Made by a program: the position numbers and the translations under genes. From the IMG/VR virus record IMGVR_UViG_3300032231_000014, positions 1 to 32,162 of that record: a stretch of DNA of 32,162 nt. One strand, given 5' to 3'. Below the pieces are notes generated by a model. That model searched no databases. It saw only the letters and a program-made list of their open reading frames with translations, and had not been told where the DNA came from. The stretch comes from a virus (taxonomy: Duplodnaviria > Caudoviricetes). This document shows, in pieces, positions 1 to 32,162 of the stretch (positions are counted from its first letter, which is position 1; each line of letters opens with the position of its first letter).

Positions 1-1
1 C

Positions 2-337
2 TACCGAGGGGATGACGAGAGAGCCCGTGTCCCAGCCAATGAGCACAGGCGCGATGGTGACATAGTAGTAGTCGATGTTGTTCTGGGCATTGCCGTCTCG
101 GTCGCCGAGCGAGTCAGTGACCTGTCCTTCCATCTCGATGGTATACACACCCGAGCGCACATTGCTGGCATCGAACGTCACCACGGGCGGGTCACCGGCC
201 ACGCTGGCCACGATGCCAGAGCTGCCAATCCCTCGAATCGTTATGTCCCACGTGTACGGCGGAGTGCCGTTCACCGCATCGAAGGTGAACTCAGCGGGAA
301 GCGTCTGGCCTTTGGATATGCTGTCTGTTTGTGGCAT
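2..337 (-). CDS. Ig-like virion protein, N-terminal part (runs off the window)
   Basis: Not in the ORF track; translated by hand as MPQTDSISKGQTLPAEFTFDAVNGTPPYTWDITIRG...; the ATG overlaps the upstream TGA; GTPPYTW is typical of Ig-like repeats; open to the window edge. Confidence 0.7.
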   Translation of the reverse strand, partial: MPQTDSISKGQTLPAEFTFDAVNGTPPYTWDITIRGIGSSGIVASVAGDPPVVTFDASNVRSGVYTIEMEGQVTDSLGDRDGNAQNNIDYYYVTIAPVLIGWDTGSLVIPSV

Positions 338-942
338 CAGGGGCTGCCGGGATCAGATGTCCACGAGCCATCAAGCAATGCTGCTCCTGAGCCCGCGACG
401 CCAAGGTAAACCTGATTCCCGACCGATGCCGTTCCTGCTCCCCATGGGAGGACTGAGGGGACGGTGAATTGCGGCGACACTGGGTTGTCGTTCGCTATGA
501 GGCTGATGAACCAGCCGCCTCCGTCCAACTCCACGTACAGGCAGTCAAAGTTCGCATAGTTCACCGCCGTCTCTACGGCGATGGATAGCTCCCCCGTGGT
601 CGGGGGGACTGCAACTGTCGTGTTTTCGGAATAGCGAAGATCCAGCGGAGAGGCCGGGCAACCAGCAATGACCTGCTGCTCCCACTCCTCAATCGTCTGA
701 TACTCGCCAGTCGGGATCGACAATTCTGGAGAAGGTCTCCAGAGCGCCACGGCATCATCTGCAGGAACTGGGATCTCCTGAGGATGTCGCGGCTCATACC
801 AATCTGGATGCACAAGCAACCCGGGGATCTGACCATCTTCGACCAGATCCCGATACCGCATTTTCTGGCCGGAGCGCATACATTCCGCTATGGCATTCTT
901 GCCCTGTGCGTAGCGCCTCCGCCTGTGCCTCGTAGTGGTCAC
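337..942 (-). CDS. Putative virion protein
   Basis: Coupled to both neighbours; N-terminal YAxGKxAIAECxRSG...GLLVxPDxYEPRHPQ block resembles proteins that follow the adaptor in this type of head module. Confidence 0.7.
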   Translation of the reverse strand: MTTTRHRRRRYAQGKNAIAECMRSGQKMRYRDLVEDGQIPGLLVHPDWYEPRHPQEIPVPADDAVALWRPSPELSIPTGEYQTIEEWEQQVIAGCPASPLDLRYSENTTVAVPPTTGELSIAVETAVNYANFDCLYVELDGGGWFISLIANDNPVSPQFTVPSVLPWGAGTASVGNQVYLGVAGSGAALLDGSWTSDPGSP

Positions 943-1652
943 CGTGCGCGCCTACCTCGTCTGAATCGGTATGAAGCTGCCGGCACTATCGTCACGTCCG
1001 CTCTCACCCGCTGTGAGCCGTTGGCATTGTCGAACGCATCATTGGCCCGAGCGATCAGTCGCGGAAGGATAGGCTCTGGAGCGAACTTCTCACCGAGGAA
1101 TGCAGCCAGCCCAGAGGCGAAAGCCTCGCGCATGTAGTACGGGATGTCTGGCTCGTTGGAAGCAAAGCCAGCATCCTGATGCTTGCGCATCACATCCATG
1201 GTCAGCGTATCGGTACTGTTCTCAGGCACCGGCCAGAGGCTGATGACCACGGAGCTGTCGTTGCGCTTGTCAGCGAAATACCGACTCGGGCGACCTTGGG
1301 TATCCTTCTCAGGAATCTCCAGCCACTCGTCTCGGGCCATCGGGTACAGCGTGGTCTCAACGCCTGCGCGCTTGAGCATCATGCCGTTGATGTCGATGAT
1401 CCGGCCATCGGTGTCAGGATCGACCGTGTACTCCTGCGTCCCCTGCACGAGGGCGAAGTCGTTCACCCGGTCTATCCGGTAATCTTGGTTATCCTTGGTC
1501 GCCCAGTACGTCAGCATGAGGTTCATGCTGCGACGCGCACTGATCAGGTGAGACGCAGCAAGCGATGCAGGATCAACCTTGCATCGCTCGAATGCCTCGT
1601 CCACCATCTCAGCGAGATCAGGTGACCAGAGGTAGGTCCCACTGGAGGGCAT
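939..1652 (-). CDS. Putative head-tail adaptor / head completion protein
   Basis: 237 aa; position after MCP; helical N-terminus (LAEMVDEAFERC...ARRSMNLML), LVQGTQEY and GRPSRYF...LWPVP motifs typical of adaptor proteins. Confidence 0.65.
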   Translation of the reverse strand: MPSSGTYLWSPDLAEMVDEAFERCKVDPASLAASHLISARRSMNLMLTYWATKDNQDYRIDRVNDFALVQGTQEYTVDPDTDGRIIDINGMMLKRAGVETTLYPMARDEWLEIPEKDTQGRPSRYFADKRNDSSVVISLWPVPENSTDTLTMDVMRKHQDAGFASNEPDIPYYMREAFASGLAAFLGEKFAPEPILPRLIARANDAFDNANGSQRVRADVTIVPAASYRFRRGRRAR

Positions 1653-1653
1653 G

Positions 1654-2004
1654 TTAGACCTCCTGCGAGATGACTACTCGGGCTGTACCTGTCCCTGTTC
1701 CTGTCAGCCTCAGCGCGTTTGCCTGCAGAGATGTCCCTACCACAGGGGTAGTGATCACGTTCGCCTGCAGCACCGTCCACGTGGCGCTCGCTGGCGCTAC
1801 ATAGTTGGGCTGTCGGTTTACATCATGTGATCCAGCCGGGTTCGCGCCCTGAACATTGTCCAGAGACCAGTCTACCGCTACGCCCGTGAGGCCGCCGGCA
1901 GTCGCCTGAATCGTAATATCTCCGCGATCATACGGAAGCGGCACATAGACCACCTCCGTATTCGTGATCTCAACGACGATGGGGCGGGAAGCTCGATGTC
2001 CCAT
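1654..2004 (-). CDS. Hypothetical beta-rich virion protein
   Basis: 116 aa ORF with upstream GGGGG SD-like run; in the structural operon. Confidence 0.65.
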   Translation of the reverse strand: MGHRASRPIVVEITNTEVVYVPLPYDRGDITIQATAGGLTGVAVDWSLDNVQGANPAGSHDVNRQPNYVAPASATWTVLQANVITTPVVGTSLQANALRLTGTGTGTARVVISQEV

Positions 2005-2015
2005 GGGTTACCCCC

Positions 2016-2462
2016 TTAGTCGTTGATTACGCCATCGTCCACCATGATGTACGACACGAGAGCCGTGACCGTGCCACCAGTGGCAGCCGAGGCACCCACG
2101 CCAGCTTCGATCTCAGTGTCCGCCGTCAAAGCAGCACCAAGCTCAGCGCCGGTCTGCACCTCGGCAGCCGCAGCCGCATCAGCAGGCAGCTCGTTGGCGA
2201 GACCACCAGCAGCACCACCAGCCAGCGACAGATCGACAGTCGGCGAGATGCCGCCCGTGCCCCCACCGAGACCTGTGACGCCGAGAGGGACCGCGCCCTT
2301 GGGCAGCACCTTGCCGGTGCCGGCCAGCACCTGAGTCGGATCGAAAGTGACGGCGACGAACGCCTTGAATACTGCAGGAGTCGGACCAGTAGCCCGGCTC
2401 GTCGAAGAGTTGGTGCCAGCGCGCTGTCGCACGTAGCCACCAAAAGTAGAACGCTTACCCAT
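2016..2462 (-). CDS. Putative capsid decoration / minor virion protein
   Basis: 148 aa, Gly/Ala/Thr-rich, immediately after MCP; GGAG SD. Confidence 0.6.
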   Translation of the reverse strand: MGKRSTFGGYVRQRAGTNSSTSRATGPTPAVFKAFVAVTFDPTQVLAGTGKVLPKGAVPLGVTGLGGGTGGISPTVDLSLAGGAAGGLANELPADAAAAAEVQTGAELGAALTADTEIEAGVGASAATGGTVTALVSYIMVDDGVIND

Positions 2463-2501
2463 TTGTCTGTCTCCAGTCCCCGTCAGGGGTCGTCAGGGTA
2501 C

Positions 2502-2523
2502 GAGGGGCAGAAGCCCACCCCTC
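2502..2523 (-). terminator. GC-rich hairpin after the MCP gene (attenuator or stabiliser; no U-tract)
   Basis: Minus strand GAGGGGUGG-GCUU-CUGCCCCUC forms a 9-bp stem 20 nt after the MCP stop. Confidence 0.45.
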
Positions 2524-2543
2524 AATTACTCAGCCGGTTTCGA

Positions 2544-3455
2544 TTAGCTCGCGCCGCTCGAACCGAATGCACCACGGTAGTCGGACCAGCCGAAGCTGTA
2601 CCGCTCACGCGCCTTGTAGCGCATGTTGCCCGTCTCGAAGTCGCCCTCTACACCACGCTGGATGTTCTTCCGCACAAAGTGCTTCAGACCGTCCATTGCA
2701 TCGGTGATCAGGAACCACGCATTCGGGTCCGTCAGGCGATGATTCTCGAAGGATCCACCGGGGACCTTGCCCTTCGACTTGAGCGCGTTCACGTCGTTGT
2801 CAGCAGTGCCGGGGCGATACTGACTGGCCATGATACGCTCTGAGACGAAGCCCAGATCAGACGGAGTGATCAGCCGCAGAGGCGTGGCAGCAATGTTGAT
2901 GCCTCGCTCATCGACCCACTTGGAGATCTGGATGCAAGCCTCTTCGAGAGAGGTCTCGCTCAGGTCCGCCTGAGTGGTGAACGTATTGGACTGAGTACCA
3001 CCACCCCACAGAGGGTGAGCAGTGGAGAACAGCGGCACGTTGTCACCGCCCGGGAAGGCAGCGTTGAAACCGTTGTTCAGGATGGCAGCGCCTTTGACTT
3101 CCTTGGTGTGAACCATGGAACGAGCCAGCGCCTTGCTGTACTTCGATCCAAGGGAACCGTAAAGGTTGTCTTCTTCCGCTTCTTCCGTGAGCGCGAATGC
3201 CAGAGCAATCGTCTCGTGGTTGTAGCGGGAGACGTATGCCTCACCACCGGAGTCGTAGGTGACCGGAGCGCCCTCAGGCTTGACCGGAGCACCCGCCAGA
3301 CCGGCGAGCAGTACGTCTTCTTCGTACGCTTTCTCTGAAGACTCGACCTCGAAGATCGGCTTCCATTCCTGAGCGTAGCGCTTGTACTCCATCCCGAAGA
3401 CGGTGTTGAGCCCCTCTTGGAGCTGGCGACGGAAAGTCGCGCGATTCATAACCAT
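2544..3455 (-). CDS. Major capsid protein (HK97 fold, Mu gpT-like family)
   Basis: 303 aa from ATG 3455 with AGGGGAG SD; motifs LQEGLNTVFGMEY, KPEGAPVTYD, KALARSMVHTKE, LFSTAHP, DFETGNMRYKARERYSFGWSD; position after the scaffold. Confidence 0.9.
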   Translation of the reverse strand: MVMNRATFRRQLQEGLNTVFGMEYKRYAQEWKPIFEVESSEKAYEEDVLLAGLAGAPVKPEGAPVTYDSGGEAYVSRYNHETIALAFALTEEAEEDNLYGSLGSKYSKALARSMVHTKEVKGAAILNNGFNAAFPGGDNVPLFSTAHPLWGGGTQSNTFTTQADLSETSLEEACIQISKWVDERGINIAATPLRLITPSDLGFVSERIMASQYRPGTADNDVNALKSKGKVPGGSFENHRLTDPNAWFLITDAMDGLKHFVRKNIQRGVEGDFETGNMRYKARERYSFGWSDYRGAFGSSGAS

Positions 3456-3469
3456 GTTTGCGGCTCCCC

Positions 3470-4060
3470 TTAGATCGCCGTCGCTATGCCGGGCGTTGCT
3501 TTCTCGTGCGAGACGATAGTGCAACGAACCTTGGCAAACGCGCCGTATTCGGATGGGTTGATTCCGCCAATTCCCTCGAACAGGCCAGTCACACGCACCT
3601 GAGGTGCGGTAGTGGCAGCTTGGTCGATGAAGGCTGCAGAGCGGCCTGTCACGGGATTACCGGAGTTGGTGGTGGCGTCGATCTCGTAGACCTCACCAAC
3701 ATTGGCCGCAGCCAGCGTGGTGATCTGGGCAACAAATTCGAGCTGCGGGTCGTCGTAGACCCAGCACTTTACGATCTTGTTGGCGTCAGCGAGAGCTATA
3801 CCCGGCCAGTACTGAGAGAAGACCTGATCACCGGAATCGTTGACGTACTCGCAGCCTGCGAACACACCAAGAACCCGAGCCAGAGTGCCGTCAGGCACCT
3901 TCTCCACATTCCGGCCAGTGCCGGTGGAACGAACCAGATCACCAGAGAACAGGCCGGTCGCGTAATCGTACGCGACTTCGTAGCCTTGCATCCGGGCAGG
4001 TGTTCCGCCAGCCGTGTTGATATTCGGGCGGAACCCGAACGGAGCATCAACGTTAGGCAT
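3470..4060 (-). CDS. Putative capsid-associated (cement/decoration) protein
   Basis: 196 aa; MPNVDAPFGFRP N-terminus and GVFAGCEY...VYDDP motifs typical of the gene directly upstream of MCP in this module. Confidence 0.65.
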   Translation of the reverse strand: MPNVDAPFGFRPNINTAGGTPARMQGYEVAYDYATGLFSGDLVRSTGTGRNVEKVPDGTLARVLGVFAGCEYVNDSGDQVFSQYWPGIALADANKIVKCWVYDDPQLEFVAQITTLAAANVGEVYEIDATTNSGNPVTGRSAAFIDQAATTAPQVRVTGLFEGIGGINPSEYGAFAKVRCTIVSHEKATPGIATAI

Positions 4061-4074
4061 TGGAAGTTACCTCG

Positions 4075-4683
4075 TCAGAAGTCGTCGTCGGCAGCCGGTT
4101 GCGCTCTACGTCCTTGGACGCGAGGAGGCGGGTAGCTGACCGTTGACTTGTGGGTTTTCATGATCGGCTGACCCGGCACCTCGACGTTCTCCAGATCTGT
4201 CTCCACAGCAACCATCTGCTGATCAGTCTGGGACTGATAGTAGTCGGCGCGCTGCTGGTACATCTCCTTCGGCATCTCACAGAGCATGAGGTCATCCACT
4301 ACAAAGTGACCGTCGGCTTGATCAGCACGAATTCCGAGCCCGAGGAACTCCCCTGGGATCGTGTCCATGGCACGGGGTGACCACCCCTCCCTGAACTTCA
4401 TGTTGACGTTGCGTGGGTCTTCCACACCTCTTACCGTCACTCGAATCCAGCGTTGCACGAAACCATCCCGCGCGGGCGGGGCAGTCAACGAACTCGGCCT
4501 GATCCAAGGAGCAGGTTGCGATTGGTGGGTGGCACGTTCCTCCGACAGCTCGTCCACACGGCTGTCGTGCTCACGAGATTGCTTCCGCGTCTCACGAGTT
4601 TCTTCTGAGTTGGCTCCGGCGCTTTCTGCGCGGGAAGTGTCCTCTGCCGTCTGATCGTCAGAGGGGATTCTTGTGTTAGCCAT
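4075..4683 (-). CDS. Conserved head-module protein
   Basis: 202 aa; WxxPSSLxAPPARDGFVQRWIR...N...REGW...DLMLCEMP motif; coupled to the scaffold stop. Confidence 0.7.
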   Translation of the reverse strand: MANTRIPSDDQTAEDTSRAESAGANSEETRETRKQSREHDSRVDELSEERATHQSQPAPWIRPSSLTAPPARDGFVQRWIRVTVRGVEDPRNVNMKFREGWSPRAMDTIPGEFLGLGIRADQADGHFVVDDLMLCEMPKEMYQQRADYYQSQTDQQMVAVETDLENVEVPGQPIMKTHKSTVSYPPPRVQGRRAQPAADDDF

Positions 4684-5759
4684 TAGCTGTCCTCCATTTC
4701 AACTTGGCGCTTGTTCAGCGCATATTCCCGGACCTGCTTGGGGTCCTTTGGGTTGAGCCCGAACCGACGCATGTTCTCAAAGTCGGTCTGATTCAGCTCT
4801 ACCTTGGAGGAGTTTCTGTTCCGGTTCTGATTGCTGTCCCGGCTGGCATCGTCGGCGCTGGCGACTGTGCTTCTGGACCGCTTGTCCTTGCGATCCGCAC
4901 CGCCGTCGCGCCGCCTGCCATCGCGTCGTCCTGACGCTCGACGTTCTTTCATTCCGTCGGGGTCGGGGTTCCCGTCCTCGTCGAAAAGCTCAGGCACCTG
5001 CTCCATCAGGCGTGAGTTCAGTTCGTCATAGTACTCATCGTCTTGCGGATCAAAACCGTCCGCGTGAACGTCCTTGTCAATGTCTCGCGCAATGCGAGTG
5101 AGTCGAGCGTACCCACGCTGGCCATACCAGTCGCTATGAGAATCGACCCAATCGTCTGCCAGATCGTTTCTCGTTGGACTACGTGATTGCATCTGAGTCT
5201 GATCGTCATCGTCATCGTCGTCATCCACATAGCGCGCAGCCAACTTCTCAGCGGAGAGGTCACTCAATTGGCGGGTCAGGCGAACCTGCCTCTTGGTGTC
5301 ACCGTCCTCGAATGCCTGTTCGAGTTCGCTTTCAGTCGTTGAGATGCGCTGGTCGATGTCGTCATCGCCAGAAGCTCTATTGGCCTGCTTTTTCTGCCTG
5401 CGCAGTTCATTCTGAAGGCGAGCATTCTCGGCTTCTGCCTGCTCAGCTCGCTGGCGCTCTCGGCGCTTAGCTCGCTGTTCGCGTTTGAGGCGGGCGTCAA
5501 ACTTCTTGGAAAATCCGTCATCACCCCGATCCGCGTCGTCTTCATCGTCGCTGCCCCTGCTCCGGGTGGAGGATGGGTCATCGTCGAAGTCGTCATCGTC
5601 GCCCGTCGCCGTGCCATCCGAAGATGAGGTACGAGTGATTCCGTCGTCGTCGCCGCTTGAATCGAGATCAACCTCCATCGTCAGGTCAGCATCATCTGTT
5701 ACCCCGTGAAGGTCCTCGAAGACTATGTCGTCTTCCTGTGCGTTGGTATGCCGTGGCAT
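4683..5759 (-). CDS. Putative capsid scaffolding protein
   Basis: 358 aa, very acidic N-terminus, coiled-coil middle, C-terminal helical motif (LNQTDFENMRRFGL...EYA); position between portal and MCP. Confidence 0.7.
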   Translation of the reverse strand: MPRHTNAQEDDIVFEDLHGVTDDADLTMEVDLDSSGDDDGITRTSSSDGTATGDDDDFDDDPSSTRSRGSDDEDDADRGDDGFSKKFDARLKREQRAKRRERQRAEQAEAENARLQNELRRQKKQANRASGDDDIDQRISTTESELEQAFEDGDTKRQVRLTRQLSDLSAEKLAARYVDDDDDDDDQTQMQSRSPTRNDLADDWVDSHSDWYGQRGYARLTRIARDIDKDVHADGFDPQDDEYYDELNSRLMEQVPELFDEDGNPDPDGMKERRASGRRDGRRRDGGADRKDKRSRSTVASADDASRDSNQNRNRNSSKVELNQTDFENMRRFGLNPKDPKQVREYALNKRQVEMEDS

Positions 5760-5776
5760 AAGTCCCTGTACTCCCG

Positions 5777-5830
5777 GCCAGCAGTCATTGCTGGCTCATC
5801 CGATTATATGCGTTACCACTTTGTGTGCAA
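5777..5830 (-). promoter_or_regulatory. Sigma70-like promoter for the scaffold-capsid genes plus leader hairpin
   Basis: Minus strand TTGCAC (5830-5825), 16 nt spacer, TATAAT (5808-5803); inverted repeat GCCAGCA-N5-TGCTGGC at 5777-5795. Confidence 0.6.
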
Positions 5831-5839
5831 GCTGGTCTC

Positions 5840-6217
5840 TTAGACCAGTTTCTTGCGGTACATCTCCGGGTCAGCGACACCGGCCAGAATGTGATCGTCG
5901 TTCATCAACTGAAACGTACGACCATCGGCCAGCTCGATGCGCTGTGAGCCATATGTCGGATAGAGCACCCAGTCCCCAACGGCAAAGCGGGAGTCATCGA
6001 ACTTCTCCCCCTCGAACGCCTTGGGACCAACCGCGACGACCTGACCCACCTGATTCACAAACTCCTGATCACGCTGCACTTTTTCAGTGAACACGATCCC
6101 CACTTCCGATTCTTCCTTCGGTTGAAGCGGCCTGATCAGCACCCGCCAGAGGGTTGGTGCCGGTAGCTCGGCCCTGATCTCCTCGACCGGGGGCTTGAAC
6201 TTGGTCTCTCCGCTCAT
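5840..6217 (-). CDS. GroES/Cpn10-like co-chaperonin
   Basis: PxPTLWRVLIRP...GIV...GQVVAVGPKAF...VGDWVLY..YGSQ...LMNDDHILA matches the GroES pattern. Confidence 0.88.
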   Translation of the reverse strand: MSGETKFKPPVEEIRAELPAPTLWRVLIRPLQPKEESEVGIVFTEKVQRDQEFVNQVGQVVAVGPKAFEGEKFDDSRFAVGDWVLYPTYGSQRIELADGRTFQLMNDDHILAGVADPEMYRKKLV

Positions 6218-6507
6218 CGCCTGCCTCCCTTCTGTCGCTTGGCCGGGGCCTTTGCCCTTGGTGGTAACGGCTCGTCGGGATCGGGCATCTCGGGCAGTCC
6301 AGCGCCGTCCGGGTCATCTGCCATGTCCCGCTGCTGCATGAGCTGATAGGCGATATCTGCCGCCTGACCCAGCCCCTTCGCGATGCCGACTTGGTGTTTG
6401 TATTCTTCGTGATCGGCGAGAGTTCCGTTCAGCATTTTGTTGGCGATTTCGCCTTGTTGCCGAGCGATAACGCTACGCAGATCCTTCACGAATGCGTGGA
6501 TTGTCAT
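6214..6507 (-). CDS. Hypothetical protein
   Basis: 97 aa; GxLxDxEEYKxxVGxxxGL motif; ATGA overlap with the GroES-like gene. Confidence 0.7.
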   Translation of the reverse strand: MTIHAFVKDLRSVIARQQGEIANKMLNGTLADHEEYKHQVGIAKGLGQAADIAYQLMQQRDMADDPDGAGLPEMPDPDEPLPPRAKAPAKRQKGGRR

Positions 6508-6661
6508 CTCTTACTCCTGCTAAGAAATCGAGCAGTGCTCTATAGTTCATACCCGTCTCTTGAGAGGAGCGGGCGAATGTGCGTGGGGATACCCCCTTGA
6601 TTCCCCGCTTGCGCAGGAATTCTCGGGCGGCTCGAACCTCAGCCGGTTTTGGTGTCGCCAC
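6473..6661 (-). CDS. Small basic hypothetical protein
   Basis: 62 aa; GTG start overlaps the portal stop; fills the gap in the operon. Confidence 0.55.
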   Translation of the reverse strand: MATPKPAEVRAAREFLRKRGIKGVSPRTFARSSQETGMNYRALLDFLAGVRDDNPRIREGSA

Positions 6662-9099
6662 TATTTGGACCCTCCTTTGTCCCGGTTCAGGCGAGCTTCC
6701 CTCGCCTTCTGCCGCATGGATCTCTCGTGCTCGATCTCTTTCCGCTCATCTTCGGTCAGCGCCATGGCCAACTTCCGATCAGCTTCTCGATCTGCCTCTT
6801 GATCCTTGCGGTCCTGATCAGCGTCAAACTCAGCTTGCTCGTGAGCCATCTTCTGATCATGTGCTTCCTGAGCCTGACGCAGCTTCTGCTGGTGCTCATC
6901 TTCCTGCTGCTGGTTGGGCGGCTCTGACGGCGGCATGAACTGCTCCGTCTGCATCTGAGCGGCCACCTGCGAGAGGATCTGTTCTACCTCGACAGGCAGC
7001 TCCTCTTCCTGCTCGTTCTCGTCCATGAACGTCGGGGGCGGCAACTGAACGCCCATCATCTCGGCCTGCATGGCCATGCTCATGTAGTACTTCAGCGCGT
7101 AGTGCTCAGCAAGGTGCGCTCTCATCGCCGGCTCAACTATCGCCAGCGCGTCATCGTTCAGGTTCTGCAGAAAGTCCATGTGAACCTGAATGTGTGAGTC
7201 GTGGTCCTGCTCGGCAAACGCCTTCGCGCCCGAGCCAACCATCATTCCCACGTTCTCACTGATCGGGTCGCGGCGCATAGTAGCACCTTTGCCCGACAGT
7301 ATTTCCTCGAAGTCCGGCACCTTGATGGCTTTCAAGAAGCGCTCAATGGCCTTGCGGAGGTTGAACTCAGAAGGGAACCGCTCTGCCAGCTCCATCATCG
7401 CCTGAGCCTGTGCGATGCGCTGGGTCGAGCTGAAGATGTTGGGATCGGAAACCGGGATGACATCGACCCTGCCATCGTAGTCGGACTTCATGACCAGCAT
7501 GTCCTGACCTTCGATCTCGTACGGGTACTCTTCGTCGAGAAACTCGAAGTTCAGCTCAGCGCGCAGAGAGAACTCCTCAGCCTGCGCAGTGTGAAGGCGA
7601 CGATGCACCCCAGAGAATACCTTGGACCCTTGCTCGATAAGTGCAATTGTTGTGCCTACTGGTCCGGTATTGGGGGCATCGCCGACCATCTCTTCGGTGA
7701 TCGAGGCAAACCTGCGCCCCGCATCAACGAGTGTCTGGAATAGCTGTGACAGAGCCGTGGACGGCTCCTTGAACGGCGGAGTGTAGAACGCACGGTTCAG
7801 CTCCTCTGCCGTCATCTTCACCTGCTTATAAACGCCCGGCTCAATGTGGTAGTCACCACCCTCGATCTTGGCCTCGTCACTCATGAAGCCGCCCTGCATG
7901 TTGGCAAAGGCAGCAGAGTCAAGCAGCGCGCGGATGGTGCCAGTGGCGCTCTCCGCTACAGAGCCAATCAGGTGCAGCAGACCGAACCCGTAGAAGCCGA
8001 GCCCGGGCAGGTACTTGTAGTGCGTGAACCAGAGCCGCTTCTCGAACAGATCCTCGTCAGACTCCCGCCAGTTCCGACGAACGCTAAGCAGGGTCTGGTC
8101 GGTCTTGTTGACGGTAACGATATACGGGAGGGGCCGACCCACCCGCTCGCCGTCGGAGTCCAGATACTTCGCTTGATCATCTTCGATCTCAAGGTCGATG
8201 TGGCACTCAAGAATCTCGTAGATGAAGTCCTTGTCATGGAGGTTTTCACTCCGGTCGTCCGCCTCGTCTGCGATCTCACGCGAGTCCTGACTGTCCTCTG
8301 TGTCCATGCCATACGGCTGGGACAGATCCAGCTCCTGATAGAATCCGTTGGCCATCAGGCGCTTCAGGTCGCCGTCTGTGCGCCACAGCCGGTGCGTTAT
8401 GCGTGGGCTCGTGCGCAGGTCGGTCGCGATGTAGGGGACGATGAGATCGTTGGGGAACACCAGCCTGGAGACGACCATGTCACTGATCGGATCGTAGTAG
8501 GTCTTCTTGAAAGCAGACCCGGCCACGGGGAGCCAGAACAGCATCTGGTCCGTATGCCAGAAGTACGCCCGGTCCTGATCGAGCATCTGGAAGTTCATGT
8601 GCGCCTTGACGCGCTCAGCCTGCTCCTCCTTCTCGACCGAACGCTTGCCGATCACCTTGGTCTTGCAGGGACCTTCGGACGGGAACACCTCTTCGATGGC
8701 GCGCGCCTGAAACTGCACACACGCCTCACCGATCAGTGGGTAGCTCACTGAGCTGGCACCCTCGAACGGAACGTCATCGCCCGGCCGATTGCGCAGACCC
8801 AGCAGCTCCATCGCTTGGTCAACCCGGGTCTGCCAGTCAGCTCTCGACTTCAGATCAGCATCAACCCGGTCGATTATGTCATTGACCAGCTCGGCCTGAT
8901 CGCCAGTGGACATGTCCAAGGCGAGGTTGCGAACGTGATCGTCGCTGTCCTCGTTCGAGGTCCGGGTCATGCCCGGGTTGAAATCCACCGTAGCCCTGTT
9001 GCCACGGATCTGTACTCGGGCACCATCAACGTTCTCATCGACTGGCTGGGGTGCGCCCATCGCCATCTCTGGAACTCTTGCTTCATACGGCTCAGCCAT
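6661..9099 (-). CDS. Portal protein
   Basis: 812 aa directly after TerL; YPLIGEACVQFQARA, GSAFKKTYYD, YLPGLGFYGFGL, PVGTTIALIEQG motifs; coiled-coil C-terminus. Confidence 0.9.
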   Translation of the reverse strand: MAEPYEARVPEMAMGAPQPVDENVDGARVQIRGNRATVDFNPGMTRTSNEDSDDHVRNLALDMSTGDQAELVNDIIDRVDADLKSRADWQTRVDQAMELLGLRNRPGDDVPFEGASSVSYPLIGEACVQFQARAIEEVFPSEGPCKTKVIGKRSVEKEEQAERVKAHMNFQMLDQDRAYFWHTDQMLFWLPVAGSAFKKTYYDPISDMVVSRLVFPNDLIVPYIATDLRTSPRITHRLWRTDGDLKRLMANGFYQELDLSQPYGMDTEDSQDSREIADEADDRSENLHDKDFIYEILECHIDLEIEDDQAKYLDSDGERVGRPLPYIVTVNKTDQTLLSVRRNWRESDEDLFEKRLWFTHYKYLPGLGFYGFGLLHLIGSVAESATGTIRALLDSAAFANMQGGFMSDEAKIEGGDYHIEPGVYKQVKMTAEELNRAFYTPPFKEPSTALSQLFQTLVDAGRRFASITEEMVGDAPNTGPVGTTIALIEQGSKVFSGVHRRLHTAQAEEFSLRAELNFEFLDEEYPYEIEGQDMLVMKSDYDGRVDVIPVSDPNIFSSTQRIAQAQAMMELAERFPSEFNLRKAIERFLKAIKVPDFEEILSGKGATMRRDPISENVGMMVGSGAKAFAEQDHDSHIQVHMDFLQNLNDDALAIVEPAMRAHLAEHYALKYYMSMAMQAEMMGVQLPPPTFMDENEQEEELPVEVEQILSQVAAQMQTEQFMPPSEPPNQQQEDEHQQKLRQAQEAHDQKMAHEQAEFDADQDRKDQEADREADRKLAMALTEDERKEIEHERSMRQKAREARLNRDKGGSK

Positions 9100-9106
9100 A
9101 ACTCAC

Positions 9107-10735
9107 CTATGCGTAAATTGGTCCGCGCTGCTTCACTGAGCGCATCAGGTTTACTTCTTCGTCGTCGTCTTCGTCGAGATACTCAGCGTTCCAACGACGG
9201 CGCAACCAGAGCGCGGTCATGGTGACCGTATCGACTAAATCGTCGTGTTCATCGGTCGGGAAGTTAGCACACTGGGTCCTGACTTCCTCAGACCATTTTC
9301 TCGGCACGTACCAGATACAGCCCCGCTCCAACACCAGCGACGCAGCATGTGCCCGTGACCACTTGGAGTCGGTGACCTTCACCTTGGTGACTGGCAGGCC
9401 GGCACGTTTCAGCTCCTGAATCAGCGAGTGGCCGCTGGCCTTCTTCTCGATCAGGATGCGGTCAGGCTTCCACTGCTCAGCCGACCGCTTGGCCTCTTCC
9501 CTGAGATCGGGGAACGAGAGACGCTCGTTCATCCGCTCCAGCAGCAACGCACAGAATCGAGGCTGACCAGCGAAGCGCAACTGCCACGGCAGGTCCGGGC
9601 TTGGCATCTCCTTCCACTCGAAGATGCCCCACGTGGTGCGCGCACTGTAATCGTTCTCTTCCTCTTCCTCGAACGCTGTGTCGTAGGCTTGAATGATCAT
9701 GTCGAAGGGAGGCATCTCACTGTCCTCCCACTTCCGCCAGTGGTTCAGCTTGAGGATGTTGCCGCCCTCGGCAGATGGGTTCTGCTGGATCTGTGCCTCG
9801 AACGCCCGGCCTGTCAGCTCACGCTGCAGCTTGGCCATCTCGTCTGGGCCAAATCGCTTCGGTGCCAACAGCTCGTCGTCCTTCTTTCGCCAGTCCTGCC
9901 ACACCCTCTCGCCCTTCCTGAGCGGCTCCCTGAAGCGATCCAGCTTGGCTGGGGGCTGAGTCTTCGGGTCATGCGGCCTGCCTGTCTTGAGCGCCGTGGT
10001 AACGCAGTGGGTCTTCCTCCGGTAGTACCCGGGCAGGTTGAGATGAACCCAGCCGCCCTGCTGCAGGCAGTACCCCGGGAGATCCTGATGGTGACCACGC
10101 TGGGCAATGATCACCCGGCCAAGGCGCTTCGGGTTATTGCCCCGAGTGGACATGACGTTCGACCACCAGTCGAGCACCCCCTGCCTGACCGTATCGGAGT
10201 TGATCTCCTTCATGTTGTGAGCATCGTCCACGACGATCTTATCGCCACCCTCACCCGTCGCCGTACCGCCCACCGAGGTGGCCAGCCGGTATCCATTCCT
10301 GTTGTTGTCGAACCTGCCCTTCTGGTTCAGGTCACCGGAGAGGTGGAAGACGTGCCCATACCGCTCCTTGTACCACGGGCTCTGGATCAGTCGCCGGCAC
10401 TTCACTGAGTCCCTGATGGTCAGGCTTTGCGCATAGGTGCTGAACAGCCATTGCTCCGATGGGTTCCACGTCCACTCCCATGCAGGCCAGATGACTGAGG
10501 ACACCGTGGACTTCGAGTGCCGTGGCGGGATGTTGATGATCAGGTCGTCGATGTCCCCGAGCGAGACGAAGGTCAGGTGATCACAGATTGCGTCGATGTG
10601 TGGCCCACCAACGAACGGAGCGCCCGGCTCCACTGTCGGCCACGCACCCTTGACGAACTGGCGCATCTCTCTGCGCATGTTCTCGGCCTGCACCATGGTG
10701 TAGCCCGAATACAGATCTTCCGCCGTCGCACTCAA
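9107..10735 (-). CDS. terL: Terminase large subunit
   Basis: Walker A-like INIPPRHSKST, Walker B KIVVDD, coupling motif IIAQR, RNase H-like QAYDTA and HDDLVD; TTG start overlaps the upstream TGA. Confidence 0.93.
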   Translation of the reverse strand: MSATAEDLYSGYTMVQAENMRREMRQFVKGAWPTVEPGAPFVGGPHIDAICDHLTFVSLGDIDDLIINIPPRHSKSTVSSVIWPAWEWTWNPSEQWLFSTYAQSLTIRDSVKCRRLIQSPWYKERYGHVFHLSGDLNQKGRFDNNRNGYRLATSVGGTATGEGGDKIVVDDAHNMKEINSDTVRQGVLDWWSNVMSTRGNNPKRLGRVIIAQRGHHQDLPGYCLQQGGWVHLNLPGYYRRKTHCVTTALKTGRPHDPKTQPPAKLDRFREPLRKGERVWQDWRKKDDELLAPKRFGPDEMAKLQRELTGRAFEAQIQQNPSAEGGNILKLNHWRKWEDSEMPPFDMIIQAYDTAFEEEEENDYSARTTWGIFEWKEMPSPDLPWQLRFAGQPRFCALLLERMNERLSFPDLREEAKRSAEQWKPDRILIEKKASGHSLIQELKRAGLPVTKVKVTDSKWSRAHAASLVLERGCIWYVPRKWSEEVRTQCANFPTDEHDDLVDTVTMTALWLRRRWNAEYLDEDDDEEVNLMRSVKQRGPIYA

Positions 10736-11037
10736 GCGGGCACTCCCTCCTTAGGCCAGAAGTCAGCAAGACTTTCGACCAGCTCGATCTTCTGAGCTGT
10801 CCCCAGCTCGTGCCACTCCTTGCGCACTGCGTGATCAGGCAGCAGCATGTTCCGGTCGCTGTGGCGTCTCTCAGCAAGGTAGAGCGTGTGGTCAACGTTC
10901 ACCCTGATCACCTGAGGGTCGTCTGTTCCTGCAGGGCGAATCCCCTGCAGAGTGTCTATCGTCCACGCAATGCGGACAGCTCTCGGTTTCATGTTGCCTT
11001 GCGCTGCATCCGTGCATCCCTGACATGTCTCAACCAT
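10732..11037 (-). CDS. Hypothetical protein
   Basis: Probable start at ATG 11037 (GGGAG SD), 101 aa; stop overlaps the terL start. Confidence 0.55.
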   Translation of the reverse strand: MVETCQGCTDAAQGNMKPRAVRIAWTIDTLQGIRPAGTDDPQVIRVNVDHTLYLAERRHSDRNMLLPDHAVRKEWHELGTAQKIELVESLADFWPKEGVPA

Positions 11038-11083
11038 GATTGCTGCTCCCAGCACTATCCATACAAGCCACCACTCACTCCGC

Positions 11084-11833
11084 TTATTTGAGCCCAAGGA
11101 ACCCGACCACGGAGAGCAGTTTCTTCCTGATGTACTCACCGAACGAGCCGGGCAACTGGTGGTCGGCCCACATCACATCCCAGACAGCCTCTGAGATGCC
11201 GGCTGCACCAGTACCCGTAGAGGATCGAGCGATCAGCACCTGCGTGAAGGCTGACGGAAGGATAGGGCTGATAGGCGTCACTCCATCCTCTCCGACCGCA
11301 ACCAGATTCCCTCCGCCAACCTCGCACTGCACGATGTTGAATACCGAGTAATCGTCACCGATGTCGAAGTCATTGTCCGTGCCGTTCACCAGCGCCTTAC
11401 ACTCAAGCTCGTTGAGATCAACGACTCTGCGCACGTCAGTGATGGATCTATCACCCCAGTTGATGATGAAAGACCCCGGCTGAACATTGGCGCTCACGAA
11501 GTCAGCACTGTTGTCGATGAGCCTTATCCTGCCCCTCGGGTCAGTAACCGCCCCGGTAGTGACCGTCCCCGTCTCCGCTGGAGTGTACTGACCCTCAAAC
11601 TCAATGACGTTGTTGAGCAGGGTCGCGGTAATGGCGACCGCCAGGCCGCCTCCGAGATCTTCCTTCCCAGCCGCGTCAATCAGCTTCGGGTGAGTCGTTG
11701 CCTCAAACTGCTCCTCCAGAACTCTGGTGGTATCCACAGTGTCCTGCACGAGATAGCTCGTGGAGGGCGACCGCACCGTCTGAATTCGAGGGCTATCGAA
11801 GTAACTTTGGGAAATGTCAGTCCGCGTCGTCAT
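11084..11833 (-). CDS. Putative structural protein (fibre-cassette paralog)
   Basis: 249 aa; shares a repeat module with the 879 aa protein; C-terminal AVWD...PGSFG motif. Confidence 0.7.
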   Translation of the reverse strand: MTTRTDISQSYFDSPRIQTVRSPSTSYLVQDTVDTTRVLEEQFEATTHPKLIDAAGKEDLGGGLAVAITATLLNNVIEFEGQYTPAETGTVTTGAVTDPRGRIRLIDNSADFVSANVQPGSFIINWGDRSITDVRRVVDLNELECKALVNGTDNDFDIGDDYSVFNIVQCEVGGGNLVAVGEDGVTPISPILPSAFTQVLIARSSTGTGAAGISEAVWDVMWADHQLPGSFGEYIRKKLLSVVGFLGLK

Positions 11834-11834
11834 C

Positions 11835-12485
11835 TCAGTCCACCGACAATGGCTCCGTCATGGCTCGCTTGATCTGCCGATCCCGCTCCCGAACGAGGTT
11901 GATCGCATCACGCATGGCGAAGATGGATTCGGTCTCCTGCTTCACCGCATCGTCATAGCGATCTCGCTCCTCCTGAAACATCCCGATCTGCTTCCACAAC
12001 TCCTCATCAACGTACATCCGCAGACGCGCGTTGATGGGCTTCAGCTCTGCCATGAGCTGATGGAACCCGAGGGTGCCGGGGATAGGTCTCCCGTCCCTGA
12101 CCCACTCCTCGTTGTCGCTGTGCTCTTCCACCCACTTAGCGACATGCTCGGCGGCCATAGCATCGACCTCCTCCTGAGTCAGGTCGCCTTGCGGGTTCTT
12201 CAGCAGATCCGAGTACTTGCCAATGTTGGCCATCGCCGCCTGCTTGGCAGCAGCAAAGGTTTTGATGTTGGCTTCGCACACACGGATGTTTGCGTTGTAC
12301 TGCTCCTCAGTGCCGCGCGGGAACTGGCCGGTGATGCGGTCCACCTTCAGCCGACGCTGCTCCTCAATGAAGGCAGGCATCTGCTCGTACGCCTGCTCCC
12401 GCAGCCCCATCGGTAGCTCAGAGAGCTTCTGATTGTTGAGGCGCAGAGAAGCTACGCCTGTCTGCCCCTTATTTTCTTCACTCAT
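11835..12485 (-). CDS. Helical/coiled-coil hypothetical protein (possible assembly chaperone)
   Basis: 216 aa with AAGGAG SD; charged helical composition unlike its beta-rich neighbours. Confidence 0.7.
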   Translation of the reverse strand: MSEENKGQTGVASLRLNNQKLSELPMGLREQAYEQMPAFIEEQRRLKVDRITGQFPRGTEEQYNANIRVCEANIKTFAAAKQAAMANIGKYSDLLKNPQGDLTQEEVDAMAAEHVAKWVEEHSDNEEWVRDGRPIPGTLGFHQLMAELKPINARLRMYVDEELWKQIGMFQEERDRYDDAVKQETESIFAMRDAINLVRERDRQIKRAMTEPLSVD

Positions 12486-12495
12486 CGGTTACTCC

Positions 12496-15135
12496 TTACA
12501 CCGCGATGGTGTCTTCCTGTCGTACCGCCGTGATCGTCACCGAGCTATCACCGATAGTCTGGTTCAGCGAGAAGGGCAGAATCACCTTGCCCTGCCGCAC
12601 TTCAACCACCACATCGAAGTCCGCACCCAGTTGCTTCACGAAGCTGTTGGACTCAGTGCCCGGAGAGCCATCCGTACCAGTGTCCTCTTCAACGTCGAGG
12701 ATGAGGTCGAACAGATCGTCCGTGTTGGCGTAGGTCTGGATCAGACGGTTGATGATGTAGGTGTCGGTGCTATCCCAGTCGTCCGGGGTGCCGTACAGAG
12801 CCCTGACCAGCAGGGTGTCGTTCGACGTGAGTCCGGTCGTCGCGAAGCCCGTCACCTCCCACACGTGAGTCGTCTTGCCGAGCGTGGTGTTGCGCACCAG
12901 CATCCCCACCTGAACACCGTCAGTCAGGAAGTTCCTGCCATCATCCACGAGCTGGGTTGCACTGGAGCTGGCTGTCGCCGTTCCCGTGTTACCGCCCGTC
13001 AGGGTGATCAGCGAGAACTCGCCAGAGGCCACCTTTGTCACCGCATCGTAGTAGTACCTGTGCTCTTCGATCAGGGAGTTTTCTTTCACCCTCACCACAG
13101 AGGCGTCAGGCACCTCAGAGTCAATGGTCCCCGCCACGCGGATGGTGTCGTCGTCTTGGTTGTTGAAACCCAGTCCAGCCGTGGCCATGCCACCGAACTG
13201 ATCCCGGTTGATTACACCAGCCGTACCGTTGTCCCGAGCCACCATGATGCGGTCGCCCGCGCGGGTGTTCTGCACCGCCACCGAGATGGTGTTGGGCGGG
13301 TTCAACGGAGTGGCCGAGTTGTCCGGCGTTGCTGTGTACGCCTGCGTGTCTGCAGGTGCAGGGTTGACGATGATCACGCCCCGGCTCAGGAAGAGCTGGG
13401 AGCCCGTGAACGTGCCCAGAGGCGACTGCTTGCTCACCGTGTAGCGCTGGATGCCCAGTGTGCCACCGGCATGGATCGTCACGTCCCGGACACCATCACC
13501 GCCCTCGTCAGACACCAAATCGTCATTGGCAGGCTGAGAGGTCGTCAACGAAGTCTGGATGTCCATCATGACGATGTAGCTCGGCACCGAGTCAGCCGGC
13601 GTAGTGTTCTGTGCCGTCAGTCTCGCCGAGAAGCCAGCCCGAGCCGTGATGCTCAGATCCTCGCCATCATTCATGGTGGAGGTGTTGGCGTCGTACTCGA
13701 ACGTACCCTCGTTGCCGCGATAGGTCTCGCCCGGGACATTGGTGCCCGCGCCGAACAGATCGGCCGCAGTAGCCCCTCGTCGAGTCGCCCACTTGAACCG
13801 CTCATAGACCTTGGCCACCGGGACCAGACTCTGAGCATTCGCCGTGACCGAGTAGTTCTCGTTGGTGCCGTCACCGTCGAAGTCCACGTTGGTCACTGCA
13901 CCAAGAGCCAAAGTGACCGTGCCACCCTCGCCCGCGCCAGCATCGGTCGGCCCACCAGAGGTGTCCGAGACCACGTTGACCGTCGCCGCTCCATCACCAT
14001 CTGCAGCCGCGACATAGTCGTACTCGGTGATGGTGTCAGAGTTGGCAAAGTCAGTGAGGTCGCCTACCGGGTAATACTGAATCGTGATCGTCGGGTTGGT
14101 GCCCGAGACCGCCGTGATGATCCCCTTCTTCGTTGCGCTGGCAAAGTCGAGCCCCACGTAGAAGCCGTTGCCCACGTTGAACGTGCCAGACGACGAGGTC
14201 GTGGTGAACGTCCGGTAGCCAGTCGTGTTGTTGAGGTCTGGCTGGGAGGCCAACGGGAGAGCCGAGAAGCCACCACCAGATACGTTCAACCGGAAGTTGT
14301 CGTATAGAGCCGTGTACTGTCGAGCAAATACCTCAAGGTCACCGTCAGCAATCAGGCTACCGTTCACCTGTACCTGCGTGACAATGCTGATGATCCCCAG
14401 CGATACATTCGGGTCCGTGTCCCACCACTGGAAGGTGTTGGTGGCATGGTCAGACAGCTTGATCCGATTCTGAACCACGTACACCTCAGTGGCTGTGGGC
14501 ACAGAACCAATCGCCTGAATGGCTGGTGCCAGCATAGAACCAGAGCCGCCGTTGGAGCTGGAGTCAACCGAGCCCGTGCCGCCCGTGGCGATCAGGGTGC
14601 CGGTGCCATCGAACAGGTCGCCCGTAACCGGGGTCGAGTCGTCAGGTCTGATCCATGCGCACAGAGAGCCGTCTTGGTCGATGTCGAAGTCCAGCAACGT
14701 GCCGGTGTCGCCTGAGTCGCCCTGCGTGACTCGCCGACCAATGTCGCCTGCAGCGAAGTCGGTGCCCAGCCCTACCACGTAGTTGATCTTGATCACCCCG
14801 TGGCCGGCAGTGTCATTGTCAGGTCCAACAGTCTTCAGCGCCCAGTTCGCCGACCACGCGCCCTCCTTCAGCCACTCCATAGAGGAGCGCGGCATGAAGT
14901 AGTCGTTGGCCAACACGAACGCATTCGGCGTCGTTGGTGTCGCCGGGTTCTTGAAGGTCATTGCTTGGAAGTAGGAGGCGTTCTCAGCAATTGCCGAGTA
15001 GATCTCCAATGATTCGCGCACTGGACCGCTAATGCGCTCCACTTTGCGTAGCCCTGCCTGCCCGGCCAACTGATTGACGTTCTCGTCGTCGAACGAGATG
15101 CGCCAGTCACCGCCGAGGATGTCGAGTGTAGTCAT
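12496..15135 (-). CDS. Large putative structural (fibre/appendage) protein
   Basis: 879 aa, Thr/Gly/Asp-rich, beta-rich with internal repeats; GAGGT SD. Confidence 0.8.
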   Translation of the reverse strand: MTTLDILGGDWRISFDDENVNQLAGQAGLRKVERISGPVRESLEIYSAIAENASYFQAMTFKNPATPTTPNAFVLANDYFMPRSSMEWLKEGAWSANWALKTVGPDNDTAGHGVIKINYVVGLGTDFAAGDIGRRVTQGDSGDTGTLLDFDIDQDGSLCAWIRPDDSTPVTGDLFDGTGTLIATGGTGSVDSSSNGGSGSMLAPAIQAIGSVPTATEVYVVQNRIKLSDHATNTFQWWDTDPNVSLGIISIVTQVQVNGSLIADGDLEVFARQYTALYDNFRLNVSGGGFSALPLASQPDLNNTTGYRTFTTTSSSGTFNVGNGFYVGLDFASATKKGIITAVSGTNPTITIQYYPVGDLTDFANSDTITEYDYVAAADGDGAATVNVVSDTSGGPTDAGAGEGGTVTLALGAVTNVDFDGDGTNENYSVTANAQSLVPVAKVYERFKWATRRGATAADLFGAGTNVPGETYRGNEGTFEYDANTSTMNDGEDLSITARAGFSARLTAQNTTPADSVPSYIVMMDIQTSLTTSQPANDDLVSDEGGDGVRDVTIHAGGTLGIQRYTVSKQSPLGTFTGSQLFLSRGVIIVNPAPADTQAYTATPDNSATPLNPPNTISVAVQNTRAGDRIMVARDNGTAGVINRDQFGGMATAGLGFNNQDDDTIRVAGTIDSEVPDASVVRVKENSLIEEHRYYYDAVTKVASGEFSLITLTGGNTGTATASSSATQLVDDGRNFLTDGVQVGMLVRNTTLGKTTHVWEVTGFATTGLTSNDTLLVRALYGTPDDWDSTDTYIINRLIQTYANTDDLFDLILDVEEDTGTDGSPGTESNSFVKQLGADFDVVVEVRQGKVILPFSLNQTIGDSSVTITAVRQEDTIAV

Positions 15136-15136
15136 T

Positions 15137-18100
15137 CTACGTTACCTCAAATTTTCCTATGGTGTCTTCAAGCCAGACGGCGGTAGCGGTCAGCCCTGTA
15201 TCAGTTACTGTGCGGACTGCGTTCCCCGATTGAGGGAAGGCAAGGTAGCGAGTCGCGTCTACTCTGACGCTTCTCGCCCGCGTTTGGTTTGCACTTCCGA
15301 CAGTGGACAGACGAGCGCGCACGTAATAGAGCTGTCCGCCATTGGCCTGATTTGTCACCGTCGTTGTTGCCCAGTCGCCGGGCACGGTCCATTCAACAAT
15401 CTGACCGTGTCCAGTGTTCTCAAAGTCGCTTGTATCGTCCCTTCCTACCGTGAGAGCTGACCATGCCAGCCCATCCCAGTACTCCCACGTGATGGTCGAG
15501 CCCGTGCCGTTGCCATCCGTAACCCAGAACTTCAGAGCAGGGAACTGCTCTGTATGCCCGAAGTAGTAGGCATCATTCAGGGCCGGCGCGGCCGGCAGGA
15601 TGTTCATGTCGTCGAGAGTGTCGTCAGTGGACTGTTCTGTCTCGTCAGTGAATACGCCACCGTCATCGGCTATGGCTGCCACAGCATGGCCGGGGTTGTT
15701 ACACCGGAAGTTGATGTCGAAGTCAGCGCCAGGGTAGATGAGCGTGAAGGAAATCAGCCCGGCAGATGTGGCGAAGCCCTCGAACAGGATATCTCCTGCC
15801 GTGATGCCGCCCACCGTGTCTCTCGACTCCACCACCACTGCAGTGCCTTGAGAAACACCGTTGACCACAATGGTGATGGTCTGGACCGGAGAGAACTGAC
15901 TCCCGTCATCCGCAGTGAGGTAGTCAATGATCCCCGTACCACGGTCGTGAATCCATACGCCCTCACCGTTTATGACAGAGTTCAAAAGATCCCCAGACCC
16001 GAAGCCATCAAGCCTGCCGGCCGGTGCGGCATCGCCCTCTGCAAATACTCCAACTCGACCGCTGGCAATATTCGACCTGTTCACCCCATCAACAAAGCGA
16101 GCCTCTTCGGTGCCGTTGACGAACATGATAAGTGCCTGGCCTATTGCCACGAACTGGAGAATATCAGTTGCTGAAGGGGTGGACGCACCAGTAGCGAGAG
16201 TGGTGATGACGCCTGCGCTGGTGCTGAAGTCAACGTGCACGATCTCATAAGTGTCAGGAGTGCCCTCCGCCACGATAGCCGCGTAGCACTGCTCAGAAGT
16301 CGTGTCGATCCTGAGTGCAATCCCTAACCTATCTCCAGCCGTTGGCAGCGCCGAGAGCGTTGCCTCTACATACTGAGCAGCAGTTGGATTATGGGCTGTT
16401 GTAGCCACCGCGCCGACGTTCGTGGTGCCTGCCGAGTTATCCCCTGCCAGGGCATTCGAGACCACTCGCATCCCGTTGGTGGCATTGTCAACGTCATCCC
16501 AGTTTGCGCTGACCGATAGATTCTCATCCGTCCGGTTGAAGTCATCTGTGAAGTCACGAGTCGCACCGGATAAAACCTGCCCGTTCCATCTGCGCACCGC
16601 TCTGGGGGTAAACCATCCGTCCGATCCAAGGGAGAGCGGCAAGCGCGCATCAAACTCATCACCACCCCAAACAATGAGCTGCTCGAATTCGGCCGTAATC
16701 GGACTCTCCGCCATGCGGGCGCTGATGTAGTCGTACACCACAGTCAAAGCCTCGCCCTTGGCGTCAATCTCCCACGTGTACTCGGCATAGAATCCAGTAC
16801 CACCTTCAAGGTTGGTGGTGGCGCTGAATGTTCCAGTGTCGGTGATAGTCTGGTTCTCGGCGAACTCAACGCCATTCCATCCATCAAGCAGTATCACCCC
16901 GGAAACAGCATTGCCTTCATAGTCAACGATTGTGCCGCTGGCCAAGCCTTGGGTGGCAGTCACGCCCAACGTCGGTGTCCCGCCAGTTCCACCATCATAG
17001 TTCAGAGCCTTCATCGGGCGCGTGTCGGTTTCTCCCGGGCCATGCTTGGTGACGGTCGGGTTCGTGGTGGGGTTTGTCAGAGCGGCCGACTGGGTTAGAG
17101 CAGTCAGGTCAGGGTCGTCTACAAAAGCAGACGATAACCGGAGGCCTCCGTCTAAGACAGGCTCGAAAGAGATCCGCACTGGCTGAGATCCATAGGAGTA
17201 ACCTGACCACGCAAAAAATTCTCCTTGCTGATCAGCCACACCGGAGCCAGCACCTATGCCATCCCATGTGTACAAGTTGGTTCTGACGTAGCTGGCATAG
17301 GCGATCTCCCCCCATAGCTCCATGAAGCGGAAATCATTCCCGTAGTAGTTGTGCGAAGTGCCAGTCGGAATCCGCCCAGTTCCACCCTCGCCGGGAGCGG
17401 CCGGTATTGTGGCGCTATCACTGACGGCAGTGTCTCCCTTGTACAAGTCATCTGCTTGCGCGCCTTCAAACACATAGCCGTGGATGCCGGCAAGTTGATT
17501 ATTTTCTGCATCTACACAAACCACAGAAAGAGAGACCATCTCCTCAATCTGCCTACTTGTACTATCATTGAACTGCAAGTTGTCTTGGTTGCTTAGATCC
17601 AAGGTCCAGACCGGATTGCAGATGCTTACCTTCTGATCCGTGCCTGCAGTATCCAAAGACATGTAGCGAGTATTGCCGATGAACGTGATGTCTCTCAGCC
17701 CGGCCGGGTACTGAAACGTATCAGAGAAATCCCTCACCCGAATTCCTTGATCGGGGGAAGCCGTGAGATCTTCGCTCTTTATGACAAGGCCCTGAATCCA
17801 CGTGTAAGGGCCGTATGGTGTTCTGTCAGTCGAGACTTCATAGAGCGCCTCGTAGAGAGACCCTGGCCTACCGCTGTTCGCGGAGCGCTCCAGAACAGTG
17901 TCTCTAAACAGGCGGCCCTGCGTGGCCATTTGCGAGGTCGTGCTCGGGGAATCTATGTCTAGCCACTTGTTTCTTAACATCGCCCCGCCAAGACCTATTG
18001 CGAATGTTGACTGGATCTCTCCTCCGGTTGAAGTAAGAAAGCCCACGTTGACCATGTTCGGGGCATCTCGTGGAGCACGCATCTGCAGGTCGTACGCAAA

Positions 18101-19024
18101 TACGAGACTGTGGTCTTTGAAACGGAATGGCGTGCCGGCAGTCAGAGTCCCTGACGTGGATATGTATCCACCTGCTGTCGGCAACCCGTTCGGATGCCCG
18201 CCGATCAAATACCCGGACTGATACACGCCATCATCATCCACCCCGAGGCCTGTCGCACTCGTGACGTTATCGGTCTCAAACTGCTTGCCGTCGGTTTGAG
18301 CAAAAAACCCGAGCTGGGTACCGGATGGCGAGGCGTTGCCAACACTGAATGCCCTGCTGAACTCAAACACACCAGATTGAGCCCGAAGCGTGCAGCCGGT
18401 CACTGTGGCGCAATCTTCAAGGATATAGGCTATCGCCCAGTTATCCCCGGATGCGGGCGGATCGACCCATGGCTCATGGACCGTCAAAGTGTTTGAAGCG
18501 TCTGCTGTGATGTAGCGAATCTCGAAGCCAGGCTCAACCGCCACAACCCTGAAGGTCGCGCCCGTGCCAGTTCCGCCTGTCGACGTTGTTGTCGCAGTTG
18601 GCGGAGAAGGCCCTCCGGTCATGCCGGAGGCCCGCCACTCGAACCCCTCCTTCCTTGTGATGTCGAACCCAGTAATGGCACCCCCGCCATCGACTGAGGT
18701 CACCGTGATTTGGGGCAGGCCTGCCGGTGCTGCAGCAGACGACCCTCCAATCGTCAATACATCGTCGACTGCATAGCCGCTACCCTCATTGTCCGACTGG
18801 AGCGCAGTGACATACACGACCCACGGGCGGATGACGATGATCCTGCCAACATAGGTTGGCGTGGATTCTAGGTTGCCTTCGTTGTTTGCCGAAATGGCGT
18901 CTGGGACTATGACTTCATCAGCGGCAGCAGCGGCCTGAGACCCGAGTGTAGAAGCCGTTCCCCATGAATCTTTCGCCGCAGTCGTACACCTTACGCCGTC
19001 GCCCGAACTGGTGGTGATACTCAT
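15137..19024 (-). CDS. Large multidomain putative structural / receptor-binding protein
   Basis: 1295 aa, Thr/Gly-rich; GSGY...GTGATF repeat unit, lectin-like beta-sandwich segment (FTDDFNR...GRVGVF) and C-terminal WEYWDG...YYVRARL domain. Confidence 0.8.
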   Translation of the reverse strand: MSITTSSGDGVRCTTAAKDSWGTASTLGSQAAAAADEVIVPDAISANNEGNLESTPTYVGRIIVIRPWVVYVTALQSDNEGSGYAVDDVLTIGGSSAAAPAGLPQITVTSVDGGGAITGFDITRKEGFEWRASGMTGGPSPPTATTTSTGGTGTGATFRVVAVEPGFEIRYITADASNTLTVHEPWVDPPASGDNWAIAYILEDCATVTGCTLRAQSGVFEFSRAFSVGNASPSGTQLGFFAQTDGKQFETDNVTSATGLGVDDDGVYQSGYLIGGHPNGLPTAGGYISTSGTLTAGTPFRFKDHSLVFAYDLQMRAPRDAPNMVNVGFLTSTGGEIQSTFAIGLGGAMLRNKWLDIDSPSTTSQMATQGRLFRDTVLERSANSGRPGSLYEALYEVSTDRTPYGPYTWIQGLVIKSEDLTASPDQGIRVRDFSDTFQYPAGLRDITFIGNTRYMSLDTAGTDQKVSICNPVWTLDLSNQDNLQFNDSTSRQIEEMVSLSVVCVDAENNQLAGIHGYVFEGAQADDLYKGDTAVSDSATIPAAPGEGGTGRIPTGTSHNYYGNDFRFMELWGEIAYASYVRTNLYTWDGIGAGSGVADQQGEFFAWSGYSYGSQPVRISFEPVLDGGLRLSSAFVDDPDLTALTQSAALTNPTTNPTVTKHGPGETDTRPMKALNYDGGTGGTPTLGVTATQGLASGTIVDYEGNAVSGVILLDGWNGVEFAENQTITDTGTFSATTNLEGGTGFYAEYTWEIDAKGEALTVVYDYISARMAESPITAEFEQLIVWGGDEFDARLPLSLGSDGWFTPRAVRRWNGQVLSGATRDFTDDFNRTDENLSVSANWDDVDNATNGMRVVSNALAGDNSAGTTNVGAVATTAHNPTAAQYVEATLSALPTAGDRLGIALRIDTTSEQCYAAIVAEGTPDTYEIVHVDFSTSAGVITTLATGASTPSATDILQFVAIGQALIMFVNGTEEARFVDGVNRSNIASGRVGVFAEGDAAPAGRLDGFGSGDLLNSVINGEGVWIHDRGTGIIDYLTADDGSQFSPVQTITIVVNGVSQGTAVVVESRDTVGGITAGDILFEGFATSAGLISFTLIYPGADFDINFRCNNPGHAVAAIADDGGVFTDETEQSTDDTLDDMNILPAAPALNDAYYFGHTEQFPALKFWVTDGNGTGSTITWEYWDGLAWSALTVGRDDTSDFENTGHGQIVEWTVPGDWATTTVTNQANGGQLYYVRARLSTVGSANQTRARSVRVDATRYLAFPQSGNAVRTVTDTGLTATAVWLEDTIGKFEVT

Positions 19025-19248
19025 GGGAGCGTCTCCATGAAGTCAGCAACCACCTCGACGTTGTCGGCAATAGATACAGTCTTGTAGATGTGGGTCTGTC
19101 CCTGCGCGTTAACCTGAAAAAGCTGACGGTTCTGCACGAGCCGCCATTCGATGATCCACTGACTGTTGCCAAGCATCGGCCCATCGTCGAAATTTACCGG
19201 CACTGTGTCTGACTGTCCGCCACCCGGATCAAGATCCACCAAAGGCAT
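19021..19248 (-). CDS. Hypothetical protein
   Basis: 75 aa; abuts the upstream stop and overlaps the next start (ATGA). Confidence 0.6.
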   Translation of the reverse strand: MPLVDLDPGGGQSDTVPVNFDDGPMLGNSQWIIEWRLVQNRQLFQVNAQGQTHIYKTVSIADNVEVVADFMETLP

Positions 19249-19779
19249 TTAGATTTTCCCGTGCGCGGCAGTGAACGCTGTGCAGATCAGCGCTCGCCTG
19301 CGAATTCGGCCAATAGAGGGGCGAACTCCGTGAAGGATTTTCCCATCGACCAGCACACCGAAAGTCGGGATACACGAGATGGTGTGAATTTCGTTCGCTA
19401 CGTCGTCGTGGACGGTCGTCTCGCCACCCTCTTCAGGACAGGAGACGTAGAAGATCAGTGTGCGTCCATGGTCCCAGCCATGACGATGCGGGAAGCCCTG
19501 CACCCAGTTGCGAGTGGCGTCGGTGCGACTCTGCTCGTCGAGGACTGAGATCCACCACTTGTAGCCTGACGCCGGGTAGCCCAGCTCCTTGAACACGGAC
19601 TTGGCCCAATCCTCGAAGCCAAGCTCTTTGGGCGGCGGGCGCTCCATAGTGTGGGCACCCTGCACTCGATCATTGTTGATCTTGGCCCACTCTTCGTCGA
19701 TGTAGTTAGCCATAGCCTGCAGAGGAGCGTCGTCCCAACGCACCTCGGTGTAGAGCGGAGTTGCCTTCACCAGTTCCAT
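19249..19779 (-). CDS. Putative 2OG-Fe(II) oxygenase (DSBH fold, HxH variant)
   Basis: PHRH...TLIFYV...EGGET...LVDGKILHGV...RRAL: metal ligands, GG motif, distal His and 2OG-binding Arg. Confidence 0.72.
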   Translation of the reverse strand: MELVKATPLYTEVRWDDAPLQAMANYIDEEWAKINNDRVQGAHTMERPPPKELGFEDWAKSVFKELGYPASGYKWWISVLDEQSRTDATRNWVQGFPHRHGWDHGRTLIFYVSCPEEGGETTVHDDVANEIHTISCIPTFGVLVDGKILHGVRPSIGRIRRRALICTAFTAAHGKI

Positions 19780-19837
19780 ATCGAAGTCCTGTCGAAAGAG
19801 TGCGGGGGCACGTCATGTGCCCCCTGTCTCTGTTAGC

Positions 19838-20530
19838 TCAGGTAGTCCCTCCCTGAGGCGCATCGGCGCTCTTCAGTCCCTCACCCTCATCCACGTCGAT
19901 CTCGTCGGACCCGGTGAGCGTGTAAGCCCTCGGGTTCGCGTCCATCGTGCTGGCATACATGGCAGTGGCGTTTGCGACCGTCTTCATGGTCTGCCCCCTC
20001 ATGCCGGGTGAGAAAGACATTTTGAGTCCAGAGAAGCCTTCCAGTGCGGCCTTCCCCTCCAGACCTTCCATGAGGTACGTGAACAGCCACCTGTGCTGCG
20101 CCTGCTGGTGAGCGATCAGCTCGTCCAGTTTGGCCTTGGTGTACTCAGTGCTCGCGTTCTCTTGCCCGTCAGTGTGGATGATCATCTGCACTGGCCGGCT
20201 GTTGAACTGGAACTTACTGATCACGGCACCAATGGCATCGTAGAGCGGAGTCATGGCGTTGGGGACATAGTCCCTCTCGCTCAGGCGCTTCACTCTGGCT
20301 GGGCTCTCCTTGAAGAGCTTCTCCCTGATGCCGGTGCTGTCGAACGTGTAGAGACTGATGCTCTTGGCGGTCTCCTTCACGTCAGCCACGTACTCATTGA
20401 ATGTAGACACAACGGCCGACTGATGTGGTTGCATCGAGCCGGACTCGTCGAGCACGAATACCACGTCCGGGTGGACGATGGTCTCGGGCCGCAACGGTGC
20501 GCCTATCGGATCGTTGACGATGTCTATCAT
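19838..20530 (-). CDS. von Willebrand factor A (vWA) domain protein
   Basis: MIDAS DxSxS (FVLDESGSM), TPLYDAI, HTDGQENAS; start refined to ATG 20530 with GAGGA SD (230 aa). Confidence 0.85.
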   Translation of the reverse strand: MIDIVNDPIGAPLRPETIVHPDVVFVLDESGSMQPHQSAVVSTFNEYVADVKETAKSISLYTFDSTGIREKLFKESPARVKRLSERDYVPNAMTPLYDAIGAVISKFQFNSRPVQMIIHTDGQENASTEYTKAKLDELIAHQQAQHRWLFTYLMEGLEGKAALEGFSGLKMSFSPGMRGQTMKTVANATAMYASTMDANPRAYTLTGSDEIDVDEGEGLKSADAPQGGTT

Positions 20531-20531
20531 C

Positions 20532-21062
20532 TCAGTTTCCTCGTTGCAGGTTTGCGGGTACTTGCTGGGCCACCAATGCAACTCTTGGTGATCCCTCCCA
20601 GTTGTGGAAGCCGTGTTCCAGCTTCCCGTCGAACACCACAGTCAGCCCCTTGTGAGGTCTCACTACACAGGGCTGATCGAGCGGCTCTCCCCAGACGACA
20701 AGCGGAGCGCCCGCGCCGGGTTCGAGGTAATGCACGATAGACCTGTAGGCATAACCGTGAGTGTGCGGATAACCGTCTGCCCATGCTGTCTCGGGCAGGC
20801 CGGCCATGTGTTTGGTGACCACTGCGTAGAGGTTGATCTCTCCCACCTCTGGGTACGGACCCAGCACCTGCAGGACGTGCTGACGAAACGCGCTCATTGC
20901 CGGCCCGTCCCAGTGGTCAATCACGCAGCTCCCGGGGGAGTTGATGATCGGCACGTGCTCCTGCCTGACCTTGGACATGAGGTCGCCCCACGCATACGCC
21001 GGATAGTCCCACTCGTGAGTGGTTACCATCATCTTGGCATCATGGTAGGGCGCTATGTCCAT
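20532..21062 (-). CDS. Putative 2OG-Fe(II) oxygenase (DSBH fold, HxH variant), paralog of 19249-19779
   Basis: PHTH...SIVHYL...GLTVVFDGKLEHG...RVAL. Confidence 0.7.
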   Translation of the reverse strand: MDIAPYHDAKMMVTTHEWDYPAYAWGDLMSKVRQEHVPIINSPGSCVIDHWDGPAMSAFRQHVLQVLGPYPEVGEINLYAVVTKHMAGLPETAWADGYPHTHGYAYRSIVHYLEPGAGAPLVVWGEPLDQPCVVRPHKGLTVVFDGKLEHGFHNWEGSPRVALVAQQVPANLQRGN

Positions 21063-21316
21063 CAGCCGTTGATGTCCGTCTTGACCCGGCCAGTGCCGAG
21101 AACGTCGCCGTCCTCATCCACCAGTCCCACCTCGCGCACAACCTGCACCTCGCGAGAGTCGCCCAGCAGAACCTCACCAGCGACAGCGGGCACCCCGTCA
21201 TCAAGCTCAATTGACCACGCCCTCGCGCCCTCATGGCGGGTTAGCAGGTTGATCACGTTGCCGACATCCTTGTGCACTCCCTGCACGTTGCCGTCTATCA
21301 CTACGATGTAGCTCAT
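21062..21316 (-). CDS. Hypothetical protein
   Basis: 84 aa; coupled on both sides. Confidence 0.6.
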   Translation of the reverse strand: MSYIVVIDGNVQGVHKDVGNVINLLTRHEGARAWSIELDDGVPAVAGEVLLGDSREVQVVREVGLVDEDGDVLGTGRVKTDING

Positions 21317-21441
21317 CGCGGTATCACCTTGTTCCTGATCTCATCCCACAGGTTGCGAGCCCAATCAGGCTTCTCGCACACAACCCACCCAGTGCCGAAG
21401 CCTGCCGCGAAGGACAGGCCGACAATCAGCATCGTGCTCAT
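21313..21441 (-). CDS. Small single-pass membrane protein
   Basis: Hand-translated 42 aa MSTMLIVGLSFAAGFGTGWVVCEKPDWARNLWDEIRNKVIPR; ATGA overlaps at both ends. Confidence 0.6.
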   Translation of the reverse strand: MSTMLIVGLSFAAGFGTGWVVCEKPDWARNLWDEIRNKVIPR

Positions 21442-21707
21442 GCGGCAGCCGGGGGCGCGTCGTCACCGCCCGTCGCCTCTGTGTCAGTCGAGGGTTGGTC
21501 GGAAGATGGGGAGCCATCCTCGACTGTATCTGGCTCTCCGTCCTTTGGCGCTTCACCAGCCGGTGCCGGCACCTCAGACAGCACGGTCAGCCCGCCAGCG
21601 AACATCGCCTTGAACTGCTCCTTGGCGTCGTACTTGCTCTCAGCCTCGACCACTTCTTCCATGGCTTCGCCTGCTTCACCATATCCCTTTCCCTTGAAGT
21701 AGGGCAT
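21438..21707 (-). CDS. Hypothetical protein with acidic low-complexity tail
   Basis: 89 aa from ATG 21707 with AAGGAG SD. Confidence 0.6.
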   Translation of the reverse strand: MPYFKGKGYGEAGEAMEEVVEAESKYDAKEQFKAMFAGGLTVLSEVPAPAGEAPKDGEPDTVEDGSPSSDQPSTDTEATGGDDAPPAAA

Positions 21708-21708
21708 C

Positions 21709-21807
21709 TCATCTTCTCCTTTGGCCAATCGGCCTCTCACGTTGTGACGCTGGCCGCCCTACCGCATTCAAGCGGCGACGCCCAGCCTCGATTTCTTCTG
21801 CGCTCAT
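21709..21807 (-). CDS. Small basic peptide
   Basis: 32 aa MSAEEIEAGRRRLNAVG...; ATGA overlap with the upstream ORF and fills the gap exactly. Confidence 0.4.
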   Translation of the reverse strand: MSAEEIEAGRRRLNAVGRPASQRERPIGQRRR

Positions 21808-22034
21808 GTCTTTTGGGTAGACCCATGGCTTTCGTCCACCACAAGTAGAGCAGGTCTCATCCCATACAGTTCTTCTATCTCCGCACCCGACACAGTACGC
21901 GGGCTCCTCTCCGTTGTTATGTCGAACGCCAGCCTCTGGAACCCCTCCATGCCGAGCCTGTTGATCAGCTCCTTCTGCCATTCCGGTAGCGGCTCCCCGC
22001 TCACCATCTCCAAGTAAGCCGTCAGCTCCATCAT
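21804..22034 (-). CDS. Mini-protein with terminase/helicase-like Q-motif and Walker B fragments
   Basis: 76 aa; GEPLPEWQKELI and GMRPALLVVDESH; ATGA-coupled. Confidence 0.6.
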   Translation of the reverse strand: MMELTAYLEMVSGEPLPEWQKELINRLGMEGFQRLAFDITTERSPRTVSGAEIEELYGMRPALLVVDESHGSTQKT

Positions 22035-22645
22035 GAGTACGAGAGGGACGCTCTATTGTCCCAGATATTGTCGAAGTTAGTATTGCCGTCCGCCCACTCC
22101 GTTGCGAGGTCATCGTTGCCACCTACGTCTGTCGTCACGGTGATGCGGCTCATGCGCCATACCGCCACGCTTGTCACGCTCCCTGCTGCAGCCTCGCCCT
22201 TGTAGATGATCTGCGGGCTGCCACCCTCATCGTCGATCTGTGTTGCCAGTGTCACTTCACCAATCCTCGAAACGAACGTCCACGTGGTGGGTCCGGTCTT
22301 CTCGTAGATGTCTCCGGCGGTCGTATTGTCCCAATAGGTATCTCCCGGATTTCCAGTCCCCGCACCGGGTGGACCTGCACCCTGAAGAAAGCTGAGCCCA
22401 TCACTGCCATTGACTCCGGGTATGCCGGGTATGCCTTGGCTGCCCTGCTCGCCTGGCTCTCCCTGAGGCCCTGCAGGACCCCGTGGAGGTACTGTGCTGC
22501 CCTCGCCCTCGTCATAGCCCTCCTCATAGGCTCTCCAGCTCCGAGGGACGGTGTCGATGTTGTACGGGTTCTCACGTGGCCTTCCGAACACTCCGTCGTT
22601 GTACCCGGTCTGAAACGCTATACGCTCCTGTCCTGAGTACGCCAT
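22031..22645 (-). CDS. Collagen-like repeat protein with RMF-like N-terminus
   Basis: Gly-X-Y run, then a GxPxxxxGxxGDxYxD..GxxYxK...W motif and a C-terminal YxGEA...VWR...WADG...WDNRASLSY domain. Confidence 0.75.
   Translation of the reverse strand: MAYSGQERIAFQTGYNDGVFGRPRENPYNIDTVPRSWRAYEEGYDEGEGSTVPPRGPAGPQGEPGEQGSQGIPGIPGVNGSDGLSFLQGAGPPGAGTGNPGDTYWDNTTAGDIYEKTGPTTWTFVSRIGEVTLATQIDDEGGSPQIIYKGEAAAGSVTSVAVWRMSRITVTTDVGGNDDLATEWADGNTNFDNIWDNRASLSYS
22397..22480 (-). repeat. Collagen (Gly-X-Y)9 repeat
   Basis: GPAGPQGEPGEQGSQGIPGIPGVNGSDG. Confidence 0.9.
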
Positions 22646-22647
22646 GA

Positions 22648-22839
22648 CTAATTTTCCTGAGCATCAACACTTTGTGGTAACAGCGGCTCCAGTAAGAGCC
22701 TCACTCGCTCTGCTGCCTTCCAGTCGTCGTACAGCCCCCCTCCGCGCTCCACGTCATGGAGCCGCTCCTTGGCCAGCGAGTACAACCTCTGCAGGTCATG
22801 AGAGTCCACCTCTACGGTAGTCTTAGTCGCTGTCGCCAT
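22648..22839 (-). CDS. Hypothetical protein
   Basis: 63 aa ORF filling the operon. Confidence 0.55.
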   Translation of the reverse strand: MATATKTTVEVDSHDLQRLYSLAKERLHDVERGGGLYDDWKAAERVRLLLEPLLPQSVDAQEN

Positions 22840-23044
22840 CTTCGCTCTCTGGTGGTATCAGGATGATCTCTCTTGTCCCGCACTTCATGCACTCGGTCGG
22901 AATGGCCTTGTGCTCCTTTCCCAGCCACGTGGAGTAACTTCGCCCGTCCCACTCTCCGCGTACGCCATCGCTGAGCCCGCACTTATGACAGTCGGCCACC
23001 ACGATATTAGGTCTCTCGTCGCCTTTCTTGCCTATCGCACCCAT
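22823..23044 (-). CDS. Zinc-ribbon protein
   Basis: CHKC...CMKC pairs; TGATG coupling. Confidence 0.6.
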   Translation of the reverse strand: MGAIGKKGDERPNIVVADCHKCGLSDGVRGEWDGRSYSTWLGKEHKAIPTECMKCGTREIILIPPESEDGDSD

Positions 23045-23328
23045 CAGCTCACCTTCACCCGCAGCCAGCCGGTGGGGCCTGGTATGTCTGGGCTGGCCGG
23101 CAGTGTGAATACCCTGGCTGCCACGTTCTCCTTGGTCGCCCGCATCGAGTCAGCAAGCGCCTTACCCATGGCGTCTGAGTACGCCTCTCGGTCATAGGGG
23201 ATCGTTGCGCCCTCTCTCTTGGGTTGAGCCATGCCGAACAGTGCCACGCCGTCGTCATTCACACGGCCCTTGAGCACCCCAGCCACAGCCATGACGCTCA
23301 CACCACGCAGAAATCCTCGCCTATTCAT
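23044..23328 (-). CDS. Twin-arginine-motif mini-protein containing major-capsid-like segments
   Basis: MNRRGFL + hydrophobic stretch; KREGATIPYD and KALADSMRATKE match the window's MCP. Confidence 0.7.
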   Translation of the reverse strand: MNRRGFLRGVSVMAVAGVLKGRVNDDGVALFGMAQPKREGATIPYDREAYSDAMGKALADSMRATKENVAARVFTLPASPDIPGPTGWLRVKVS

Positions 23329-23915
23329 CGGTCCACACTCTCGTCCCAGTCAAATTCCGGCAGATCGAGCGGCGTCTCTCTCACCTTCGTGATCGAACCC
23401 TGCGGGCCTATCGTGTCAGGAGCCACAAATCCCGGCCACAACTGGACCTCCCTGCCATCAGGGAGCTGCGCCCTCACTGAGAAATCGTCCTTTCCCCCCT
23501 TGCCCTCCACATTCTCTACAGAGCATGTCTCTTCCATATCGACCCGCTGGTGTGTCTTGGAGCCGGGGATGCTGTGGATCGAGACCGCATCCTGAGCACC
23601 TTCGACAACAATCCACTCGGTCAGGCTGCCCTCTGCGCGCTTCCTGTTGCTCCATGATGCCCTCGCGGTCATGCGTACGTGGCGTTGCTGGGTCTCGAAG
23701 TCCTTCCACTGCTGGGTCTGGGGCCTTCTACGCCACATGGCGATGGCTGGCTTCTGCCCTTCCACGCGCTCCGTGAGCTGGTGCACAAACTCCGCCAGAT
23801 GCTCATCGGTGTACTCGGTGGGATCGACATCACACACCGCCGTGAAACCGCAGTAGCCGTCCTCAACCTGAGGATCGCCCGCCGCTATGTACCTGATTGC
23901 CAGCCCGTAGATCAT
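23325..23915 (-). CDS. Hypothetical protein
   Basis: 196 aa; ATGA overlaps at both ends. Confidence 0.65.
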   Translation of the reverse strand: MIYGLAIRYIAAGDPQVEDGYCGFTAVCDVDPTEYTDEHLAEFVHQLTERVEGQKPAIAMWRRRPQTQQWKDFETQQRHVRMTARASWSNRKRAEGSLTEWIVVEGAQDAVSIHSIPGSKTHQRVDMEETCSVENVEGKGGKDDFSVRAQLPDGREVQLWPGFVAPDTIGPQGSITKVRETPLDLPEFDWDESVDR

Positions 23916-24067
23916 TTCCGCTTCTTCCCTCTGCGCTCATGCTTGCCGGTAACCGGCCTGTCCGGGTGCTGCGAATTGTAGATGCGCGCCGCCTTGGTCT
24001 TTGCGGCCTTGCTGCTCATCCCCTCGGAAATGAACTTGTCGCGCATCTTCTCGTAGCCGCGTGGCAT
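23912..24067 (-). CDS. Small basic protein
   Basis: Hand-translated 51 aa MPRGYEKMRDKFISEGMSSKAAKTKAARIYNSQHP...; coupled on both sides. Confidence 0.65.
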   Translation of the reverse strand: MPRGYEKMRDKFISEGMSSKAAKTKAARIYNSQHPDRPVTGKHERRGKKRK

Positions 24068-24270
24068 TAGCCCTTCTTCTCTCGACCACGGCCCATAGCA
24101 TGTCTCACGCCTGCCATGTCCACCCCACCAGTGGATGAATGCTTGCTGCCACCGCGCTCAGCCCGCTCTCTCGATGCCGGCTTGGCCTTGGCCTTGGCCT
24201 TCTTGCCGCGCTTGGCTGCTGCAGTGCCTGCGCCTTGATCAAACTGCCCAAACTCTCTCTGTCTACTCAA
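24067..24270 (-). CDS. Lys/Arg/Ala-rich small protein
   Basis: TTG start overlapping the upstream TGA; 67 aa, KRGKKAKAKAKP. Confidence 0.5.
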   Translation of the reverse strand: MSRQREFGQFDQGAGTAAAKRGKKAKAKAKPASRERAERGGSKHSSTGGVDMAGVRHAMGRGREKKG

Positions 24271-24533
24271 TGACTTATGCTCCCCGCTGGAATTACGATT
24301 TTGCTGCCGGTCTCGGCCTCCATCTTCTCCCTGTGAGCGTTGTCCACCATGCCTTTCAGGACGTTGTACATCTGCCACACCGCATACTGCGCTGGCGTCA
24401 TATCCTCCGTCTTCTGCGGAACCGGGTCGTCCTCACCCAGCCCGAAATCAAAAGCGAACTCGAAATGCGTGTCGTCGGGCTCAGCGCCCTCTGGCAGATC
24501 GAGGTCATTCACCATCAGGTAGCAGCGCGGCAT
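24267..24533 (-). CDS. Hypothetical protein
   Basis: 88 aa from ATG 24533 (TGATG coupling), MPRCYLMVNDLD...MTPAQYAV. Confidence 0.6.
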   Translation of the reverse strand: MPRCYLMVNDLDLPEGAEPDDTHFEFAFDFGLGEDDPVPQKTEDMTPAQYAVWQMYNVLKGMVDNAHREKMEAETGSKIVIPAGSISH

Positions 24534-24751
24534 CAGGGGTTCACCGCCGACCTTGAGAGATCCACCTTGCTCCCTCCCACCAGCCGGCCCACGCTCCCAT
24601 CCGAGCGAAGGCTCTTCCTGCCCGGCGGCAGAGACAGCATGTGTAGCTGGAAATTCCTTGCAAATTCGCGCTCTGATGGGGTGCTGTCTTCGATGCACGA
24701 CGGACAGATGCTCCTGTTCGTCGGTCCCAGACACATGTTGCATTCGTTCAT
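24533..24751 (-). CDS. Zinc-finger-like small protein
   Basis: CNMC...CPSC; ATGA overlap with the terS stop. Confidence 0.55.
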   Translation of the reverse strand: MNECNMCLGPTNRSICPSCIEDSTPSEREFARNFQLHMLSLPPGRKSLRSDGSVGRLVGGSKVDLSRSAVNP

Positions 24752-25317
24752 GCTGCCTCCGTTGCTGTGCTGTCGATGGCCTTCCGGTCCATCGCTCTCT
24801 CCATGAGCGAGGCGATCTCGTCCAGCTCGTCCTGCTCCATCTCCTCGAACGGGTTGCCCTTGCTCTTGGCTCCGTCCTTGGCTCCGATCCCGTAGTGCTC
24901 ACCCAGCCTGCCGAGAGCCGCCATCTTGTCGTGGAACTCGTAGGTGAACTCCTGCACCACCTCGCCCTCATCGTTGGGGCGCATGGTGCGGATGTTGATT
25001 TTGCTGATGGCCATCTTCTGCTGCTCGGTCAGCTCCTCTGGGGGCTTGGCGACGTACACGCCATCAACGATCTTGAAGTAGCTGTCCACCCGGTTCAGGG
25101 CTATGGCTGCCAGCTCGGTCAGAACCCGGCCAGTGTCGAGCACCATCTGCTCTTGAGCCCGCTCCATCAGCCAGTTGATCTGCTCCTGAACGTGCGGTCG
25201 GCGCAGGATGGACGCGCCGTTGCTCTGCGGGCTCTTGAACCCGGCTGCCTTGGCTGCCTTGGAAGCGTTGCGCTCCTTCACATACGCCATGCAGAAAGCC
25301 AGCTCACGAGTGTTCAA
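24748..25317 (-). CDS. terS: Terminase small subunit
   Basis: FCxxYxxxxNASKAAxAAGF...LxxPxVxxxI...RVLxELAAIA...DKMAALxxLGxHxG pattern of the Terminase_2-type TerS. Confidence 0.88.
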   Translation of the reverse strand: MNTRELAFCMAYVKERNASKAAKAAGFKSPQSNGASILRRPHVQEQINWLMERAQEQMVLDTGRVLTELAAIALNRVDSYFKIVDGVYVAKPPEELTEQQKMAISKINIRTMRPNDEGEVVQEFTYEFHDKMAALGRLGEHYGIGAKDGAKSKGNPFEEMEQDELDEIASLMERAMDRKAIDSTATEAA

Positions 25318-25541
25318 TGAACCCTCCTGAGCGCCACGTGATTGAGAAGCCTGATGTAATCGTCATCCTCCCGGAGCCTGTACTGCAGCAGTTGTGGCCG
25401 AACCTCTTCCAGCTCGTACGTCCCGACCAGTTCGCGATGGATTTCCTGACCCATCAGCCGCTCAGGCCAAGGCTCCTCCAACTCCGCGTCGAAAATCTGC
25501 CCGCTCATTGGGCCACCAACGATGAACAGACCAACCCTCAT
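25314..25541 (-). CDS. Hypothetical protein
   Basis: 75 aa from ATG 25541 (avoids overlap with the promoter); IVGGPMSGQ motif; stop overlaps the terS TTG. Confidence 0.55.
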   Translation of the reverse strand: MRVGLFIVGGPMSGQIFDAELEEPWPERLMGQEIHRELVGTYELEEVRPQLLQYRLREDDDYIRLLNHVALRRVH

Positions 25542-25571
25542 GGAGAGACAGCGTAACATGCACGAAAAGTG

Positions 25572-25627
25572 TTGACACGGCTTCCAAGGGAAGCTACATT
25601 CCAGCGTATCCGGCTTCCATCGGAAGC
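25572..25627 (+). promoter_or_regulatory. Sigma70 promoter P1 with two GCTTCC-N3-GGAAGC operators
   Basis: TTGACA 25572-25577, 17 nt, TACATT 25595-25600; palindromes at 25580-25594 and 25613-25627. Confidence 0.8.
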
Positions 25628-25650
25628 TCGCTAACCAAGAGGAACCTGCA

Positions 25651-26130
25651 ATGCAGACCAAGGAATACTACGAGAGCCAGATCCGCTTTCACGAGGAAGA
25701 GATCAGGCGAAACGAAGAGCGCATCCGCAACTCGCGCCAAGCCATTGCCGATAACCAAAGGCGCGTCGCTGAGCTGGAGCGTGAGGAGCAGTCAGACGCC
25801 TTCTGGGACAAGTACGACCCCGACGGCGAGGTCAAGGGGCTCGTCGAGCACACCATACGACGAATGGAAGAGCGCCCGTCCATGGTCCACAAGCATGATC
25901 GCGGATCAGCCAGCACTCTCATCTCAGCAAGCCGTGGCCGCCTGTCACGCAATCTCGAACGTCAATTCGGGGAGCACCAGAGCGTCAACCTCATCCAACA
26001 AGCTCTGCTGTTCTCCTGCCAGAACATCCTCCGCGATGACCCTACCGTCCCGGCTCCAGCATGGCGCAACAAGGTCTACTCTCTGCTGATCAAAAAGCAG
26101 GAAGAGCGCCGGGCCAAGGAGGGCGCGTAA
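25651..26130 (+). CDS. Hypothetical early protein with N-terminal coiled coil
   Basis: 159 aa; GAGGA SD; first gene after P1. Confidence 0.7.
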   Translation: MQTKEYYESQIRFHEEEIRRNEERIRNSRQAIADNQRRVAELEREEQSDAFWDKYDPDGEVKGLVEHTIRRMEERPSMVHKHDRGSASTLISASRGRLSRNLERQFGEHQSVNLIQQALLFSCQNILRDDPTVPAPAWRNKVYSLLIKKQEERRAKEGA

Positions 26131-26465
26131 TGTGGGAAGGAAACATCAGCGAAGACGGCAAGACGTTCTACGAGCGAAACGGCACCGGGTCTCGTGAGGT
26201 AGTGGAGTTCAGCCCTTCCACGGAGAGAAGGCCCGGAATCCTCGTTACCTATCGAGCCGGAACAAAAGGCTGGTCTGGCCGGGGGGAGCAGAGCTACTAC
26301 CCGGCACGATACACCGTCCACGTCGTGGAGGAGTGTGCACCAACAAGCGGGGCCGGCTACTGGGTCCGATTCAGCGGACGACGCGACCTGCACACCAACC
26401 TGAAGAAGCAGCGCGAGAAAAGGACCAAACAACGTAACAGGCAGCTCGACGCAAACACAGGGTAG
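26130..26465 (+). CDS. Hypothetical protein
   Basis: 111 aa from ATG 26130 (TAATG coupling, GGAGG SD). Confidence 0.65.
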   Translation: MWEGNISEDGKTFYERNGTGSREVVEFSPSTERRPGILVTYRAGTKGWSGRGEQSYYPARYTVHVVEECAPTSGAGYWVRFSGRRDLHTNLKKQREKRTKQRNRQLDANTG

Positions 26466-26495
26466 CTTCCATCGGAAGCCCAAGTGTGATATAAT
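26465..26495 (+). promoter_or_regulatory. Extended -10 promoter P2 with operator
   Basis: GCTTCCATCGGAAGC 26465-26479 over the -35 position; TG-a-TATAAT at 26487-26495. Confidence 0.75.
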
Positions 26496-26544
26496 CGAAT
26501 TTCCCTGACGGGTTGTCCGTCGGCGCTAACAGAGGAACGAACAC

Positions 26545-26661
26545 ATGAAAACTGAAAAGCAGTTGCTCGCGGAAGCATCGCGACGCGAACGAGAGCTGGA
26601 GTACCAGCGACTTGCTCGCCGAGAGAATCTGAGACGCCAGCAAAACAGGGGGCGCACATGA
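26545..26661 (+). CDS. Small basic peptide
   Basis: Hand-translated 38 aa MKTEKQLLAEASRRERELEYQRLARRENLRRQQNRGRT; GAGGA SD; ATGA overlap with the next ORF. Confidence 0.55.
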   Translation: MKTEKQLLAEASRRERELEYQRLARRENLRRQQNRGRT

Positions 26662-26858
26662 AAACGCCCAAGAACCCGACCCTCCGCAAATTGCGGAACA
26701 GAGGTCTTATCCCGATCCGATACCACGACGGTGAACAGAACCGACATGGCTGGATCGTGGAAGAACGCCAACGAGGCGCAATGACAGTGCGCCTGATTGG
26801 CGATGAGAGGAACCGACGGCTGACCTCCAACGAGGCCCGCTACGTGGTCACCCTCTAA
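26658..26858 (+). CDS. Hypothetical protein
   Basis: 66 aa; GGGGG SD. Confidence 0.6.
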   Translation: MKTPKNPTLRKLRNRGLIPIRYHDGEQNRHGWIVEERQRGAMTVRLIGDERNRRLTSNEARYVVTL

Positions 26859-26890
26859 CCCTAAGCAAACCACACTCAGGAGAGTGAATT

Positions 26891-27187
26891 ATGAACCTTG
26901 AATCTATGATCCTCAATTCTATCAGTGGGCTCACCAAAGACGAGCGTATCGGCCTTGTCATGCAACTGGCTGACCAGCTCGACGTACGAGCGCATGTCAT
27001 CACCACCGAGGAGGCCGAGTCGGTCGCCAGACGGGAGGTCCAGAAGGCCCTCTCAGAAGCAACCGCTCCAGTCATCCGGCACGGCGATGAAGTCAAGACC
27101 GAGCAGGGGACGGCACGAGCTGTCGTACTCAACGGCGAAGAGGAGGCTCTGCTCCAGAAGCTGTTCGAGGTGGCCAATGCCGCATAA
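26891..27187 (+). CDS. Hypothetical protein
   Basis: 98 aa; AGGAG SD. Confidence 0.65.
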   Translation: MNLESMILNSISGLTKDERIGLVMQLADQLDVRAHVITTEEAESVARREVQKALSEATAPVIRHGDEVKTEQGTARAVVLNGEEEALLQKLFEVANAA

Positions 27188-27422
27188 CAGACCACCGTGC
27201 AAATTCGAGCACTGCGACAACGAGCAGACCTACCCGGTCCTCGAAGTCTGCGCAACCTGCTACTCAGGGCTTCGGCTCTGGGTAGGCAGGTCCAAAGCCC
27301 AGAAAGATAAGCGCATGGGACAGTACCAACGAATGCAGGAGCGGATGGAATACCTGCAGGCAGGTCAGGGCTTGATGCCCGGCTACACCAAGAAGCAACG
27401 AACGAAAGGAGATAAGAAGTGA
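27177..27422 (+). CDS. Zinc-finger-like small protein
   Basis: 81 aa from ATG 27177 with GAGGT SD; CKFEHC...CATC. Confidence 0.6.
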   Translation: MPHNRPPCKFEHCDNEQTYPVLEVCATCYSGLRLWVGRSKAQKDKRMGQYQRMQERMEYLQAGQGLMPGYTKKQRTKGDKK

Positions 27423-27811
27423 GCGCGTTTCGCGTGACGATAACCGTCGGTGAAGGCGATCTCGGGAAGGTCCTCGCGGGCCTTACCCGGAAGCAGATCG
27501 CTGACGCCGACATCGTTCCCGTCAAGAACGAGCCGGAACCCGACGTGCAGCAGCGGAAGGTCTGCCCAACTGGTCGGGCTGCAGGGGCAACCATCCTCAT
27601 GAAAGGGGACCGAACGGATACCCCAAGTTTATCGAGCCTCCGCAATCTGCTTAGGTTTCATGAGGAACTTGAAGCGAGTCTCGGCATTGGCACCGTAACC
27701 CGATCCCATCTCACCGAAGTGGGCAGGAAGAAGATCGGATCGTTCCGGTCTGGGCTCATCACCAAACTCATCAAAGAGGGCTACCTCGTCTACGTCACAG
27801 GAGGCGAATGA
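27419..27811 (+). CDS. Hypothetical protein (possible C-terminal winged helix)
   Basis: 130 aa; GTGA overlap, AAGGAG SD; ...LITKLIKEGYL motif. Confidence 0.6.
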   Translation: MSAFRVTITVGEGDLGKVLAGLTRKQIADADIVPVKNEPEPDVQQRKVCPTGRAAGATILMKGDRTDTPSLSSLRNLLRFHEELEASLGIGTVTRSHLTEVGRKKIGSFRSGLITKLIKEGYLVYVTGGE

Positions 27812-28293
27812 TGACCATGACCTTGCTGAAAAACTCAACAGCACCTCGCCCTGAGCGCCGGAGCTTCTCCCGTTCTTTGTACGACGCCATCGAGTCCAAC
27901 GCAGGCCCGTCCACGATAGAACAGGTGATCTCACTCCTGCCTGCCACAGACGACGCTGACAAGTGGAACACGTCCACCCCTGACCGAGTGACTCAGCTCC
28001 TCAAGAGCGCCGAGTCTCACGGCTACGTGCAGTACGACGAAGCGTCCCAGCGCTGGAAGCTCGCCACCAAGCAGTGGTACGAGCAACGGCAGGCGCACAT
28101 CGCAGAGCAGCGAATGGCTCGGGATATGAAGCCCGGCCCGCTCAAGTTCGTCAAGCGCCCAGAGGCTCTCACTCCTCTCGGCTACTCCAGCAATCAGATG
28201 CTGCTCGCCTTCCTCGGAGGCATGAGCGCAATGATCATACTGGAGCTGGCTGTAATAGGCGTGGCCGCGCTGCTCGTCACAGGGGGTGGATGA
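27808..28293 (+). CDS. Putative winged-helix protein with C-terminal transmembrane segment
   Basis: 161 aa; TIEQV...VTQLLKSAESHGYVQY...RWKL; hydrophobic C-terminus. Confidence 0.6.
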   Translation: MMTMTLLKNSTAPRPERRSFSRSLYDAIESNAGPSTIEQVISLLPATDDADKWNTSTPDRVTQLLKSAESHGYVQYDEASQRWKLATKQWYEQRQAHIAEQRMARDMKPGPLKFVKRPEALTPLGYSSNQMLLAFLGGMSAMIILELAVIGVAALLVTGGG

Positions 28294-28511
28294 TGGGCAC
28301 CAACAAGGAGCTGGCTGACATCATCTCCGAGTACGGGCTCACCCGTCTGGAGGCAGCCAACCTGATGATGGTCAACAAGGCGACAGTGGACCGATACCTG
28401 TCGCCGAAGACCAAGGGCAAGCTGGTCAACCCGACCTACCGGAACATGCCGACGTTCAGGCTGAAGCTACTGGTGGACGGGCTGCGCGGGCGCAAGAAGG
28501 TGCTGTCATGA
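28290..28511 (+). CDS. Cro/XRE-like helix-turn-helix protein
   Basis: 73 aa from ATG 28290 (ATGA overlap); LADIISEYGLTRLEAANLMMVNKATVDRYLS fits the HTH pattern. Confidence 0.7.
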   Translation: MMGTNKELADIISEYGLTRLEAANLMMVNKATVDRYLSPKTKGKLVNPTYRNMPTFRLKLLVDGLRGRKKVLS

Positions 28512-28699
28512 GCGGGGAGATGAAGGGCTATCTGGTGATCACTCTCATCGGGCTCTGCTTCATGTACGGGCTGGGAGTGTGGGTGGGCCAGCGAATGGTC
28601 TGCCCTCCCCCGCCAGAGGTCGAGGTGTGCCGGCTGATGCTGCCTCCCGTGCTGGAGGACCCACAACAATCTGTACCAATAGGGAGGAACCCGGAATGA
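28508..28699 (+). CDS. Small membrane protein
   Basis: 63 aa; N-terminal hydrophobic helix, Pro-rich tail; coupled on both sides. Confidence 0.6.
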   Translation: MSGEMKGYLVITLIGLCFMYGLGVWVGQRMVCPPPPEVEVCRLMLPPVLEDPQQSVPIGRNPE

Positions 28700-28914
28700 G
28701 TGACGACAAAGAACTCTGGGAGAAACTGGAGCGCGAGGCCGACACGCGAGCCGTCGTGGCAGCAGCCAAGCTCTACAAGCTCCGCCTGTTCGAGCAGGAG
28801 TCCATGGGGACAGTCAGCGCCACCCGCGTACCCGGCGGGTGGGTGATCTCCAACGCCATCGGCGGGATGTGCTTCGTGCCATTCAACAACGAGTTCCAGA
28901 AAATCCACATCTGA
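28696..28914 (+). CDS. Hypothetical protein
   Basis: 72 aa from ATG 28696 with GGAGG SD; RVPGGWV...FVP motif. Confidence 0.65.
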   Translation: MSDDKELWEKLEREADTRAVVAAAKLYKLRLFEQESMGTVSATRVPGGWVISNAIGGMCFVPFNNEFQKIHI

Positions 28915-28933
28915 AGCCCATCAACAAAAAGTG

Positions 28934-28962
28934 TTGACAGCTTCCAATGGAAGCCCTAAGAT
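28934..28962 (+). promoter_or_regulatory. Sigma70 promoter P3 with operator in the spacer
   Basis: TTGACA 28934-28939, 17 nt, TAAGAT 28957-28962; GCTTCCAATGGAAGC 28940-28954. Confidence 0.8.
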
Positions 28963-29020
28963 GTCTTCACCGTCACGACAGGGTGGCGGCTCAAACTAAG
29001 CAATGACCGAGGAGGTCAAC

Positions 29021-30211
29021 ATGAAAAACGGAATGTCACTCGAAGCTCTTCTCACTGAAGTAGTTCGCCAGAACACCTCGAAGAAAGATTTCACCGCATC
29101 CACCAAGGACGCTGTGAGGATGGTCGATCAGGAAGGTCAGCTCTGGATTGTTCTGCTCAAAGATGGGTCAGGTGAGTTGGAACGTTTCGGCATCACCGAG
29201 AACGCGCATCGTCAGATCGCTACTCGTCTCGGTATCCCATGGAAGTACTACCAGCGACTGCTGAACGATCACCGCGATCTGGTGATTGCTCAGGTCAACG
29301 CTCTCTTCGAGCGTGAGCCAGAGTCTCGGCTGCTGCGCGTACTCGACGGCAAGGTCCGGGCTTTCCTGTCCAACCGTTACCGTCGGCTCGACAATGCTGA
29401 GGTGCTGGAGCAAACGCTTCCCGGCATCATCAAGGGCGACATCGCTACCACGATGCTCTCCAGCAACGTCGGCGAAAACAAGATGCACCTCAAGGTGCTC
29501 CTCACTGACGACTCGCTGGCTATCGACCTCGGAGATACTCCGCACGGTCGCAGCACCAACGGCTGGGACGTGACCACCGAAGACGTAGACGAGCAGCACA
29601 GAGTGATCGCCAAGCGCGACGCTGGCCGCGACATCGTCCGCCCGGGATTCGTCCTCTCGAACTCAGAGACGGGCCACGGCTCCCTGAGCATCAAGGGCTT
29701 CCTGTTTCGCTCGTACTGCCTGAACGGCTGCGTGTGGGGCGTCGAGGATGCCTTCTCCTTCAGCCGCAACCACGTGGGTGGCAAGCTGATCGAAGGGCAG
29801 GACTTCGAGGTCTTCACTGACGAGACGAAGAAGAAGCAGGACGAGGTGATCATCGCCGAGGTGAACGACGCGATGCAGACCATGGTCAACCCGGATCGGG
29901 TCCGCGCCATGGGCGAGCGCCTGAGGGCCATCAAGAACGGCGAGCAGGTACAGGACGCATTCGCGGCTGTCGATGCGCTGGCCAAAGAGGTGGATCTGCG
30001 CGAGTCCGAGAAGGAGTCCATCCTGACCAACTTCCTGAAGGACGGCGACTTCTCCCAGTGGGGCATGACCAATGCGGTCACCGAGTTGGCGAACGAAGAC
30101 GACGTGTCCTACGAACGCGCAACCGAGCTGGAGACCGTCGGCGCACAGATCATTCAGATGAATGCTCAGCGCTGGCTGAAGGTCGCAACGGCAGAGAAGG
30201 TCGCTGCCTAA
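29021..30211 (+). CDS. DUF932-like phage/plasmid protein
   Basis: 396 aa from ATG 29021 (GGAGG SD); AHRQIAxRLGIP..YY, RAFLSxRYRRLDN, SNSETGHGSL...CLNG, WGxxNAVT motifs. Confidence 0.75.
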   Translation: MKNGMSLEALLTEVVRQNTSKKDFTASTKDAVRMVDQEGQLWIVLLKDGSGELERFGITENAHRQIATRLGIPWKYYQRLLNDHRDLVIAQVNALFEREPESRLLRVLDGKVRAFLSNRYRRLDNAEVLEQTLPGIIKGDIATTMLSSNVGENKMHLKVLLTDDSLAIDLGDTPHGRSTNGWDVTTEDVDEQHRVIAKRDAGRDIVRPGFVLSNSETGHGSLSIKGFLFRSYCLNGCVWGVEDAFSFSRNHVGGKLIEGQDFEVFTDETKKKQDEVIIAEVNDAMQTMVNPDRVRAMGERLRAIKNGEQVQDAFAAVDALAKEVDLRESEKESILTNFLKDGDFSQWGMTNAVTELANEDDVSYERATELETVGAQIIQMNAQRWLKVATAEKVAA

Positions 30212-30285
30212 CCCATAGAGTGGGCGACCGCTGCCTACAAGTGACAAGACGCGGCGAGCGGGTGGAAGGCCCGCTTCGACTTATA

Positions 30286-30401
30286 GACCCCGCCGGTAAT
30301 CAGGCCGGAGACGAGACCCCTACGGTGTAACCGTGCCGGCCATGGAAACGGGCGGCGTGACGCAGGGGAGAGAACAGGTTCGATGCCTGTCGGGGTCGCC
30401 A
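30286..30401 (+). ncRNA. tRNA-like structured RNA (116 nt, no canonical anticodon arm)
   Basis: 7-bp acceptor-like stem GACCCCG/CGGGGTC, discriminator G, encoded CCA, T-arm ACAGG-TTCGATG-CCTGT, D-like hairpin CCGG-TAATCAGG-CCGG. Confidence 0.6.
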
Positions 30402-30420
30402 CTTCCCCAAGGAGACAACA

Positions 30421-30969
30421 ATGAACACTCTAATTATTCACCCGAAGGACCCGACCACAGAGTTCCTTCGCCCAATCTACGAAGACCGAGACGTGATGAC
30501 TGTCGTCCGGGGCAAGGCTACGAGGCACGAGACCTCAGTCATGATCGACAAGTGCCAGACTCCCATGATGATGGGTCACGGCTCTCCCGCCGGCCTCTGG
30601 GGCGTTGGACAGTTCGCCCGGAGCTTCGCCATCGACGGCTACTTCATCCAGAACCTGCAGCAGAAGGTGGGCGTCTACATCTGGTGCAACGCTGACCAGT
30701 TCGTGCGCAAGCACAAGCTGTCCGGCTTCTACACTGGCATGTTCATCAGCGAGAGCTGCGAGGCATGGACGTGTGGCGTGAACGCCTTCAGGCACGAGGT
30801 GACGGAGTCTAACGACCTGTTTGCCGAGCTGATGGGCGAAGCCACGGGTCCGGCGGACATGTTCCATCTGGCCATGACGGAGTACGCCGAGCTGGCAGAG
30901 CACAACCCGGTCGCGGCCTATAACCTTGACCGGATGTACTTCGCTCCGCCGGCAGGGATGATCCACTGA
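30421..30969 (+). CDS. Hypothetical protein, possible caspase/gingipain-fold (clan CD) peptidase
   Basis: 182 aa with AAGGAG SD; MMMGHGS and YIWCNA motifs. Confidence 0.6.
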   Translation: MNTLIIHPKDPTTEFLRPIYEDRDVMTVVRGKATRHETSVMIDKCQTPMMMGHGSPAGLWGVGQFARSFAIDGYFIQNLQQKVGVYIWCNADQFVRKHKLSGFYTGMFISESCEAWTCGVNAFRHEVTESNDLFAELMGEATGPADMFHLAMTEYAELAEHNPVAAYNLDRMYFAPPAGMIH

Positions 30970-31055
30970 TGGTGGGGAGGGCAGGATTTGAACCTGCGCG
31001 TGATGTTGCAGATTTACAGTCTGCCGCCTTCGACCTGACTCGGCTCCACCTCCCC
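30970..31055 (-). tRNA. tRNA-Tyr (GUA)
   Basis: Acceptor GGGGAGG/CCTCCCC-A-CCA; anticodon arm GCAGA-CTGTAAA-TCTGC; T-arm GCAGG-TTCAAAT-CCTGC; D-stem GCC/GGC. Confidence 0.92.
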
Positions 31056-31111
31056 GGATCAAGCAGCAAAGAGCGTCAGCGCACGGCGGACGTTCTCAGC
31101 CTCCACGAGCT

Positions 31112-31549
31112 TCAGGTATTGCCAATGGCGGATCGCTTGCGCCCCCTGGCAGGCAATGTCCTCCGGGGGGATTCTGTTGAGGATGTCACAACCACGATCT
31201 GCTGACCCGTCAGCATCTCGAACACCCCGCGCTTGAAGCGTTCTTGGTACGTGTCGCGACCCTTCACGTCCTCTATGATCTTTGACCATGTTCCACTCTC
31301 CTCTCGCACCTCATAGCTGAAATCGTCCGTCCACGTCGATCTCCTGCCATTGGGGTAACCGTGAGATCGGATCAGTAATGGTCGGTCATTGAGTTCCAGC
31401 CTGTGCTTGGTGTGTACCTTGAGGTGGCGGATCATGCCCACTTTTTGTTGATCCTTCAAGAAGACATATCGCTCGAATTCCAGCTTGGAGTCGAAGATGA
31501 TGCCATCATGAGCGACCCTGGCGAAGTTCCGATTACCAGTGCGGGTCAT
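31112..31549 (-). CDS. DUF1064-like PD-(D/E)xK endonuclease
   Basis: DGIIFDSKLEFERY...DDFSY...IIEDVKG; start refined to ATG 31549. Confidence 0.8.
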   Translation of the reverse strand: MTRTGNRNFARVAHDGIIFDSKLEFERYVFLKDQQKVGMIRHLKVHTKHRLELNDRPLLIRSHGYPNGRRSTWTDDFSYEVREESGTWSKIIEDVKGRDTYQERFKRGVFEMLTGQQIVVVTSSTESPRRTLPARGRKRSAIGNT

Positions 31550-31652
31550 CCTCGTCCCATTCCTTCGCAAGGCTGACGATCCAAGCAACGAAGCAGCACA
31601 CCACAAGGAGCACCCCAACCACTACGCCGAATGCGAACGAGCCCCAGCTCAC
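31533..31652 (-). CDS. Small membrane peptide
   Basis: 39 aa from GTG 31652 (GTGA overlap); one hydrophobic helix plus an acidic tail. Confidence 0.5.
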   Translation of the reverse strand: MSWGSFAFGVVVGVLLVVCCFVAWIVSLAKEWDEDDPHW

Positions 31653-31981
31653 GCCTTCAGACCCTCGAACATCTGCGCCATCCTGAAGATGTCGTAGCCG
31701 AGCAGCTCCCTGACCTCCTCCAGATAGCCCCACTGGCTGCCGAACCGCTTCTCCCATGTCTCCACCCCCATGCCGCTGTCGATCCCGTGAGAGCCCGTGT
31801 GGAGGCTTTCATGCAGGGGGATCTGTAGCCACGGGTTCTGCTTCTGGGCCACGCCTACGTGCCAGCCACGGAGCTTCATAGAGCCGCCGTGGCAATGGTG
31901 CAGCGTCACCGGGGTCATCTCGGTCACAATGCACGGTAGAGTCCTGAGGTTCTTCTGGTGCTGGGTGACGCTGATGTCCAT
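31649..31981 (-). CDS. Ref/DUF968-like HNH-type nuclease
   Basis: LPCIVT...TLHH...IPLHESLHTG...WEKRFGSQ pattern. Confidence 0.65.
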   Translation of the reverse strand: MDISVTQHQKNLRTLPCIVTEMTPVTLHHCHGGSMKLRGWHVGVAQKQNPWLQIPLHESLHTGSHGIDSGMGVETWEKRFGSQWGYLEEVRELLGYDIFRMAQMFEGLKA

Positions 31982-32161
31982 CTACTCGACCGTCACCGTG
32001 ACATTCGTCACTGCGTTGGGCGCATTCGGGTTGATCGTCGCCGCCTCCAGATGCGGAGGGCTGGACTGGTCCATCTGATCCAGCACCGTCAGCCGGAACT
32101 GGTACGTTCCGGGCTCCAGCTCGGTGATCACTGCCTCTTGAGCAGCATCCCCTGCCACAGT
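31982..32161 (-). CDS. Fibronectin type III-like protein, C-terminal part (starts outside the window)
   Basis: Hand translation ...AVITELEPGTYQFRLTVLDQMDQSS...PNAVTNVTVTVE*; the LEPGTYxF motif is typical of FN3. Confidence 0.65.
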   Translation of the reverse strand, partial: TVAGDAAQEAVITELEPGTYQFRLTVLDQMDQSSPPHLEAATINPNAPNAVTNVTVTVE

Positions 32162-32162
32162 G

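Follow-up and report, generated by a model that had tools for sequence, protein, structure and literature searches.

The window analysed here, a viral sequence of 32,162 nt from a sediment phage (IMGVR_UViG_3300032231_000014), carries a gene for a 94-aa protein in which a putative twin-arginine (Tat) leader is followed by short, reordered pieces that derive from the phage's own major capsid protein. The combination of such a leader with pieces of an own virion protein has been shown to recur across unrelated phages, in which it is patchy and accessory. Tentatively, the 94-aa protein is proposed to be a membrane-targeted bait for a host factor that recognizes unassembled virion proteins, a real possibility to be held with some reserve. 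A literature search for this gene class, at the level of listings and abstracts, found no description.

Among the 618 stop-to-stop ORFs of the window, this gene was the top non-self match to a profile of 58 related capsid proteins (E 0.0015). Conversely, when 18 related records were scanned with a profile of its homologues, the region of the genuine capsid gene was recovered in all 18. The preliminary description had read the gene as an internally deleted version of the major capsid protein. Its derivation from the HK97-fold capsid family of its own phage is confirmed, with a correction: the gene is not a plain internal deletion but consists of a Tat-type leader and then, in this order, capsid residues 136-147, 58-67 and 107-124, the segments being placed by hand (Table 1). 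The 136-147 piece is plainly visible in the homologues P0008, P0022, P0025 and P0039. About 40 of the 302 capsid residues are represented, and complete, ordered A- and P-domains are absent. The model of the source capsid protein (pLDDT 80.5) aligns with the HK97 capsid 1OHG over 233 residues (Z 13.7, rmsd 4.3), and places the E-loop hairpin strands at residues 43-50 and 70-78 and the spine helix at residues 98-126. The segments retained across the family are the predicted E-loop tip, the spine helix with its following loop, and the N-arm, while capsid positions 150-199 are present in only 1-2 of 46 family rows and positions above 200 in none, in a set whose capsid coverage is biased because it was seeded with the 94-aa gene. 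For the 94-aa protein, AlphaFold2 predicted two helices, of which one is confident, and placed a helix at residues 47-75; the tertiary fold was of low confidence (pLDDT 62, pTM 0.29), although the heterogeneous 46-row alignment may depress these values. A complex prediction of residues 17-94 with the capsid protein gave an ipSAE of 0.00 in two runs without controls, which is uninformative on binding. A tblastn search of INPHARED with the 94-aa gene gave no match, single-sequence locus scans of viral contigs gave no loci whether the query was the mini-capsid gene, terS or the 76-aa ORF, and PDB sequence searches returned nothing useful. Runs X3 and X4 gave no coverage of the mini-capsid gene, which carries no weight. 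All Atlas feature matches were below 0.9 and were treated as leads.

Table 1. Features of the window discussed in the text.
Feature	Coordinates	Strand	Evidence or remark
Major capsid protein (family from which the fragments come)	2544..3452	-	PF25209, phrog_371
Terminase large subunit (TerL), excluded as origin of the 76-aa ORF	9107..10735	-	phrog_38 E 5e-77
Run of 13 coupled ORFs	21313..24751	-	variable accessory region
76-aa leaderless ORF whose residues 43-73 (21816-21908) form a weak Walker-B-like terminase segment	21804..22034	-	12.0 bits
Collagen-repeat protein, 204 aa	22031..22645	-	tail/collagen PHROG matches; region marker
Tat-leader/capsid-fragment mosaic, 94 aa	23044..23328	-	capsid profile E 0.0015
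Residues 56-73 = capsid residues 107-124, predicted spine helix	23110..23163	-	10/18 identical; profile positions 103-134
Residues 37-46 = capsid residues 58-67, predicted E-loop hairpin tip	23191..23220	-	6/10 identical; profile positions 41-69
Residues 25-36 = capsid residues 136-147, loop following the long helix	23221..23256	-	6/12 identical
Putative twin-arginine leader, residues 1-20: RRxFL motif, apolar stretch, basic residues	23269..23328	-	TIGR01409
196-aa ORF, no assigned function	23325..23915	-	one distant homologue, at another site in G003 (E 1e-4)
51-aa basic ORF, DUF7218-like	23912..24067	-	PF23855 E 0.0067, under cut-off
88-aa ORF, no assigned function	24267..24533	-	near terS in 8/8 near-complete relatives
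Terminase small subunit (terS)	24748..25317	-	PF03592 E 1e-19
Remaining ORFs of the run: 72, 67, 73 (Zn-ribbon-like), 63, 32, 89 and 42 aa	within 21313..24751	-	no detected homologue

The leader, the most conserved part of the 94-aa protein, had been overlooked in the earlier reading. It scores 18.4 bits against TIGR01409 (cut-off 16.7) and 13.4 bits against PF10518, under the cut-off of 22.7 for that model. RRxF is conserved in 45 of 46 family rows, the core is moderately hydrophobic (mean Kyte-Doolittle 1.8) and a basic c-region residue is found in 33 of 46 rows. In 21 leader pairs, pS ranged from 0.49 to 0.91 and pN from 0.12 to 0.30, with pN/pS well below 1 in all 21, indicating that the putative leader is under purifying selection. 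Conservation in orthologous pairs was 73% in the leader, 66% in the capsid-derived parts and 60% in the linkers (capsid vs linker p 0.03), and the capsid pieces are under weaker constraint than the leader. Since the capsid-derived parts are conserved only slightly above the linkers, the leader may be the working part. The central idea behind the preliminary description, that a small gene made of virion-protein sequence is maintained by selection, is borne out for one gene and reaches a large family. We infer that the leader engages the Tat translocase. With a Tat leader, the 94-aa protein fits poorly with a plain soluble cytoplasmic titrator.

In other phages, 39 homologues of identical build (67-131 aa) were found. 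Of 52 RRxF-leader matches, 39 reach at least 6 bits on the capsid profile, compared with 0 of 52 reversed controls, and 13 carry other passengers behind a similar leader. Leader ORFs were also found by motif alone (n=21). At E<=0.01, six of these match a protein in the record they come from, namely five major capsid proteins of different families and one virion structural protein, and none matches another record at this threshold; 15 have no own-record match at E<=0.01, and seven of their records are 9-24% complete. The passenger of P0050 corresponds to an SU10-type capsid (E 1.6e-8), and that of P0046 weakly matches a tail tube. Segments are out of order in 13 of 21 multi-segment rows, and another codon is used at 179 of 296 identical passenger-capsid residues. 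Late-operon timing, which the preliminary description offered as a reason to expect decoys, fails as a general argument: of nine other phages, seven have the leader-fragment gene and the cognate structural gene on opposite strands, and in four of these the former adjoins DNA polymerase, primase, helicase or exonuclease genes. The leader-fragment gene is outside the structural transcription unit in seven of the nine. Copies within head operons are found in G036, between terL and portal, and in G008, before portal.

In the window, the gene is one of 13 minus-strand ORFs (32-204 aa) located between terS and an 84-aa ORF, an oxygenase-like gene and a vWA gene. The coupling of this run, reported earlier as about 13 tiny ORFs, is borne out. 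Between terS and the 84-aa ORF there are 14 junctions, every one of them tight, with overlaps of 1 or 4 nt in eleven, an overlap of 17 nt in one and gaps of 1-2 nt in two. The word tiny suits most of the ORFs but not two of about 200 aa. A promoter and terminator scan gave sites not above shuffles and no minus-strand promoter upstream of terS, so that a single late transcript across the run is not established. The claim of a conserved cassette did not survive comparison with relatives. Gene content of the terS-adjacent region varies in every relative, a comparison with 176 loci at E<=0.05 leaves 8 of the 13 ORFs without a homologue, and only two are regularly kept (7-8 of 8 near-complete relatives). 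A mini-capsid gene is present in this region in three of the eight near-complete relatives and was not found there in the other five. The 204-aa collagen-repeat ORF is full-length in seven of the eight and partial in one, and shows 7 synonymous and 1 nonsynonymous strain differences (8 classified); it is likely a virion protein and not a fragment. The DUF7218-like ORF has homologues in two of the eight and in L159, and the 196-aa ORF had no match to structural-protein profiles. The further mimics that had been suspected among the other 11 ORFs were not detected in database and profile searches; when 335 small ORFs were scanned with profiles of 18 window genes, the sole matches reaching 10 bits were to terS and to capsid-derived minis. 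The window's own mini-capsid gene scored below 9 bits in that scan, which used a narrower capsid profile. The best explanation for the other 12 ORFs appears to be that they are unrelated accessory genes at a shared insertion-tolerant site, not one decoy system.

The second ORF singled out earlier, a mini-terminase of 76 aa, keeps a weak Walker-B-like segment and loses its proposed relation to the TerL of the window. The segment (residues 43-73) scored 12.0 bits against the Walker-B region of a profile seeded with terminases (20 sequences), rank 1 of 273 small ORFs and exceeded by 0 of 1000 shuffles, with a terminase family that was picked after the motif was noticed. It is identical to terminase L387 at 12 of 24 positions. 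Of two smaller terminase profiles, one gave 4.1 bits and the other, a 5-sequence variant from which a key member was missing, 1.8 bits (rank 6). Further terminases were sought in two class-wide genome searches, which added one new sequence, and a two-motif PSSM trained on three sequences was uninformative. The window's TerL was ruled out as the source by BLASTP (best E 0.42, no match) and by its own-family profile (-2.6 bits, rank 59 of 273, with 144 of 1000 shuffles as high). The ORF has no GK[ST] (Walker A) motif and no nuclease domain (no Terminase_6C match), no match in Pfam, PHROGs, INPHARED, PDB or the collected loci, and only rows at E>=0.1 in an INPHARED tblastn search. Its Atlas feature score of 0.82-0.83 is a lead only. 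Homologues are absent except for a 97% variant, and the two strain differences, both nonsynonymous, are too few to judge selection. Derivation from a terminase has a chance somewhat short of even, and the ORF is possibly a leaderless terminase-motif mimic in its own right.

As a bait, the 94-aa protein would be taken by its leader to the Tat translocase, where the capsid pieces would serve as linear or helical epitopes, not as a folded capsid domain. These epitopes would bind a host sensor, protease or chaperone specific for unassembled virion proteins, conjecturally a host defence factor. The bound factor might then be disarmed by tethering at the membrane or by removal from the cytoplasm through Tat 'hitchhiker' export, and disarming of this kind would also account for an incomplete ligand that does not set off the sensor. 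Bacterial sensors are reported to target these virion-protein classes, with capsid, portal, tail tube and further virion proteins acting as immune triggers (PMC13581612, available text), so baits for them would be useful, and co-export of signal-less partners by Tat is described in the available part of PMC4273604. The TIGR01409 match, the near-invariant RRxF and a pN far below pS all support the bait. So do the passengers, which are swappable and yet drawn from virion proteins. The frequent location outside the structural unit would suit a product that precedes the trigger, and fits an assembly helper less well. On the other side, Avs7, Avs8 and Avs10 bind the folded A-domain, as far as the available text describes (PMC13581612), whereas the mini-proteins omit this domain and, as modelled, have no confident fold. 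Simple export would also strip a decoy from cytoplasmic sensors, and in the late region of the window the head start over the capsid protein would be short. A broader version, in which many unrelated phages use a portable Tat leader fused to copies of their own capsid or tail proteins to drag an epitope-gripping sensor to Tat, where it is expelled or immobilized, is rather doubtful.

Several other explanations have to be weighed against the bait. The protein could bind the capsid or scaffold itself, so that assembly intermediates are capped, held back or anchored at the membrane; this would be aimed at co-infecting related phages and satellites, or would tune the phage's own head assembly. The kept pieces are predicted subunit-contact elements, passengers match own-family and not foreign proteins, and some copies lie in head operons. 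A self-matching poison in the phage's own late operon would nevertheless damage the phage, the segments are often shuffled, and the gene is dispensable for assembly, being absent from the searched region of five of eight relatives; this reading is unlikely. An equally unlikely one has the leader do the work by occupying or jamming host Tat or by anchoring in the membrane, leading to envelope change, superinfection exclusion or altered lysis timing, with the passenger as export-incompetent filler from recombination with nearby or abundant structural genes. The stronger conservation of the leader, the other passengers in a quarter of the RRxF matches and the tandem copies with differing passengers in L158, L160 and L054 agree with it. 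Arbitrary filler, however, would not favour capsid proteins so strongly across unrelated families, nor would it explain capsid residues kept despite codon turnover or a leaderless capsid-helix ORF in G001.

That the pieces are exported and work beyond the cytoplasm, by blocking incoming virions in the periplasm or by signalling to kin, is improbable. This reading could draw on an AxA that follows the leader in 38 of 46 rows (a count made without a chance control; AxA is frequent by chance in alanine-rich leaders), on the basic c-region and on the weak tail-derived passengers, but most passengers are capsid segments, which periplasmic factors would presumably not meet during infection. The reading from which the work started, a single cassette of 13 soluble decoys for several structural triggers with late-operon timing, is very improbable and largely refuted by synteny in relatives. 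Its tight coupling and the presence of a clear capsid mimic and a weak terminase-motif ORF within 1.5 kb are set against variable gene content, the lack of detected further mimics and a 76-aa ORF with only a near-identical variant. Least credible is functionless debris of illegitimate recombination among structural genes. Patchy presence and the G001 copy, which is perhaps decaying, would agree with debris, and the codon pattern could also follow recent capture from a diverged donor; intact coupled ORFs with a shared leader in dozens of lineages, the low leader pN/pS and the 60-73% identity kept in all parts of orthologous pairs argue against it.

How phages cope with bacterial sensors, which read conserved virion proteins that phages can hardly alter, is an open question. 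Recurrent, selected genes made of own structural sequence and a host export signal would be a candidate set of answers, each naming its epitope. If the broader version of the bait is true, the passengers would form a genome-wide map of epitopes read by bacterial immunity, including undiscovered sensors that bind outside the capsid A-domain. If instead the capsid or the leader is what matters, the genes would represent an undescribed phage-phage assembly interference or an undescribed phage use of Tat.

The 76-aa ORF shares its Walker-B-like segment with the large terminase ATPase (PF03354 / Terminase_6N type), and is unlike it in having neither Walker A nor nuclease domain, in not belonging to the window's TerL family and in having no homologous family found. 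Satellite capsid-interference proteins are encoded by small mobile-element genes and affect virion assembly. Tail-assembly-inhibition (Tai) systems are likewise small mobile-element genes acting on virion assembly (PMC11364771, available text), as the protein would if it bound the capsid. A Tat leader and self-derived shuffled fragments are absent from the available text on Tai (PMC11364771). The satellite proteins are not known to have them. Avs7, Avs8 and Avs10 grip their folded target via large surfaces, according to the available text (PMC13581612), and the mini-proteins hold mostly other segments. Another parallel is DSAD1 of SPbeta/phi3T, which competes with the tail tube protein for DSR2 (PMC11087589, available text); a phage protein at the trigger-binding site of a structural-protein sensor is the mode proposed here by analogy. 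For DSAD1, the available part of that source mentions neither an export leader nor an origin in the trigger gene (PMC11087589), whereas the 94-aa gene has visible capsid descent. The leader resembles Tat signal peptides (TIGR01409, PF10518) in its RRxFL, moderately apolar core and basic c-region, and PaoABC and HybOC are known hitchhiker cases in the available text of PMC4273604. Known Tat substrates carry folded host enzymes, while the passenger here is a short viral capsid mosaic without a confident fold, whose export is predicted from sequence.

The preliminary description placed about 13 tiny, mostly coupled ORFs behind terS; the count of 13 was confirmed for the stretch from terS to the 84-aa ORF, where each of the 14 junctions is either an overlap or a gap of 1-2 nt, but sizes of 32-204 aa show that not all of them are tiny. 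One of these ORFs encodes a 94-aa protein; when the window's 618 ORFs were searched with a profile built from 58 related major capsid proteins (MCPs), it was the top non-self match (E 0.0015; runner-up 2.2). This supports the proposed capsid descent, but the gene is a shuffled mosaic behind a leader rather than an internally deleted MCP. Its order, an anatomy revealed by the homologues, is the leader followed by MCP residues 136-147, 58-67 and 107-124, with 6/12, 6/10 and 10/18 residues, respectively, identical to the phage's own MCP when the segments are placed by hand. Residues 1-20, a leader absent from the preliminary description, satisfy a curated twin-arginine (Tat) signal model. AlphaFold2 predicted the leader helix and a single confident helix, with no confident tertiary fold.

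A family search with a profile built from 8 sequences resulted in 64 hits, namely 52 with an RRxF leader at the start, 10 N-terminal pieces of true MCPs and 2 without a start. Of the 52 RRxF hits, 39 (67-131 aa) reached 6 bits or more against the MCP profile, compared with none of 52 reversed controls. Other passengers, the passenger being the remainder of the protein behind the leader, are present in 13 of the 52; that of hit P0050 consists of SU10-type MCP pieces (E 1.6e-8), and that of P0046 gave a weak tail-tube match. The model predicted for the window's own MCP resembles HK97-type capsids (1OHG: Z 13.7, rmsd 4.3, 233 aligned), and what we take to be its E-loop, spine helix and A-domain are named by position. 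Among 46 aligned rows, a set seeded with the window gene and biased towards its segments, MCP positions 100-129 are retained in 30-35, 50-69 in 17-18, 130-149 in 10-15, 1-40 in 1-3, 150-199 in 1-2 and those beyond 199 in none. Segments are out of order in 13 of the 21 multi-segment rows.

A DNA pattern restricted to the leader identified 44 viral loci, and in 28 of these there is a leader ORF no longer than 206 aa. The passengers of 21 of these 28 (L114, L117, L118, L133, L148, L151 and L152 were omitted) and of three ORFs found by homology (L111 and two in L054) were each compared with 3314 ORFs drawn from 23 records. At E<=0.01, six of the 21 motif-found passengers had a protein match within their own record (1.9e-13 to 2e-4), with one further at 0.037, and none had a match in a foreign record at that threshold. 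If the count is limited to the 14 records with a completeness of 60% or more, it is 6/14; the remaining 7 records are 9-24% complete. The targets are five MCPs from different families and one 147-aa virion structural protein. All three added ORFs also match their own record, and two of them match each other's MCP, which belongs to the same family. Therefore, fusions of a like leader with pieces of a phage's own virion proteins recur in unrelated phages.

In locus L054 (phage genome G008), leader genes at 1613-2211 and 2540-2944 lie in tandem, immediately upstream of the portal gene. In one, which matches its own MCP at E 1.4e-9, capsid pieces from the C-terminus and the N-terminus have changed places; the other copies a stretch of the gene that follows the MCP (E 0.006), and a nearby ORF with no evident leader has capsid-like pieces (E 0.018). 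In G009, the mini-capsid gene adjoins one for a 173-aa leader protein (L081:802-1323) that is similar, at 26% over 120 aa (pairwise E 0.005), to the N-terminus encoded by that phage's own counterpart of the 879-aa gene. Two provirus records hold orthologous 109-aa leader proteins (L116:5001-5330 and L153:5001-5330; pS 0.82 vs pN 0.18), whose passenger is phrog_3540, of unknown function; these proviruses are possible experimental entry points. The leader motif also starts long repeat-motif proteins (up to 788 aa) and proteins of T4-like-looking contigs (L119-L122, L142; L114, L118, L124, L127, L133, L147, L148, L154), which presumably resemble internal or ejected virion proteins and may point to the leader's origin or a second use.

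Purifying selection on the mini-genes, a point raised earlier, is clear for the leaders, with pS of 0.49-0.91 against pN of 0.12-0.30 (21 pairs, 7 leaders), and extends in part to the capsid pieces; the 76-aa ORF has two strain differences, both nonsynonymous and too few to judge selection by. Passengers and cognate proteins use different codons at 179 of 296 identical residues, with 62% identity over the first two codon positions and 36% over the third, in a comparison where local alignment favours such a pattern and one segment enters twice; the pattern could also stem from capture from a diverged donor. In the fairer test, 19 disjoint pairs of related mini-proteins admitted only with linkers at least 30% alike, leaders were 73% identical, MCP-derived parts 66% and linkers 60% (p 0.03). 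Judged from these sequence comparisons, the leader-fragment genes are functional, with constraint strongest on the leader and the capsid pieces only modestly favoured.

For the 76-aa ORF, regarded earlier as an internally deleted terminase, no match to the phage's own TerL and no homologues beyond a 97% variant were found. What stands is a weak Walker-B-like segment: residues 43-73 scored 12.0 bits (rank 1 of 273 small ORFs, 0/1000 shuffles) on a terminase-seeded profile of 20 sequences, from a family picked after the motif had been noticed. Two 5-sequence profiles gave 4.1 bits (1/1000 shuffles) and 1.8 bits (11/1000), and the Q-motif-like N-terminal stretch did not score on its own in any profile test. 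The ORF is quite possibly, though not probably, descended from a terminase of a foreign family.

The 13 ORFs do not behave as one conserved cassette. In eight near-complete relatives (G001-G006, G009 and G010), terS and the long fibre-like genes are in every case separated by a run of small genes, which varies in content. The 88-aa ORF is kept in 8/8, the collagen-repeat gene in 7/8 plus one partial copy and the 51-aa ORF in 2/8; for 8 of the 13 ORFs, no homologues were found in 176 loci. The mini-capsid gene is accessory, occurring in the region in G003, G009 and, leaderless, G001, and next to the collagen gene in L158 and L159; of 14 loci with a full collagen gene (some partial or redundant), 4 have one, the G003 copy being weak by profile. 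The G001 copy (L249:4078-4272) is a 44-aa version of the capsid spine helix whose capsid match continues upstream of the ATG; none of the three frames showed a leader. The collagen-repeat protein ends in 60-70 residues that match no Pfam family; relatives of this part occur in 337 viral stretches and, among bacterial and archaeal genome assemblies, in 67 loci, mostly of Bacteroidota. The leader gene is opposite in strand to its cognate structural gene in 7 of 9 other phages, and in four phages it lies beside polymerase, primase, helicase or exonuclease genes. The design therefore does not include a place in the late operon, and the timing proposed for decoys was not upheld as a general feature.

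The window is the entire 32-kb contig of the record, and near kin have complete genomes of ~64-74 kb. The gene order across 22028-24149 is not an assembly artefact, as a contig from a second sediment study covers this stretch with 3 differences; the two studies date from the same year and may be a single campaign. A 65-kb relative (L317) binned in a Desulfuromonadales MAG weakly hints at such a host. The two oxygenase-like genes have homologues in G003 and match no Pfam family, their label resting on the preliminary description and a reading of motifs. A chaperonin handling capsid protein is one possible candidate partner of the capsid pieces.

Features of the window around the leader-fragment gene and the head genes
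Feature	Position	Strand	Remark
MCP gene	2544-3452	-	HK97-type model
GroES-like co-chaperonin	5840-6217	-	within head operon
terL, portal, scaffold-like gene, SU10-type adaptor		-	same strand as terS
Oxygenase-like genes, vWA gene, then two long unannotated genes		-	between flagged region and terL
Oxygenase-like pair	19249-19779; 20532-21062	-	176 aa each, on either side of vWA gene
Hairpin, 9 bp, GC-rich	19804-19824		in gap after vWA gene; could be transcript end between accessory region and terL
76-aa ORF	21804-22034	-	
Collagen-repeat gene	22031-22645	-	204 aa
Mini-capsid gene	23044-23328	-	94 aa
88-aa ORF	24267-24533	-	
terS	24748-25317	-	flagged region follows
Sigma70-like promoter (10/12)	25572-25600	+	at strand switch; unannotated plus-strand gene run downstream

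We infer that the leader engages Tat and that the capsid pieces act in an epitope-like manner. The leader would bring the mini-protein to the membrane, and the capsid pieces would bait a host factor that detects virion proteins in unassembled form; this membrane-targeted bait is the favoured reading, proposed tentatively. Interference with assembly would fit the retained pieces, which include subunit-contact elements (10.1101/2022.09.09.507160), and is considered unlikely. Jamming of Tat, to which the dominance of the leader as the part under constraint points, appears similarly improbable.

No description of phage genes joining a Tat leader to virion fragments was found in the literature searched, which covered few subscription papers and no supplements, and the term 'decoy' in 10.1101/2023.04.06.535777 refers to host decoy immunity. 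The gene class falls outside the known kinds available for comparison. For the membrane-targeted bait, published work describes virion proteins as the main triggers of Avs sensors (PMC13581612), DSAD1 as a precedent for the competitive block of a virion-protein sensor (PMC11087589) and signal-less bound partners that can be carried by Tat (PMC4273604). The specific weakness of this reading is that the three known Avs capsid sensors grip the folded A-domain (PMC13581612), a part almost never present in the mini-proteins, and the partner of the bait would therefore need to be a factor other than these.

Follow-up and report, generated by a model that had tools for sequence, protein, structure and literature searches.

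Introduction

Terminase holds a central place among the triggers of bacterial pattern-recognition immunity. Avs2, Avs3 and Upx respond to terminases of diverse kinds, and PMC13601566 lists the role of terminase look-alikes among the open questions. Avs sensors envelop folded cores (PMC13581612), and Avs2 requires a large shape-complementary pocket, burying ~2800 square angstroms on the folded domain, whereas Upx has been modelled with unfolded ATPase strands bound (PMC13601566). Three phage proteins, vs.8, Ksap1 and Ksap2, are described as activating Avs2 and as keeping a beta-sheet (PMC13601566, PMC11564622). T4 vs.8, a protein of 219 aa, is an accessory terminase-ATPase homologue encoded beside an intact TerL (terminase large subunit); it keeps Walker A, Walker B and the fold, and EcAvs2 is activated when the two are co-expressed (PMC13601566). 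Ksap1 and Ksap2 are TerL-ATPase-like, contain a sheet of 4-6 strands and engage Avs2 so as to trigger defence, and they are considered possible anti-defence proteins (PMC11564622, PMC13601566). A further phage protein, TerI (65 aa), is expressed in lysogeny and binds TerS, the small terminase subunit; the available text of the preprint points to no terminase homology (bioRxiv 10.1101/2025.02.27.640495).

Here we analyse an ORF of 76 aa, P0001 (positions 21804-22034, minus strand; strain variants P0002 and P0003), in a window that comprises a whole linear virus record of 32 kb (32,162 nucleotides), 46% complete as estimated by CheckV. Like vs.8, P0001 is found in a phage with an intact TerL and has features of a terminase ATPase, but BLASTP gives no alignment between the two. 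From Ksap1 and Ksap2 it is set apart by the descriptions of these proteins, which have the sheet and no motif-level homology. With TerI it shares a small size (~65-76 aa for the two) and the possibility of acting on the terminase complex.

A short ORF with two terminase motifs

The WQ motif of P0001, GEPLPEWQKELI, occupies residues 13-24, with the tryptophan at position 19, and a Walker-B-like motif, GMRPALLVVDESH, with Asp67, is found at residues 58-70 (21825-21863, minus strand). The latter has the form GxxPxxhhhDExH, from which a pattern was derived that mainly returned TerL, and includes the hhhhDE of a Walker B motif at residues 63-68. The WQ motif forms part of a helix-loop-helix hairpin (residues 2-28; 21951-22031, minus strand), which is supported by identities to two sequences described below, in the L343 ORF and at the C-terminus of a phiHQ protein, and by pLDDT; presumably it corresponds to the adenine-binding or Q motif region. 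The ORF stops 8 residues beyond the DE, with no nuclease domain and nothing more after Walker B. The first-pass annotation had described an ORF of 76 aa with WQ and Walker B motifs and without a P-loop. The translation agrees with this, and GK[ST], sought across all 76 residues, is absent. The further statement that there is no Walker A holds for the GK[ST] signature but not for the position, as a related miniprotein, L492, has an intact Walker A that falls on residues 43-47 in the alignment. At this likely degenerate strand and P-loop position (residues 39-47; 21894-21920, minus strand) Arg43 is retained and PR is found in place of GK, an assignment that is not fixed by any search pattern and comes from this one relative.

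The predicted model of P0001 contains helices only. When predicted with an alignment, residues 1-30 have pLDDT values of 85-97 and residues 31-76 values of 52-59, which would suggest that the WQ hairpin folds by itself and the remainder of the protein does not. A Rossmann-like beta-sheet core is seen in none of the models, the C-terminal half of which is of low confidence. Fold searches with the model gave no significant match, a result that excludes nothing.

P0001 is one of several small genes that follow each other in the interval from terS to terL, on one strand. The window phage is a podophage in which the major capsid, portal, adaptor, TerL and TerS genes are all on the minus strand. Its own TerS (24748-25317, minus strand; PF03592, E 1e-19) is encoded upstream of P0001, and an intact TerL of a different family (9107-10735, minus strand; phrog_38, E 5e-77) downstream. 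The start of P0001 overlaps the preceding gene, which encodes a collagen-like protein (22031-22645, minus strand) and is conserved in relatives without the miniprotein, by ATGA, the same type of junction as is found throughout the operon. P0001 looks like a real gene, because of this overlap and because the codon score for the whole ORF is 0.25, as compared with 0.06 for the 99th percentile of 16 off-frame windows of the same length. Codon usage is native over the first 43 codons (GC3 0.88) and atypical over the last 33, with a GC3 of 0.48 and a score of -0.09 that would be at about the 1st percentile of true genes. A strain contig differs from P0001 by two nonsynonymous and no synonymous changes, too few for a judgement on selection, the changes in the upstream gene being mostly synonymous. 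An overlapping frame on the same strand, P0013 (21709-21981, minus strand), which would encode CxxC-x10-CxxC and a helical tail, was considered as a real gene and rejected, having no homologs and a codon score of -0.24. Its last 32 codons (21709-21807) would fill the space before the next gene, which they would overlap by ATGA.

Relation to terminase ATPases

No homologs of P0001 beyond strain variants at 97-99% identity were found in protein collections, no true homologs among 1.8 billion representatives, none in viral contigs and no match in a sequence search of the PDB. Two phmmer matches (E 5e-6 and 9e-5) were discarded as repeat-rich unrelated proteins, and a metagenome scan returned P0001 itself, one strain and a chance match of 25 residues in an unrelated protein of 355 aa. 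A two-segment profile gave nothing new among 125 candidates and, in a run made without a positive control, matched none of 43 related records, 16 of which are at least 90% complete. Behind the collagen-like gene P0001 is absent from all five syntenic relatives inspected.

Comparison with terminase profiles, the check proposed with the first-pass annotation, gave a divided answer. Pfam and PHROG families, terminase profiles included, do not match P0001 at E values up to 10, and DpdE is a sub-threshold match (E 0.007). The more sensitive comparisons gave scores that are low and mostly above those of shuffled sequences. Against a profile of the N-terminal region of 16 HK97-type TerLs P0001 scores 7.6 bits, which 2 of 2000 shuffles and 1 of 1990 decoy ORFs also attain. 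For the Walker B segment the score is 6.8 bits, reached by none of either (0/2000 and 0/1990), with a profile set that was chosen using P0001's own motif. Scored against 55 TerL hairpins, on the other hand, it reaches only 2.7 bits, under the best shuffle at 11.3. With hhalign the probabilities for two TerL sets are 10% and 13%, higher than for any of the 150 shuffles. For the phage's own TerL family the value is 0.4%, with 35 of 150 shuffles as high, in keeping with the earlier proposal that the source was another terminase family; as had also been claimed, the resident TerL has KIVVDD and no such hairpin. ESM features, taken as a lead only, match P0001 to terminase clusters at 0.82-0.83. Residues 1-45 match unnamed viral clusters of 40-69 aa at 0.92.

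The assignment of the motifs to the terminase type is upheld. The order of WQ hairpin, strand at the P-loop position and GxxxxxhhhDE is that of the TerL ATPase (PF03354 TerL_ATPase, PF03237 Terminase_6N and the phrog_2/phrog_9 types), the hairpin having the spacing of short-spacer TerLs and the Walker B being that of PF03354. In contrast to the TerL ATPase, where 121-136 residues separate the tryptophan from the aspartate, this distance is 48 residues in P0001, which at 76 aa has no GK[ST], no region for the coupling motif after Walker B and no profile match. By Walker A, spacing and profile score P0001 falls outside the TerL ATPase family, but it is likely derived from it, an internal deletion in a foreign TerL ATPase being the likely origin. 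It is very unlikely that P0001 hydrolyses ATP, since the P-loop lysine, 75-90 residues of the core and everything after Walker B are absent (for the ATPase anatomy see PMC9958956); the catalytic death predicted in the first-pass annotation would follow from the loss of the lysine and of the core residues.

A class of terminase-motif miniproteins

P0001 belongs to a broad unannotated class of terminase-motif miniproteins of 42-160 aa that are missed by profile searches. We define the class as short closed ORFs that encode the hairpin, with or without Walker B, and no working ATPase, in a record with an intact TerL elsewhere, as is the case for P0001. All members were retrieved by degenerate DNA patterns made from the motifs of P0001, so that the conservation of these motifs within the class is circular. 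The first of these, a Walker B pattern, gave 120 loci and was swamped by full TerLs; 16 of the 20 ORFs tested match PF03354, one of them under the cut-off, the others being two helicases and two short ORFs with a lone Walker-B-like strand. With a strict pattern that includes the Walker B proline, no short two-motif ORF was found in 22 loci. At L112:1431-1760 and L123:1372-1914 there are short phage ORFs in which the Walker-B-like strand stands alone, the former with a zinc ribbon in addition and placed directly before HNH and terS genes.

The hairpin pattern gave at least 120 loci in IMG/VR, with a stop in the core in none of those listed, as against 47 of 120 in a prokaryote-genome control. 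Among the hairpin-pattern matches listed, GK[ST] is present in 88 of 89 long or open ORFs and in none of the 31 short ones. From the short loci we excluded 11 of one family that lie off-frame over another ORF and two that are doubtful, which leaves at least 18 loci and at least 17 distinct ORFs without Walker A. Frameshifted TerLs were dismissed as the source of the short matches, a nearby Walker A in another frame being found for 2 of the 31, in both cases that of an adjacent intact TerL ORF. The two-motif pattern gave 59 loci, 17 of them in frame without a stop (12 long proteins and 5 short ORFs). The short ORFs (L492/L515, L503, L547 and the positive control L284) are four distinct sequences, in which only 35-45 residues separate the hairpin from Walker B.

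The L492 ORF, of 70 aa, has terS on one side and an intact terL on the other. It retains the hairpin, Walker B and an intact Walker A but has lost the middle of the domain, and its alignment with residues 9-69 of P0001 is collinear, at 26% identity. In L503 a degenerate P-loop is fused to Walker B, while L547 and L284 have no P-loop. In L547 and its orthologue L274 a strand resembling the first nuclease strand of TerL is placed ahead of the hairpin. These two ORFs (L547:1473-1961, L274:1940-2380) begin with a conserved N-terminal domain, which precedes the nuclease-like strand and the hairpin, and only L547 has Walker B. There is at least one close match to the hairpin of P0001: the 45-aa ORF L343, which lies before terS in the complete record G044 and is the closest among the matches listed, is identical at 15 of 26 positions (58%) to residues 2-27, most of the identities being at positions not fixed by the pattern. 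The C-terminal tail of a phiHQ protein of 389 aa is identical to the hairpin at 11 of 23 positions. Whether homologs of similar short length are conserved had been named as a check; proteins of similar build with WQ and D[DE] are indeed found, but these residues were imposed by the patterns.

Against a profile of 15 other miniproteins, themselves selected by pattern, P0001 scores 39.7 bits, compared with 6.9 for the best shuffle and 7.0 for the best decoy. The miniprotein profile matched 4 of 401 genomes of one phylum, with three long ORFs and one match to the seed; matches in 2 of 32 related records were judged to be chance. Class members also match four PHROG families, phrog_15503, phrog_18152, phrog_2074 and phrog_29027, all of 'unknown function', with E values of 8e-14 for L248, 2e-5 for L360, 1e-4 for L503 and 0.035 for L343. 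Two of the families, phrog_15503 and phrog_2074, also weakly match an intact TerL, and none of the four matches P0001. The ORFs at L248:1968-2441 and L360:1944-2309 encode larger proteins that resemble a degenerate TerL ATPase and have no GK[ST] (phrog_15503). Literature searches, mostly outside subscription papers, gave no description of such miniproteins.

An intact TerL is found in the same record as L492, L503, L547, L274, L343, L283, L292 and L309, and the miniproteins in these eight records are therefore not broken sole copies. In several other member records, including that of CR5, no TerL was found with three Pfam models, which carries little weight for fragments and divergent families. 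On sequence comparison the miniprotein pieces differ from the resident TerL. L492, L503, L292, L301, L309, L343, L274 and L547 are situated either in the terS-terL interval or no more than ~4 kb upstream of terL, but short IMG/VR contigs are likely enriched in terL, which would inflate this positional link. Hairpins also occur at a distance from packaging genes, for instance in the jumbo phage CR5, and some form the C-terminal tail of another protein. In CR5 (JX094500), a cultured Cronobacter phage, the hairpin is encoded by an unannotated 42-aa ORF between CR5_171 and CR5_172 (L243:1953-2078), with a purine-rich stretch upstream. Selection within the class is mixed. The whole proteins of the pair L345/L353 are under purifying selection (dN 0.06, dS 0.67), with a dN/dS of ~0.4 for the hairpin alone, whereas L258/L300 give a dN/dS of ~1 or more; for L274/L547 the substitutions are saturated.

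Possible roles of P0001

The reading that we tentatively prefer, doubtful as it is, is that P0001 acts as a decoy for a terminase sensor. An internal deletion in a foreign TerL ATPase domain would have left a small gene keeping the WQ hairpin and the Walker B strand. The catalytically dead product would be expressed late, together with and ahead of TerL, and would occupy the sensor of the host without triggering it. A sensor of the Upx type, reading isolated strands, would fit better than Avs2, which reads the whole fold; by analogy with the Upx model, a short piece could supply such strands. We favour the decoy because the pieces are foreign, occur far from packaging genes as well and have their motifs reordered, and because P0001 lies upstream of terL on the same strand. 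Being unlike the resident TerL, the pieces would suit a target that ignores sequence, and a nuclease strand ahead of the hairpin, as in L547 and L274, would not result from simple decay. Counting against the decoy are the activation of Avs2 by its known look-alikes vs.8, Ksap1 and Ksap2, the helices-only model of P0001, when the known triggers of Avs2 carry a sheet, the mixed selection, the absence from relatives and the atypical last 33 codons, as well as the low score against TerL hairpins and the hhalign values of 10-13%.

Next in plausibility, and itself rather doubtful, is that P0001 is a relic. It would be what remained, after terminase replacement, of the 5' end of a terL that was either an earlier resident or captured, and that was eroded by in-frame deletion and is translated through coupling with no selected function. 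Many members lie near terL and differ from the resident TerL, as would be expected of such stubs; there is no purifying signal in P0001 or L258/L300, the tails vary freely, P0001 is missing from relatives, and the remnants that could be recognised would be only those keeping motifs. A relic does not readily account for the nuclease strand before the hairpin in L547 and L274, for hairpins that extend conserved proteins at the C-terminal end or stand alone away from packaging genes, or for the same collapsed layout with different linker lengths in unrelated phages, and the proximity to terL counts for less if short contigs are enriched in this gene. Less probable than either of these is the decoy idea when extended to the class, namely that phages of many lineages build miniproteins from only the conserved active-site motifs of terminase (the adenine-binding hairpin, the Walker B strand and sometimes the first nuclease strand, in shuffled order) as linear-epitope decoys that would be expressed just ahead of TerL and would jam Upx and Avs1-3, forming a widespread class of PAMP mimics. 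If they are decoys for bacterial terminase sensors the miniproteins matter, and the class, some members of which are unannotated even in the cultured CR5, is a cheap panel for testing the use of decoys against these sensors by phages. As relics, they would still be a record of terminase replacement and a warning that such motifs need not mean an enzyme.

It seems unlikely that the hairpin serves as a portable module for binding, co-opted outside terminase sensing and packaging for oligomerisation or for another host protein. The confident prediction that it folds by itself, its occurrence in stand-alone form (42-45 aa) and attached to other proteins, and the match of residues 1-45 to short unnamed viral clusters would all be consistent with this, but the Walker B and nuclease strands that accompany it are left unexplained. 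Still less probable is a modulator of packaging, that is, a dead subunit or competitor of TerS, TerL or portal that times the phage's own packaging or blocks a competing phage with a similar TerL. Contacts between TerS, TerL and portal are usually cognate, and this argues against such a role for a piece from another family than the resident TerL, as does the presence of members far from packaging genes. In its favour, members are often found in the terS-terL interval and small inhibitors exist, TerI (65 aa) binding TerS and Ppi and Gpi also being cited (bioRxiv 10.1101/2025.02.27.640495). Finally, P0001 could be an orphan ORF in which two motifs mimic TerL by chance, or a native hairpin gene of 43 codons that runs into unrelated DNA. 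The lack of any Pfam or PHROG match apart from the sub-threshold DpdE, of a true homolog in the large representative set and of typical codon usage at the 3' end would all agree with chance, which is nevertheless very improbable given the 26-residue identity to L343, mostly away from pattern-fixed positions, the collinear alignment with L492 and the shuffle tests.

Other features of the window

In the window ~14 kb separate terS from the downstream terL (9107-25317), with large tail-like and accessory genes between them. In the relatives L067-L069 terS is likewise upstream of the collagen-like gene, the product of which is conserved in L067-L072 and has an N-terminal segment resembling ribosome modulation factor (Pfam RMF, E 0.002, under the cut-off). 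The strain contig L232 is without ~750 bases of the window (22683-23439), and in the comparison of 23440-24139 with L232 the 196-aa ORF differs by mostly nonsynonymous changes; in that frame it may not be under constraint as a gene. Two genes of 176 aa with HxH-like motifs, the products of which we take to be 2OG-Fe(II) oxygenase-like, flank a gene for a vWA-domain protein (phrog_7371, E 2e-26) at 19249-21062 on the minus strand, and one of the two matches phrog_274 (E 2e-4). Cpn10, encoded by the phage within its head module, a DUF932 protein and a tRNA-Tyr are among the features at 5840-6217, 29003-30211 and 30970-31052.

Follow-up and report, generated by a model that had tools for sequence, protein, structure and literature searches.

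A family of short phage proteins joining a twin-arginine-type leader to pieces of the major capsid protein, with a putative role as anti-defence decoys

The window, that is, the whole 32,162-nucleotide stretch of viral DNA analysed here, encodes a protein of 94 residues (P0001) in which a leader of twin-arginine type precedes two segments related to the major capsid protein (MCP). The protein belongs to a family of short relatives that is real, selected and undescribed in the literature searched. From these sequences we propose, as a possible reading that we hold somewhat short of probable, that P0001 is a putative envelope-addressed capsid look-alike, which would bind a capsid-sensing host protein and thereby act as an anti-defence decoy.

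The window is a virus record of 32 kb with a CheckV completeness of 46%, and its minus strand carries the large and small terminase, portal and MCP genes (Table 1). A gene for a GroES-like co-chaperonin (5840-6217, minus strand; phrog_3188, E 4e-13) lies between the portal and head genes, and further along the same strand (19249-21062) two ORFs of 176 aa flank a VWA-domain gene; a single very weak Pfam match (E 0.74) hints at a possible 2OG-Fe(II) oxygenase character of these ORFs. The MCP shares 53-57% identity with the MCPs of the Pelagibacter phages HTVC023P/027P and the Roseobacter phages CRP-901/902. Its AlphaFold model (pLDDT 63, with residues 39-83 at low confidence) has an N-terminal helix (residues 2-23), two strands (41-47 and 70-76) flanking a long loop, and a helix spanning residues 96-125, the numbering starting at window position 3446 (P0002), three residues past the first Met. 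A Foldseek search with this model retrieved HK97-fold shells (256 matches at E <=0.001). The loop is therein the predicted E-loop and the helix at 96-125 the predicted spine helix, names which we take from the established anatomy of the HK97 fold and transfer to the predicted model.

Table 1. Position and description of the MCP gene, P0001 and its parts, and the neighbouring ORFs in the window.
Feature	Coordinates	Strand	Description
MCP gene	2544..3455	-	PF25209, phrog_371; HK97 fold
204-aa collagen-repeat ORF	22031..22645	-	Homologue next to family genes (L173, L204, L197)
Downstream 73-aa ORF	22823..23044	-	Two CxxC pairs; own start overlaps the P0001 stop (TGATG)
P0001, 94-aa gene	23044..23328	-	Twin-arginine leader and two segments probably derived from the MCP
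P0001 residues 48-75	23104..23187	-	Predicted helix with segment matching MCP 105-116 (predicted spine helix, 96-125)
P0001 residues 37-46	23191..23220	-	KxEGxxxxYD motif, matching MCP 56-65 (predicted E-loop)
P0001 residues 26-31	23236..23253	-	DG-x-x-L echo of MCP 135-140; alone too short for significance
P0001 leader, residues 1-22	23263..23328	-	N-R-R-G-F-L-R motif, 11 uncharged residues (9-19), basic residues after; no Cys
Upstream 196-aa ORF	23325..23915	-	No family; own stop overlaps the P0001 start (ATGA)

An earlier, sequence-only reading had described an intact ORF of 94 aa here. The frame is indeed intact, on the minus strand, to which the strand had to be corrected; the plus frame of the same span contains a stop. 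The overlaps with both neighbouring genes were found as described, and a recount confirmed the two segment matches to the MCP (6 of 10 and 9 of 12 residues identical), joined by 9 residues in P0001 and by 39 in the MCP. The short echo between DGVALF and the DNVPLF of the MCP is present as well, but is not significant by itself. The name of a miniature capsid, by contrast, is weakened by the predicted model of P0001, which consists of two helices (4-20 and 48-75) and coil, with a pTM of 0.31 and no tertiary fold. About 50 of the 300 MCP positions are covered, the A-domain is missing, and the complete A and P domains for shell formation are absent from this two-helix model of 94 aa. No PHROGs family was found for P0001 and Pfam returned only a sub-threshold Tat match, no family of either database covering the body of the protein; a search of solved structures by sequence gave nothing at E <0.3, and all matches in the ESM Atlas were below 0.9. 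Promoter and terminator scans were at chance level. As for the surroundings, homologues of the 204-aa collagen-repeat ORF were found by tblastn in L173, L204 and L197 (67% across 204 aa, 55% across 205 aa and 64% across 47 aa), so that this neighbourhood appears to be shared with the three loci. The N-terminus of that ORF, fused to the collagen repeat, has a weak match to ribosome modulation factor (PF04957, E 0.002, below the cut-off).

The likeness of P0001 to the MCP was marginal by pairwise alignment and clear by profile. BLASTP gave an E value of 0.007, and the pairwise score was reached by 86 of 5000 shuffled sequences with gap costs of 11/1, by 5 of 5000 with 10/0.5 and by none of 5000 with 8/0.2. 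Against a profile of 58 MCPs, P0001 scored 13.3 bits (best of 2000 shuffles, 6.6), and its body without the leader scored 12.9 bits against a profile of 90 MCPs, a score reached by none of 5000 shuffles (best 4.5); the MCP of the window is itself included in both profiles. Among the 454 frames of the window, only the MCP and P0001 scored against the 90-sequence profile (E 0.0018; next 2.1). Profile-profile alignment (hhalign) gave 98.4% and an E value of 8.6e-15 over 53 columns, with a deletion of 30 columns. On the predicted MCP model, the pieces fall in the E-loop and the spine helix, in support of the assignment proposed in the sequence-only reading, the loop region being modelled at low confidence. 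Overall, these comparisons support the view that the P0001 body derives from an HK97-fold MCP.

It had also been claimed that most of the shared residues use different codons. This did not hold, since 14 of the 19 use the same codon, with 9.5 expected from the codon usage of the window (P 0.018, for segments picked after the fact). Because the virus's own MCP gene comes only 8th of 90 in DNA identity across the P0001 segments, seven other MCP genes being as good or better, the excess does not prove that the own gene was recently copied; it is a trace of the origin of P0001 from the capsid clade of the MCP. The excess, the marginal pairwise score and the similar N-R-x-x-F pattern at the MCP start would all fit the decay of a duplicated capsid gene to a remnant, or else a chance likeness, the RR coming in either case from the MCP N-terminus (N-R-A-x-F), an explanation that we judge very improbable. 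It is opposed by the profile significance, by the 158 relatives described below and by the purifying selection acting on them. Moreover, a second Arg is present in 0 of 90 MCPs and none of 152 leaders scored above -0.9 bits against the MCP profile, observations on which the leader was rejected as a copy of the MCP N-arm, and 23 relatives carry an N-arm-like piece separate from the leader. Remnant or chance is thus largely excluded.

No relative of the window gene with both >60% identity and available DNA was found, and dN/dS therefore describes the relatives, not the cargo of the window gene. Among 25 relative gene pairs with >60% identity, dN/dS was 0.12-0.55 in 22, dS being saturated in the other 3; these values are not near 1, which argues against a decaying remnant. 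Over seven gene pairs, pN/pS was 0.25 in the leader and 0.44 in the cargo, both far below 1, and purifying selection on the cargo was supported by a Fisher p of 2e-15. The leader of the window gene, compared with four other leaders, gave pN of 0.13-0.25 and pS of 0.61-0.71. In the relatives, both leader and cargo are under purifying selection.

The family emerged from a phmmer search with P0001, whose 10 matches were P0001, seven short relatives and two long proteins with repeats (PKD and fn3), the latter dropped as unrelated. With two profile rounds it grew first to 53 and finally to 158 proteins, 36-210 aa long (120 listed), in which the combination of RRxF and MCP fragments recurs. RRxF lies within the first 20 residues of 152 of the 155 short proteins examined, and 133 of these 152 score at least 10 bits against the MCP profile, through the cargo and not the leader, although there is some circularity in such counts, leader and motifs both having been in the search profile. 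The three proteins without RRxF are P0056, a true MCP that is truncated, and two that begin past the leader position. Two less biased checks agree with this picture: a blind tblastn of the relative P0015 against 50,697 phage records had 18 matches, 17 of them on MCP genes of the window's MCP family, and of nine short MCP-like ORFs found in the loci by the MCP profile alone, which were not targets of the search pattern, seven have the leader.

At least two capsid pieces are present in 78 of the 152 relatives, and in 51 of the 78 they are out of MCP order. The spine helix was the most frequent piece (106 relatives), followed by the YxxxTY strand (77), the E-loop motif KxEGxxxxYD (64), DGxxLxxxxHP (54), which is a longer version of the DG-x-x-L echo, the N-arm (23) and the SLE helix (16). 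The patchwork draws, in varying order, on six parts of a single capsid family. No piece of at least 5 bits was found beyond MCP position 180 in the 152 proteins, with weaker or locus-only exceptions in P0011, P0013, L057 and L086, and the A-domain core of the MCP is largely omitted by the family.

The distribution of these genes is patchy. Three queries showed no separate miniprotein gene in cultured phages, and nothing was returned by tblastn of P0001 in annotated phages, by the single-sequence locus search with P0001 in viral contigs, by alignment A4 in GTDB genomes, or by the leader DNA pattern in viral contigs and the leader alignment A5. Matches in genome bins numbered 13 and were spread over many phyla. 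Among ten virus records at least 90% complete, chosen through their MCP, the gene was present in four, in one of them leaderless, and absent in six. In the full-text literature, with most subscription papers outside its scope, no description of Tat-leader capsid-fragment proteins was found.

The leader bears out the Tat-like NRRGFL and hydrophobic N-terminus first noticed: the RR motif is present and TIGR01409 is matched with 18.4 bits, above its curated cut-off of 16.7, while PF10518 is matched with 13.4 bits, under its cut-off of 22.7. TIGR01409 was also matched at E <=1 by 27 of 46 aligned members. The uncharged stretch of 11 residues in the window protein compares with 9-22 across the family and with at least 13 in 113 of 152 members, 13 being the length threshold of TATFIND. 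No Cys occurs at positions 10-35 (lipobox) in 155 proteins; AxA occurs 10-30 residues past the RR in 113 of 152, as expected anyway in Ala-rich leaders. A second hydrophobic stretch was seen in none of the 152, and the median charge of the cargo is -3. Like Tat signal peptides (TIGR01409/PF10518), P0001 has an N-terminal RRxF, a hydrophobic stretch and a hydrophilic passenger, and among the 9 matches of the leader DNA pattern, five were ordinary genes of bacteria with a twin-arginine leader. Unlike those signal peptides, it is encoded by a phage, its hydrophobic stretch is short, and its passenger is a short capsid patchwork, predicted to be unfolded, instead of a folded enzyme. Since tatA was found in 0 of 39 records searched (the control matched in 11 of 14 genomes), export would need the host Tat. 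Co-export of a bound partner protein by Tat is known. The Tat pathway tolerates small unfolded hydrophilic cargo, according to the available part of a review (PMC13673990). A preprint on HFTV1 deals, in its available part, with a host Tat fimbria and was set aside as not relevant.

The leader might itself be the working part, occupying or jamming the host TatBC or disturbing the membrane, with the cargo as hydrophilic filler taken from phage genes. Consistent with this are the stronger constraint on the leader than on the cargo, the persistence of some DNA likeness to MCP genes, and the nearly identical leader found on unrelated cargos, 14 of 152 relatives scoring <7 bits to the window's MCP family. 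Nevertheless, the cargo is itself under purifying selection and keeps MCP-conserved positions while the linkers vary (the choice of motifs being partly circular), most cargos stay capsid-like, and leaderless capsid pieces persist as well, so we regard this explanation as quite unlikely.

The cargo is modular. Two paralogues with different pieces occur on one contig in several loci, in tandem in L085, L091 and L173 and a few kb apart in L086, L088 and L090. In L173, one of the tandem genes contains the spine helix plus an A-domain helix and the other the E-loop motif, both upstream of the homologue of the window ORF at 22031-22645; the single gene of the window merges what L173 splits over two genes. 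The same leader precedes a piece of a different MCP family in P0051 (phrog_1328, E 1.6e-8), and in a weaker case the second leader gene of L057 is best matched by the gene that follows the MCP of that locus (E 0.006 among 2477 ORFs). The first suggestion, mimicry of the MCP of the phage itself, is weakened by the ranks of the own MCP as a match for nine genes, from 12th to 85th of 90 (57th for the window) in a ranking set biased to the window's clade; the cargo therefore follows clade-conserved motifs and not the own capsid. This patchy, paired and reshuffled occurrence is an accessory pattern typical of conflict genes.

Several further arrangements were observed in the loci. In L057 (1451-2935, plus strand), three fragment-like genes in a row lie ahead of the portal region, namely, a leader with a piece resembling the after-MCP gene, a leader with C-terminal and N-arm pieces of the MCP, and a leaderless ORF with an MCP piece. 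Tandem genes with the window-type leader lie in L177 (135-796, minus strand); one cargo is related to P0051/P0053, of the other MCP family, and the second has a GIDLA-like motif that, we presume, recalls a terminase nuclease motif. Leaderless short ORFs with a piece of the spine helix and one of the MCP C-terminus occur in L224 (342-536, minus strand) and L086 (4941-5189, plus strand). Near the family gene of L197 there is a second twin-arginine gene (802-1323, minus strand), with a cargo weakly like the N-terminus of the window ORF 12496-15135 (E 0.017). The MCP-bearing contig L221 (354-1949, minus strand) has an RRGFLK leader within a frame of 531 aa, followed by approximately 470 residues of low charge, possibly a virion protein, so that here the leader sits on a protein of full length, and L223 (167-970, plus strand) encodes a phage protein of 267 aa that starts with an RRSF leader and has no MCP likeness.

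Alternatively, P0001 might bind capsid subunits or assembly factors by mimicking inter-subunit contacts and so modulate head assembly, either by tethering the assembly of its own procapsid to the membrane or as a poison of co-infecting phages that are related to it. The kept pieces (N-arm, E-loop and spine helix) are contact elements; in the available part of a P22 study, the E-loop is salt-bridged to the neighbouring subunit's spine helix (PMC5957328). The motif order of the window recurs in 27 relatives, which join exactly the E-loop and spine-helix motifs, 23 of them with 8-9 residues in between, a spacer that, measured in this way, is 11 residues in the window protein and 41 in the MCP. 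In addition, the genes share the strand of the head genes, and ten family loci also hold the large terminase. A precedent is the Ccm of SaPIbov5, which is likewise capsid-derived and has a non-standard role, redirecting the assembly of the helper capsid, according to the available part of the source (PMC8569155). Ccm, however, is a near full-length capsid homologue on a satellite, whereas P0001 is a 94-aa mosaic of fragments with an export-type leader, encoded on a contig with its own terminase, portal and MCP. We consider a role in assembly unlikely, though deserving of weight, as the cargo lies no nearer to the own MCP than to those of relatives, six of ten near-complete relatives lack the gene, the pieces and their order are freely variable, a poison of related capsids would strike the own MCP too, and export would take the protein from the site of assembly.

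The anti-defence decoy would work as follows. P0001 would be expressed late through translational coupling, and its leader would be recognised by the host TatBC, leading to docking at, or carriage across, the membrane. The cargo would present short clade-conserved capsid motifs, and a host sensor reading such motifs would bind it and be neutralised by membrane tethering or co-export, away from the real MCP; the swappable, reordered cargo would then constitute an arms-race repertoire. Lit is a capsid-sensing defence system. According to the available parts of two sources (10.64898/2026.01.04.697583; PMC13728456), the MCP also triggers Avs7/8/10, Dsr1, CapRel-SJ46 and Thoeris, and such defences would supply a selective reason for a capsid decoy. 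The patchy, paired and reshuffled occurrence of the genes, and the tuning of their cargo to conserved motifs, also speak for this reading. Avs7/8/10, however, are described in the available part of the former source as binding the folded A-domain of the MCP via an extended interface (10.64898/2026.01.04.697583). Compared with the HK97-fold MCPs of HTVC023P-like phages (PF25209/phrog_371), to which its two segments are homologous in the E-loop and spine helix, P0001 lacks the A-domain and any predicted fold and has an added leader. A decoy for the characterised Avs7/8/10 is thus weakened, and because the A-domain is barely sampled by the family, the target of a decoy would be another, motif-reading sensor. 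Three points also bear against a decoy: a capsid peptide could equally trigger a sensor instead of blocking it, the uncharged stretch of 11 residues is short for a Tat signal, and three leaderless pieces persist (L057, L086 and G006). In the available parts of the literature on phage anti-defence sponges and mimics, neither a capsid-fragment decoy nor a Tat-linked anti-defence protein was found.

A broader version of the decoy reading, which we regard as conceivable but unlikely, is that tailed phages possess a general cassette in which a Tat tag with interchangeable copies of conserved epitopes of virion proteins captures cytoplasmic pattern-recognition proteins, the host Tat pulling them to or across the membrane. 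If so, the repertoire of cargos would chart which capsid features are read by bacterial immunity. Bacterial immunity has one of its main triggers in capsid proteins, which a phage can alter only with difficulty, and a selected, modular family of capsid pieces with an export tag would represent counter-defence, or else assembly control, of a new kind, and it would be the first case in which mimics made by a phage bear Tat-type tags. The genes are small (70-130 aa) and therefore cheap to test.
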